Below, piece after piece: positions 1 to 64,000 of a DNA stretch of 64,000 bases. The DNA is from Eledone cirrhosa (lineage: Eukaryota): contig OZ024741.1 in the NCBI GenBank assembly GCA_964016885.1, positions 118,482,001 through 118,546,000 of the forward strand, read 5' to 3'. Position numbers and translations under genes: made by a program. The notes under the pieces are model-generated. The model was not told the origin of the DNA, made no database searches, and was given only the letters and a program-made list of their open reading frames with translations. Position 1 is the stretch's first letter; each line of letters starts with the position of its first letter.

Positions 1-179
1 ATATATATGTGTGTATATATGTATATATATGTGTGTATATATGTATATATATGTGTGTATATATGTATATATATGTGTGTATATGTGTGTATATATGTAT
101 ATATATGTGTGTATATGTGTATATATATGTGTATATGTGTATATATATGTGTATATGTGTATATATATGTGTATATATG

Positions 180-214
<35 letters not shown>

Positions 215-645
215 GTATATATATATGTATACATATGTGTATATATATATGTATACATATGTGTATATATATGTATACATATGTGTATATATATATATGT
301 ATACATATGTGTATATATATATATGTATACATATGTGTGTATATATATATGTATACATATGTGTATATATATATGTATACATATGTGTATATATATATAT
401 GTATACATATGTGTATATATATATATGTATACATATGTGTATATATATATATGTATATATGTGTATATATGTGTATATATGTGTATATATGTGTATATAT
501 GTGTATATATGTGTATATATGTGTATATATGTGTATATATGTGTATATATGTATATATATGTATATATATGTATATATATGTGTATATATGTGTATATAT
601 GTGTATATATGTGTATATATGTATATATATGTATATATATGTATA

Positions 646-678
<33 letters not shown>
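1..678. repeat. Compound (TA)n/(TG)n microsatellite
   Basis: Direct inspection. Confidence 0.98.
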
Positions 679-679
<1 letters not shown>

Positions 680-1127
680 CGATATTAACAAATGGAAACT
701 ATATTTATAAAACCATATCTATTCTATTATACATATTTCAAGGATACCATGTTAAATTATGGTATGCTTTCATCAGACAAAATACAATATATACCAGTTT
801 TATAAATAAATTTTAAATGCAACCGTTACTTTTGGAAGACATCAGGATATTAATATCCTGATGTCTTCCAAAAGTAACGGTTGCATTTTGAAAGGGTATG
901 TTAAAATTTATTTATAAAACTGGTATATATTGTATTTTGTCTGATGAAAGCATACCATAATTTAACATGGTATCCTTGAAATATGTTTAATAGAATAGAT
1001 ATGGTTTTATAAATATAGTTTCCATTTGTTAATATCGTATATTTACTCCAAATACTTGTCGAGTGCTTTATATCGGTTATAAAAATATTTGCTTGTTGTA
1101 TCCCAACAATTTAAATAGAACTTTTGC
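679..1127. mobile_element. Fold-back element, family A (Penelope-like pLTR remnant), with a hammerhead motif in each arm
   Basis: Arms of about 175 bp centred at 851/852 plus an unpaired tail of about 86 bp; related copies at 23919-24146 and about 32505-32600; flanked by (TA)n. Confidence 0.75.
933..997 (+). ncRNA. Minimal type I hammerhead ribozyme motif, family A (mirror copy on - strand at 720-784)
   Basis: TATTTTGT-CTGATGA-AAGCATACCAT/ATGGTATCCTT (stem II)-GAA-ATATGT(A/T)T-A|ATAGAATA. Confidence 0.65.
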
Positions 1128-1239
1128 ATATATATATATATGTATATATGTATATATATATATATACAAGCAAATTATAAATGTAAACATGTAAGTATGT
1201 TTTTGAAACGGTGCGCGAGTTTGAAATTAGAAATTATAA

Positions 1240-1292
1240 GGGTAGCACATTGGTCTGGATAACCAAAGATGTGGGTTCGACTCCCATGTACG
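1240..1292 (+). pseudogene. tRNA-like fragment (anticodon arm plus T arm), probably a SINE head
   Basis: TTGGT-CTGGATA-ACCAA stem-loop, then GTGGG-TTCGACT-CCCAT (B box); no acceptor stem or D arm. Confidence 0.5.
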
Positions 1293-1311
1293 GCAACACT
1301 CATCTTTTTCC

Positions 1312-1375
1312 ATATGTATATATATATGTATATATATGTATATATATATATATATGTGTATATATATATATATAT

Positions 1376-1411
<36 letters not shown>

Positions 1412-1458
1412 GTATATATATATATGTGTGTATATATATATATGTGTGTGTATATATA

Positions 1459-1491
<33 letters not shown>

Positions 1492-2280
1492 GTGTATATA
1501 TATATGTGTATATATATATGTGTATATATATATATATATATGTGTATATATATATATGTGTATATATATATATGTGTATGGGTATATATATATATGTGTA
1601 TATATATATATGTGTATATGTATATATGTGTATATATGTGTATATATATATATGTGTATATATGTATATATATATATGTGTGTATATATGTATATATATA
1701 TATATGTGTATATATATATATATGTATATATATGTATGTGTGTATATATATATATGTGTATATATGCATATGTGTATATATGTATATATATATATATGTG
1801 TATATATATATGTGTATATATATATGTGTATATATATATATGTGTATATATATATGTGTATATACATATGTATATATATGTATGTATATATATGTATATA
1901 TATGTATATATATGTATATATATGTATATATATGTATATATATATGTATATATATATGTATATATATGTGTATATATATGTATATATATATGTATATATA
2001 TATGTATATATATGTGTATATATATGTGTATATATATGTATATATATATATGTATATATATGTATATGTATGTATATATATGTATATGTATATATATGTA
2101 TATGTATGTATATATATATGTATATATATGTATATATATGTATATGTATGTATATATATGTATATATATATATATGTATATATATATGTATATATATATA
2201 TATGTGTGTGTATATATATATGTGTGTGTATATATATGTGTGTGTATATGTGTGTATATATGTATGTGTATATATATATA
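1312..2280. repeat. Compound (TA)n/(TG)n microsatellite
   Basis: Direct inspection. Confidence 0.98.
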
Positions 2281-2349
2281 CCCATGCAAGCATGGAAAAT
2301 CGGATGTAAAAATGATGTCGATGATGATCATTATCATATATATAATTTA

Positions 2350-2380
<31 letters not shown>

Positions 2381-2388
<8 letters not shown>

Positions 2389-2565
2389 TGAGATTCTACA
2401 GGACTAGAACTGTTTCATTCTGTAGAAATCATCAGGAATCCTGATGATTTCTAAAGAATGAAACGGTTCTAGTCCTGTAGAATCTCATCTATATTAAAAC
2501 TTTTATAATCTGCTATGTATTGAGTACCTTACTTACTGTGGTTACCTCCGATTCAACCCGGAATA

Positions 2566-2566
<1 letters not shown>
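2381..2566. mobile_element. Fold-back element, family B, copy 1, with hammerhead motifs
   Basis: Inverted arms of about 57 bp meeting at atcagga/tcctgat, tail ending caacccggaataa, inside (TA)n; hammerhead on - strand at 2392-2440. Confidence 0.8.
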
Positions 2567-2605
<39 letters not shown>

Positions 2606-2762
2606 ATGGATGCAGTAAAAACCTGTTAGACCATTATGAACCAGAGTACTCAATACTTGGGGAGTAGCGTGTGGTAATATGAATGAGTCTGCCATTTCAA
2701 CAGCGTGTTCGAAACTAGCTGTTTAAACGGCAGGAGCGCAGCCATCTGGACCCCGACTCCTT

Positions 2763-2797
<35 letters not shown>

Positions 2798-3484
2798 ATA
2801 CTTAGTTTTGCTCAGATTTTCCTTTGTGTATTGTCCTCATTATTTATGCTCAAATTTTGACACACACACACATACACACTCTCATACACTTGGAATGGAA
2901 ATAGAATGGACAGTCATGGGTTTCAACAAGTTTTCCAGTTGTTTGATCAACTGGACAAGCCTGCTATGAAATTATCGCTATGCGGTTGAGTGTTCCACAG
3001 ACACGTGTGCTGTTACTATAACGCAGATTTCAGTTATAGTGATATGGACATGTAATGCTTGTGGAGAATGACAGCTGCATTAAAAGTTTCAGAGCGCTCA
3101 GTCAGTTGAAAATATGGAAGAGCAAGACCTAGGAAAGCTTAAGTATGAAATGATAAAAGCTGACCTTGCACAGTTAAACCTTTCAAAGATGACACAGGAT
3201 TGAGATCTCTGGTGATATGCTGCACTGCAGAAAACCTTCCTTCCCATGAGCGCAGGTTGAAACAAATACGTAGAGGACAAATAATAGCAAGGTTATCAAA
3301 CCCTATCTATTAAGTATAAAGTGATTCTGCTGGTGGCTCAACAAAAAGCACACAGTCAACCCTGTAAGGTGGTTAGGGTTAGAAGGGCATCCAACCATAG
3401 AAACCAAGTCAAAATGCAGATTTGTGTGAGCAAGACGTGGTCTCCTGATCTGACTCGTCTCATAACATGACAATCCATCTAACC

Positions 3485-3638
3485 CAGTGGTTCTCAACCG
3501 GAGTCCACATGGACCCTGGGGGTCCACAGGCAAAAAATAGAATAAGATTTTCTTTTATCGACTGGCTATGAGGGGGTCCACCCCCCAAAAAAATAAGGGA
3601 AAAGAGGTCCATGAGTAAAAAAAGGTTGGAAACCACTG
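3485..3638. mobile_element. hAT (Charlie-like) MITE
   Basis: TIR CAGTGGTT..CAACC / GGTTGGAAACCACTG; perfect 8-bp TSD ATCTAACC. Confidence 0.9.
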
Positions 3639-3803
3639 ATCTAACCCATCATGCAAGAGTGGAAAATAGAGGCTTTATAAAAGGTCACTTCACAAAGATG
3701 TTTTGCAGTAGGATTGAACCTTTACCATCTGGATGGCAAAGTGAATGTTGTAACCATTTGGTCATGCCTGCACATACTCTCTCTCTCTTTCTTTCTCTCT
3801 CTT

Positions 3804-3846
<43 letters not shown>

Positions 3847-4019
3847 GTGTCACACATGCACACACACACAATCTCAAACACCCACTCTCTCTCAGACAAG
3901 CACTCATACTCACATACACATGGGGGTAGGGAGATCCATGTAATATTTTATTGACTTCACTAATCCCATATTCAGATTACAATATATAGCACCACTGAAG
4001 GGATCGCATTCAGTTTTAA

Positions 4020-4115
<96 letters not shown>

Positions 4116-4153
4116 TATGAATATTCTGCTTCATTACTTAGTTTTATTATAGC

Positions 4154-4188
<35 letters not shown>

Positions 4189-4829
4189 ATTACAATCTTT
4201 CTATAGAAGTTTCCAACATACTACCACTACTACTACCACTACTACTACCACTACTACTACATATAATCACATTATAATGGATCAGATTTCCACATTTTGA
4301 TGTTAGATAAGATATTTCTCCGTGGTCATCATTTCCCACTGCATCTCTCTCGCTCTCTATCTCTCTCTCTCTCTCTCTCGGCAGATTAGCTTTCATATGC
4401 ATATTATTTTACTTTCACTTTGAGGGGGGGGGAGGAGCCTCTCTTTCTACTTCTCTCCTTGTCTTTCTCATCTTCTCTTTTCCCATTTCTCTCCCTCCTT
4501 GTCTTTCTCATCTATAACAAATAATTGAATTTATGACATCCAAACACTTCTACATTATCATCTAAGTGATCTTTATACACCAAACCCTTGAAAGGCCTTG
4601 TTGACATGTGAAGAAATATACATAAATATATAGCTGTTGTATCATCTTCATTAAGCTTTACTCAACACAGCAGCAATAGAATTAACCCATTGACTAGTTT
4701 CAAATGTTTACTCAGCCCTTGACTAGAATTAACCTATTGTTTTGGTGGTCTCTTTCACGTCATTCACCAATCTGATACTTTTCTCAAACCCACAAAGACT
4801 AGGCCTTTTTACAGATGGCTTTACTTGCC

Positions 4830-5000
4830 TTGTAAACCCCAAGCAAGATGGTTGGATAACATCCATGAGCTCGGCTGGTCTCGCTTGGGGATCAAGCTGG
4901 ATCAGTTGGAGACAGTTGCTTCTGAGAGGATGCGTTGAAAGGAGCGTTTGAGGTCTCTGTCCTCACAACCCTCCCACGAATAAGTGAGCAAAGAAGAATA
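4830..5000 (+). mobile_element. RTE-clade LINE 3' fragment (related copies about 8910-9100, 26436-26525, 33560-34000, 40200-40620)
   Basis: Longer copies translate to [11 protein letters not shown]...GHVVRM...RPRG..RWLDN, the RTE ORF C-terminus. Confidence 0.75.
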
Positions 5001-5672
5001 GTTTAATGTGCCTACCTAGCCCTTGACTGTCTTCAATGGAGTTAGTTTCATAATCATTAGGTCTTGTGTTCAATCCCACTGCAGAACATCTTGTGCATGT
5101 GTTATTTACTATAGTTCTGTTGACCCATACCTTGTGAGTGAAATTGGAGTAGATGGAAACTGTTTGGAAGCCAGTCAGATAGCCTTATAATTCAAAAATC
5201 CAGCCTTGTCACACACTGTCGTACATACATTCTCCCTGAGAATGATGTCAAGGATACAAGTGTCTATGGAATGCTCAGCCACCTACACATTAGTTCCTTG
5301 AACAGGTGAAATACATCGGATGGACTGTACATGTAATTCAAAAATCCATCCTTGTCATACAGTCGTGCTTAACCTTCCTCAGAATTATGTCCCTGGATCT
5401 ATCTGGAATAATTCTGAAGACTTCTGTTTACTCTTATGACCATACCAAACAACATAAAGGAACTTTTTTTGTAAAAGTATAACCTACCAGACAAACAGTT
5501 TACTAAATTGTCTTTATATTATTGTCTTCTCTGTTTTCTACCAGTGAAACTATTAACAAAATTCTTTTTATATTATTGTGGTTATTGTCTTCCATATTTT
5601 CTACCAGTGAAACTCTTTACTAAATTATTTTTTATATTATTGTACTTATTGTCTTCCATCTATTTTTTCCAG

Positions 5673-5757
5673 GTGCCACAAGAGAAATGGGCTCTTCTCT
5701 CACACGGCTCTGCATGCGACATAGGAGTATAGAAAATAAGATAAAGACTTTAGCAAG
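5673..5757 (+). CDS. MTSS1: MTSS1/MIM exon (IMD), (G)[27 protein letters not shown](S), 85 nt, phase 1 to 2
   Basis: Acceptor ttttttccag, donor AAG|gtgagt; translation matches the IMD segment [19 protein letters not shown]. Confidence 0.95.
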
Positions 5758-7878
5758 GTGAGTATTAACCCTTTCATTACCATATTTCCAATGAAAGATG
5801 CATCATATGATTTTCATATCAGTTTAGAAAATCAAGAATTTGGAGTTATTTAATAATATAACTTAAGTGTTTCTATTTAACTCTTTTAGAGTGTGTTTCT
5901 ATTCACTATGTCAATTAATTAATGAAGACTACTTCTAAGGAATTCACTAAAATTATTTTATTACTAAGCTAGAAACTTAACATTGGTTCTTATACAAATT
6001 ATGTTGGAAGATTTTAATTTAAATAGGGACCCTTCAAAATGGGTAGTTTTATTTTATAGAACTAGAATCGGTTTTTGCTGGGCTGGTTATGATTTGAGGA
6101 AGATTTTAGCTGTTGTTTCTAGTTGCTTGAGCTACCCTGTGATGGTTCCCTAGTGTTTTTTCAGTTTTAGTGTGTATATGTGCGCTCACACACACATTTT
6201 ATATATATGTGTAATGCATACATCATCACCATTTTATGCCTATTTTCCATGTTAGCATGGTTTCTTTCGTTGGATGCTGTTCCTAAAACCAACCATTTCA
6301 TGGCATGGACTGGGTTTGTTTTATCATGGCACTGCCACTATCACATAAGGTGAACTAGGTGCATTTGTCATGGCACCAGCACAACCACTTTACAGAGTGG
6401 GCTGGGTCTATTTATTGTGGCACCAGCACAACCACTTTACAGAGTGGGCTGGATCCATTTATTGTGGCACCAGCTCAATTACTTTACAGTGTGGGCTGGA
6501 TCCATTTATCATGGCACTGGGACAACTACTTTACAGTGTGGGCTGAGTGCATTTTATCGTGGCACCTGCACTAACATTTTTTTAAATTAGTGAGCTCATT
6601 GTGTCCTTGGCAGGGTGGTAGCATGAGCGAGGAGATTACATGTTGTTCGCTGAAGGAGCAGATGAGAGGGGAAGGTAGCCTTAAGAGTGATGTCTGGCAA
6701 TGTATTGTGAGATGCATACATTCCTCCATGCTAGCATGGGTTGGACAGGAAAGGAGGAATTAGATGTGAATGAAGTGAGGTAGGCTATGGTTGGAAGGGG
6801 AATGGAGCATATATGTGTGAGGGAGATGGCTATATAGGAATGGAAACCTAAATACCGTTACACATTTTGGCTTTTACCACCATCCTCTCCATGCCTGGAG
6901 GCACGTGGCCTTGTGGTAAAGGTGTTGGACTTACAATCATAATGTCATGGGTTTCAATTCTTGGACTGGGTTGTGTTGTGTTCTTGAGCAAAACACTTCA
7001 TTTCCCATTGATCCAGTGTACTGAGCTGAAAATTTGTACCAGCTGTAACTGAGGGTTTAACCCTGCAATGGACTGTCCAGGGTGAGGGTGGAGGGTCTTG
7101 TACTCTCAGTCACTTCATGCTATAGAAACTGCAATAAGCACTGGCCTGATGAACCTCAGGGCTCGGGACAGACTTTAGACATGTGGGGAGTCAAGTTCTG
7201 CAATACAGTATATCTCCAGTCAGCTCGATCCTGTATCATGTCATTTGTGAGGTCAGCCTTCACCACTTCATCTTGAATTTTCCTTAGTCTACCTCTTCTG
7301 CAGTTTCCACTAACTTTTAAAGCCTTTCATTTTATTATACAGCTGTCATCCTTCATATACATCATATACATCATATGCCCATACCAAACTAGTCTTCTCT
7401 CTTGTGCACATCTAAGTTCACTTAATTCCCTAATGCTTCATCATTCATGCACACTGTTATTACACATCCATCAAAGTATGCATGCCTATTTTCTATCCAA
7501 TCATCACAGATACTCTAAAGTCAAGGCCCATATCTCACTTCCATGCTGCATTACAGGCAGTATACAATCTACCTTCCATCATAAAAGAGAAACCAATTGC
7601 ATATATATCCAGCATCAACAGTTTTCCAAGAGATGGCAACATGAATGGACCTGTTATTTTTCTCTAAAAACATTTTTTCAAATTCCCTTCAATCTTTCTA
7701 ATTTCTCATTCTTTCTTCTGCTGAAGGACTAGCATCCGAAACGTTAAGACCCTCTTCCTGCTATTTCAAGCATTAACCTAATACATTCCTTCCACATACT
7801 GTACCGATTGTGTTGTTATTTCTGTTTACCTTTTACATATACATATATACACGCACACACATGTACACTTATATATAC

Positions 7879-7932
<54 letters not shown>

Positions 7933-10900
7933 ATATATATATGCATATATATGTGTATATATATATGTGTATATATATATATGCATATATGTGTATATAT
8001 ATATATGCATGTGTATATGTGTATATGTGTATATATATATATATGCATGTGTATATGTGTATGTATATATATATATATATGCATGTGTATATATGTATAT
8101 ATATGCATGTGTATATATATATATGCATGTGTATATATATATATGCATGTGTATATATGTGTATATATATATGCCTGTGTATATGTATATATATATATGC
8201 ATGTGTATATATGTATATATATATATGCATGTGTATATATATATATATGCATATATGTGTGTATATATATATATGTGTATATGTGTATATATATATGCGT
8301 ATATGTATATATATATATATGCATGTGTGTATATATATGCGTATATATATATATATATATGCATATATGTGTGTATATATATATATGTGTGTATGTATGC
8401 ATGTATAATCTTTCAATTGAAATGTTTTTCATCAGCAAATTAAATTCCACCCCACCCTACCACCTCACATAATTATATAACTTTTAATTACATAACTCAA
8501 TGATGGTTGTTGGCTGACTTTCTTTTTTTTTTAATTTATCTTGATAAATTAATTTAAATGTTTTTCTGTTTTGCTGTTGCTTTTGTTGGAGGGGGGGAGG
8601 GGTGTCTATACATATTAGCTTCTTTTTTTTGTCTTTTTTTTATTTTATCAGAAACCTCGTTAATGTGCACCTCATTATCATTCTTTCATCGTTAAACTTC
8701 ATCAGTTATTTATTTATTTGATGGAAAAAATTATCAGCATGTTTTTTACTGCCGCATAATTAAGCTGCATTAGTATTATGCTATTATGCAGGTATAGATG
8801 TAAAAATGTGAATTTGCAATTGTTACAGTGTGGTGTTTGTTCTGGCTCACTGCATTCTGTGGTCAGATGCCCATAGAGTCAACCTTGCCCTTTTACCCAT
8901 TTGGGTTCGATAACCGACCAGCAGGAGACCCTGAGGTAAACCTCAAGCAAGATGGTTGGATAACATCCATGACTTTAGCTGGTCTTGCTTGGGGATCTAG
9001 CCAGATCAAATGGAGACAGTTGCTTCTGATAAGACCCACTGGAAGGAGTATTTAGGGACTCTGCCCCACAATTCTCCCAGGAATAAGTGGGTGAAGAAGG
9101 GGTCAATAGATAAAAATATAAGTCCAGGATAGTGAATTGTTAGAACATCAGCCAAGACGATTTGCTGAATCTGTTCTGGCTCTTTATCTTTTCGGTTAAA
9201 ATTTTTTCTATGAATTGAAATCTCACCAATTATGTTACAGTGGATCATGACACACTGTAAGATTCCTTTGTCCAACAACATGTGGCTTACTTTTTCCTCA
9301 GAATTGATGATGCCTGTATGTAAAATACATCAGCCCACTTCACCAGGTACACAGATTTGCAACTGTCAACTATCTCTTCTCGTGTGGCAACATTGATGTC
9401 AGCAGTCTTCAAGCCATTTTTGGCAAATGTCCTTGTACCGTATCAATGGAGTGGTTTCTGCAGTTGGATGTCTTTCCTAACTCTGACTACTATCATCATC
9501 ATCAATTAATAAGTGGTCTTCCATGCTGGCATGGGTTTGATGAGTTGGCCTCGTCATCACAAACTAAATTAGTACTTATTCAGTGCTACAGACTTCTCAA
9601 ACAGGTGGGGAGGCTTTTACGTCCTGCATCATCACCACCACCATCAGCAACACCACTGCCATCAACGCCACCACCACCACCACCACCATCCAAAAAGTAG
9701 CAATGCTACTTTAGGTGTCTTCTATAAAACTAAAACTTTCTATCTTTACAGTACTATAACTGAAAATCTTGTTGCACCTCTACAAGAGAAGATGGAGGAG
9801 TGGAAACGTAATGTGGCACATCTGGACAAAGAACATGCAAAAGGTATATTTTCTTCACATATATATTGATTGATTGTTTTTGGATAATGATTCAAAGGTT
9901 GTGATTTTAACCGCTGCTTTTAGTATTGTATTGTATCTTTAACCCTTTTCTTGCTATATTTGGGAGGACACTTCAGTTGTGTCAAAGATATGACAACCTC
10001 CTTAATGTTGTTGATCTACATAAACACACCCAGTACATTGTGTAAAGTTGTTGGCTATAGAAACGGCATCCATCCATAAAAGCTTGCCAAACAAAGAGTT
10101 GGAAACGACCTTTTGGTTGTGTCAAAGACATGACACCCTCCCTAATGTTGATCTACATGGTATAAACACACTGCAAAGTGATTGGTGATAGGATGGGCAT
10201 CCAGGTGTAGAAAACCTGTCAAACAACAGATGCCTGGAATGACTTCTTGCTATTCTCATACCAACTCTCTTCTGTAGTTCTTATTTTAACCTTTTCATAT
10301 CCATACTTCTAATGAATGCCAATGATTTCCAAATAATTTTTCAAAATAATCAAGAATATAAAATTTAGTAATATAACTCCCTCATCATTTATTTAGTGTT
10401 TAGAACATAACTTAACTGTTCTTACATAAAATTGATGGAAGCTTTTTAGATGTATATAAATATTTTAAAACAATTTTGTATCATAATACCTGGGGTGGTT
10501 TCTGGTATCAAAAAGGCTAAAACATTAAAACCCTACATCCTCTCCCTCTCTTGTTCTGCACATTTCAATGTATTTTATCTTTTCAGAATACAAAAAAGCT
10601 AGTCAGGAAATTAAAAAGTGTGCAGCAGATACAATACGGTTACAGAAAAAAGTGAAAAAGGGTCAGTACACTATACATGCATACAGACACGTGCATACAA
10701 AGACATGTGCATATAAATACATGCACACTAACATGTGCATACAAATACATACTCAAACATGTGCACACAAACGCGTGCACACCTTCACTCACATTTACAA
10801 ACACACTCGTATACAATCACATACATCAACACCAATGCTAACATTCCCTTTAATCTCACAGGGTCACAGCCACAGAGTTGCTGTATAGGCACAACATACA

Positions 10901-13814
10901 TCAAAATGTTGCCAGTCAGTAGGTTTGAATTGTTGCCACTCCAGCTTTAAATATAAATATTTTTACTCAAATCATTCAAAGATCTGCTGAGTAGTTGGGG
11001 AAAATTAAAAGGAACAAACAAACAAACAAACGTGTGTGTGTGCATACAAAAACACATATACACACACATTTTTGTGATTGTTCCATCTTCACAGATGATT
11101 GCCATCTCATTGTGTCCCCCCCCCCCCCCGATTCCATCACCATCAGTATTTTTCCTCCTATGCAAAAAAGCATACACCAGCATGGCCACACCAAGACCCT
11201 TGCTCCTTGACAAAGTTCCAACACAAGGCACTGTCAGTGAACCACATCCGCTCCTACTTATACTACACCTGCCGAGGTGAGGAAATTACAGAAGTGGAGG
11301 TATTTCATTGGAATGTATAATCATGACAGTTTTCTGACATGCCTGTCTAACTTCAGAACATGACAGACAACCTGTCTAACCCATGTAAACTTGGAAAATT
11401 GGTGGGAAACAGTGATGATGATGATACATACATATCATATATACATTTGTATGTATGATAGGATAAACCTGCAGGCGACTATCTCACTGGACTTACACAA
11501 AACATCAATACAAAATATATGGCACATTATAAATGTATGAGGTGTGACTTATACACAAGTATATACCATGAATAAGTACATTCATTTAATGGCTAAGTAG
11601 TGAGCTTTGTTACTCTGGTGATCCTATGAATGTGCAGGTGAAACTGCAGAATAAGGTTCACCCACTTAGTCCTAATAAATGAATATTTAAACTCTTCTTC
11701 AGTATTGAGTACTTTTTCTCGTGTCTGTCAATAATACTCAGATATATATATATATATATATATGATGATATATACACACACACTGTGAAAAACCTATATG
11801 TCTTATCTCACAAAACTTCAATACAAAATATATGGTACTTTGTAAATTCTATATGTAAAATGGAGGTATGTTTTTATATATACAGAAAAATACAATAATT
11901 TCTTTTTCCTTTTATTTCTCTGTCCATGTTTAGGAAAGTCCGATATTCAAAGTAGACTGGAGAGTGCTCTGCAAGACGTGAATGAAAAATACTTGGTACT
12001 AGAGGAGACTGAAAAAAATGCTGTGCGGACAGCATTAATTGAGGAACGGAGTAGATTTTGTATGTTTGTTACTTGTTTTAAGCCGTTTGTGGTAAGTTGC
12101 TTAATTTTATTTTTTTTTATTTTTGACATACATTTTTCTATTTAACAATCAAATCAAATGGGTATTATGTATGGTAGAGAGGACTCCTTATTCTTGCCAA
12201 GGACAACCTCTATATTACTGATGCAATGATAAAATGTAACCAGTACACTTTGTAAAGTGGTAGATATTAGGAAGAGCATCCAGCTGTAGAGACCATGCTA
12301 AAATTTGGAGTGTATAAACATGATATGGTTCCAAGGCCCATCTATGAGGACAGTAAGTCTGATTAACCCTTTAGCATTTTCATTACTCTATATTTGCTAT
12401 TGTATTTCCACAGTAAAGGCTTTATCTCACATAATATCCAATCTAAGAGATTTTGATATTATTTATTTTGAGAACAATTCCTTAACATAAGTATGAGCAG
12501 TCAGTTACAGCCAGTTTGAACAGAAAGAAGTGAAAGAATTTTGGCCGGATACAGCCAGTTTAAATGGTTAAGTACGGGCTTAGACTGTGACAACCCATCC
12601 AACCCATGTCAACATCGAAGGCAGACATAGAATGATGCTTTATATCACATCACTTCATAGTTTCTTTTATTGGAAGAATATCATGGTATCCTAACTCTTA
12701 TCTCGGTTTTTTAAGTGCTAGACAGAAATACCACAAAGTGTGCAAATAATGGAGCCTCTGCATAATTCTTTAACTTGTTTGAAATAGTTACCAAATTCCC
12801 CTCAAATCACATCCCTACTATCTTAGAAAAGAACACCTTGACTAATGTGGTTCCAGTACTTTACTGGCACTTTTTCGTCCTCCAGAAGTATGAAAAGCAT
12901 GGTTGACCTCGGTGGGATTTGAACTTAGAATGTAAAGGGCCTTAACTAAATGCTACTTAGCATTTTGTCTGATTCTCTAATAATTCTGCCAATCCACTGT
13001 CATATAGGATGAAAGGCAAAGTTGACCATGGCAAGATTTGAACTCTGAGAAAATACCAAGACATCATTAATCCAATGCCCTAATGCTTTGGCCTTCTCTG
13101 TTAATGATGATGATAATAATAATAATAATAATAATTGTTTCTACTTTTGGCACAAGGCCAGCAATTACCCAATGCATTACTGGTACTTTATTTTATCGAC
13201 CCCGTAAGGATGAAAGGCAAAGTTAACCTCGGAGGGATTTGAACTCAGATCATACAGGGAGGTAACTCTATGCTTCAAAGCATGGCATCCGACTCTCTAC
13301 CGATACTGCCATTCCACCACCTTAATAATAATAATAGTTTCTAATTTAGACACAAGACCAGCAATTTTGGGAGAGGGTAAAGTCGATTAAATCAACCCCA
13401 GTGTATTACTGGTGTTTTATTTTATTGCCCCATAAGGATGAAAGGCAAAGCTAACCTCGGCGGGATTTGAACTCAGATCGTAAAGGGTTGTAGCTCTATG
13501 CTGTAAAGCATGGTGTCTGATGCTCTACCAATGCTGCCAATCTACTGCCCTGATGATGAATTTGTATTCTTTTATTTAAGATTTTCGTTTTTTCATTTGT
13601 TTTTCTTTATTCTTTTTGTTGTTTTTCATCCACCAGGAATGGGAAATAAGTCTATTAACTGAGATTACACATTTAAAAGAAGTTATGGATAACCTAGCGA
13701 AACAATCAAGTGATCCTCACACATTGCCTGCCGCAAGTGAGCAAGTTATTTTAGATGTGAAGGGAGCTGACAGCAATGTCTGGGCATTCCAGGTGAGAAC
13801 ACTGAGGGAAAAAA

Positions 13815-13848
<34 letters not shown>

Positions 13849-14175
13849 CTTTTGGTCATTTTTGATACATTGAGGAATTTTTTTTTTTTAAGCTTCCACA
13901 ATGCTGATGATCTATAATCAATAATCGGATGTGTCGGGTAAGGTAACCCTGGAGGTTTTTGCCTGGTTTGATTACCACAGGCATTTCTGTCCACTTTTTT
14001 TCTGTCTCCAGAAGTATTTTACCCAGCTTATTCAAGTATTTTATAGTTCAACTACATTGCAGCAGCTTTTTTAAAAATCATATATTTTTTAACCAATTGT
14101 TTTGTTTTGTTTTTATTTTAATGTTCTTGTCATTGTTATGGTTGCGGTTATTTTTTTTTATTTTCTTGTTAATCG

Positions 14176-14210
<35 letters not shown>

Positions 14211-14428
14211 AGATTTAAAAAATTTGCATTACTTTGATAATTTTTTATCTTTTATTTTATTAAATATTCAACTGTTGTATTATTCAAACTATATTTCTTA
14301 ATTGATTTAGAGAATGAAATGTTAGCAGTTTAACTATTAAACTTTAAATTAACCCATTCAGCATAGTTTATATTCTAACATGTGTATGTGTGTACACATA
14401 CACACGTACACATACATACACACACATG

Positions 14429-14460
<32 letters not shown>

Positions 14461-17400
14461 ACACTCTCTCTCTCTCAATTTACACTCTCTCTCTCAATTT
14501 ATTCTCCCACTCTCAATTTACTCTCTCTAAATTTACACACTCTCTCAATTTACACTCTCACTCAATCTTCACACTCAATTCTCACTCAAACACTAATTTC
14601 TCACTCACACTCAATTCCCACTCTCTACTCTCATTCACATCAGTTTTCTCTCCTCTTTCACTCCTACCTTCTGGCTCTTTCTTTTCTCTTTCTTTTACTT
14701 CATCTCATTCTCTTTTCATTGTTTTTTTCTTTATATATAGATAACAGGGCTCAGCAACTTCTTTTAGTAATGGCCTGTGTATTATATCTTACAATCTGAA
14801 GTACTCAGAAAAAAACCTCAATGACCCACATGCATATTATATATCTTGCATATGAACATTTAAGAGGTCTACTATGTGTGTTCTATGGATGTAAACACCC
14901 TGTCTTCTTTCTGGATTGTCTTTACATCGTTTATTTCATGTGTTGTGGACCCACTTTTTTATTATTAACTAATTTCTCAATCAGTTTATCGGAAGTCTTT
15001 GCCCACACTACTATGACTTTATCAGTAGACCAGTACCTTTGTAGCTTTGTTAGACCTACCATGGTGTACATCCCCTCCACAAGACAGTCATTTCCACTTT
15101 CTGCTACTATGAGAGACAGTAGCTGGACCTTGCAGCAGCACACTTGCGCACCTATATAATTAGGCAGTGAACTTGTTCAACTTTGAATATTTGTTCCACA
15201 TTTCTGAGTTAAATCCTGCTGAGGTTCACATTGCCTTTCATCCTTTTAGAGTTAATAAAGTACCAGCCCAGAGCTGGTGCAGCCCTCTCTCCTTCCCATT
15301 GGATGGTCTGCATTAAAAGAGGAAGGTTCAAGACACTGTCCATGTCTACATGTGGCACCATGTGTACTTATAACACTTAGCAAAAACATGGTACATGCTA
15401 CCAAGTCATACTTGATTGCTAGTGACTTTTGAGGTCTCCAGCAATACAAATAGAATATTAACTCTTTAGCATTTGCATTACTCTATATACACTATATAAG
15501 GGCGATGAATTGGCAGTATCGGTAGAGGGTTGGACGCCATGCTTTCTTGCATAGCTACGTCCCTTTACAGTCTGAGTTCAAATCCCGTCAAGGTTATCTT
15601 TGCTTTTCATCCTTACGGGGTCAATAAAATAAAGTACCAGTAATTTACCTTGTGCCAAAAGTAGAAACAATTACTCTATATATACTGTTACTTCACATGA
15701 TATCAAATCTATGAGATTTTTATATTATCTATTTTGAGAACAATACCTTAATGTATGTGAAGCCAGTTACAGCTGGTTTGAACGAAAAGAGGTGAGAGAA
15801 TTCTGGCCAGATACAGCCGGTTTAAATACTAAAGGGTTAAGTATTAAAAATGCAATTACAAAGGTGTTGAAATGCTTGGAAATATTTAATTGTTCCATGT
15901 GTACTGCTGTTGTCTTCTAAAGTATTTTTTATACCTTCAACCTAGTTTTAAGCAAACTACAACACCCTTCTTATGCATGTTTGTGTGTGAAGTCCAAAAC
16001 TAACATGTTGAGGATGAGCAAGAGAAACTTGAAGACACACATGGGAAATTCTCACTCCTCAGCTGTTGAGTAGGTGTCTTTGTAGTGTCAAGTGCTTTAA
16101 ATAACAGTACTCCTCTTCCCCAAGACACCAATATATATATAAAGGAATATATACTGATATCAATTGAGAAACTATATATAGAACGCGTGGTTGAGTGGTT
16201 AGAGAAGTGGATTTGCAATCAAGAGATTGTGAGTTTGATTCCCGGACCAGGCAAGGCGTTATGTCCTTGAGCAAGACACTTTATTTTACGTTGCTTCTAC
16301 TGCCTGGATTTGCGACCGGTAGATAGTATTAGCGATTGGAAAGAAAAATGGAAACATTGTTTCCTTGGTCCATTTTGACAAGTTCCACCCCACTTGTTAA
16401 GCGAATGAGGTCTGGAATATTGTCAATCAACTGTTATATTGAATACTTAAATTGTAAAAAGATATACTTACTTTAGGAGGGTAAATTTATAATTCCTAAT
16501 TAGAAGGCCTTAGTATTTTATCATACCATCTTCAGGTAAGTTTTTTTACTTACTCTATTTCCCTTTGGGCCTACTAACTAGGAATATATCTTTTTACAGT
16601 TTAAGTGTTCTATGTACGTCTACTAAATCCAAGCAGTTTCTCAATTGATATTGGTATATATTCCTTTATATAGTTTAGACTTGTAAACTTGTAGGCACTG
16701 AACTAATGTTCGAGCTATTTTATTGAGAAACATAATCGGTATATATTTTTTATGTATCGATTTAAACTTAAATCATGATTATATATATAATATTAGTTGT
16801 GCTCTTATGTTGAAGTACAAGATATTTTATAAATTCTTTAGAAGTATTGAATGCTTTTTTTTTTTTTTTTTTTTTTATTCATGTCTCTCTCTCTCTCTCT
16901 CAAAAAAAATACTAGTTTCTTGGAATTTCTTCACCTTCCTATTTTTCTTTCTTTCCTTCCAACTTCATTTTTAAGACAACAAAGAATTTGGTAAGTATTC
17001 CTTCCTTAAAGGATTGGTAAGTGATTTGGTACCACAATCCTTCACTTCAATTCTTTGTTTTTTTATTATGTGTTTGTTTTTGTTTGTTTTGATTTATATT
17101 CATTTGTTTTGTTTGCTGTTTGCTAAAAAAAAATTATTTTGAAACCTCCTCTCTGCCCCCAAGTGTTAATATGTCAAATATATTTGTGGTTATTGCAGTG
17201 GCTTAACCCTTCCATTATCATATTTCTAATGAAAGACACTGCCTATGAGTTTCACAGAATTTTGAAAATAATCAAGAATTTCCAAATTCTTGATTATGCA
17301 GATTTAGTGAGATAAAATGCACATTTTCTATATTGTGTGTGTGTGTATATGTATATATATTTATATATATATATAAGAATAACACAGATCAACTATACAG

Positions 17401-19872
17401 TAGGGTTTATTCCAAGTATTAACAAATGTTTCATTGGTCCGGTGTGTTTAAAAACTGCTATCTGCAGTGTGTTGTGACAAGTGATTTTAAGTACAGTTTA
17501 CACTAACCACACACACACACACACACACACATACATACACAGTATGGAAAATGTGCATTTTATCTCACTAGACCTGCATAATAAAGAATTTGGAGAGATT
17601 TAGTAATATAGGTAACTTACTGATTATTAATGAGGTTTAGAATCTAACTTAACAAAGGTTCTTCCATAAAAACATGATGGAGGGTTTTAGATAGATACAA
17701 CGACTTCAGAACAAACAACTTTGTATCATAGAACCAGCGGTGATTTCAGGCAATATAATATCAAAAGGATTAAGCTAAACACTGGAAATATTAACTTCTC
17801 CATAAACATTTGGTTAAACTGTATAAAGAGTCATATTGTAATTAATAATCATTGTTGGTTCAATGTGTTTTGGTGAATAGATTAAAATATCTGTTAATAA
17901 TGTTATGAAAGTGAGATGGAGAGAGAAGAGAGATGGATTATACATCAGTTAGTTATAGAAACTGATGGATCTGCCATTAGTTTCAACAATGAGCAATTGT
18001 TTGTTTGATCAATTGACATCCAACTCATTAAATTAACTTGAAAGGAGTTCAGTATTCCAGAAACGTGTCCCCCATAACATAATTCTCTGACAGAATCAGC
18101 ATAACAAAAATGTGTGACAAGGCTGGACTTTTGAATTACAGATACATTCCATCTGACACTTCCAAATGTCTATTCAGTTTCCTTCAAAAGGCTTAGGTTG
18201 ATATAATAATGAAAATTGTATACATTGCTCACATGCACTACAACTCATCAAAGGTGCATGTATAGTACATAGAATAATGGACAAATGTCAGGAAAGTGAA
18301 CAGTGTAAGAGTCATGATATACACATAGATACATGCTAATAATAATAAAAAGGACAGTGTTAGATCTTCATTACATTTTCTTCAGCAACTCTGAGCATGA
18401 AAAATGTTTCTGAAAGTCATGGGAGCTGTACTGTTTTCTGACTTTGGAGGCATGCCAACATGTGTTAGACACATGAAATTCAAAAAGGTGTTCAGAGTTG
18501 TTGTTGGCAAGATGGTTAATAATTTTGTGGGTGTCTACCAAGTCAGTTGCCAGACATCGGAGCTTTAATGTATCCATGCCCAGGGAAGCAAGGCATTCAG
18601 AGAAAAATCCACATGCCCTAAATGTCCCTCAGTGGTATCAAACTCTGGACCTCATGATTATGAAGTCATCATCATCATCACCGTTTTACGTCCATTCTTC
18701 CATGCTAGCATGGGTTATGACGGGTTGTCCTGTTGTGGGCAGTGTCCAGTCGGTTGACCTTCTCTTGCTCATACGGGAAGTGGGCATCTTAACTCTTCTT
18801 ATAGACCTGCACTAAACTTCATTATTCATGTAAAAATAAAATCTGTTTAGAATAATGAACTGTGTATGTGTATCAATGTGTTTGTGTGTCTGTGTGTGTT
18901 GGTTGTATGTACACTAACATTAATTCTTAACAGCCTGTAATGATTTAGCAGAAAATATCTAAAAACAAGTATAATTCAAATGTTTGTAGTATCTTTATTA
19001 ATGGATAGGTTGTTGCAAAAATTTGCAGTATTAGAGTAAAGACTTTAATTTTTTTTTACATGATGCTGTCATAGTGCTGGTTTATACTTTTGTAGAATTT
19101 CTTGCCAGTGCGGTTTGATAAGGTACAAGAATCTAAGTCTTAAAAGATGTGTTAATTTCTTTCAAAATATAGCATGCTAAATAACTACTTTATATTTTTT
19201 TAATCTTTAAAATTTTGCTTGAGATGAAATTGAACTAATAACCCTGAATTACCAGATAGTAATGTTTTTCTAACCTCAGTTGAAAATGGCCTGAGTGGGG
19301 GCTTTTTGGCTTTCACTCATTTGAGAGGGACCGGTTTGGCAACCTTCACTCGTGTGAGAGGGACCGCTTTGGCAACTTTCACTCGTGTGAGAGGTACTGC
19401 TTTGGCAACCTTCACTCATGAGGACTGCTGCTTTGGCAACCTTCACTCATGTGAGAGAAGCCACTGTTCACCTTTATTTGTGAGAAAGGGGCATTTTGAT
19501 CACCTTTGTTCATGTAAATATGGCCATTTTGTTGACCTTTACTCTCTCACACACACACACTCATGTTTGTGTTTGTGCATGCTCACTCATAAGTAGCTGA
19601 GTATTCCAGACACTTGTACCCATAATATAATTCTCAGAATCAGTGTAATACTGCAATATTTCGTCTTCCACCAAAGTGTTATGATGCAGGATATCCTCCT
19701 ATAGGCCCCCACCACCATGTATATATTACTTAATTGACTGTACCTAATGTTATAGCCTAACTGTAACTTTACAGAACTATACCACCCACTGATGATTATT
19801 AATTCTGAATTATGAACTCTTTATTACACTATGTATATGTGTTTATGTATACATATCTGTGTGTGTGTGTTT

Positions 19873-19907
<35 letters not shown>

Positions 19908-22615
19908 CACCACCGATTAACATCCATTCTCCATGCTTGCTTGGGTTAGACAGGTCACCCACGTCATGAGACAAGTCTGGCCAGTTGGCCGCACCATACC
20001 TTGCTCAGACAGAACTGTAAATTTGGCTGGGAATTTTACAGCTGGATGCCCTTCCTAACACCAACTATGTTTACAGTGACACACACATACACACATATAT
20101 ATATATATACATATATATATTTGCTATAATACCACCCTTATCTTGCCATTGCTTTTGTTTTTGCTTTAAATGTTTATAATATTAACAAATTACTATCGAC
20201 TGTCTATAAATGTTGTTTTTGGTGTTATTTATTCTTTCTCCTTTTTATATCTAATACATTTGTCATATTATGGCCCCCATGATTACTTGGAATTATTTTT
20301 AGATTTTAGCCTTACTCTATAGAATTTACTAAAATTTGTAGACAGAATATTAACCATTCCATTACCACTCTTCAAATGAAAGACACTGTCCATGATGCCC
20401 AAACATTTTTGAAAATATTCCAGAATTTGGAAAGATTTTCTAACATAACTTTCTCATTATATTAAGCTAGTGTTAGGAACATAACTCAGAGGTTTTTACA
20501 TAAAATTATGATGGAGGGTTACTAAATAAATATAAACAATTTAAAATAAACAGCTCTTTGTTGTAGAAACAAGGTTGGTTTCGGACAGTTTGCTATCATA
20601 AGATTTAAAATAAAGTTTTGTATTATGGAACTGGTTTTGGTATATCAAAAAGGGTTACAATAAAAAAACAAATTTTTAATAAAAACTATTAGTAATTAGT
20701 CACACACAATTTCTTGATTTACCTAATGTTTTGGAGATTAACTTGAAGGTATTTAGATAAATATAAACCATTTAACCCTTCTATTACTGTATTTCTTATG
20801 AAAGGCGCTGCCTCTGATTTTGAAAATAATCAAGTATATGGAGTGATTTAGTAATATGACTAACTTATTTGTCTGGTATTTTGAATATAATAAAACTATG
20901 ATTTAATGCTTTTAAATAAATATAAACTCATTAAAGCAAACAGCTTTGAAACAGAACCAGTTGTGGTTTCAGGTTATTTGTATAAAAAAGACTAAAGATT
21001 TAGATTGTATCATCATCACAGTATCTTAAGTGAAAAATAGCTTTCTACAGAGAGAACCAACAGTGTTCTACAAAATAGAAAATGCATTCATTAAGAACAA
21101 TTCTGGGTTATACTCAATTTTTAGCCTAGACAAAGCCAGGAATCCTACTGGTTTTAAATAACATAGAAAGGGTTGGGATAATTCTGAGTTTGTCCTTTTT
21201 TTTGCTTTTTGTATATTTTTTATTGTGGAAATTTTAAGAATTTTATATATGTAAAGTAAGACTTATTGAACCTTTGGAGATGCCATGACATGGATGTATA
21301 TATATTTACATCTTGTAAATATATCTCAGTAACTAACTTTGCTATATGGTATGTGTTGCTTTTTTTCCTTCCCAGTAAACTAATTATTAATTTTTCATTT
21401 TTTGGTTAATATTTTTCTTATTGTATCGAGAAATGAATCTTTTGAAGTGTTGAAAATAATCTCTTATTTAATGTTTTTGTTTTCTATTTGAATAATAACA
21501 ATGTTCAAAAAACAATGTGTGATATGTATGTATCTTTATTAGAACAAATCACTCGACAGAATGGCAAATGTGTTACCCTGGAGAGCATAAAAAAAATATT
21601 TTTAAACAATGACTTTTATCATGAAATTCACCGAATTAGTGAAGAATTTGGGGGGATTTACTAAAATTATCAAATATTTCATTACTAAGGATTTACTAAA
21701 ATTATCAATTATTTCAATACTAAGACATAATAAAAACACAATATAAAAATGTTGGCAAATTGTAATTTAAATAGGACCTCTTTAACTCTTTCATTACCAT
21801 ATTAATGAATAATTTTGAGGGATTTACTGAAATTATTTCATTACTAAGATAGTAATTTAAGAAAAGGTTCTTAAAATTCTGTTTGATAATTTTAATTTAA
21901 ATAGACCTTTAAAACGAGGAGAGATTAGTTTCATCAACCAAAAGTCAATTTTGATCGTATTATATCAAGTGTTACACTTAAATATTAATCTAATCCCTCA
22001 ATTATCAGTTAGCTGTAGTAGATGTACTGAATAACTTATGTGAAATAAAACATTTTCTATGAATTGAAATTTCTCTAGTTGAAAAAAAATTGAAAGTTCA
22101 AGTTATTTTAGTTTAAATTATTTGGAAAACTTAAAATTCTCATGCTACTAAAATGATTAGTATTTGTTTTCTGTTTATTCTCATATACAAGGTGTCCCAA
22201 AAAACTGTATACACACTTTGATTACCTGTACAGACAATATTTATTAGAATACTGTTGAATCGTGTATACATTTTGGGGACACCCTGTGTGCGTGTGTGTG
22301 TGTGTGTGTGTGTATATACACACACATATACATACAGGGTGTATGTATGTATATATATATGGGTATTAGAGGTTCAAATTAATTGCGTCCATAAACAATA
22401 TGCCAAGATTAGCATTCGATGCTCGTGGGAGCAGAGTATCAATAATAATAATATATAAGGGAACACTTAGACGCAAGTCTACATGTGAACACATATCTTA
22501 GGAGCTTCTAACTCCAGAGTCGGGTTCGATCATTAATCAATCATTAATCGATCGTTCCTCGAACTGATCGACAGTAAAACATATTTAATATGTATGCAAC
22601 ACTAATTCTTTGTTC

Positions 22616-22654
<39 letters not shown>

Positions 22655-24142
22655 GATTCCATCTGTGTACATATTCTTCTATAGAATATGTATTTGGTAT
22701 ATATATACAATATACCGTGTTTCTTTTACAATATATGGCTCTTTCTCGCTCTCTATAAACATATATCTTTTAATTTGGTTTTATATATAACAGCTCCCTC
22801 AAGCACTGATGGTGATTATCGCTAAATATTGATGTTGCTTTGGTTATCAATATTAATATTATTGGGCACCCACTGAAGAATTATAAGAGCCCACTTGTAT
22901 AAGTATCTGTTGATCTTATACAAGCTTCTACATAATTTGGTATAATTTCACACAACTTGTAGAAATCTTATAATGAAACGAGTCGTCTGGGAAGTGATAT
23001 ATTTGATATATCTCATATGAAATGATACAGCCAATTATCCACACAATACAATATAGTTAGCACCCCGAACGTTTAATTGGGAATATACTCAGGTATTTCC
23101 TAATGTTTGTTGAGTGAGTTGGAATTTGGCCGGAGTATCGCTATTAGCTTTCTCCATTTATTTATATATATATATAGAGAGAGAGAGAAAGAGAGATTCT
23201 ACAGGACTAGAACTGTTTCATTCTTTAGAAATCATCAGGAATCTCTTCCTGTTGATTTCTAAAGAATGAAACAGTTCTAGTCCTGTAGAATCTCATCTAT
23301 ATTAAAACTTTTATACTTTGCTATGTATTGAGTACCTTACTTACTGTGGTTACCTCTGATTCAACCCGGAATAACTTACCTATATATATACATACACACA
23401 TTTTATTATGGTTAAGTGATGAGTCTTGTTACTCTGAATCATCAGAGACTCTACTTAGGTATTGAGTACTCACACAGATACATATATAACGTAAATGGTT
23501 CAGAAAATATTCATTTACTTGTGCGTGTGAGGGGAGTGGTGGTGGTCACATGGAATATTTTAAAATGTGCAGTAAAGTTTTAATTGTGGATTTTAACCCA
23601 ATTCTTAAAGAGTTACATAAAACTATATATTATATGGGTTAACATTTAGAATAATTTGAGATCTTTATAAACAATACAATAATGGTGTAGTAGATGTATA
23701 ATAATGTTGAAACAGTCTTGTCTTTGAAATGACATTTCCAGGGGAAAAGGGGGAGAAAAGTCATCTATCGCACCAGAATTTTTTGAATTTCCTATTCTTC
23801 ATTTTCAGAACCAATGTATTCTTCAGAAATCTTCTTGTATATATTTGTATATAAACATATATAAATATGTGTGTGTGTGTGTATAAATATATATATATAG
23901 GTATATATATATATATATACGATATTAACAAATGGAAACTATATTTATAAAACCATATTTATTTCATTATACATATTTCAAGGACACCAAGTTAAATTAT
24001 GGTGTCCTTGAAATATGTATAATGAAATAAATATAGTTTCCATTTGTTAATATCGTATGTTTACTCCAAATACTTGTTGAGTGCTTTATATCAGTTATAA
24101 AAATATTTGCTTGTTGTATCCCAACAATTTAAATAGAACTTT

Positions 24143-24187
<45 letters not shown>

Positions 24188-24616
24188 AAGTGTGTCTGGA
24201 AATAAGTTTTGTTTTTTTAATGTTGAACATTTTTTTCTGGTTCATGTTTTTTTTCCATTAAAAGCTCATTACGAACTATATCATGAAGCTATATATTGTC
24301 TAATTAAAAGGGGTTTATAACCTAATGCAATCATACACAAGCCATTTAAACATATTCTTAACTCCAACACACATCATGCTAAAAGGATGCCTGAAGGGGT
24401 ATTTTGTTTTTGAGCATCTCTGCTGCTATCTGCAGATTGTAAACTTATTTTTATGAGTGATGGGTTTTTGTTTTGTTTTGTTTCGTTTGTTTGTTTGTTT
24501 GTTGTTTTGTTTTTTTTTACATCTCTCTTGTAATTGTCACTGTAATTGTTAAAAAGCATTTTTTTTTTAAATACACTTACTGTCTTGCTTTTTGGATTCA
24601 CTATGTACACTACACG

Positions 24617-24647
<31 letters not shown>

Positions 24648-25069
24648 CAGTGGCAACTCTAGCTCATGAATGTTACTCAGACTGTGACAGATCAAAGGCA
24701 CACACTATGGTTAGTTTTTCAAACGTTTTGACTCGTGGCTTTTATTTATTTCAATTGGCTAAATTTTATGAGCCCAACCTAGCCTCATAAAATTTCATTC
24801 ATATATCATGAAAGTGAAAAACAAAATCTATATTTTCTTGAGAATTATTATAGTCTTAATAGACCCAGAGAGAATTTGTTAACGCGAGTCGTGTCTTTTG
24901 GATTCAAGAAAATATCATAATTAGTGTTCTGGGGCATTTTTTATTTGGTTTGAAATAGATGGGTTTGACAGTTGAGCTACCAATGCTAAGCCTCATTGTT
25001 GGAGTCACCACTGATATATATCTATGTAGATATGTGTATATATATGTAGACGTATATATATATATGTAG

Positions 25070-25117
<48 letters not shown>

Positions 25118-25121
25118 AGAT

Positions 25122-25170
<49 letters not shown>

Positions 25171-27265
25171 GTATTAATGTTTAAACGAAAATGTTATATG
25201 CTTTTGTTGTGCACATACTCTTCTGCTTCTTATATTATTTTGCATTCCTTGAAATGTTCCATCATTAAAGTGTGTGCTGTATCTACCATTATATAGAATT
25301 TTAAACTAAAACGTTAAACAGACATATGCATTTGGCTAAAAAAAAGCAGAGGCTTTAAGTAAAAAATATATTTACTTTTTATGCTATGAATTTCAATACA
25401 TCTTTCAGTTTAATGTCGCTAGCATATATACGATACTGAATCTTTGAAATGATCTTCGAAATAACGATAGCTTTTTTGTTTATATATAAAGGTTTTATTA
25501 TCAATATTAATACTATTGCTTTGTGGCATATAGTTATGTCCCTTTATGTTCTGAGATAAAATCATGTCGAGGTTTGCTTTGCCTTTCATCCTTACGGCGC
25601 CGATAAAATAAAGTACCAGTAATGCGTAAGGGTCAATTTAATTGGTCTTGTGCCTAAATCATTATTATTACTATTGTTAGAGTTCATTGTGTTTCTTTTT
25701 GCAGGATAATGTTTCTAAACTTGTTATATTATCTTGTACAAAGAAGCTAGCTGTATACTACTATAATGGTCGTATTTTCTATTAACTTCTTCATATGGGT
25801 TTGTTGATAATTAAGGTAGTGATTTTAGTCATATGTTCAACATGGCATTCAATATTGTTTTGGATTTTGGGTTCAAGAGTTATCAGTCTCTAACATGGAT
25901 TTGAAATAAGAAAAGTTAGGATTAATTAGAAAAGTTTGGATTAATTTTCTATGTCAACATTTGCTATGTATGAATGAATATATATATATATATATATATA
26001 TTAGAAAGTGAGGTTTTTTTACAAAATGAAAATAAAAACGAGGTGTCCTACACGAGTGAAAGTATAAGGAAAAAAGATGAAATGGAAAATGCAACTGGAG
26101 TCTTTTTTTTATAAAAATATATATTTATTTGGTTCCTTTACCGGTTTCGCAGTTCTTCTGCTTTTCAAAAGTAGAATTGAGGTGGAGGGTTTGTGGTTTT
26201 ATATATATATTCACACATACACAGCAGATGCACAATGGCTTGTACAATAGAATCAATTTGAACATGAAATTAAGAGATGAATTATCATCATCATTCTGTT
26301 AAAGATTAGTTATTCCTTTTCTGTTAGAACCTTGTCATATTTGGCATGACTCTATTAAGTTGACCTGTCGTTAGAAATGGTCCAGATTTTTCTGATCTCA
26401 CATATGTTACATGAAACCCAAGATATTATTTTGAAGACAGTTGCTTCTGATAGAACTCTCTGGAAGGTGTGTCTGAGGACTCTACCCCCACAACCCTCTC
26501 AGGAATAAATGGGTGAAGAAAAGATGTGTGTATATGTATGTAAATATATATACATACACACATATATATGAAGTATAACTTAAGACTGATCAATTTATTA
26601 CTAGTAAATCAATTTGATCTGTATATATCGTATGGTATTTGAACAAATCAAGTGTTTTTGGTCCTCGTTATTTATCACTCACTCATTTAACTGTTTCAAA
26701 AAACCTTTTTCTTAATAAATTTTCATCATAGCCTCCTCCTTCCCCTCCTCATGTCCTCCTCTCTTCTCCATTATTAACATTGTTGTTTTAGTTAGACAGA
26801 AACTCTTCTTTTGGCCTCTAACTTCCACTACTTCTACTTCCACCCCACCCCTGTTTTATTGTTTGTGATTGAATCCGTGCACTAATCCGGGACCCTCCCC
26901 CATCATATTGTTTCAGACACCACCAAGCTCCCCAAGTTCACTCGGTTCCCGGAAATCCAGTATGTGTAGCAACAGTAGCATAAACAGCTCATCCGATTCT
27001 TCTGCCAAATCATACTCCCCAACACACCATCACTACCGGTTCCGTAGTCCCTCACAGGTCAGCAGTGTAAGTTTATGCTCCAAGCAATCTGTACAGGTAA
27101 AATATGTATGGTTTAACACCTTGTTTTGTTTTGTTTTTTGTTTTTTTTTGTTTTTTTACCTTTCGTTTCCTTATCACAGCTAAAATCTATTACCAGGTAA
27201 TATTTTTTTTCAAAACAATTTTCTATAGTTAGCATGATCCCTCCCCAAGCTTGGATCCTTTGTCT

Positions 27266-27299
<34 letters not shown>

Positions 27300-30200
27300 T
27301 AGCCTTTTCCCCTAACCATTAACCCTCCTTCCTCTGTTATTTCCCTACCCTTTAGCTTGCAATTATATTTACTATCGTGCTAACATCCACTCTCTGTATC
27401 ATCAAACACTTGTACAATTTTTTTAATTTTTTTTTATATATTGTCTTTGTAATAGTTTAAACAAATAGTGTTTCTTATTGTTGTATTTCATGAGGGTTGT
27501 GTTGTAATCAAAACACATGCACCTGATGAGTTTCACTTCAGTTTGGTAATTAATCCATCAATCAGTTGGTTAATCAACTAATTAATTGCCAAACTCCTTT
27601 TATCCCACCTTATCAATAACTCTTGCCCTCTGTGACTTTTTCTCCACACTAACTCCATCATTTTGTCTCTCATTGATTAATTGATTAATAACCTGATTAA
27701 TAATAACAATAGAAGTGAAATGAAACTCAACTGATGCATTTGACTGGTCACTTGAGCCTCCTAAAATATAACAATATCTATTTCAACACGATTTCATATC
27801 AAGAATCTTGCATAATAAATACAGAATCAGTGTTTTCTTATTTTTTTACTTTCTCCAAATTGTTGTCAAACGTCTGATATAAATATTGTTGTCAAACATC
27901 TGATAAAACAAACATTGCTAGTAAACATTTTGTTTGATATAAACATTGCTAGTAAACATTTTGTTTGGTATAAATATAATTAGTAAACTTTTTGTTTGAT
28001 ATATACAATGCTAGTAAACATTGTTTGATATATATACATTGCTAGTAAAAGTCTAATATAAACAAGTTGCAAACATTTGTTTGATATAAACAAATATAGC
28101 TTGCAAACATTTGTTTGATATAAATATACATTGCTAGTAAACATTTGTTTGATATAAACAAATAGTTAGTAAACATTTGTTTTATGTAAAAAAAACAGCT
28201 AGTAAACATGTTTAATGTAAACAAACATAGCTTGCGAACATTTGTTTGATATAAACATTAATAAACATTTGTTTGATGTAAACAAACAGCTTGTAAACAT
28301 TTGTTTGATGTAAACAAACATAGCTAGTAAACATTTGTTTGATATAAATAAACATAATTAGTAAATATTTGTTTGATATAAATAAACATAATTAGTAAAT
28401 ATTTGTTTAATATAAACAAAGATAGCTTGTAAACATTTGTTTAATGCTATCAAACATAGCTTTTATGTCAGACAACTACTTTAGATGTTTCCCTATACAC
28501 TGCCTAAGGAAAATAGCTTGTGGTTGTTCTTTATTTTTAAATTATAAAATGTAGGAAAATCTATATAATTGAATTGGGGGGGGTTATAGCCATTCAACAA
28601 CAAACGACAGTAAAGAACCGTTGACTTAGGAAGAATTAGGGAAAATGTGAAATGTAGTCATTCCCAACACAAATGATTATAGTAATAGTTAATCACTATA
28701 AACAATAGTTGAGATAGACTATTATTATGGCCATTTCTACATTGAGATGACTATATTTCAAATATGAAATATTGGCAATTTAAGGAGGAGTAAAGCTGAA
28801 AAAAACTTGGCTGAACGATGTGATTTATTCCATTGGCTGACCCATTCTACATCGACATGATATTACTGCAGACCTCGTGCCTTGCTGCAGATCAGTATAT
28901 CATCTTCCCATGTCACCTTCACAATAAAAGTGCCTGGAACAACTATATATATATATATAATCATCATCACCGTATATATATATATATGGAGGGGGGGGGG
29001 GGGTCATTCCATCTCTTCCTTCTTCATAAATAACAATATCCTCACTAACCTACATACAGAGCCTTAAATAATATAATTACAGAAATTGAGAATACATAGG
29101 CGGGTGTATGTATATGCACACACACGCACACACACTCTGAATGCATCAGCATCTCTACTAGATGTATTTTAGTGTGTGTATGTATGTATGTATGTATGTG
29201 TCTTTATATGTATTAAAATACATACTATGGGGGGGGGGGTTTAATGTATGTCATTTACTACTGATGGAACATTTGCTATTTCATCTGTGTTTTCTTTTGA
29301 TTTTCTTATGCTTATTTCTTGTAAACTCATATATTTCTTAGTCTCTTCTAACCACTGTCATTGTCAGACCATTTCTGTTCCAAGGGAAAATACTATGAAG
29401 TACTCGCTGCACTGCAGTGTATAGCAAGTGAAATAATTGATACACTGCAGTATATAGCCTGTCAAGTGCTTGATATACTGCAGTGTATAGCCAGTCAAGT
29501 GCTTGATATACTGCAGTGTATAGCCAGTCAAGTGCTTGATATACTGCAGTGTATAGCCAGTCAAGTGCTTGATATACTGCAGTGTATAGCCAGTCAAATA
29601 CTTGATATACTGCAGTGTATAGCCAGTCAAGTGCTTGATATACTGCAGTGTATAGCCAGTCAAATACTTGATATACTATACTACAGTGTATAGTCTGTCA
29701 AGTGTGATACATTGCAGTGTATAGCCAGTCAAATACTATTTTTTGTGCATTCCAAAAGAAAATACAATCAAGTACGTGAAGGGGCATGACTTAGTGGTTA
29801 GGGTGTTTAACTCGCAATCATAAGGCCATGGGTTCAATTACTGGACAGGGTGGTATGTTGTGTTCTTGAGCATAACACTTCATTTCATCATTGCTTTAAA
29901 TGGTAGGACTAAGGCCCTTATCATTAAAGCACCCAAGAAACCTCCTATGAGAAGCACCCTTGAAAGAAGCCAACTAAGCCATAATGTGTGAGCTGTGAAT
30001 TTTTTTTTCTTTACACTGCAGCACATAGCCAATCAAATGCAGTGATGGTGGTGATATACCTAAATAAACACCATTCAGCAGTGACAATCTATTGCCATGC
30101 CATTTGCTTATGTTGGTGTTCTAAGGATAACACAATTTCACCTTACATAAAGAATCCAACATAAAACTCTCTCTCTCTCCCTCTCGTTCAACTTCAACTT

Positions 30201-32215
30201 ATTACATATATATATACACACGTTTGTATGCATATAACAAAAAATTGTAACACGTTTTCTGACAGTAAATTTTATTCAGGTGTAAGGAACATTGAATATA
30301 TGTCGGTGTTAATTTTTCAATCATATACACACACTTATATATACCCAGCATTTATATACATATACTAATAATTTCACACTTATATACCTGCACTCGTATA
30401 CATATACTTATATACCCAGCACTTATATACATATGCTTATATACATACGCTTATATACACACGGTTATATACACACGGTTATATACACGCTTATATACAC
30501 ACGCTTATATACACACATTTATATACATACGCTTATATACACACGCTTATATACACACGCTTATATACACACGCTTATATACACACGCTTATACACACAC
30601 TTATATACACACACTTATATACACACGCTTATATACACACGCTTATATACACACGCTTATATACACACACTTATATACACACACTTATATACACACACTT
30701 ATATACACACACTTATATACTTGCACTTGTATATGTATACAAACTTACACACACATGCACACAATGATACACAGTCACACAAACACACAGATATGTGCAT
30801 GTACATTTATGACAAAAAAACAAAAACCAGTTCTCCCAAAATCTATTGAATCTGTGTTATATTTGACATCTGAGAGGTGTTGCTATTAAATTAAGGAGAA
30901 CAAACCTTGTTTATCATTCTAACATAGCACACCTACCAATTTGTTTATATATTTCTTTCTATACATCCCTTTGTTCTGTATTATAGCTGCTATTATTTGT
31001 CAATAGGTTCTCTACAAATGAAACAATTCAGCAATTTGGTTCCAATTTATAGTTGTTCATTTTTTTTTTTTTTTTTTTTTTCATATCGGCAATACATAAA
31101 ATCACTCATGACTTCCAGTTATAAATCTGGTTTCATTCCTCTGTAAAAACTATATCATCAACATCAGCATTTTATCTCCACTTTTCCATGCTTGCATGAG
31201 TTGTGTGGGTCTTTTCCAGCACAGCCTTCCTCCACTTGTTGCATTCCTTGGCCATCTCCTCTGTGAGGTTGTGTTTTTTTTGTTTTTTGTTTTTTGTTTT
31301 TTGTTGTTTTTTTTTAGATCATGTCTCACCACTTCTGCCCAGGTCTTTTGCAGTCTTCCTCTACTGCAGCTTCCTTCAATTAGGATCTTTGGCATTTCTT
31401 CACCCAATGATCATCATCCATCCACACTACATGTCCATACCATCACATCTTGCCTCTTGCAGACTACATCTGATTCCACTTATATCTTAAATCCAGCTTT
31501 ACTCTCAACTCATCTGTGCATATATTGTGAAATGCATGACTTAGTAAGTTACAGGACTGACCTCAAGATTGTAAGGTTGTGAGTTCGATTCCCAGTTTCA
31601 GTTGTACATTGTGTCCTTGAACAAGACACTTGACTTTACATTCCTCCAGTTCACTCAGCTGGAAAAAATTATTTGTGATGACACAAGTGTTAAGCTATAT
31701 TGGTCTTTCCCTTTCCCTTGGACAACATCAGTGGTATGGAGAGGGGAAAGTTGTATGTATGGACAACTGGTTTTCCATAAGTCTGTGCCACATTGATGAA
31801 CTTTCCAGTCATGACTAAAGGGGATGCATTTCTTTATAATATGCAACACACTTTATATGTCTTGTCAATGGTTCATTTTCGTTAGAATCATGAAACATTT
31901 TCTGAAGCCTTGAAAAATTGATATATTTATTCTGAGTTGCTCTCCTTTAATACTACACTCTTCTGATTCCAAGTCTTGTTCTTTGTATCCAAACAAAAAC
32001 TAAAATAAACCTTTTCGTCCATAAAGAGGTATTGAAACTGGAGCATCTATCATTCAAATAGTCAAGTAGCCTCCTATGAGATGTAACCTTGTATGAGGCT
32101 AGCTAAACACTTATAATAGCATAAAGAAGTTCCAATTATAGTTAGTTTTTTTTTAATCAAAGGGCAGTGAGATATCCTCATCTCCCTTTATATTTTTATT
32201 TATCTATGCACACTC

Positions 32216-32246
<31 letters not shown>

Positions 32247-35200
32247 CATATATACAGGGGGTCCCAAAAAATGTATACACACTTCAACAGCATTCTAATT
32301 AAAGTGTGTATACATTTTTGGGATACCCTATATATATATATAATGAGTTATATGGTTTGTTGATTATTATTCAACAGAGTTAATTTTATAACATATTTGA
32401 AACACTCTACAGAATTAATCTGGAGTATTATTAATATTAACAATATAGCGGGCTTCAACTATTAAGTTTTCGCTAAGTTGTGTCAATATCTTAACACCAA
32501 ATATTATATTTTATCTGATGAAAGCACACAAAAATTTAGTGTCCTTGAAATACGTAAAATAAAATAAATATGGTATTAAGATATTTTCCATTTATTAATA
32601 TATTTATATATATATATGTGAATATTATATATTTTTTAATGAAGCTCATTGCTGATAGCATCATACTTGTTTTCTTTTTGCCAAATTCTGTACACACCAA
32701 TGCTTTCAAGAATAAATAAACATATTTCTCTATTTAAGACTTCTAAAAATTAAAGAGAATATATATATATTCCACTACTCTGAATACTAGATATTGTGAT
32801 AATAATTTACCTTAAAAGTCAATTTATAGAATAAATAAATTTGAAATTTTAATTTCCTTTCAATTCATTCTGATACTCTATGTAAACGGTTATATCTAAA
32901 AAATTTTTTTTTTTTTTTACACAAGCTTCAGAAGTTATTTCACATGTCTTAAATTAAATTTCTTTGGATGCTAAGCTAACTATTATTGATATTTTCTACG
33001 TGATAGATCTGATTGAAGAATTGAATTATTAATCGTGTTTACACAAGATTTGCGAAGTAGCACAACCAAAAAATTAGTCTAAATGAAATAATTAGTGGTG
33101 AAGAAATTTTTTTTAATTCTATTTATTTTGTACTTTACATTTGAAACTTTATTGCACAAACACTGATACTTTTTTTTTTTTTTTTTTTTTTTTTGTCACA
33201 TTTTGGTGGTAAATAGTTTAAATGTGGTTAATCTGGAGATTTGATTAAAACTGCTTTTTGAATACCTGTTATCGGAATAAATATATTTTTTGTATATAGT
33301 TATATAAATCTTTAATGTATGTGTACATACACACATGGAGACTGGCTTGTTTATATTTTGCTCTAATTATGCCAAAACTTGCTGTTTATCTTAAAGAATT
33401 ATTGAACACATTTCTAATGAAATACACTGTATTTTAATTAATGGAGAATTTAAAGAGATTTACTGAAATTATTATGTCATAATTTAATTGACATTTTAAC
33501 ATAACAAAAGGTTCTTATATAAAATGCAGTAATACGCCAGCTTTAATATCCAATCATCAGAAGGGACGTAGATATAAAAGCCAAACTTGCTATCTTCAAT
33601 TCAGTACCTGTGCCAACCTTTACCTATGGTCATGAATCTTGGGTAATGGCTGAAAGAATATGATGACAAATGCAAGCATCCAAAATGGGGTTTCTGAGTG
33701 GTTTGGAGTAATGTTACTTGATAAAGTGTAGCTTGGTGATCAGTGAATTGCTCCAGGTAGAGCTACTGCGTCTCCAAATAGAAAGATCACAGAATCCAAT
33801 ACTTCAGACATGTGGTCAGAATGTCCAAGGAAAGAATCGCCGGATAGATTTTACAAGCAAAACCAACTGACAGGAGACCCAGAGGTAGATCTCAAGAGAG
33901 ATGGTTGGATAACATGATGAGCTCAGCTAGTCTTTGGAGACATTTGCTCCTGAAAGGACCCACTGGAAGGCATGTCTGAGGAATAAGTGGATGAAAAGGG
34001 AGGCTTCATTTCATAGAACCAGAGGTGGTTTTGAATAGATTGATATCAAAAGAATTGTTCTTCAATAAGATTTGATAGTTTAAAAATTCTAAATTCTAAG
34101 TTACAACATAAGAAAAAGATTATTATATGATTACTTTGTCTTATATCCTCTCCTCCAGGAGATGAACTAAAAATGAACTGGTTTTTGGGGGGATTTTTTA
34201 TATCTTTTAAAACAATTTTCTGGAGAAATTTTCAAGATTAGATATTAAGATAACCATCAGTTGTTAAATAATTTTTTTTTAAATATATTGTATATTGTTA
34301 TTCCTTTCAGATTTTTGATAAGTTATTTTCTTCAACATTATGTTGGTGGCTTAATTTTTTCATTTCCATATTTCTAATGGAAGACACTAATAATGGACAT
34401 TTTAGAGGGATTTCTCATTATTAAGTTGAAACAGTGGATTGGCAGTATCGGCAGAATGTCAGATACCATGTTTTGCAGCATAGAGTTATGGCCCTTTGCG
34501 TTCTGAGTTCAAATCCCACCGAGGTTAACTTTGCCTTTCATCCTTACGAGGTTGATAAAATAAAGCACCAGTAATGCACTGGGGTAATTGCTGGCCGTGT
34601 GCCAAAAGTAGAAACAATTATAGAGTTGAAACATAACAGACTCCTGCTACATATAATTATGAAGCAGCTTTGACTTATAGAACCAAGGGTAGTATCATGG
34701 TTTTATATTAGTATCTGTATGATAGAACTACAGGCAATTTTGGGCAGATTGGTATTGAAATGATTAATTTTAAATTTTGGATTATATCTTATTTTTAGAA
34801 GATAATTTTTTATTTACTTAGGACCAAATTTTGTATCTCAAATCTTAGCTCTTATTTGAAATGTCGCTTATTGTTCCGATTTAGCATATATCATGATCAT
34901 GTAATGTCCATTTTCTCTGTTAGCAAGGGTTGGACACACAAAGTTGTTATATCATTGTTTCATACCATGCTTCTTTACTAAAATACCAACACCCTAACTA
35001 CTAAACTTTACTAATACAACGTTGTTTCCAAATCTTTCATTGATACCTTATTTATAATATACATCTTTTTATTTCTGTTTGTTTTTGTTTTGGGGTTTAT
35101 TTCTGTTAATTAAAAATTTTAGTTCATTATTGCATGCATTTCTTGTTTTGTTTTTTTAATAAATAAATCACTTTTTAACTGAATTTTGCTGTCCCCTCAT

Positions 35201-36041
35201 CCCATCCAACCCATCTCCCTCATTTTTTGCATTGGTTGATTCTAGTAACCCCTTAATGCTTCTTCTAATTAACATACTCCTACCATTACCATACCATTAT
35301 GACTTTATACTAAGAATGCCACTGCATCTCTCACTTTCTCTCTTTCCTCTCTCACTTTATCTCTCTCTCTCTGCCAACATAGAGCAGTCGTCTAACAATA
35401 ACCCTCAATAAATATTCTCTCTTTACTCACTGATCTCTCTCTAAGCATCTCTCTTTTCTCCTCGTGCTGATGACATTGCCAACACAGCCATCATAACCAG
35501 AATGAGTACCTCAGAGGTTCTTACCTCTCATCTTGCACACCTTCCTTCCTTCCTTCCTTCAATTCTTCCTGCTCAGTGTCTTGAGATTCCCCCCCTCTCT
35601 TTCTCTCTTTCTCTCTCTCTCTGGGGTGGTCTTTCTTTGTCATTCATTTTTTTTTTAGCATGTCCATTATGTTTTTTTTATTACACACAGCAGCATCCTA
35701 TACCTGGCTCTCTCCGTCTAACAAGCGTTTCGTCCCAAGACTCCGGCTTCACCTCACAGGATGCCCTGTTTTTGAGATCAACCACTCCACCATTCCTCCA
35801 CCTAAGACAGGTATGGAGATTCCACTGTTGAAAAAGCACGTCACTACACTCACTGCCACAATGACCAACCTTCCCGAATTAACTGTTCTGCAGTTGGGAA
35901 GTTACTGTCATGCATGGCTCTACTCTTCCTTTCACACTCTCTCTTTCTCTCTCTTGCTCTCTTCCTCACATTCACTCACTCTCTCTCTTTTTCTCTCTCT
36001 CACTTCATCTCATCCTTTCACTATTTCTCTTTCTCATGAAC

Positions 36042-36109
<68 letters not shown>

Positions 36110-36391
36110 ACTCCCTTACATCATATACACTCCTCTCTCTCCATAACTATAGCTGTTGTATGGTTGTGTGCCTGTGTATGACTGAGAGCATGCCTCTATC
36201 TAAATGCCTGATTGGATGTGGGCATGCTTTAAAAATATATGTACTTTGTATTTGTTTTTTTTTTTGGTTAACCGCTATCATTACATGGTTGTATGTGTCT
36301 GCATATATTATATTTCTGTATGTATATATGTGTATGTCTGTGTTTGTGTATATTTGTATGATGTCTTTGCATATCAGTATGTATATGTGCT

Positions 36392-36452
<61 letters not shown>

Positions 36453-36559
36453 CTCTGTTCAGCTGTATGTATGTGTATGTGCTTTTGTGGATGCGTATGT
36501 GTATATATATATATGTATGTGTATGTCTCTGTTCAGCTGTATGTATATGGGCTTATGTA

Positions 36560-36607
<48 letters not shown>

Positions 36608-38351
36608 CTCATGTATATATGTATGTATGTATGTGCTTCTGTGCATGTCTATGTATGTATGTGCTTGCATGTGTGTGTATGTATATATCTCTATGTATAT
36701 GCATATCTGTGGGTGTGTGTTTGTACAAAGACATGGTTCTCCAACTCATCTGATCTGAAACCATGACAACCTGAAAAGCAGATCTAAATTGATGATGATG
36801 ATGCCTGTGTGCATATGTATATATGTATGTTTTTGTGTGTGTGTGTGGCTTGTATATGTATGTATCTGTGTGTCAGTATGTGCATATATTTATATATATA
36901 TATATCTATAAGTCTGTACATGTGTCTGTTTGTGTAAGCATGTATGTGTGTGTGTGTGTGTGACTGTATGTGGTAATGTCTCTGTCTTGTATATATCTCT
37001 GTGTGTGTATGTCTGTATGTATGTATGTATGTATGCATGTGTGTGTGTTTCTGTCAATATGTATGTATGAATTTCTGTATGTGTATTAGTGTCGGTGTGA
37101 CTGTATATATATGTGTGTATGTGTGCGCGCGTCTGTATGTATATGCGTGTGCGCGCGCGTCTGTGTCTGAATGTGTGTGTGTGTGCGCGTGCGTCTATCT
37201 GTATGTATGTATACATATGTATGTGTCTATCTGTATGCATATGTATATGTTTGTGTGTGTCTGTAAGTATATGCATGTATATGTTTGTGTCTGTAAGTAT
37301 ATGCATGTATATGTTTGTGTGTGTGTCTGTATGTATATGCATGTGCGTGTCTGTATATATCTATATGTGTGTCTATCTGTATGTATGCTGAGTGAATCTA
37401 CTTCAATGTCTGCAGTTGTATTACCACCAATGCATCCATGATATATTTCTGCATGATCACTACTTAACATTTTCTTTAAACAAACCATATTAATTAAAAT
37501 AACTCTTTTTTTTATGTTTGTTTGTTTCCTATATTTTCTTATTGTTTTCTACCCATGTTTATTTCATTTTCCATTGTTTATATATATTTTTGTTGATTTA
37601 TTTGTATTTCACCTGTCAATCCCACTGTTTCATGTATTCATTATCATTATTATCATGTTCTTACCTGAACTTTACCTACCTGGCAGAAATACAATATCAA
37701 ACTAAAATTGCCTTTCATACTTTCTAATTTCAAATTTACGTGTCCACCACTATCATCCACCCATCCACACACACCATCCACCCACTCTCACACATTTTCC
37801 TGTCACCTTTCTAGGGTCAGTACCAGGCATATACTGAGTCAATTCATTTGGATGTATTTGTATATTTTTCTCCTCTAAATCTGTGACCTTGGATCAACAT
37901 AAATTATCATATTGCTGTCTAAACATACCTCTTCGTTTACTTTAGGGTTTGCTTGCTTTGAGATCTAGAAAAGAGAATGAGATCCTTTATAGAAACCCAA
38001 AGTACTGAACTATTTTTGTTTTAAGTAAGGCCATATCTATCTATCTATTTATCTATATATATATATATATATATATTATATAATAGAGAGAGAGAGAGAT
38101 ATTAAGAGGTCCAATCTGTAGTTTCAAACTCTTGTTTCATTTTTGTATGGGTCCTCCAACAAAGATCTACTAGATTCTATTGTAACACAACAGGTTGTAG
38201 TAAAAGATATGTCAGTTTGATCTGTAGTCATTTTCTGGGGGAAACTGAAGAAAGGACAGTTTTCTTTCAGGAAGTGCGATAAAAGGTATTCACTTTGTTG
38301 ACCGTTTCAGTTTAGGATATTTAATGCTGATGCCTACAGTATGTTCCCCCA

Positions 38352-38390
<39 letters not shown>

Positions 38391-38812
38391 TCCTTTACCT
38401 GTTCCAGCCATCCAGCTGAGGCCATGCTGGGGCATATATATATTGTGATTTTTTTTTTTCTCCCCGTTCCTTCCTCTTCTCACTCTCTATCTTTCTATTT
38501 TATTTTTTATTTCTAACTCTATCTTCTGATGGACTTGTGTCCAAAACATTCAGATTCTTTTCTTGCTATTTCAAGCATTAAATTAATATATTTCTTCAAT
38601 GTGCACCTTTTTAGGTTTGGACCCGGGTTTCTGCAAATGTAGAAAGTATCAATAAATGTATTTATAACTTGATGCACTTATCGTTACTTTCTGCATTTGT
38701 AGAAACCCAGGCCCAGACCTAAAAAGATGCACACACCACATCTAAACTATTAACAGGTCCCAAGATCTGTTTAGATACACTTATTGATGGTTTTTTTTTT
38801 GGGGGGGGGGGG

Positions 38813-38869
<57 letters not shown>

Positions 38870-41800
38870 TGTGTGAACGTCATCTACTGATGACTAATGA
38901 TGTTGGTTTTCCTGTTGATTTCTTAAGTTTGATTGTTGGGGTTATAACTATAAAGGAAAGGAGGCAGTGTGTCATCATAAATATGTACTTATATATTGTT
39001 GATGTCAGGGTTTTGTGATTCTGTGAGAACGGGTTGATAATTGTCCAGAATGTTATATAGAAATATATTATAAATCACTGGCGTAATTGCTGGCCTTGTG
39101 CCAAAAGTAGAAACAATTATTATTATTCTACTATTTCTGAACATAAATATGGTTATGTTGTTATATTTTTTGTTCCTAAACATTATTATAGTTGCTGTGG
39201 ATTGGCAGTATCGGTAGAGGGTCGGATGCCATGCTTTCCAGCATAGTTACGTCCCTTTACCATCTGAGTTCAAATCCCGCCGAGGCTGACTTTGCCTTTC
39301 ATCCTTACGGGGTCGATAAAATAAAGTACCAGTAATGCACTGGGTAATTGCTGGCCTTGTGCCTAAAGTAGAAACAATTATTATAGTTGCTGTGATTGTT
39401 TTTCATCCGTTGTCTGAAGTTGAATATTTTTAAGGGTTAGACATTCATGTTGTTGTTTCTTACCTGTTTTCTTTACAATGAACAATCAATCATAATTTTT
39501 ACCTGCAACACTAAGATTAAATTGACTTTACATTTGATTTATTTTGTGGTATCAAAATTTCTATCACTCTCTTTCCAACATGTTCAATTACCTGGTCACA
39601 AACAGTACTATGGACATTTTGTCACCATGAATCAAATGATAAATGTGTGTGTGTTTTCCTTTTTAATGGCTAAAATGATTCTTTCACACTGTTATTGCTT
39701 TAGTTTCAACACACCACTGTCTCAGATAAGGTAATTGCCTCTCAAATAGTAAGAGTGTCATAAATAAAAAAGATAATGTTAGGAATGTTACATATTTAAA
39801 CGGAATGAAGAATGGTAGAAAACTTCAGCATGTTCAACATTTATTTGATGTTTTCTTTTTTGAGCTTAAAGATATGTTTTCTGGCACATTGAATAGTATT
39901 TGTTTTACTGATTCCAAGGCAAACTACTGTGGGACCTTAACCCTTTTGACACCATATTTCTAATGAAATACACTGCCAATGTGTTTTGATTAATTTTGAA
40001 AATGAAATTTTTGGAGGAATTATTAAAATTAATTTTTTCATTAATAAACTGCTGTTTGGAACTTAACTAAGTAAAGTTTCTTACATAAAATTATATTAAA
40101 AGCTTTAAATAGAGAAGGTATTCTATGGCTGACTTGTGTGTTCTGGGTGGCCTGGATCTCTGGAAAGGCACTTGAGCAATAGCAATCAGGAGTGATAATT
40201 GCAGTTATCAATTCAGTATTCATGCCAACCCTTACCAATGGCCACGAATCTTGGGTAATCACTGAAAGAATACAATAGTGAATATAAGCAGCTGAAATGG
40301 AGTTCCTCCGAAGGGTCTTTGGAGTAAGGTTACTCAATAGTGTGCATAGATCAGAGAATCACTCCAGATAGAGCTGCTACTTTTTTGAATTAAAAGATTA
40401 CAGCTCCAATATTATGGACATGTGGTTAGAATGTCTCAGGAAAGAATCACTGGGCAAAATCAACCGACAGGAGACCCGGGAGTAAACCCCAAGCAAGATG
40501 GTTGGATAACATCCATAGGTTCAGCTAGACACACTTGGGGATCCAACCGGAACAATTGGAGATGGTTGCTCCTGATAGGACCCACGGCTCTCTCAGGAAT
40601 GAGTGGGCGAAGAAGGTTTCAATATAAGGAGGCAGGTTAGAAGCAAAAGGGTTAAGCAAAGTTGTGAAATTCTAAACTAGTTACCAATATGTATTTAGCT
40701 TAGTTCTGCTTAGATTAAATAATGCTCCAAATATCACTAATCTAAACTCACTGTCAGTTATACAAAATAACAAGGATATATATTGAAACTATAAATACTT
40801 CCATTGTATGTGAATTAAAGAGAAGGTTAAAAAAATTACAACATTAAATAGTTTAAATGTTTCATAAAGATTAATTTATTTGTAAAGTCATTTCTCATTC
40901 GCTATACATCATAAGGTGAGAATATCTCTGTTGCTTTTGTAAAATATTTCACAATGTTTTAATTATTTGATGACAGACCCAGGTTTTGTTGCATCACAAT
41001 CTGTTGAAGTATCAGCTGCTCTCAGAAAGGTTTGTCAAAAAGATCTGTAGCGGTGGAGATTTCTGGTATTCTTGGTTCCCAAACCGCTTTGCTATACACT
41101 GCTATTGAGTCAGAGTTGGCCACCTGCAGAAGTGAGCCTCATGAGTTGGAATGGCTATTTCAACACTTCTCCCTCTCTATCCTCTGAGGTAATGCTTTCT
41201 TTATTCTGTCCACTGGGATCACAAAGTAGCTTGTGCCTGGAGTCCTGCATGCTAGTGTGTTCTCCCACACTCTGGGCTAAAGTATTTTTTTAAACCAAGC
41301 GCTTTAACAGTAGGCATCGTTAGTGATCAGTTAATTTAGCTTTTATTTCTTTTATAATCAGATTCTTTTCAAAGATTTTAACTTCTCTCCACTATAATGC
41401 TGTTATAGGTTTGCATGCATGCATGGATCTGTAAATCCTGAGGGAGTCATAAGGGCGCCATTTTGATATACGTTTCTGGGGCATTTTTTAACCTGGCAGA
41501 GCCCATCTCTCCAGGTCTGAATACTGCAGATTTCTTCCAGAGAAGGATGGAAGTAAGAAAGAAAAGAAATATAGAGGAAAAATCAACCCCAGTACTTGAC
41601 TGGTACTTTTTTTTGTAGACCCCAAATGGATGAAAAGCAAAGTTGACCTCGACTTAAAGGTTTATTAAATAATAAAAATTTTGACAAACTTGATCCAAGA
41701 ATTCTAGAAAGTCTACTATTTAAGAGTGAATTTTTAAAATATTTGAAAGACTCAAATTTATTTAGCTATCATCATCGTCATCATTTAACATCTATTTTCC

Positions 41801-43978
41801 ACACGAGATGAGTGAAACAAGTCAGATCAGGTGACCACGTCTTGTTCATACACAACTATTTATAGTTTGTTTTCTACAGTTGGATGCTCTTCTTAATGCC
41901 AACCACATTTACAGTGTGGACTGGGTGCTTTTTATCATGGCACCAAAAACGACCAACTGGCAGGTTGAACGGGGTACTTTTTCATTTCACCAGCATAACC
42001 ACTTGACAGGGTAGACTGAGTGTGTTTTGAAGTTTTACCAGCATGACCACTTTAAACTTAATAGTTAAGGTTTGATAACATTGCTATTTTTTTTTTTTTT
42101 TATTCAACGTGTTATTGAAGAAAACAGTGTTTGTGTTCATCTATGTGTTGTGTTGTAGTTTACTATGACGCAGGGTCTGGGTAAAGCAGTGGTGGTAGGT
42201 AATATAATTAATTTAACTTTACAAACCTCAATAGAATAATTAGATTTTGACATTAACTAAAGAAATAAGTTACTGTGTGACTTGACAATTTGATGGAAAA
42301 AAATGTATTAATTTTGATTGTTTGTGTGTATGTCTTCCATTTTTGCTACTATAAGCAGATTATATAATATGACAGCTAAACATAGAAATAGGCACAGGTA
42401 TGGCTGTGTGGGTAAGGGGTTTGCTTCACAGCCACAAGGTTCTGAGTTCAATCCTGCAGATATAGCGTCTTGTACTATAGCCTCAGATAGGCAAATGATT
42501 TCCAAATGGAATTTTGTAGAAACTGCAGAAATGCTGTGTATGTATGTATGTATGTGTGTATGTGTATATATATGTGTGTCTGTATGAAGGTGCATGGCAT
42601 AGTGGTTAGAGCATCAGGATTACAATCACGAGGTTGTGTGTTCGATTCTTGGACCAGGCTTTGCGTTGTGTTCTTGAGCAAGAGACTTCATTTCACGTTG
42701 CTCCAGTTTACTCGGCTGTAGAAATGAGTTGCAACATCACTAGTGCCAAGCTGTATCGGACATTGCCTTTCCCTGGAACAACATTGGTGGTGTGGAGTGA
42801 GGACACTGGTATTAATGGGTAATTACTGGTCTTTCCACAAATAACCTTGCACAGACTTGTTCCTCGGAAGGGAGCTTTCTAGGTGCAAATCCCATGGTCA
42901 TTCGTACCAAAGAGGGTCTTTACCCTTTTACATTATATATATATATATATATTTGTTTGTTGTTCATACACGGAACAAAAGTGCTACCTAATGTTTCAAG
43001 GCTCAATATTGACATTTTCTCCAGAATAAGAGGGATCTTTATACTTGTATATGTGCCTGAAGATTATGTCACAATTTTGATCCCCCTTACATTCTGGAGA
43101 TGTGGTCAATATTGGGCCTTGAAACCTTAGGTAGCACTTTTGTTCTATGTATGAACATAAATAAATAATATAATATAATGTTTCAGCTCTCTTCCTGATT
43201 GAGCACTATTTTCCTTTTTCATTCCTATGGATATTGCTACACACACACATGCGTGCGTGCACATGTGTGTGTGTTTATGTACTGTAACATAATAATTCAA
43301 CAAAAAAATCAATAAAATAAGTACTGGGGTAGATATGATGATTAAATCAAGGTGTTGCCACAGCATGGCCACTGTTTTACAAATATAAACACACACACAC
43401 ACATATATATATAAACTAAATCCCCAAAATAATGTAAAATCCTATTGTTTTTAATGAAATCTAGTTGAAGACATTTATTTAACTGTGTTGGCTTTTTTTC
43501 CTCCAATCTATTGTTCTGGATGCTTCTTATATATCCTTGCTGTTGCTAATCTGTTCTGTGAAACATCTGTTTTGTTTTAGATGTGGAGTGAAGGAGAAGG
43601 GGCTATTATAAATGTTCTGATAATGCTTTAACTTTGTTTTGTTGGTCTGATATTTATTATTTTGCCTGCTTCTGGTTATTTATTTGCTTTAGAAACTTTC
43701 AAATGAGAGATGAACAACATACACATATGTATGTGTGTGTGTGTGTAAATATAAATACATACACACACACACACACAGTCTCCCTAAAGTCTGGACAGAA
43801 ATGTGGAGTTAAAGCATTAGGGTTTGTGTGAATCTCACAAAGCACATCGAACTTTGCATCACAAATGTTGGCAATTACATTCAAGATATGTTATTTATTA
43901 ATATTTCAACTTAATAAATTGTTGAATTTATTTTTATTGAAAATATGCATTTTGCTTGTGTGTCCAGATTTAGAGACT

Positions 43979-44018
<40 letters not shown>

Positions 44019-45959
44019 TTCAGTTTGTAAAATTGCACTCATATAATGTATTAGTGAATCAAATTCCAATGCTGCAAGATTTTTACATTTTGATTTGTTA
44101 TTTAACAAATACTTGGATTTACAACAATGTTCAGGTGAATACCTGAAAATTGTTGTTCAACATGAAAGTGCTGGAATTGGATATACAGAGTGTCCCAAAA
44201 AAATGTATACACACTTTGATTATCTGTACAGGCAATATTTATTAGAATGCTGTGCTCATATATACATATATAATATATATATATACACACACATATTTAT
44301 GCACTTATATATAACATCATTTTTTTTCATTTGGTATGGCTTTACAGAGCATTACTTTACCGAATGTTCATACAATAGATAAAATTATGATGAAATGGTT
44401 TTAATATAAGTGAGAACTTTCAAAAGTGCAGCCCTGAATCATAAAATCAGTGGTAGTTTTAAACAGGCCAGTATCAGGGAGGGGTGGCCAATACCCATGA
44501 CCCTATATTTTTACAGGGAATGATAGGCAAAGAGGAGGGAGTTTCCTTTAAAGCAGAGGTCGAGCCCCAAAACTTACAATGGAATGGATCTCTGTTAATA
44601 ACACAAAAGACCAGGCAGTCTTGGTGTTAAACAGGGTAATGGATTAAGTCTACTTCTCAGTATTTTTTTTTATTGTAAGTTAATTGGCCTGTTATTCAAT
44701 ATCTGATAAAGCAGGTTAATTTCTGTTGAGAATTGATTGTGGTTTTGTGTGTTTTGTATGTATATATATATTATATATGTATACACACACATATATATAT
44801 GCATGCATATGATATTTTTACATCACGTTTGTTTTTCTCTAAAATTAGTTTGTTAAATTTTCTTCAAATTTAAGGATAAAACTGAGGACATTTCTGAGGA
44901 GACCCTCACAACTGAACAAGTAAGCATTGTAAATTGTTTTGCTGATTGCAAATACCCTCTGGTCAGCAGCTCTTCATCATTCCAATTATGCATGCTGATA
45001 CATTGCAGATGCCTATTCTATCCTGATTGCAAACTGCCTGCAAAGATAGAACAATATCTACTCTCTATTCTTCTCTTAACAGATATCCTCCCATAAACCA
45101 GCCCATGTATGATAAATGAAAGTCTCTCCTTCAAAAGTCAATTAAATCTCTTAGTAATTGAATATGCCATCATTTATGCCACACTAGTCTCATTAATAAT
45201 TATAAAGCATGAATTTCATTTATATTTACTAACAATAATTATATATCATAGTTTGTAAAACCAGAACATGATTGTTTAATTGAGGAAAACATCTTGAGAC
45301 CTTTGTGATGCTAAACAATACCCAACAAGTATTTTAAAACCATTTACCATACTAAAACAGAGATTAACCTTACAAGTTTGATGACAAACTTCATTTTGTC
45401 CTTATCACCTGCATGCCCCATCACCAACCCTCTAGCTTTCATTTCCTCTTCCATCTTTAGTCATGTCTTTCTTGGTCTTCTATTTCCATCCACATTCATT
45501 TCCGTCACTCCTCTCACCCAGACATTTTCATCCTTCCTCAATACATGACCCAATCACCTCATTTGATTTCTCTTCACCATATTTCATTATTTGTCTTCCT
45601 CCCTCTCAGTGATACTCCACTTATCCACTGGACCATTCTTTCCAGCCTTTGCTGTTCCACATTCATCACTCATGTCTAGCTACAATAAATCAAGGCACTA
45701 CTGACATATACAGCATACTACTTTCTCTTCAGTTTCAGTGACACTCCTCGCCTCATTAGCCCACAACTCTAGAACTTTCTAGAACTTCTTCCATGCATAT
45801 CTCCCTTTAGTTACTTATCCATTCAACATATCTTCAAGGTAATAAAATGTCACCTACCATCTTCATTCAATTTCCAATAACAACACCACAGCTATCTATC
45901 TATCTATATGGAAGTAGGAGGATAGATAGATTAATATCTGTACACTCACCTACTTATTC

Positions 45960-46030
<71 letters not shown>

Positions 46031-48425
46031 CAATATTAACCATAAAAACCATAATTTTGATATGATTCATTGTTTTAATTGAACCACTTTGGTTAATGTG
46101 AGAGGAGTTTATCAGTCTCAGTTGATCTTTTTATGAACTGTTAGGTTCTCTGTCTTAGTTCCTAATTGTAGTGTTATCTGTCTCAGAATCTGAGCTGTTA
46201 GGTTCCCTGTTTCAGGTCCTAACTCTAATTTATACAGTATTAAGCAGATAAGACAGGTCACTCCAAGATAAAATGTTAGTCTACTCTAGGTGTCCCTTTT
46301 ATAAAAAGCACACAGTAGAGTATCAATAACAGTTTGAAATGATGACTTTTACACCAGTAAATCCTCATGCCTGTTACTTCCCACTTGTCCATCATGGTTT
46401 GATGAGAAATTTGAAAATAAATGGGTTAATATAGTTGTAGTAATATAATCTTCTTGTCTTCATTGATCAACATAAATTAGAGCTAAGTTGCATTATCTGA
46501 TAATCCTACAATCCTCATGCCTCATTTATTACTAAGTGTTCTCTCTTATTAAATATAATTTGTGTTGCTGTGAAGGTCTTGATTGGGGACAGTAAATTAA
46601 TCAGCAAATTATTCTCGTTAAGCCTCTCTGGTCACTTGTTAATTGGCTAAATGGTTTTTTGTTCCTCTTACTGATGCCAATAACATGGTAGTTGTTGTGT
46701 TCCTCTTGCTAACATGGTAGCTACATGTTTGTTGTGTGGCACTTGCTAACATGGTAGCTACATGTTTGTTGTGTGGCACTTGCTGACATCATCACCACCA
46801 TGGTAGCTACATGTTTGTTGTGTATCACCTCACCATTTATGCCATCTTGTGGCATCCAGTAAGGATTTGGATTGACATGAATTAATTTCATTAAAACCAA
46901 AAGCAGTGGGGCATTTAATATGAGAAAATATATCTAATATAGCAGGAGAAAGCTCTGCTTTTTCATATTAGATATTAGATATATTTTCTCATATTAAACT
47001 CCCCCTATATATATATGTTAAGGCCGAAACACTTGCTTGTGGGTGGGGGTCTTCTTCGAAGACCTTCTGCTGTCCAGCTATCCTGTGAGGTTTTTTTTAC
47101 CACTATATATAATAATCACCATGTCCATTTAAATGATGATATATATATATATATTCATATGCAGCATACTTCACTTTGATTTATTTTATGTTCCTCTTTC
47201 TATTTATCTGTCTATCTACTTATCAGTTTGTTTGATGTCTTTAAGCTACTGAGAGATTTTAAATAACTAATCTGAATAAACTCAACCAGGTGGAGTTTAA
47301 TAAGCTGACCCTATCAGTAACAGCACTATTTCACCATGTCGTGTGTGTGTGCGCGCAGTACAGTAATACAGTTCCTCTCTGTCCTCATCAATCCCTTTAT
47401 TCTATAGCATATCTTCAACACACACATTTCATATCCATCTCTTCCTAAAAACCTTTGCTAAAGACAGAACTTTAAACCATATACAGTACTTTAAACCATA
47501 TTCATCATCGTCATCATCATTTTAAGGTATATTTTTCCATGTTCTCATCTCATGGATTAGAGAAGTTTTCTCAAGTACAGCATTTCTTATCTCTTCATGT
47601 TTCTTTCAAATGTTATCTCCCTTGTGATGTTCACTATCATGAGATCAGCTTTCACTACTTCTGACCAGATCTTTCTTGGTTTTCCTCTTCCACAACTTCC
47701 TTGCAGTTTTACACCCAACAATCATTATCAATATTATCATTAAATTTAAAGTATTAGCAGGGGAATGGATTCAACACAAAAACTTCTCCAGATTAAAAAA
47801 GATTTAATCATATTTGTTTCAGGAATTCATACTTTGGAGATTGGTCTTCCCTTTGTTATAACTTAGTTTATTCTATATTCTATCAGATAAAGTTCTTATA
47901 AATCTATCATCGTTTGGGAACCTGATTGCAAATAATTCTTGCAATTATTTTCCTTGTCTGTTTTAAAAAGGAATTTACTCAATGAAAGTCAATAAAATAA
48001 TCTGCTTTTACAGAAGTGTCACATTAATGAAATCTTCTCATCTTTCTTTTAAAAAACTTTTTTCTTTTCAGCATATGTTTCATTTGAGTTTTCCAGAACC
48101 TTTTATTTGTTAGTGTTATTGTTATTGTTCTTCCTTCTGTGGATATTTGTGCTGTCTGTCTGACCCCCACCACTTCCTTTATTTCTTCATTCCATATATG
48201 TTAGCTTTATTTTCTCTCTTAGTTCCATAAACACATACACATCCATCCCATCATTTTTGGTTTTCTTTCAGAAAGGCGGTGAACTCTTGTCTCTAATTAG
48301 TTGCTGCCAATGTTGACTGTATTTGTAGCAATTGATTGCTATTATATCCAGAAATAATCAGACTGTTTGGACTCGGTGCCAAGATCACATTTGTCTCCGC
48401 CTCTCCCTCTCCCGCTCTCGCTCTT

Positions 48426-48460
<35 letters not shown>

Positions 48461-51400
48461 TGCTTCCGGATTATTGGCTTTGTATGTGTAAAGTTCCTTG
48501 GTACGATACCATTATCTGGTCTGAAACCCATGCAGTTCTGACAGTCACCTGCTGTTAAATAACATTTAAGAAATATTTCAATATGGCTGATGTTTGGGCC
48601 AGTATTGATTGATGGATATTAGTTTAATATTTAAAGAGATCTTAAAATAAGAACTTAACCTCATTTACTTTTGAAAAAAAGATAAGAGAAGGCATCTTAT
48701 TTAGTGTGTTAGGGTTGATAAGAAATTTTACTAGATGAGATATATATCTAGTAAAATTGAAGGTCTTACGTCTAATATGTTAAAACCCTCATTTATTTCT
48801 TCCCAAATGTGAAGTTCATATTTAATATAGAAATGGCTTCTACAGGACTAGAACTGTTTCATTCGGAAAAAATCATCAGGGCTTCCTAATGACTTCTCCC
48901 AAATGAAACAGTTCTAATCCTGTAGAAGCCATTTCTATATAAAATATTTATACTCTATGTATTGAGTACCTTATTTACTGTGGTTACCCCCGATTGAACC
49001 CGGTATAAACTTATATATATATAAATAAATTTTGGAAGAAACGGGGAGCTGTGTAGTTACTTGATAAAGTGTATTTAAAAATAAAAGGAAAGCACAAGCG
49101 GGGGACAATCCCTTCAGTTGTCTGCTGGAGATCACGGACATTTTATATATATATATATATATAGTTCAAGAATAAATGAAACAAACACAGGTGAGAAAAC
49201 AGTCTTATTAGGTTCACACTTGGGAAGAAGTAAATGAGGGCTCCAATATATCAGACGTAAGTCCTTCACGAAATAGCAAAGTTCAGAGAGAGAGAAAGGG
49301 TTAGAAAGGAGTTTAGAAGATTGGAAAAGAAAAAGGTTTTAAGACTGCAGGGGTTGGGGCCAAGATGGGTAGTACATGTGTGCAGATAGTGCATGTCAGG
49401 TGTGTGTGTAGTGCATTTCAGGTGTGTGTGTGTGTGTGCGAACACTCTGTACAGTTGCACTAGTTACAAAGAACTCTAATACTATCACAGAGTGGATAAA
49501 GGTAACTTACATGAATTTCATCTTTCAAATTATCAAAGTTATATATATATATATATATATATATGACTCTATTATGTGTTCCAGCCAACAGGCTGAGGCC
49601 ATGCTGGGGCACTGCCACTGTCTATAACCAGCTTTCCTTGGTTGGCCATTGATGCAAAGGGGAGTTATTTGCACTTCATTTTGCGCTATGAGTTCATCCG
49701 GAATCTTGGTCAGTAGAATGTCGAGATGTCTCTTCAAAACATTTACATGCGCACCATGTAGATCTCTCAGATTTTTTAGCAGCTTATTAAGAAGCTGGGG
49801 TCCCTTGAACTCCAGACTATTGCAGTATGTGATTCTTATTCTTAATGCAATGGATGGGACCTTGGCACTACAGTGTGGCATCCTGTTTGTGGACTGGTCT
49901 TGCTTTCAATGCTGCAGTTTGGTGCTAACCCTTCCAGGATCTTCCATACATATATCACTGCTTATCTCTCTTGTCTTCGCTCCAGGGAGTAAAGCTTCAG
50001 TTTTTTTTCAGCCTCTCCCAGTAGCTTATCTCTTTCACTGAAGCTCCGGATGTTTCAACACCTAGATCCATTCGGATCTAGCTGTCGAAACGGCTGGAGC
50101 TCAGCCATCAAGATCCTGAATCTTTTACCCATTCTACTACCCCAAGTATCAATTACTCTGGTGGGTTATGGTTCACCTGGTATCTTACCACACCCTCTCT
50201 GATATATATATATATATATATATATTCAAAACTGAAACTTTTTTTTTTTTAGTTATAAATATGATAGTTGGTTATAATATCTATATATAAAATATTTCTA
50301 GCTCCTTTGCTTACCTGCATGTGCTTGTATCTTCTTCTCTAAAAGAACAATATCAGTATAAACCATTTTTTCTTGTATTTCAGTCGTCTCAAATCAGAAA
50401 AAAAAAAACAGTGACGGTACTTTATTCAATATTATTTTTTTGTTCTTTTTTAATCTTTGGTTGGTTTTCTTTTTTTTCTGCACCTGTCTTGGATTCTTTT
50501 AACAATTCCAATAATCTCTAGATTGCTTTTGAAATATACTTATGGTTTTATTGTTTTGTTAATTTAATACATGTTTTTAAACATGGTTATTGTTAACCAA
50601 TAACATTTTTTTTCATGGAAGGGTCATTTTAGTCATTGAAAACATTAACTCACAAAAACTATTTTCCACTGCAGTTTACATCAGTAGAACTGTGACCAGG
50701 ACCAGGTCACCAACTGTAATAACAAAAATAAATAAATTTAACTGTCAGTGACCAAGTCACAAATATTGTGATGAAAATTTTGACAGCAAGAAATATGTGT
50801 AAAGTGAAATAAAGTTTTTTGTGTGTTTTTGAATGGCTAAAATAACTCTTCCATGATGTAATAGTTTTAGTTTCAACAGTTTTTTTGGATTGAGTCACTT
50901 GCCAAAGAAGTACAACTGTGGCTAAAATGACTTGTTTTATGTAATTATTTTAGTTTCAACATACGGTCTCAGATCAAGTCATCTGCCTGACATATACAGC
51001 TCTGAAATATTACTTGCAAAATCTTTTTACCAAACTAAAATGGTCATATTTGCTTCTGTATTCTGCAGTCTGATGGCTTCTCGCCTTCTTTAGGCAGGCT
51101 CTGCTTCAAATCTCCTTCTCTCTCTTTCCAAAAGCTTTTTTCCATTCTATATTTGGATGCATTTTTTTTTTTTTACCATCAACAGTTTCCAGTTTATGTG
51201 TATGGGTATATACCCATGCACATAATCTTTGAAGTTGCAATTATAATGGCGTGTGTGTGTGTGTTATGTGTCTTTCACATGTGCTGCTGCCCTCTATTGG
51301 AATTTGAAGTGAAGCAGTATTTTCTTCTTTTTATTGATATTATTGATTGATTTCTTTAACAAAAAAAACTACATTTTAGATTCCTTTCATTTCATTCGTA

Positions 51401-54400
51401 TATGTGTGTGTATGTATGTGTCTAGGCTATATAAGGGAGTACTGAGATAACTAGATCAAAACCTTTAATATATGTGTGTGTATTCTACATACATACTTTT
51501 CTGCTATAAGCAGTTATGAAAATATTTCTAAAGATGTGATAAGTCATTATTAGAGAAGACATACAAATTAATTACAGTAATCAAAGTACAGGTAGAACAG
51601 TGGAGCACTGAGAAGAGTTTTTTTTTTTTTTAGATTCTTGGTTAACTGGTAAAACAAAAGAAAATATAGCTCAGTGGGTAGGGGGTAATGTTGTATAAAC
51701 TCTCGGATATCTAAGGCTAATATGAAGTTTGATAAATTTGAAAGATAGAAACTAAAGAGATGCTATCAAACCCAAGCTGTTGGTCTGACTGATGTTAAAA
51801 CTAGGAAATACATCAAAATCAGCCTATTAAAAAAACAAGAAACACATAATTGGTACTTTTTTTTTTTCCATTTTAATTTTTGTCTTTTCTATCTCTTCTC
51901 ATAAATAGCCTCTTTTTTTTATTTAGTCATCATAGGGCAGTGGATTGCAGTATCGGTAGAGCGTCGAACAACATGCTTCACGGCATAGTTATATCTGTTT
52001 ACATTATGAGTTGCAAACCTGCTGAGGTTAGTTTAGCCATTCAGCCATATGGGGTCAATAAAATAATGTACCAGTAACACACTGGGGTTGATTTAATCAA
52101 TTTTCCTCTCCCCCAAAACTGTTGACCTTATGCCTAAGTCAGAAACTATCATTTAGTCACCATTATTTTATGGCTACTTTCTATTCTGGCATGGGTTGAA
52201 TGGCTCATCATGGTTCATGTCAATTCTTACTTGGAATTACTGATCTCCTAGAAAAATCAGAGGACCACATATTACTGATACGATCCCAATTTTGGCTTGG
52301 TTTTCTAGTTGGATGCTCTTCCTAACACCAACCACATTACACAGTGTACTAGGTGCAATTTATCATTGCACAAACTCTAGAGAAGTGATGGCTATTTATG
52401 GTCATAATTTGTTTGCTTAACCCTTTAGCATTCAAAGCGACAAAAACCGACAAGATTATGTCCCCTTTCATTTATTCAAACCGACATTTAATACCACACG
52501 GAGATTTCCTTCTAAAAATAAACATTGACATCATCGAAATCTCGTCAATTCGAGATTACGCGCGAAAATTAACTCTTAGTATAGTTAAAGAACTTGCGAT
52601 AACACGTGTTTTTAATGTTGAAAGTGTAACATGGCTTCCGAAAGTAGCGACAACGAATTTGATGGTTTTACGTCCGACGACATTCGAGATCAAAAAGAAA
52701 CAGAAGATAATATCAGTGATTTATCTTCAAACGAATCAGATATATTTATTTCTGATATATCTGATAATGATGATAGTTACTTTGAAAGTGAAAGAGAAGA
52801 TTTGACTGACACCATTGAAAAAACAGCAATGTGGTTGAAAGAAACATCGATACATGTTTCGGATTTTACTGAAAATATTGGACCACAACACACATTACCA
52901 CCCGAATCTAAAGCACTGAATTATTATTTTTTATTTATACCACAATCTTTCTTCGAAGTTGTGGCAAATCGCTATGCACAACAACAAATTTCTAATATCG
53001 GAAAACCCGATCTGTTATGGCGTCCGACAGATTCTGCCGAAATGAAATGTTTTTTACCATAAATATTATGTTTGGTATTAAACAATTTCTACGACTGTGG
53101 AATTATTGGAGTACTGATATAAGGTTTGGTGACCCTTATATATCTAGTATTATGGCAAAAACGAGATTCATTAAATTAAACCAGTATTTGCATCTGGTTG
53201 ATACTTCAAATGCCCCTGGTAGAAATGAATTAAATTACGACCCACTGTACAAAGTACGACCATTAATTGAAATATTGTCAGAAAAATTTAAAAGTGTGTA
53301 TAAACTTATATATTGGGAACTTTCTGTTACGTAATTTTACACCGTACATTTACAGAGTACATTGCCAATATTATTTTCACTGGTGAAAAGGTTTTATACA
53401 TTTTTTTCAATGAAAATATTTTATACATTTTTTTCAATGAAAATATTTGCCTGGAATGTAGAGAAAGACTAAAACCGTGTACTGATTACACCTGCATTTT
53501 TAATTAATTCACCTGTTCAGAAAACTGCTAGAATTGATGGAAATCAGCATCTAGGTCATTATTGGATTTTTTTGCAACAAATCTAACAGATAAGGCAGAT
53601 AAAGTTTTAATTTTTGTGTTTATCTATAAAGTTATTACTTTTACACCTGTTAATTAATTTCACCTGCCCATAAAAGTCAAATTTAACAAAAAAAAATCAG
53701 GCAAAAATATATAATTGTATATTATAGTTATTTAAACATCTACTGACAAAATTTCAAGTCTGCACATAGAAAATTAAAGTAATTACAAACAAGTAAAATT
53801 GATAACCCTCTTGAGTATAATTAGGTGAAAATAATGCGAATAGATGAACATGACATTTGACAATTCAATGTGAATGCTAAAGGGTTAAAGGATAGGGTGT
53901 TTGTAAGGTTTCGAGTTTGATTTCCAATTCCAAGACACTTTATTTCATGTTGCTTCAGTCCACTCAGATGGTAAAAATGAGTTGTACTTGTGTTTCAAAG
54001 AGCCAGCCTTACCACACACTGTCATGCTGAATTTTTTTCTTAGAACTATGTTAAGGGTAGATGTGTCTGTGGAATGCTCAGCCACTTGCGCATTAATTTC
54101 ATGAGTAGGCTGCCTCATCAATCAAACAACAAAAATACTCACCACTGTGACCAATGAAAGTGTCACCAACACAACATGGTCATGTTACAAAATTTGATGA
54201 TCCCAAAACAGTTAAATCTCTAAAGCTTACTATATACATATTATTTATCAGTTTTGGTTATTAATAAACTGTTCTGGTTCTAATTGGTTGTGCCGTCTTT
54301 TGAAGAGAATTTCAAATGTTATCTTGAATGTTCTGCCACTAACTAGTTGGTGTGGTTTATATACATATTTATTTTTATACATACGTGTGTATATATATAT

Positions 54401-54444
54401 ATATACACACACACACATTTTTATATGTACATATTTATTTTTAT

Positions 54445-54502
<58 letters not shown>

Positions 54503-55377
54503 AAATGTGTGAAATGCTTGGTACAGTTAGGAATATTTGAAAAAAGGAAAAGAATGACTTCACTTGTAGTTAGTTCTAAACAATTTATTTAATTTTATAG
54601 TATTATGATTTGGAAAATTAAATCAAATTGTTTAGAACTACAAGTGAATCATTCTTTTCCTTTTTTCAAATATATATATATACACGCACACGCACACGCA
54701 CACACACACACACACACACACATTCATGTATGTATATTTTATATATAAACAGCTATTTAAATCTTAACCTGCTTAAATTACAAAATACACAGAAATAACT
54801 GTGTAAAATTATATTTACAGCTTCTGCACGCAAACTACTAACACAAACCTTATTCCACATTCAAAATATAAATTGATTCTTTTAATATTTTTTTTAAATA
54901 ATTCATTTGTTTTGTTGTTTTTTTTTCTCTAGACAATTGACAGCGCTAGTACCGGGCCTGAAAATCGAGGAATTGACTCGAATGCTTCTACACCGTCTGA
55001 GAATCCACCCTCTGCTAGTTCCACCTGGAATAATTGGCCTAACACTCCACACGTACAAAATTCTGATCCGCCTCGCCCGCACACTATTTCCTCCGCTTAT
55101 GAAAAAACGCATTCACGACCTGCTCTTTCAGATCAAGTGTTCGTGGCTCCATCATCGTCAAGAGACATGTTGGATCAAATAGTCCAGTCGCATGACCCTG
55201 CCCAGACACATCAACAGGTATCGCCCTACGGCCACATCAGGGCTGAGCGACCCAAAAGTGCTATTGGGGGTGCCACTTCCCGGCCGACGTCTGCCACTAT
55301 AATAAAAATGCAACCTGTTATGCCGCCTCTTGGACCCAAGCCCAAGAGTAAAGCAGTGCCTCCGCCCACAATACCAG
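5673..55377 (+). CDS. MTSS1: MTSS1/MIM-family I-BAR (IMD) domain protein gene, partial multi-exon span (5' and 3' exons outside window)
   Basis: GT-AG exons join in one frame and read like MTSS1/MTSS2: [108 protein letters not shown]. Confidence 0.95.
6290..6570. repeat. Tandem expansion of about 48 bp (ttttatcatggcaccagcacaaccactttacagtgtggactgg...) within a dispersed repeat; also about 41900-42055 and 61320-61610
   Basis: Several degenerate units at each of three loci. Confidence 0.8.
6898..7178 (+). mobile_element. tRNA-derived SINE with CORE-like block (copies about 16182-16300, 29778-29895, 31535-31830, 42586-42931, 53890-54150)
   Basis: A/B-box-like head followed by gtgttcttgagcaa(g)acactt. 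Confidence 0.75.
7180..7670 (-). mobile_element. Degraded RTE LINE 3' fragment (similar at about 31170-31470, 45400-45870, 47600-47720 on -, and 3090-3250 on +)
   Basis: The 31150-31407 ORF reads [21 protein letters not shown], an RTE-type RGRPRKTW C-terminus. Confidence 0.65.
7838..8405. repeat. (TA)n/(TATG/CATG) microsatellite
   Basis: Direct inspection. Confidence 0.97.
9752..9843 (+). CDS. MTSS1: MTSS1/MIM exon (IMD), [30 protein letters not shown](E), 92 nt, phase 2 to 1
   Basis: Acceptor tatctttacag, donor AAG|gtatat; frame fits both neighbours. Confidence 0.95.
10587..10661 (+). CDS. MTSS1: MTSS1/MIM exon (IMD basic tip), [25 protein letters not shown](G), 75 nt
   Basis: Acceptor tcttttcag, donor AGG|gtcagt; Lys-rich membrane-binding patch of I-BAR. 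Confidence 0.95.
11934..12091 (+). CDS. MTSS1: MTSS1/MIM exon (IMD), [53 protein letters not shown], 158 nt
   Basis: Acceptor ccatgtttag, donor GTG|gtaagt; ALIEERxRF IMD motif. Confidence 0.95.
12367..12567. mobile_element. piggyBac MITE family 1 (also 15462-15836 with nested SINE, and 58218-58435)
   Basis: TTAA|CCCTTTAGCATT ... (CTAAAG)GG|TTAA; same left TIR as the element at 52421. Confidence 0.8.
12853..13552 (-). mobile_element. Four tandem copies of a tRNA-derived SINE (Meta-domain-like core)
   Basis: Reverse complement of gttcaaatccc..gaggttaactttgcctttcatccttacggggtcgataaaataaagtaccag with (AAT)n tails; units about 12853-13000, 13005-13095, 13133-13322, 13335-13552. Confidence 0.85.
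13637..13792 (+). CDS. MTSS1: MTSS1/MIM exon (end of IMD), [52 protein letters not shown], 156 nt, phase 0 to 0
   Basis: Acceptor catccaccag, donor CAG|gtgaga; matches EITHL...DPHKLPSSSEQVILDLKG. Confidence 0.95.
15499..15671 (+). mobile_element. Same SINE family, + strand, nested in a piggyBac MITE
   Basis: Head ggcgatgaattggcagtatcggtagag, B box gagttcaaatccc, tail gtagaaacaatt. Confidence 0.85.
16976..16990 (+). CDS. MTSS1: Candidate 15-nt microexon (TTKNL) of the MTSS1/MIM gene
   Basis: Long pyrimidine tract, ttttaag|ACAACAAAGAATTTG|gtaagt; phase 0 to 0 between two phase-0 exons; no homology support. Confidence 0.55.
17207..17769. mobile_element. piggyBac-like MITE family 2 (TTAA|CCCTT..cattaccatatttctaatgaa ... 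atcaaaagggTTAA); more than 10 degraded copies near 5768, 10290, 20353, 20776, 21786, 33410, 34350, 39941, 55890, 59749, 62010
   Basis: Shared body of about 240 bp, CCCTT/AAGGG termini, TTAA flanks. Confidence 0.75.
18240..18610 (-). mobile_element. CR1-like LINE 3' fragment
   Basis: ORF 18371-18577 [33 protein letters not shown] resembles the CR1 C-terminus (RRLRGDLI..YKI..TRGH..F). Confidence 0.7.
19305..19460. repeat. 33-bp minisatellite (ttggcaaccttcactcgtgtgagagggaccgct), about 5 units
   Basis: Direct inspection. Confidence 0.85.
22188..22286. mobile_element. Tc1/mariner-type MITE (also 32255-32330; partial at 44186)
   Basis: TA|CAGGGTGTCCCAAAAAATGTATACAC-type TIRs of about 25 bp. Confidence 0.8.
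22869..22991 (+). ncRNA. Type I hammerhead ribozyme motif with long branched stem II
   Basis: CCCA-CTGAAGA-ATTATAAGA[two inner hairpins]TCTTATAAT-GAA-ACGAGTCGT-C|TGGG; intact core, GUC cleavage triplet. Confidence 0.75.
23193..23245 (-). ncRNA. Type I hammerhead ribozyme motif, family B (best copy)
   Basis: GAGATTC-CTGATGA-TTTCTAAAGAAT-GAA-ACAG[TTCTAGTC]CTGT-A|GAATCTC: 7-bp stem I, 4-bp stem III, GUA triplet. Confidence 0.78.
23193..23380. mobile_element. Fold-back element, family B, copy 2
   Basis: Closely similar to 2381-2566; flanked by (GA)n and (TA)n. Confidence 0.8.
23919..24146. mobile_element. Fold-back element, family A, copy 2 (folds back inside the hammerhead stem II loop)
   Basis: Same outer ends as 679-1127 (acgatattaac ... 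gaacttttgc) within (TA)n. Confidence 0.8.
24648..25013. mobile_element. Putative hAT MITE
   Basis: Imperfect TIR CAGTGGCAACTC / GAGTCACCACTG; ATATATAT flanks are not diagnostic as a TSD. Confidence 0.55.
26917..27096 (+). CDS. MTSS1: MTSS1/MIM serine-rich exon [47 protein letters not shown]([13 protein letters not shown]); 3' end may be 27057, 27066 or 27096
   Basis: Acceptor ttgtttcag; matches [14 protein letters not shown]; three in-frame GT donors. Confidence 0.9.
27855..28460. repeat. AT-rich minisatellite of about 30-34 bp (aaacatttgtttgatataaacaaatatagct...)
   Basis: Many degenerate units seen directly. Confidence 0.9.
29405..29735. repeat. 33-bp minisatellite (atactgcagtgtatagccagtcaagtgcttgat), about 10 units
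   Basis: Near-identical units without spacers. Confidence 0.95.
30330..30730. repeat. 14-bp tandem repeat (cttatatacacacg)
   Basis: Direct inspection. Confidence 0.95.
34434..34623 (+). mobile_element. tRNA-derived SINE (Meta-like) nested in a MITE
   Basis: 10-bp TSD AGTTGAAACA at 34424-34433 and 34624-34633. Confidence 0.88.
35691..35810 (+). CDS. MTSS1: MTSS1/MIM exon [40 protein letters not shown], 120 nt, phase 0 to 0
   Basis: NAGNAG acceptor cacag|CAG, donor CAG|gtatgg; conserved RLSSVSSHDSGFxSQD motif. Confidence 0.93.
36290..37390. repeat. Degenerate (TG)/(TA)/(TATG) low-complexity tract
   Basis: Direct inspection. Confidence 0.92.
38601..38732. repeat. Imperfect inverted repeat, MITE-like hairpin (arms of about 47 bp)
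   Basis: gtgcacctttttaggtttgg...gaaagta / tactttctgc...cctaaaaagatgcac. Confidence 0.75.
39200..39376 (+). mobile_element. Young tRNA-derived SINE (Meta-like)
   Basis: 18-bp TSD ATTATTATAGTTGCTGTG at 39182-39199 and 39377-39394; B box GAGTTCAAATCCC. Further copy at about 51935-52150. Confidence 0.9.
44875..44919 (+). CDS. MTSS1: Probable 45-nt exon [15 protein letters not shown] of the MTSS1/MIM gene
   Basis: ttcaaatttaag|GAT...CAA|gtaagc; phase 0 to 0, stop-free, purine-rich exon-like composition in unique sequence. Confidence 0.65.
48825..49010. mobile_element. Fold-back element, family B, copy 3 (diverged subfamily)
   Basis: Same architecture and tail; stem I is GGCTTC/GAAGCC. Confidence 0.78.
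49575..50037 (-). mobile_element. CR1/L2-group LINE 3' fragment
   Basis: The - strand reads [34 protein letters not shown] and [27 protein letters not shown]. Confidence 0.78.
52421..53884 (+). mobile_element. Internally deleted piggyBac transposon, 1464 bp
   Basis: Perfect 14-bp TIRs CCCTTTAGCATTCA / TGAATGCTAAAGGG with TTAA on both sides. Confidence 0.93.
52631..53310 (+). pseudogene. Truncated, frameshifted piggyBac transposase (PGBD-like, N-terminal part only)
   Basis: Acidic N-terminus, [38 protein letters not shown]; frameshift near 53055; ends before the catalytic DDD. Confidence 0.88.
54933..55377 (+). CDS. MTSS1: MTSS1/MIM Ser/Pro-rich exon [11 protein letters not shown]...[18 protein letters not shown]...[18 protein letters not shown](G), 445 nt
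   Basis: Acceptor ttttttctctag, phase 0; GC-richer stop-free frame; RPHTISxAYEK is recalled from invertebrate MIM proteins; donor CAG|gtttgg (a possible internal donor lies at 55217). Confidence 0.88.
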
Positions 55378-55408
55378 GTTTGGATTAATTTATTACTTAA
55401 TCATTTAT

Positions 55409-55472
<64 letters not shown>

Positions 55473-58400
55473 GGAGATTTTATTAGTTAAGTATGATAGA
55501 TTGTTAACAAAAATATATCAGTTTTTTTTTCTCTTTTTCTCTGAAATTGACATAATGTAGTTTTATTTAGAAACTTGGATTAGTCTGGATGGTATTGTAG
55601 ACTTTTCCTTTGTATTTCAAATATTAAAATAGCACTTCTATATATGTGTATGTGGGTGTGTGCATGTGCTGTCAGAACTTTTGATAGTTTTTTATTATTA
55701 TTCTTTGTAGTAGTAATAGTGGGAACTTATTTATCCCTTTGATGTCATAAGGAATTCCTGACATATTACAGAATGTCAGCCAGAAATATTTTAATAGTAG
55801 AATCATGTGGTCAGTTAGCAATATGAACAGAAACAATTTTGCTATCAAAAAAAGCTAAAAGTATTTCTTAAAGAATTTTACAAATTTAACCTTTTCATTA
55901 ACCATAAATCCAGTAAAATAAGTTTCAATTAATTTTTTATGACAATCAAGAATTTGGATGAATTTAATAAAATAAGTTTGTGATAATCAAAATAATGTTT
56001 GGAACATAACTTAAGTTTCTTAACAATGGAAGGTTTTGATTTTGTTTTAATTTTGTTTTAATATGAACATTTTAATGAGATGTTTTGTATCATTAAATTT
56101 GGTGTAGAAAGAGTTATGACTTACACATTTTATTAAGTTTACTTTACATAGAAAAACTGTTTTTGAATCATTTTATTTATTTATTTATTTTTCTCTAAAA
56201 GATTTCAGAAAAGCTATTAAATTCTTTAAAAAATAAACTTTTACTGTTTCTGCTGGTGTAGTAGTTTAGGTTTTAGCTTGAAGGAACATAACTTGTTTGT
56301 CAAAACATTTATTTTGTTATTACTTTAATAAATACTTCCTGCATGTTAACATATCTGATGAAAATCACTGCTGTTCTTGTCAAACTTTAAAATAGTCATG
56401 CCAAGGAAACAAACATTTGATCACTTGTAAGTTAAGATGTTTGATGTGTTTCAGCCATTTATTTCTCTATATGTTGTCTATGAGTGGTTGATATGATAGA
56501 AAACAAAGTTGTATTTTTCATATATTAAAGAATATATAATATAATATATGTTTGTATGTGTGTATAGTGTTATGGTTTTTGTAACCATTGCATACATTTT
56601 CAGGTTTGTATGTCTTGTTAATTTATTCAAACATCTGATTACTTGTTTCTTGGAAAGATTTATTTCACTATATATTCTTTGACACTTTGGTCACAATATA
56701 ATTCTGAAAATTTTTGAAAATTTTCAGAATTATATTTTGTCATTGGCCATTGCCACCAATCCTTTTTTTTCCTTTCTTTTGTTTCCAAGGCATAAATCAG
56801 CAGATATGTTCTTCTGCAGATTGTGCAAGGCACGCTTTGTTTATTGAATTGTTCGTTCTCTCCCCCACAACTTACAAGTTTTTGTTTGGTCACCAACTAT
56901 CTGATATTAACATGGTTTTTGTCTCAGAATCTTAGAACAAAGAACTTAATTTCAAGACATCAGTTTCATATCTTCATATCTAAAAACTTCTCAACTGTCA
57001 ACTGAAAAATGAAAATAAATAGTTACTGTATACACTTGTATATAAGTTGCAGCAATAAATAATGCACATTCTATTTGTTTAGAATATTTTGGTTTGAGCT
57101 TATTACCCATACATAGGTCATTATCATCATCATTTTAATGTCTGCTTTCTCTGCTAGCAAGAGTTGGACATGTTTAGAGTATTTTAGTTTTGGGTCTATT
57201 ACTCATACATAGGTCACATGTTGCTTTTATAAATGTGGGGAACTGGATGTTAAATGGTGATGATGATGTTTGTAATTTTGCTCTTAGTTGCATTTTTTTT
57301 TAAATAATAGTAAATAAAATTTTAGTTGAAATAATCCCAATCATTGCCAATATAGTCTTGCAAAGTTCTGGAACCATAGATATCATAGCAATCCATTTCT
57401 ATGAGATATGCCCAGAATCAAAAGATTAAGCAGTGTTTTTAAATCACCACTCCTAATAGACTGATAATATATACAGCATCTACTGTGCATTAGGATTTCA
57501 ACCAACTGATAGAAAACTGTGCATTTGTTTCACACACATGAAAGTCATATATATTTTCATGAGACAACATCATCAATGCATATTAGTTTAAATGACTCTA
57601 TATTCATAAAGATAAAGTAATGACATGATTAACTTACCCTACCTACTCAATTATTTGCCGTAGGTGTCTGTACATGTATGTGTTGTGAATTTCAAGCCCA
57701 GGACAAAATTTGGTAGATATCATGTATGGTTTTTCACAGTCTTTTTTTTTTTTTTAACTAAAAAGCTGTGACTTATCTGAGTATATACAGTAGAGTGAGT
57801 GTATACATGCATGTATATCTGCACCTTAATTCTCTTTTTTCTGGGTGGATGATAATCAATATCTACAATGACAATATCAATCTATTGTTTCTAGTAACAT
57901 TTGATCATTTATACAATCTTGAATGTATTGATTTCAATTTTCGAAACAATTTATATTGTTAAAACCTTGTAAAGTTTTCATATTTTTACTGAATTCCATA
58001 AGAATCATTAATTCTCCTTGCAAAAGAGTCATTGAATGTTTCCCTTTTGACTCTCCATACCTAAGAATTTTTTATACTTTATAGTGACAATGCTTGCTTC
58101 TATCTACAATTTGTAAATCTGTAGCTATAGCAGAGTATGCAGAATTTCTAATAATTAACCTATTTTACTTAATGACTTGAATTCAAATATATATATTAAG
58201 CAATGTGTTTTTCTTAACCTTTTACTATTTACATTACTCTATATTTACTATTGTATTTTCACAATAAAGGCTTTACCTCACAAAATCTCACATAATATCA
58301 AATCTACGAGATTTTGATATTATTTATTTTGAGAACAATACCTTAACATTAGTATAAGGGACCGGTTACAATCGGTTTGAACAGAAATAGGTGGGGGAAT

Positions 58401-58742
58401 TCTGACCAGATATGGTTGGTTTAAAGGCTAAAGAGTTAAAGTTAAACTTACTCAATTCTAGAAGCACATCAGGATGGAGTTTATCCCAGTTTCATTAGCG
58501 TTAAGTGACTAAGGGTACAATACTAATTCGGTTTCTCTTTTTTTTTTTTTTTTTTTGCACGGGCAGGAGGAGAGGGTGAGTAGACTGTCACAACATAAAA
58601 TGAAATGCTTTGTGCAAGGACTAAACATGTTGCTTGGTCAAAGAATCAAACACCACTTGCTTAGGATCATGAGTCCAACAGCCTAAACACTAGGCTGTGT
58701 ATCTTCAACATATGGCATATGTCTAATATAATTCACTTGATC

Positions 58743-58974
58743 CAGTGGCGAAGAGTAACCTGGAAAGCAGGGCATGCAGTCCAATCGCCGTGGCTGCGAT
58801 TTAGTAAGCAGCCAAAATTCTGCTTGCTTCAACCGACGCTGTCATGTGTTTGTGTGTGTGTGTTATCTGTTTATGTGTCTGCGATTTAGTAAGCAGCCAA
58901 AATTCTGCTTGCTTCAACTGACGCAATTGATCAACTCAAGATTCTATAACGCATGTACGTACCCTTCGCCCCTG
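58743..58974. mobile_element. hAT MITE with internal 46-bp direct repeat
   Basis: TIR CAGTGGCGAAGAGTA / TACCCTTCGCCCCTG; perfect 8-bp TSD ACTTGATC. Confidence 0.9.
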
Positions 58975-61900
58975 ACTTGATCTACATAAACTGTCTTTTT
59001 CTAGTAGTAGGTATAATGTCAGTATTTCTGTTTGTACAGCTGTAGTTCCAGCCAGATCTTCTTAGTCTCAACAATTATAGGAAGAAGAGACTATGTTAAT
59101 TAACAGAAAATGCAATAGTGTGTGTTTATAAGTTGTTGAGAATGACAGTTGACTGATTAAATTATCAATTGATTAAAGGAAAAAAGAAATACAAAACATA
59201 TGTACTTTTAATTAGTAAAGAATAATTTCTGCTGATGTTCTTGAAATTGTTCTTTAAATTGTTCTTTAAATTCCTTGCTTGGTTTCAGCCTCTTACCTTT
59301 CAGCATTTAAATCATTCTGTTCAAATCATTTATCACTATTGGTCTTCAGAAAATGTAACCTATGCACTCCAAAAACCAAGACATTCTTTATTTATCCCGG
59401 TCCCACAGATGTCACAGCCATGCTGTCAGAACCAAAATCTTGATACCTCTTAACCTGTATCACTAACCATAATTGTTAGCAACATTCTGAAATGCTGTCT
59501 ACTCTTAGCTTCAATGAATCAAATTCAGGTGACAAATTACTGATTTAAGCTATTTTGAGTCCAGTTAGACAACAACTCTGATCTCTTGCTGTACTGTCTA
59601 CCTCTAAATATATTATTGCAACATTGCTAAATTTAAATGTAGTCAGGGTTAATCTTTCTTATTAATATATTTCTGGAGTTTAGATCATAACAAAGGTTCT
59701 TACATAAAAATATGATGGAAAGTTTTTAGATAGATATAAACACCTTAACCTTTTCATTACCATATTTCTAATAAAACAAATGCTGCCAGTGATTTTCAAT
59801 TAATTTTTTAATAATTAATAATATAACTAATTTTCTCAATATAAAGTTGTTTGAAACATAACTTAACAAAAGGTTCTTACATAAAATTTTGATGGAAGGC
59901 TTTTAGATAAATATAAACACTTTCAAACAAAATGTTTTGTATTATAGAACAAGGAGTTATTTCAGGTGGTTTGGTATCAAAAAGGTTTACACTAACAAGC
60001 CATTAAAGTTATACTAAACACTAGATTTAGTTTCCAAAGAGGCACCAGTTACTCATCTTTAGGCCTGTGTGAGATTTAATTTTGTTATTAAGAGGCTTCA
60101 TATGAAAACAATTTTTCCTTTCTGTTGAGTTGACAGAAAACAAAATGTTGTTTATTTATATGGCAAGAGTACTCCACCTTCTCTCACTCTTGATCACTTA
60201 ATTTCATTATCACATTTTGATATCCTGTAATGATTTAGCAGAAAATATCCAAAAATGGATTTGTTAATTCAAATGTTTATAGTCTCTTTACTAGTAGATA
60301 GATCATTGTGAAAATTCACAGTGAATTAAAGACTTCAAATGTTAATGCTGTGTAGTCATAGAATTGTCTTATACTTTTCAAAAATGTCTTGGTAATGCAA
60401 TTTCAGAACATTAAGGGTTAAAACTTAAGCAATCTGCTTCTTATCTTTCTATTAAATGATAATATTGTACTTCCATTGCATTGCTGAACTAAGATGATTA
60501 ACTCTACAGTATAAGGGGTCTAATTTCATGTTTGTTTTTTTAAGATAGTTAATAATATATAAATGCATCATAGCTATCTTCCTTAGGATCTTTATACAAA
60601 TTTATTAATTTCATAGTCCAACCCTTGCTAGCAAGAAAAATGTATGTTAAATGGTGATGAGGATTATAGTTTTGTAAAAGAAAATGTTTCTATTATTTAA
60701 AAAAAAAACAGAATCTAATCTGTTATTAATTGATAATGCTACAAATTTTTAGTGTATGAATTATTTTAGTTTCAAAATACCTAAAAAAAAGACCTGGAAT
60801 ATTTATAAAAATGAAGTCTTATCTCTGGGTGTTATGGCATTAAACGGATGAGATAAATCCCCTCCCACTCCACCTCCCTGAGGTAGCACACTACCCCATC
60901 ACAAGTGACATTTTCAGATCTATTCTTGGCAGTTTTGTGAACTGGGGCACATCAAGTATCTAAGTTTCCTGCCCACATATACAGAGAAACAGCCCTAACC
61001 ACCCAAAAGGAGATTTCTTTCTTTTCAAATACAAATTCAGATGTATTCTCTTACAGTGAAGTTATATGTTTAGAAAGTTAAGAAATATTTTCTGTCTATA
61101 CATAGTATAGATAGCTGTAACTTCAAGTAGGGACAAAAGGGTAAATAAGATCATCTCATAATTTTGGAATGTATGATCTGTAGCCAATCATCACTGTTTA
61201 GCATTTATTTTCCATTCTTGCATGGGTTAGATGGGTTGTCACATTATTAGGCTAGACAGCCAAATCCTGCTCATGTTTCATTTTGGGTGCGGTTTCTACA
61301 GTTTGGTGTACTTGCTAATGCCAGTCACTTTACAGCATGCACTGGGCATTTTTCATGGCGCCAACACTACAACAGGGTAATCTGGGTGCTTTTTGTCATG
61401 TCACCAGCACAACCACCTTATAGGTTGGACTAGAAGCTTTTTGTCGTGGCACCAGTACTATCTCTTTACAGTGTGGGGTAGGTGCTTTTGATTGTGGTGC
61501 CAGCGCTATCACCTTACAGGGTGGACTGGAGGCTTTTTGTCATGGCACTAACATGACCGCCTTTCAGATTGGACTGGAAGCTTTTTCTCGTGGCATTAAC
61601 ATTACTACTTTACAAAGTAAAGAAATTAAATCATATCTAAAAATATATTGGGTATGCATAGCATTTACAATTGGGTCTGTAGTTTCTGGATTTAATATTT
61701 ACCCTTGTATAGGAACCAAAACAAAAAACTTTTACAATTGGCTACTGTGCTGCAAATATTTGGTTCAATTAAATTCATTTAAGTTTACAGTATTACTATG
61801 TTACTGTCACTATAGTCCCTGTCCATAGTCTGCCTATACATAGGTTTAATAGCCACTTTCTACTATGAAGCTTTTAGTGATATTCTAGGCTGTACCAATA

Positions 61901-64000
61901 TTTTTTATAAAATAATTCAACGGTAGTGAAATCTACAATCCATTTGTTGATATATAGGAACAAGGTGTAGATTATTAACAGGGAGTAGGCTTACAAATAA
62001 ACCATTTAACTATTTTGTTAGTATATTTCTGATAAAAGACACTACCTATGATTTTTAAATCTTTTTGAAAATAATAAAGAATTTCATAGGGTTTAGTAAA
62101 ATAACTTCCTCATTAAGCTGGTGCTTGGAACATAACTTAAGGAAGGTTCTTACATAAAATTACAGTAACATTTTAGTTAAATATAAACACTTTGAAACAT
62201 AGTTTTGTATCATAGAGCTCAAGACAATTTCAGGTGGGTTTATAAAAAGAAAATAGTGTATAAACCTTTGTCACAAGGTAGTATATTTGGTTCACATTTG
62301 TTCAAATTTCTCTCCCACATTGCTTTACTGAGAGTAGTAGAGTTTTTGCCATATTTGATATCATATAAATAATCTCTTTAACTAATAACTCTTATTTGCA
62401 TGCTTTCTACAGGTGCTTTCTGTTCTGTTACAGCTGAAGCTCCATTGGCTAATAAGCATGGCTTTTCTCACTGGTACACTTCACTACTGCAATTCTTGTC
62501 TTGTTTGCTGTCCACCATAGTCTTCAATGGCAGTGTCCTTTTTCTCGGGCATCACATCTCTTTCGGGGGACACTAAAATCAGCTATGCTAGGAAAATATC
62601 TTCTATCATAATTTTGTGTTAACCAAAACATTGCAGGTGAAATTTGGTTGATGGAAAATGTTCTTTGGGTGGTAGATATAATGCATTGCCCTGTTTAAAA
62701 CGACCATGTGGCTCTTTTGTGCTTTTAGCAGAATTCTCTTTGTTCAAGCACTAGAGCTGAGTGTCTGAACTTAGTATAACTTTTTCCCTTCCTCCCACTA
62801 GTCACAGAGGTACTTCCTCACCTTCCCACTAGCCTTTGAGGCTCTGCAAAGGCTCAAGGGTATTGCTTTTCCTTCTTTAACTAAGCAATTAACAAATTAT
62901 TTTTGGTTATCTCGGTGATATATTTTTTAAAAGCTCAGAATTAACTCCATAATTGTTAGTCTCTCTGTTAATGCTATATGCTAGGCTAGTAATAAGTTGT
63001 TAAACTACAGTAATTTAATCAAGCACTAATTAGCTCATCCTTGTTATGCATGGGAGGATCCTTATTGAGGTCTGGGTGGGTATATTAAATATCAAATAAT
63101 ACATATTATGTATAAATATAGTAAAATAAAAATTATATATTTATTTATACATAGTATATATTATATTATATTTGTGTGTAGGTAGGTCTCTCTGGAAATA
63201 GGGGTTGGGCCGCTGAGGGTATTACATGGCTGTGAGGGGGGGGGGGGGGGGGCAGTTGTCCTAAAAGTTTGAGAACCTCTGTTTTAAGTGAACAAGCCCG
63301 ACTATTTGTCCACAAATGAGATGTTAAACCTTACTTTTTTTTTTTTTTTTTTTTTTTTTTGAGCCATTGAAGATTATTCTTGCTATGTTTTCTTGCAGTA
63401 AAAACAGCATCATCACTTACATCAGCACACTCCTGCTCACATAACACTACTTTCTCAATCTACAATCTAACAAACACTTCAGCACTAAAATGTCTATATC
63501 TACCGTTTTGAGGGGTTTTTTCTAACCTGTTTGGTGTGTGAGGGTGGGAGCAGGGAGAAGCGGTTGCTTTACTATTTACTAATATTATAATAATAATTGT
63601 TGTTGTTGTTATTGTTATTAACTAAATTTTCAGTTCCTTCAAATAGCTCCTCTTTGAAAACGAAAAGAGGTTTGACCAATTTCTGCTCTATGGTTTATTA
63701 TAAACTCCGGTTTTAACATCATTCCTGTAAACATGTTTGTGTAGAGTTTGTATGCGTACGTACATATATGTATGTATGCATGTATAATTACATTTCAAGC
63801 ATGTATTTTAACATTTCATTATAGTTCTATCCATCTATCTAGCTCACTCTCCTCTATATGGTACACTAATTTTTCTCTCGTCTAATTCTATCCAACCATT
63901 TCTATGGTGACTATTCGAAAAATAGCCACTCTACTAACAAACTTTCTTACACAACAAAACTAAGTACAATGCAATCAAAATTAAGTCTCCAGATGCATGT

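Follow-up and report, generated by a model that had tools for sequence, protein, structure and literature searches.

Insertions of Penelope-like elements (PLEs) have been described as consisting of an inverted, 5'-truncated copy and a tail of 30-40 bp, and PLEs of the Hydra clade target (TA)n and carry a canonical hammerhead near the 3' end, one of them, Hydra-1_Obim, occurring in octopus (accessible parts of PMC8557442). The same source describes Penelope-13_HM as having one motif on each strand. The minimal hammerheads of metazoan PLEs form paired motifs 100-700 bp apart on opposite strands, and the usual closing pair of stem II in hammerheads is G10.1-C11.1 (accessible parts of PMC4209133). 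For PAc, the protein of a Poseidon element of Anolis, in vitro work reported cutting and extension of both strands of AT-rich DNA from two RT start sites, which flank the tail and lie downstream of the hammerhead, with hammerhead cleavage being dispensable (PMC11167929, in part). In an Octopus vulgaris assembly, PLEs account for 6.83% and fall into 190 families, 31 of which were called recently active (PMC13282606, in part), which indicates that helpers exist in the genus.

We analysed a window of 64,000 nucleotides of Eledone cirrhosa DNA, whose features are collected in Table 1. An insert near its start, A1, is probably the 3' end of an EN+ PLE, namely a pLTR with a predicted hammerhead and a tail, whose palindrome was probably built by joined cDNAs during insertion into (TA)n. 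Both a non-autonomous family and shortened copies of an autonomous element fit this PLE reading. A Pfam search of 300 of the 340 open reading frames of the window (at least 48 aa, low-complexity filtered, the 40 shortest left out) recovered no RT or GIY-YIG domain.

Table 1. Features of the palindromic inserts and their surroundings in the 64,000-nucleotide window
Feature	Position	Strand	Remarks
Left flank, (TA/TG)n microsatellite	1..679	.	Sequence
A1 inverted arm, tail-less	680..851	-	Begins at internal TA site; lacks 14 nt of the other arm
Predicted type I hammerhead, intact	720..784	-	Core 776-770; stem II of 10 bp plus C-C; 8-bp stem I
A1 forward arm, pLTR-like 3' region of element	852..1037	+	Arm comparison
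Predicted hammerhead, damaged	933..997	+	Core 941-947; GAA 978-980; stem III ATATGTTT
Internal TA site (TATAT), where inverted arms start and meet (TA)n	1038..1042	+	Boundary comparison and read ends
A1 tail, ending at fixed 3' end	1043..1127	+	Hairpins at 1045-1064 (bulged) and 1093-1109
Right flank, (TA)n	1128..1165	.	Sequence
Family B copy 1 (B1)	2383..2568	+	Hammerhead in both arms, tail, (TA)n
MTSS1/IMD-domain gene exons	5672-55382	+	Mapping of Octopus sinensis MTSS1
Family B copy 2 (B2)	23193..23378	+	Same build as B1
Family A copy A2	23920..24145	+	Same outer ends as A1; centre inside stem II; lacks the core
Family A copy A3, diverged, non-palindromic	32343..32601	-	Tail-bearing part about 32343-32445 (minus); inverted part about 32445-32601
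A3 hammerhead, U16.1 lost	32507-32566	+	Within the A3 inverted part
Family B copy 3 (B3), diverged	48818..49013	+	Stem I altered on both sides

The loop-less palindrome with a single indel of about 14 bp that the earlier note had read from the sequence is borne out, as are its unpaired tail and its setting in (TA)n. The palindrome is centred on the 851/852 junction without any spacer, and its inner arms match exactly over 37 bp. The two arms (680-851, 172 nt; 852-1037, 186 nt) differ by one internal substitution besides the 14-nt indel, and they stretch to 675 and 1042 if a 5-nt TA overlap with the flank is counted. The unpaired tail of about 85 nt reaches 1127, and (TA)n borders the insert on both sides. 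The fold predicted for the whole element, at -271.5 kcal/mol (z = -38.7), was equalled by none of 100 shuffles. The hammerhead lies 138 nt upstream of the 3' end, and the TATAT at 1038-1042 is the putative internal priming site.

Both arms of A1 contain CTGATGA, an 11-position stem II (10 bp and one C-C mismatch), GAA, an 8-bp stem I, an 8-nt stem III and A17, positions being numbered by the general convention for type I hammerheads. The claim of a hammerhead in each arm therefore stands for CTGATGA, stem II, GAA and stem I, whereas ATATGTAT is confined to the left arm, where it forms a palindromic stem III with a predicted cut after A728 (AUA). The sole substitution between the arms sits in this stem, which reads ATATGTTT in the right arm (T987), and T987 is private to A1, reads showing A there in about 100% of the family. 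A descriptor comprising the core, three stems and UH, which was composed post hoc with the motif already seen and whose shuffle figures are thus generous, is passed by the left arm and was matched in one of 20000 shuffles; its three matches in the window (the A1 left arm and two family B arms) compare with a mean of 0.01 in 200 block shuffles. The A1 right arm and the A3 copy at 32.5 kb both fail the descriptor that the left arm passes. The search with hammerhead models proposed earlier gave a divided outcome, positive for the A1 left arm by descriptor and negative by Rfam, which returned no hammerhead over 690-1125 at E<=10 (24 matches, all to other families) and, for the whole window, TA-repeat miRNA noise only among the 150 of 285 matches listed. 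A degenerate hammerhead pattern had no matches in metagenome contigs, prokaryote genomes or viral contigs, and the hammerhead monomer folds are not unusually stable (z of -0.45, -0.50 and -2.19).

The predicted motif departs from the usual one in the A-U pair that closes stem II and in the AUA cleavage site; the A-U closure replaces G10.1-C11.1 in all three family A motifs of the window. A read subfamily (952-985) has another 3' strand of stem II, ending in a C run before GAAA, together with A at N7. The C at 977 in part of the reads, which are unphased, could restore a G-C closing pair in a subfamily. Among the 40 of 76 variants listed, core variants are restricted to N7 (945), with none at 11 conserved core positions and 15 at 56 others (p = 0.06), a scarcity that is only suggestive. 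By our own count in unphased reads, eight of 12 listed stem variants keep pairing, and four (955, 967, 970 and 977) break a pair as listed. The three motifs of the window show one two-sided and two one-sided stem changes, a degree of covariation reached by 161 of 500 shuffles and hence not significant. None of the sequence-level outcomes by which the earlier note would have been contradicted arose, although three motifs probe covariation only weakly.

The copy near 32510 had been credited with a different, still-pairing stem II and with a stem III pointing to ATACGTAT as the family consensus. Its altered stem II, AAGCACAC/GTGTCCTT, does pair and represents the one two-sided change; its stem III, however, reads ATACGTAA, so that U16.1 is lost. 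The proposed consensus is not supported by the reads either, as the change 984 T>C is absent and 985 G>A is present among the 40 of 76 variants listed. Compared with ATACGTAT, ATATGTAT, with two central G-U pairs in a dimer, is the better-supported form of stem III for the subfamily of A1. The self-duplex of stem III is predicted at -2.2 kcal/mol in the left-arm form and at -6.5 kcal/mol in the form first proposed, and no stable monomer hairpin was found; stem III of family A could, on this prediction, self-pair between two molecules. The two A1 arms as an active dimer are ruled out, because a cleaving dimer requires motifs on the same strand and those of A1 lie on opposite strands. In transcripts of either strand, both motifs are predicted to be buried in one long hairpin, and it is the damaged copy that lies on the sense strand of MTSS1. 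The opposite strands and the predicted burial thus argue that duplication left one hammerhead in each arm as a by-product and that the pair does not form a two-ribozyme device.

Two further copies of family A are present in the window. A2, absent from the earlier note, is nearer to A1 than the 32.5-kb copy is; over 1022-1127 of A1 it is identical at 103 of 106 nt and has the same 3' end, and the left boundary of the inverted arm is identical in the two. Its loop II has the polarity of the inverted arm, and its forward arm carries a 14-nt deletion; pairwise counts for that arm are left out since an alignment may place the deletion so as to mask A1 differences. A3 joins about 100 nt of tail-bearing sequence (minus strand) to about 155 nt of inverted sequence, and the hammerhead is found in the inverted part but missing from the tail-bearing part, which shows that the former is not a copy of the latter. 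All three copies are flanked by (TA)n. A second family in the window, family B, is unrelated to family A and has the same build of tail-less inverted arm, hammerhead, tail and (TA)n. Its hammerhead has a 3-bp stem II with U-U at its base, an ACAG/CUGU stem III whose 8-nt loop is partly palindromic, and a GUA site, and in all three copies the junction falls no more than about 10 nt upstream of the core. Across the six copies (A1-A3 and B1-B3), an inverted, 5'-truncated, tail-less copy is always present, and the tail, about 70-90 nt long, stands at one end only.

Four of 16 sequencing runs were mapped on 852-1127 at 80% likeness, and family A matches comprised 4524 contigs in X1 (organism A), 32816 reads in X14, 77 contigs in X4 (organism B) and two contigs in X7; X14 consists of RAD data dominated by few loci, and its frequencies are not those of the family. 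Across the hammerhead and tail, X1 depth sums to about 1 million, whereas the individual contigs listed reach 7-63. Together with three copies in 64 kb, this depth suggests that family A may amount to tens of thousands of inserts, summed depth not being equal to copy number. Toward the 5' side, X1 depth falls about 70-fold (about 1.0 million at 932-941, 14 thousand at 852-861), which is what 5' truncation predicts. At 1002-1021 it reaches 2.3-2.8 million, about 2.5 times that of the tail at 1062-1101 (0.93-1.06 million), as expected if most inserts carry the body twice and the tail once; in X4, the body exceeds the tail about 10-fold or more rather than 2-fold, and here too summed depth is not copy number. 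Loose ends behind 1042 read (AT)n in 58 X1 contigs and 5703 X14 reads, which places the start of inverted arms at a fixed internal TA site. Of 24 joints in all, 15 were listed and 12 of these switch strand, with varied pairs such as 856/1045, 894/1061 and 917/1031; the joint table holds no information on the tail side, and the majority of read joints are backed by just 1-3 start places. Alleles present in both A1 arms are infrequent in X1 (905A about 1%, 998G 8%, 949A 15%, 967A 20%, 993G 26%), and the sharing of such rare alleles indicates that both arms came from one template or that one arm was copied from the other. The declining depth toward the 5' side, the fixed ends on (TA)n and the variable inversion points fit what had been proposed from the sequence alone, namely a PLE-derived, non-coding family that has an inverted segment and a hammerhead of the dimer type.

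A mechanism of the following kind would account for these inserts. The GIY-YIG enzyme of the element, presumably a PLE enzyme, would cut both strands of a TA run, whereupon one DNA end would prime reverse transcription at the RNA 3' end and give the tail-bearing arm, and the other would prime at the internal TA site, 85-90 nt upstream, and give the tail-less inverted arm. Both cDNAs would end prematurely, and a head-to-head joint would form between them, either at a short microhomology or through fold-back of one end. Equal stops would produce a loop-less palindrome such as A1, and unequal stops an asymmetric insert such as A3. Any action of the hammerhead would take place in the source transcript, where two tandem pLTRs on the same strand would supply the dimer; the motif in A1 would be a passenger, predicted to be buried in a hairpin of about 172 bp. 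Such two-primed joining resembles the twin priming of L1 and agrees with what PAc does in vitro (PMC11167929, in part). The outer ends are fixed and common to A1 and A2 while the centre varies. Direct inspection of the sequence assigns the unpaired junction spacer to the inverted arm for A2, B1 and B2, but to the tail arm for B3; since its polarity differs between copies, either arm can be the longer one. The polarity of five junctions suggests two separately primed cDNAs, and twin target-primed events would be the simplest account of the junctions. The 14-nt gap in the A1 inverted arm counts against the mechanism unless it is a later deletion or a synthesis slip, and the likeness of the A1 arms could stem from later gene conversion.

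A PLE origin in which the inversion arose without a second target priming, through fold-back and self-copying of a single tail-primed cDNA or of an antisense template, is unlikely, although head-to-head junction palindromes in rotifer Penelope elements have been taken as self-priming (accessible parts of PMC3846280), arms inside one copy are nearly identical, and the B3 junction has the predicted polarity. A2, B1 and B2 have the opposite polarity, which fold-back of a tail-primed cDNA alone cannot produce, and the A3 inverted part holds sequence missing from its tail-bearing part; moreover, the two-primed mechanism already allows either cDNA to fold back when the arms are joined. More improbable still is that the copies are dispersed non-LTR retrozymes, in which a self-cleaving tandem repeat of about 300 nt would give rise to small circular RNAs and be moved in trans by PLE proteins. 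The type I hammerhead, the AT-rich, non-coding sequence and the size would suit such an origin, retrozymes have been argued to derive from PLE pLTRs (10.64898/2026.07.22.740005 and PMC7229834, both in part), and two weak head-to-tail joints occur at 1030 (six reads and two starts each). However, no tandem occurs in the window: none of the three copies is arranged head to tail, all having inverted arms and a tail, and the retrozyme account differs from insertion of a PLE 3' end only in the nature of the master copy.

A fixed palindromic unit moved as a hairpin-type non-autonomous DNA transposon (MITE, foldback or Helentron-like), with the hammerhead look-alike as a relic or chance resemblance, has very little probability. 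It would explain a near-perfect palindrome in a TA context and the 3' hairpins of the tail, and true MITE-like palindromes do occur in the same window. Yet the tail lies outside the inverted repeat, so that the ends are not inverted repeats of each other; copies that share both outer ends have different centres, A3 is non-palindromic, and depth declines to one side. In addition, the full hammerhead fold is found in two unrelated families, with three matches against 0.01 expected. The TIR-plus-TSD structure of a MITE that the earlier note had named as refuting its reading was not seen, as centres vary, A3 is asymmetric and the tail stands outside the repeat; a TIR-MITE is excluded by the variable centres and non-palindromic copies. 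An assembly or library artefact is scarcely credible: perfect fold-backs are a known artefact type, no contig spans the whole of 852-1127, and reads were mapped on 852-1127 only and not over the centre, but a substitution and a 14-nt indel set the two arms apart, five other inserts of the window share the build with centres of their own, and the inverted-arm boundary recurs in independent reads.

Just past the internal TA site, a bulged hairpin of the form RCTC-[stem-loop]-NN-GAGY is present in A1 (1045-1064), A2 (24063), A3 (32426, minus strand) and B2 (23315), and it is degenerate in B1 and B3. A descriptor for it, composed post hoc, matches the window seven times, where 200 shuffles average 1.7; four of the seven matches fall in families A and B, and the hairpin appeared in 0-3 of 5000 tail shuffles. 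Among the 40 of 76 variants listed, read variants fall on three of six unpaired positions and on none of 14 paired ones. The 3' ends of Hydra-2_Amil and Hydra-2_Ajap show the same layout by eye, Hydra-1_Crog less clearly, whereas the remaining three consensi in the file end at most about 50 nt from the hammerhead and lack the hairpin (PMC8557442, in part). No remark on such a hairpin was found in the portions of the PLE literature examined. A short insert between TA runs after B2 (23380-23480) carries the tail-hairpin motif (23448) and a minus-strand CTGATGA without GAAA, and is possibly a fragment of a third family.

The exon at 11927-12091 shares 98% identity with MTSS1 of Octopus sinensis. 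On the plus strand, the mapping of that protein starts with residue 70 at 5672, and its residues 1-69 are unmatched in the window. As the mapping begins downstream with these residues unmatched, A1 likely lies inside an upstream MTSS1 intron; the other family copies fall between mapped exons. A small TIR family with ends like TATACAGGGTGTCCC (22183-22290, 32257-32322 and 44181-44260) has a look that we take to be of Tc1/mariner MITE type. Palindromic elements without a hammerhead core, likely MITEs, occupy 38600-38733, 42961-43157, 46908-47004, 54537-54669 and 56692-56739, and together with families A and B they form dense self-contained hairpins in these introns. The window also contains a piggyBac-type transposase remnant (52622-53334; PF13843, E 8e-15), an ORF (49528-49905, minus strand) that resembles by eye the C-terminal part of an RTE-type LINE protein and has no Pfam match, and a degenerate tandem repeat (27868-28462) with a period of about 180 nt.

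In a comparison of species, octopus ranked among the top two for both hyper-editing signal and dsRNA fraction, and the corresponding signal in frog is partly due to a palindromic repeat (PMC5625713, in part), of which the family A and B inserts are candidate octopus counterparts. It is possible, though on balance doubtful, that hammerhead-bearing PLE ends, with six in 64 kb, are a major unannotated source of hairpins in octopus introns that drives much of the dsRNA load and A-to-I hyper-editing, that their junctions record twin priming, and that the RCTC...GAGY hairpin is a Hydra-type recognition signal. Short palindromic stumps of this kind are likely mislabelled as MITEs, SINEs or unknown repeats, and family A may already be present in an O. 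vulgaris repeat library or in Repbase/Dfam. As the architecture is known, the finding is a modest one, and its value lies in the material it offers for the study of mechanism. The formation of PLE inverted structures has been named an open task (PMC8557442, in part), and junction polarity counts over thousands of short copies with two fixed ends could separate twin priming from self-priming.

Compared with the retrozymes, family A shares the AT-rich, non-coding sequence, the type I hammerhead and the relation to PLEs (PMC7229834 and 10.64898/2026.07.22.740005, both in part), whereas non-LTR retrozymes are defined by head-to-tail tandem units and the family A copies are inverted and tailed (PMC7229834, in part). 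With the minimal type I hammerheads it has in common a long helix II, a palindromic helix III suited to dimers and opposite-strand pairs, but it is longer, with an 8-nt stem III and an 8-bp stem I, and A-U replaces G10.1-C11.1 (accessible parts of PMC4209133). The PAc start sites are not homologous to the target, whereas the internal site of A1 consists of TA and has 5 nt in common with the flank (PMC11167929, in part). Naiad was rejected as a source, as it lacks canonical hammerheads and only remnants of it occur in cephalopods.

With Hydra-clade PLEs, family A shares the (TA)n target, the tail and a hammerhead about 100-200 nt from the 3' end, but its stem III begins with AU, whereas all 26 Hydra rows in File S2 begin with AC (PMC8557442, in part). 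Identity with Hydra-1_Obim was rejected, since the hammerhead and 3' end differ by eye (PMC8557442, in part). Motifs of the window had no matches in the available supplements of PMC8557442 (six motifs) and PMC13282606, where FASTA line breaks could mask one, and in a literature that included few subscription papers no octopus hammerhead or palindromic PLE family beyond Hydra-1_Obim, and no PLE twin priming, was found described. The stem III of family B begins with AC, as in the Hydra rows, among which U-U at the base of stem II occurs in 14 of 26 and the ACAG/CUGU-A stem III in three of 26 (PMC8557442, in part). In its details, the hammerhead of family B agrees with those of Hydra type, the Hydra clade itself being defined by protein. 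The closest likeness in architecture is with EN+ PLE insertions, which share the tail-less inverted segment arranged head to head, the palindromic junction, the 5' truncation, the tail at one end and a microsatellite target that hides any TSD (accessible parts of PMC8557442 and PMC3846280). A1 differs from them in being the size of a stump without an ORF and in its tail of about 85 nt as against 30-40 (PMC8557442, in part), and the architecture of the insert is already known from the PLE insertions of other animals.

Follow-up and report, generated by a model that had tools for sequence, protein, structure and literature searches.

The window analysed here is a stretch of 64,000 nucleotides of Eledone cirrhosa contig OZ024741.1, which harbours an MTSS1/MIM-like gene. 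An upstream exon (11927-12091) of this gene has matches to the Pfam IMD domain and to PDB 2D1L ('Metastasis suppressor protein 1', E 1e-18). One of the introns contains, in sense orientation, a type I hammerhead motif with a branched stem II (Table 1). In a long-stem-II scan, run without a shuffle control, the window had no other type I hammerhead on its plus strand, and the minus strand had none. A sequence-only reading had described the parts of the motif, and every one of them was confirmed in place. Its account of a type I hammerhead with a multibranched stem II stands, but its view of the motif as a feature of the MTSS1 intron does not: the window copy is one young copy among thousands, identical to another at 359 of 368 bases. 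The surrounding non-coding block of about 530 bp is no single unit and falls apart into the repeat proper (only ~22791-23167) and flank (22653-22782).

Table 1. Parts of the hammerhead, the repeat copy that carries it and the host intron (window coordinates)
Feature	Position	Strand	Basis and remarks
Stem I, 5' strand CCCA	22869-22872	+	Partner 22988-22991; outer pair C-G in 4/14 and U-A in 9/14 representatives
Catalytic core CTGAAGA (CUGANGA)	22873-22879	+	N7 is A here, U in other subfamilies
Stem II, 5' strand ATTATAAGA	22880-22888	+	Two-sided change in 3/9 pairs; first pair non-standard in 8/14 representatives
Stem II, 3' strand TCTTATAAT	22966-22974	+	Partner 22880-22888; 95 nt enclosed
Inner hairpin A, CTTGTATAAG (22894-22903) / CTTATACAAG (22915-22924)	22894-22924	+	10 bp; two-sided change in 5/10 pairs
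Inner hairpin B, TTCTACA (22926-22932) / TGTAGAA (22958-22964)	22926-22964	+	7 bp plus weak extension
Core GAAA	22975-22978	+	Sequence
Stem III ACGAGTCGT	22978-22986	+	Sequence
GAAA, self-complementary stem III ACGAGUCGU and C17	22975-22987	+	C17 at 22987; predicted scissile bond 22987|22988
Stem I, 3' strand TGGG (UGGG)	22988-22991	+	Sequence, representatives
GGGC, pseudoknot 5' strand (predicted)	22864-22867	+	Partner 22889-22892; 92.9% of cells paired, no two-sided change
GCCC multiloop junction strand, pseudoknot 3' strand (predicted)	22889-22892	+	Sequence, family P
5'-truncated repeat copy, family A (last ~370 nt and short AT tail)	22791-23167	+	359/368 identity to a natural full unit; 5' junction placed to within ~3 nt
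Fixed 3' end (…TTTCTCC) and AT-rich tail equal to the next unit's start, running into (TA)n	23141-23167	+	Putative priming site
Host intron, MTSS1/MIM-like gene, 13,124 nt, GT-AG, phase 0	13793-26916	+	Exon matches

The branched fold and its conservation

The core, CUGANGA / GAAA / UH at a three-helix junction, and the ends in stem I are those of a type I hammerhead, and stems I and II as well as the inner hairpins are backed by covariation. Folding by itself is weak evidence; the 141-nt stretch folds with a z-score of -1.56, and 15 of 200 shuffles fold equally well. In an isolated 131-nt RNA, pair probabilities are 0.87-1.0 for stem II, 0.64-0.97 for stem I and 0.03-0.04 for stem III; those of stems I and II drop to 0.16-0.35 in a 261-nt context and to ~0.02 in a 529-nt context. 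The minimum free energy (MFE) structure contains stem II and the inner hairpins, and the complete hammerhead fold lies 1.5 kcal/mol above it; the circular MFE structure of the repeat unit, which is given no weight here, does not keep the active fold. Stem III (ACGAGUCGU) is favoured as a homoduplex (-9.6 kcal/mol) over a hairpin (0.0 kcal/mol). As had been anticipated, the motif is hard for motif searches: Rfam gives no match at the gathering threshold or at E<=10, which is expected given a stem II domain of 95 nt.

Comparison among copies is more informative. The collected loci yielded 135 distinct hammerheads, which form 21 clusters at 93% identity; 14 representatives were aligned, from the 11 clusters with at least two members and from three of the ten singletons, with the window copy standing for the largest cluster. 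Two-sided changes occur in 28 cells and at 10 of the 37 pairs, namely one in stem I, three in stem II, five in hairpin A and one (of seven) in hairpin B, where 98% of cells are paired. Across the 14 representatives 94.6% of cells are paired, compared with 30-50% in slid controls. None of 500 shuffles reached the covariation cell count and four reached the pair count, counts that are not probabilities because the 14 representatives are related; a measure of 'further pair types' was not raised (448 of 500 shuffles). RNAalifold returned the same fold from the alignment, unprompted. The expectation that homologous copies retain the core and the branch helices is thereby borne out, the inner hairpins being kept by compensatory changes.

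The core is conserved across subfamilies that are only ~70% alike. Among its fixed positions only N7 (A/U) and H17 (C/A/U) vary between representatives; the pattern searches that supplied the copies were blind to G17. The non-standard first pair of stem II is often U-U, and a U10.1-U11.1 mismatch is tolerated in pseudoknotted hammerheads (PMC3088659). Stem III varies, yet stays self-complementary in five families, with homoduplex energies of -9.6 to -14.7 kcal/mol and no stable hairpin, which suggests a dimer; its core pairs are invariant in A1, and the fourth pair changes from A-U to G-C in subfamily D. GGGC and GCCC are both present in 94 of the 135 distinct copies, which were not chosen for them, and also in the old family P. 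As no compensatory change is seen among the 14 representatives, the pseudoknot between them remains a prediction.

Family P extends the comparison further back. Its copies are 79-86% alike and ~57% alike to family A; the layout is the same with different helix sequences, and the fold of hairpin B is less consistent. In members of P and the P-like families (L252-L271, L399-L421), an A is left unpaired ahead of GAAA or the first pair of stem II is a mismatch, and a tandem spacing of 696 nt is found in these families at G000:C2:152815335 and 152816031. A pattern for short-stem hammerheads gave 13 matches and 10 control hits; these 13 are mostly other families of Penelope-like elements (PLEs) with ordinary hammerheads, and a short-stem ancestor was discarded on this ground. 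The sole short-stem copy of the branched lineage resembles an internal deletion, so that the branched form is the one that was amplified.

A dispersed non-coding repeat of about 700 nt

Exact long-stem-II cores number 1,316 genome-wide (520 with CTGAAGA and 796 with CTGATGA), far in excess of the reversed-pattern controls (1 and 0, respectively), and the motif is therefore not a chance occurrence. Exact 3'-end patterns have 593 and 1,092 matches in the 3.0-Gb genome, with no hits for the controls. A 141-nt query gave 1,571 first-look candidates, and the 40 that were scored are all 97-100% identical. The sequence common to 30 loci corresponds to window positions 22788-23176, an extent present in most of the 29 other loci, and continues upstream into a unit of ~698 nt. 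Six natural units measure 689-772 nt, with 31-35% GC and longest stop-free frames of 58-86 aa; in none of these six is there the ORF for reverse transcriptase (RT) and GIY-YIG of an autonomous PLE. At the level of the motif, a natural hammerhead can thus bear a branched stem II of 95 nt, and for this reason short-loop motif searches and Rfam undercount such elements, of which more than 1,300 intact cores occur here.

Copies of the repeat have a fixed 3' end, followed by a short tail identical to the beginning of the next unit. Within 40 nt past the terminal 3' end, alternating TA occurs in 81 of 83 copies of family A and in 83 of 85 of family B/C (164/168 in total); the background at random window positions is 8.5%. 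Among the 172 sampled insertions the 5' ends are ragged. Of these insertions, 37 are longer than one unit; the longest spans ~2.1 units, and the sample holds no long arrays. One head-to-head inverted pair was seen (L304/L305). Two complete hammerheads in one insertion were found at few sampled loci (e.g. L028, L136, L321 and L373) and not in the window; these four loci and L140 also show a feature of non-LTR retrozymes that is absent from the window. Overall, the anatomy of the repeat is that of a Penelope-like element or non-LTR retrozyme. The fixed 3' end with its tail, 5' truncation, partial tandems, the single inverted copy and the insertion bias to microsatellite or AT-rich DNA are traits of non-autonomous PLEs, and non-coding units in head-to-tail order, each with one type I hammerhead, are a trait of non-LTR retrozymes.

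Several further arrangements were noted around the repeat. At L175:760-1810 a subfamily C copy lies inside the TA-rich start of a subfamily B unit, which suggests that copies insert into each other's tail. Around unit position ~59 (e.g. L028:1853), a part absent from the window copy, a splice-donor-like AG|GTATGA is present in 37 of 44 occurrences in families A and B (their loci overlap), and no spliced copy is apparent; a 5'-UTR intron has been reported in PLEs. Directly downstream of the element in the window lies a near-perfect inverted repeat (23193-23294, 94% self-match), to which sequence in L004, L015 and L019 is related, and fold-back inverted stretches occur in L026 and L149.

5' ends at the predicted cut site

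Insertions were sampled by their 3' end only, in genome order. For family A, the first 100 of the 593 matches gave 94 fetched loci, and 85 were left after removal of six duplicates and three off-pattern 3' ends; in three of the family A copies the 5' end was shifted by eye to outside the test interval. For family B/C, the first 100 of the 1,092 matches gave 90 loci, and 87 were left after removal of a duplicate, an off-pattern copy and a copy ending inside the anchor. Between -1 and +16 of the predicted cut lie 24 of the 85 family A ends (24 of 88 with three matches known to cross the hammerhead, which were not re-fetched), against 2.5 expected. This test interval had been chosen after seeing family A, and the sequence downstream of the cut differs in B/C, which makes B/C the real test: here 20 of 87 ends fall in the interval against 2.6 expected (Poisson P ~1e-11). 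Pooled, the count is 44 of 172 against 5.1 expected, or 5.6 after adjustment for alternating-AT microhomology. The neighbouring 18-nt windows hold three and seven ends, and a similar end rate is found elsewhere only near one full unit length, where very few copies are at risk.

Five ends (L116, L145, L366, L375 and L384, the last with one shared T) coincide with the bond itself, and none falls between -3 and -15. The L145 insertion has 33 nt of another part of the unit fused precisely to the cut site, in what looks like a template jump. In family A, 17 of the 24 ends are on ATATAT at +9, where target and element match, and most of those in family B/C are found from +4 to +16; either trimming of ends or microhomology therefore has to be assumed. 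Since about a quarter of the sampled copies begin at the predicted cut site, self-cutting in the germ line is likely, and the accumulation of 5' ends there probably preserves a fossil record of cleavage in vivo. We regard as likely a reading in which the window carries a 5'-truncated copy of a non-coding ~700-nt repeat that a PLE enzyme copies, with the hammerhead cutting a minority of its germ-line templates.

A classical non-LTR retrozyme cycle is a possible but clearly less probable explanation. Two hammerheads would excise the 698-nt monomer, RtcB would ligate it and RT would roll round the circle, with short copies derived from unligated monomers. Circles have been demonstrated for the retrozymes of coral, mussel and axolotl (PMC7229834). 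In the present repeat, RT crosses the cut site in three quarters of its passes, and the few insertions with two complete hammerheads would be of the required kind. Repeats within one insertion belong to the same subfamily and have some rare variants in common, an observation that suits a twice-read circle no less than a linear tandem. Upstream-versus-downstream differences, as from a diverged tandem master, were not consistent after duplicate loci had been removed; this likeness within insertions, without a systematic positional difference, keeps the circle model (PMC7229834) viable. However, a closed circle offers RT no end on the second lap, yet seven of 19 second passes terminate at the site. 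First passes end there at a similar rate (37 of 155), a result that favours partly cut linear tandems, or jumps of RT from one cut monomer to another, over a pure circle. The lack of long arrays in the sample and a unit exceeding the 170-400 nt of reported circles also speak against the circle. Among the second passes of family A that crossed the cut, five of six (L057, L070, L081, L083 and L099) ended 19-46 nt further on, at a total of ~900 nt, though the numbers are small.

It is unlikely that the ribozyme is inactive in vivo and that the pile-up reflects a stall of RT where it meets the folded domain from the 3' side, a transcription start there or AT microhomology. Most ends do lie at +4 to +16 in AT-rich stretches, stem III is unstable in the monomer, and an anole PLE has been reported to have no RNA-seq reads ending at its hammerhead site (PMC11167929). 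Against a structural stall, the five exact ends include the entire stem I 3' strand and stop at the bond, and the edges of the stronger stem II and hairpins just upstream have ends at background rates, which makes a stall less likely. Microhomology fares no better: an identical ATATAT 10 nt downstream has three ends compared with 17, and the excess persists after the microhomology adjustment and recurs in subfamilies with other downstream sequence. A transcription start at that very base is possible. An inactive ribozyme would sit poorly with a core kept across diverged subfamilies.

The distribution of genomic 5' ends over thousands of copies offers a readout of germ-line cleavage from the genome alone and is usable for any PLE or retrozyme family. 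Both the cutting in vivo and the purpose of Penelope-type hammerheads have been stated to be unclear (PMC8557442, PMC4209133).

A model for copying and its relation to known elements

In the preferred reading, copying by a PLE enzyme with partial cleavage of its templates, tandem copies would be transcribed, and a PLE RT-GIY-YIG protein would nick (TA)n DNA and begin reverse transcription within the RNA, at a priming point ~170 nt downstream of the hammerhead. The Poseidon PLE protein nicks AT-rich DNA and primes reverse transcription inside its RNA in vitro, and its products have an AT tail (PMC11167929); such an internal start explains the tail. The hammerhead would be cut in roughly one of four encounters, probably as a dimer via the palindromic stem III or with the help of protein. 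On cut RNA, RT would run off the new 5' end and leave a dead copy of ~170 nt; on uncut RNA, or after an RT jump over the cut, read-through would give copies of the window type and copies longer than one unit. The MTSS1 intron would be merely one landing site. The predicted GGGC/GCCC pseudoknot would replace the usual contact between loops 1 and 2, and the inner hairpins would therefore point away from the core.

Dependence on a dimer or on protein has been reported for metazoan PLE hammerheads of this kind (PMC4209133, PMC11167929). The Poseidon PLE hammerhead is protein-assisted and dispensable in vitro, the main substrate being unprocessed RNA (PMC11167929). Speaking against cleavage, of nine Xenopus retrozyme dimers one cleaved in vitro and eight did not (bioRxiv 10.64898/2026.07.22.740005). 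A broader proposal, which we put forward tentatively, is that of an old and recently active ribozyme-retroelement lineage with a four-way stem II closed by a pseudoknot, in which copies record cleavage, RT crosses the cut by a jump or on a circle, and the inner hairpins serve as a module for protein binding or for gating cleavage.

That the repeat is mobilised by an RT of the LINE type, and not by a Penelope-like protein, appears improbable. A PLE partner with matching ends was not found, and 5' truncation fits LINE-type priming equally well. On the other hand, the repeat shows known PLE features (PMC8557442, PMC4209133): partial tandems, the tail from the next unit, (TA)n targets, an inverted 5' partner and, close to its 3' end, a type I hammerhead. 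PLE GIY-YIG-like sequence is abundant in the genome (22,600 first-look candidates). In the search for the autonomous partner, the sequence upstream of 244 long-hammerhead stretches gave PLE-like hits that were sporadic in both distance and strand, a long hammerhead was missing downstream of all 29 other GIY-YIG loci, and no coding PLE with a homologous pLTR was present among the loci examined, which cover part of the genome's PLEs. Two candidates were set aside. The GC-rich PLE beside L003 and the GIY-YIG remnant at L232, a separate PLE and the one promising case, have a hammerhead-like motif and a 3' end of their own, and TA lies between each of them and the repeat; they are therefore mere neighbours. 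Among the PLE families that carry ordinary short hammerheads, several run out in (TA)n; none was linked to the long hammerhead, and the 3' end of the repeat is unlike those of the short-hammerhead families seen. At L061:6780-9901, on the minus strand (G000:C3), a C-rich, broken Penelope-like element with an RT and an ordinary short hammerhead directly follows a family A copy, with TA in between.

The idea of a host-relevant ribozyme that cuts MTSS1 pre-mRNA and alters its expression starts from an intact core in sense orientation within a 13.1-kb intron, and it is very improbable, the hammerhead being a lone one with no partner in the window, in one of thousands of near-identical young copies, and bearing no mark of selection. 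With so many copies, the sense orientation needs no gene-specific explanation. Intronic cuts often leave splicing intact. It is possible that the window hammerhead cuts the pre-mRNA, and any such effect would be incidental, because poor cutting is to be expected of a lone hammerhead whose stem III has 3 bp. The finding tells little about MTSS1.

The class to which the element belongs is already known; what appears to be new is the branched, probably pseudoknotted stem II and the footprint in the 5' ends. A search covering mostly open literature and main texts found no published report of the element, the branched stem II or the footprint; supplements list hammerhead variants and longer-spaced 'half-core' cases, which may bear on this. 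Metazoan non-LTR retrozymes (PMC7229834; bioRxiv 10.64898/2026.07.22.740005), which have been argued to derive from PLE pLTRs (bioRxiv 10.64898/2026.07.22.740005), resemble the repeat in their non-coding, low-GC head-to-tail unit with one type I hammerhead and in their co-occurrence with PLEs, and its unit length lies within the 51-972 bp range given in that preprint. In contrast to them, the repeat is dispersed, with insertions of 0.2-2 units and no arrays in the sample, is known here from genomic DNA alone, measures ~700 nt against circles of 170-400 nt, and has a stem II formed by a 95-nt multiloop. With PLE pLTR hammerheads (min-HHR; PMC4209133, PMC8557442, PMC11167929) it shares a short stem I, a long stem II and a palindromic stem III, together with 5' truncation, partial tandems, the tail and AT-rich or (TA)n targets; unlike them, it lacks an RT/GIY-YIG ORF, and it carries two additional hairpins as well as a predicted pseudoknot. 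Short-stem PLE hammerheads of the ordinary type occur separately in the same genome. Pseudoknotted hammerheads (Perreault et al. 2011, PMC3088659) have a paired contact between the stem I and stem II regions, predicted here, and the U10.1-U11.1 mismatch found in several subfamilies of the repeat. They differ in that the partner strand of the repeat is a junction of the multibranch loop, a branched stem II not being described in the relevant passages of that paper (PMC3088659).

Elsewhere in the window, the same gene region contains a remnant of a Pfam DDE_Tnp_1_7 transposase on the plus strand (52996-53331, E 8e-15), and the next intron region holds minisatellite arrays at 27910-28461, 29411-29732 and 30323-30720, with units of 34, 33 and 14 nt, respectively.
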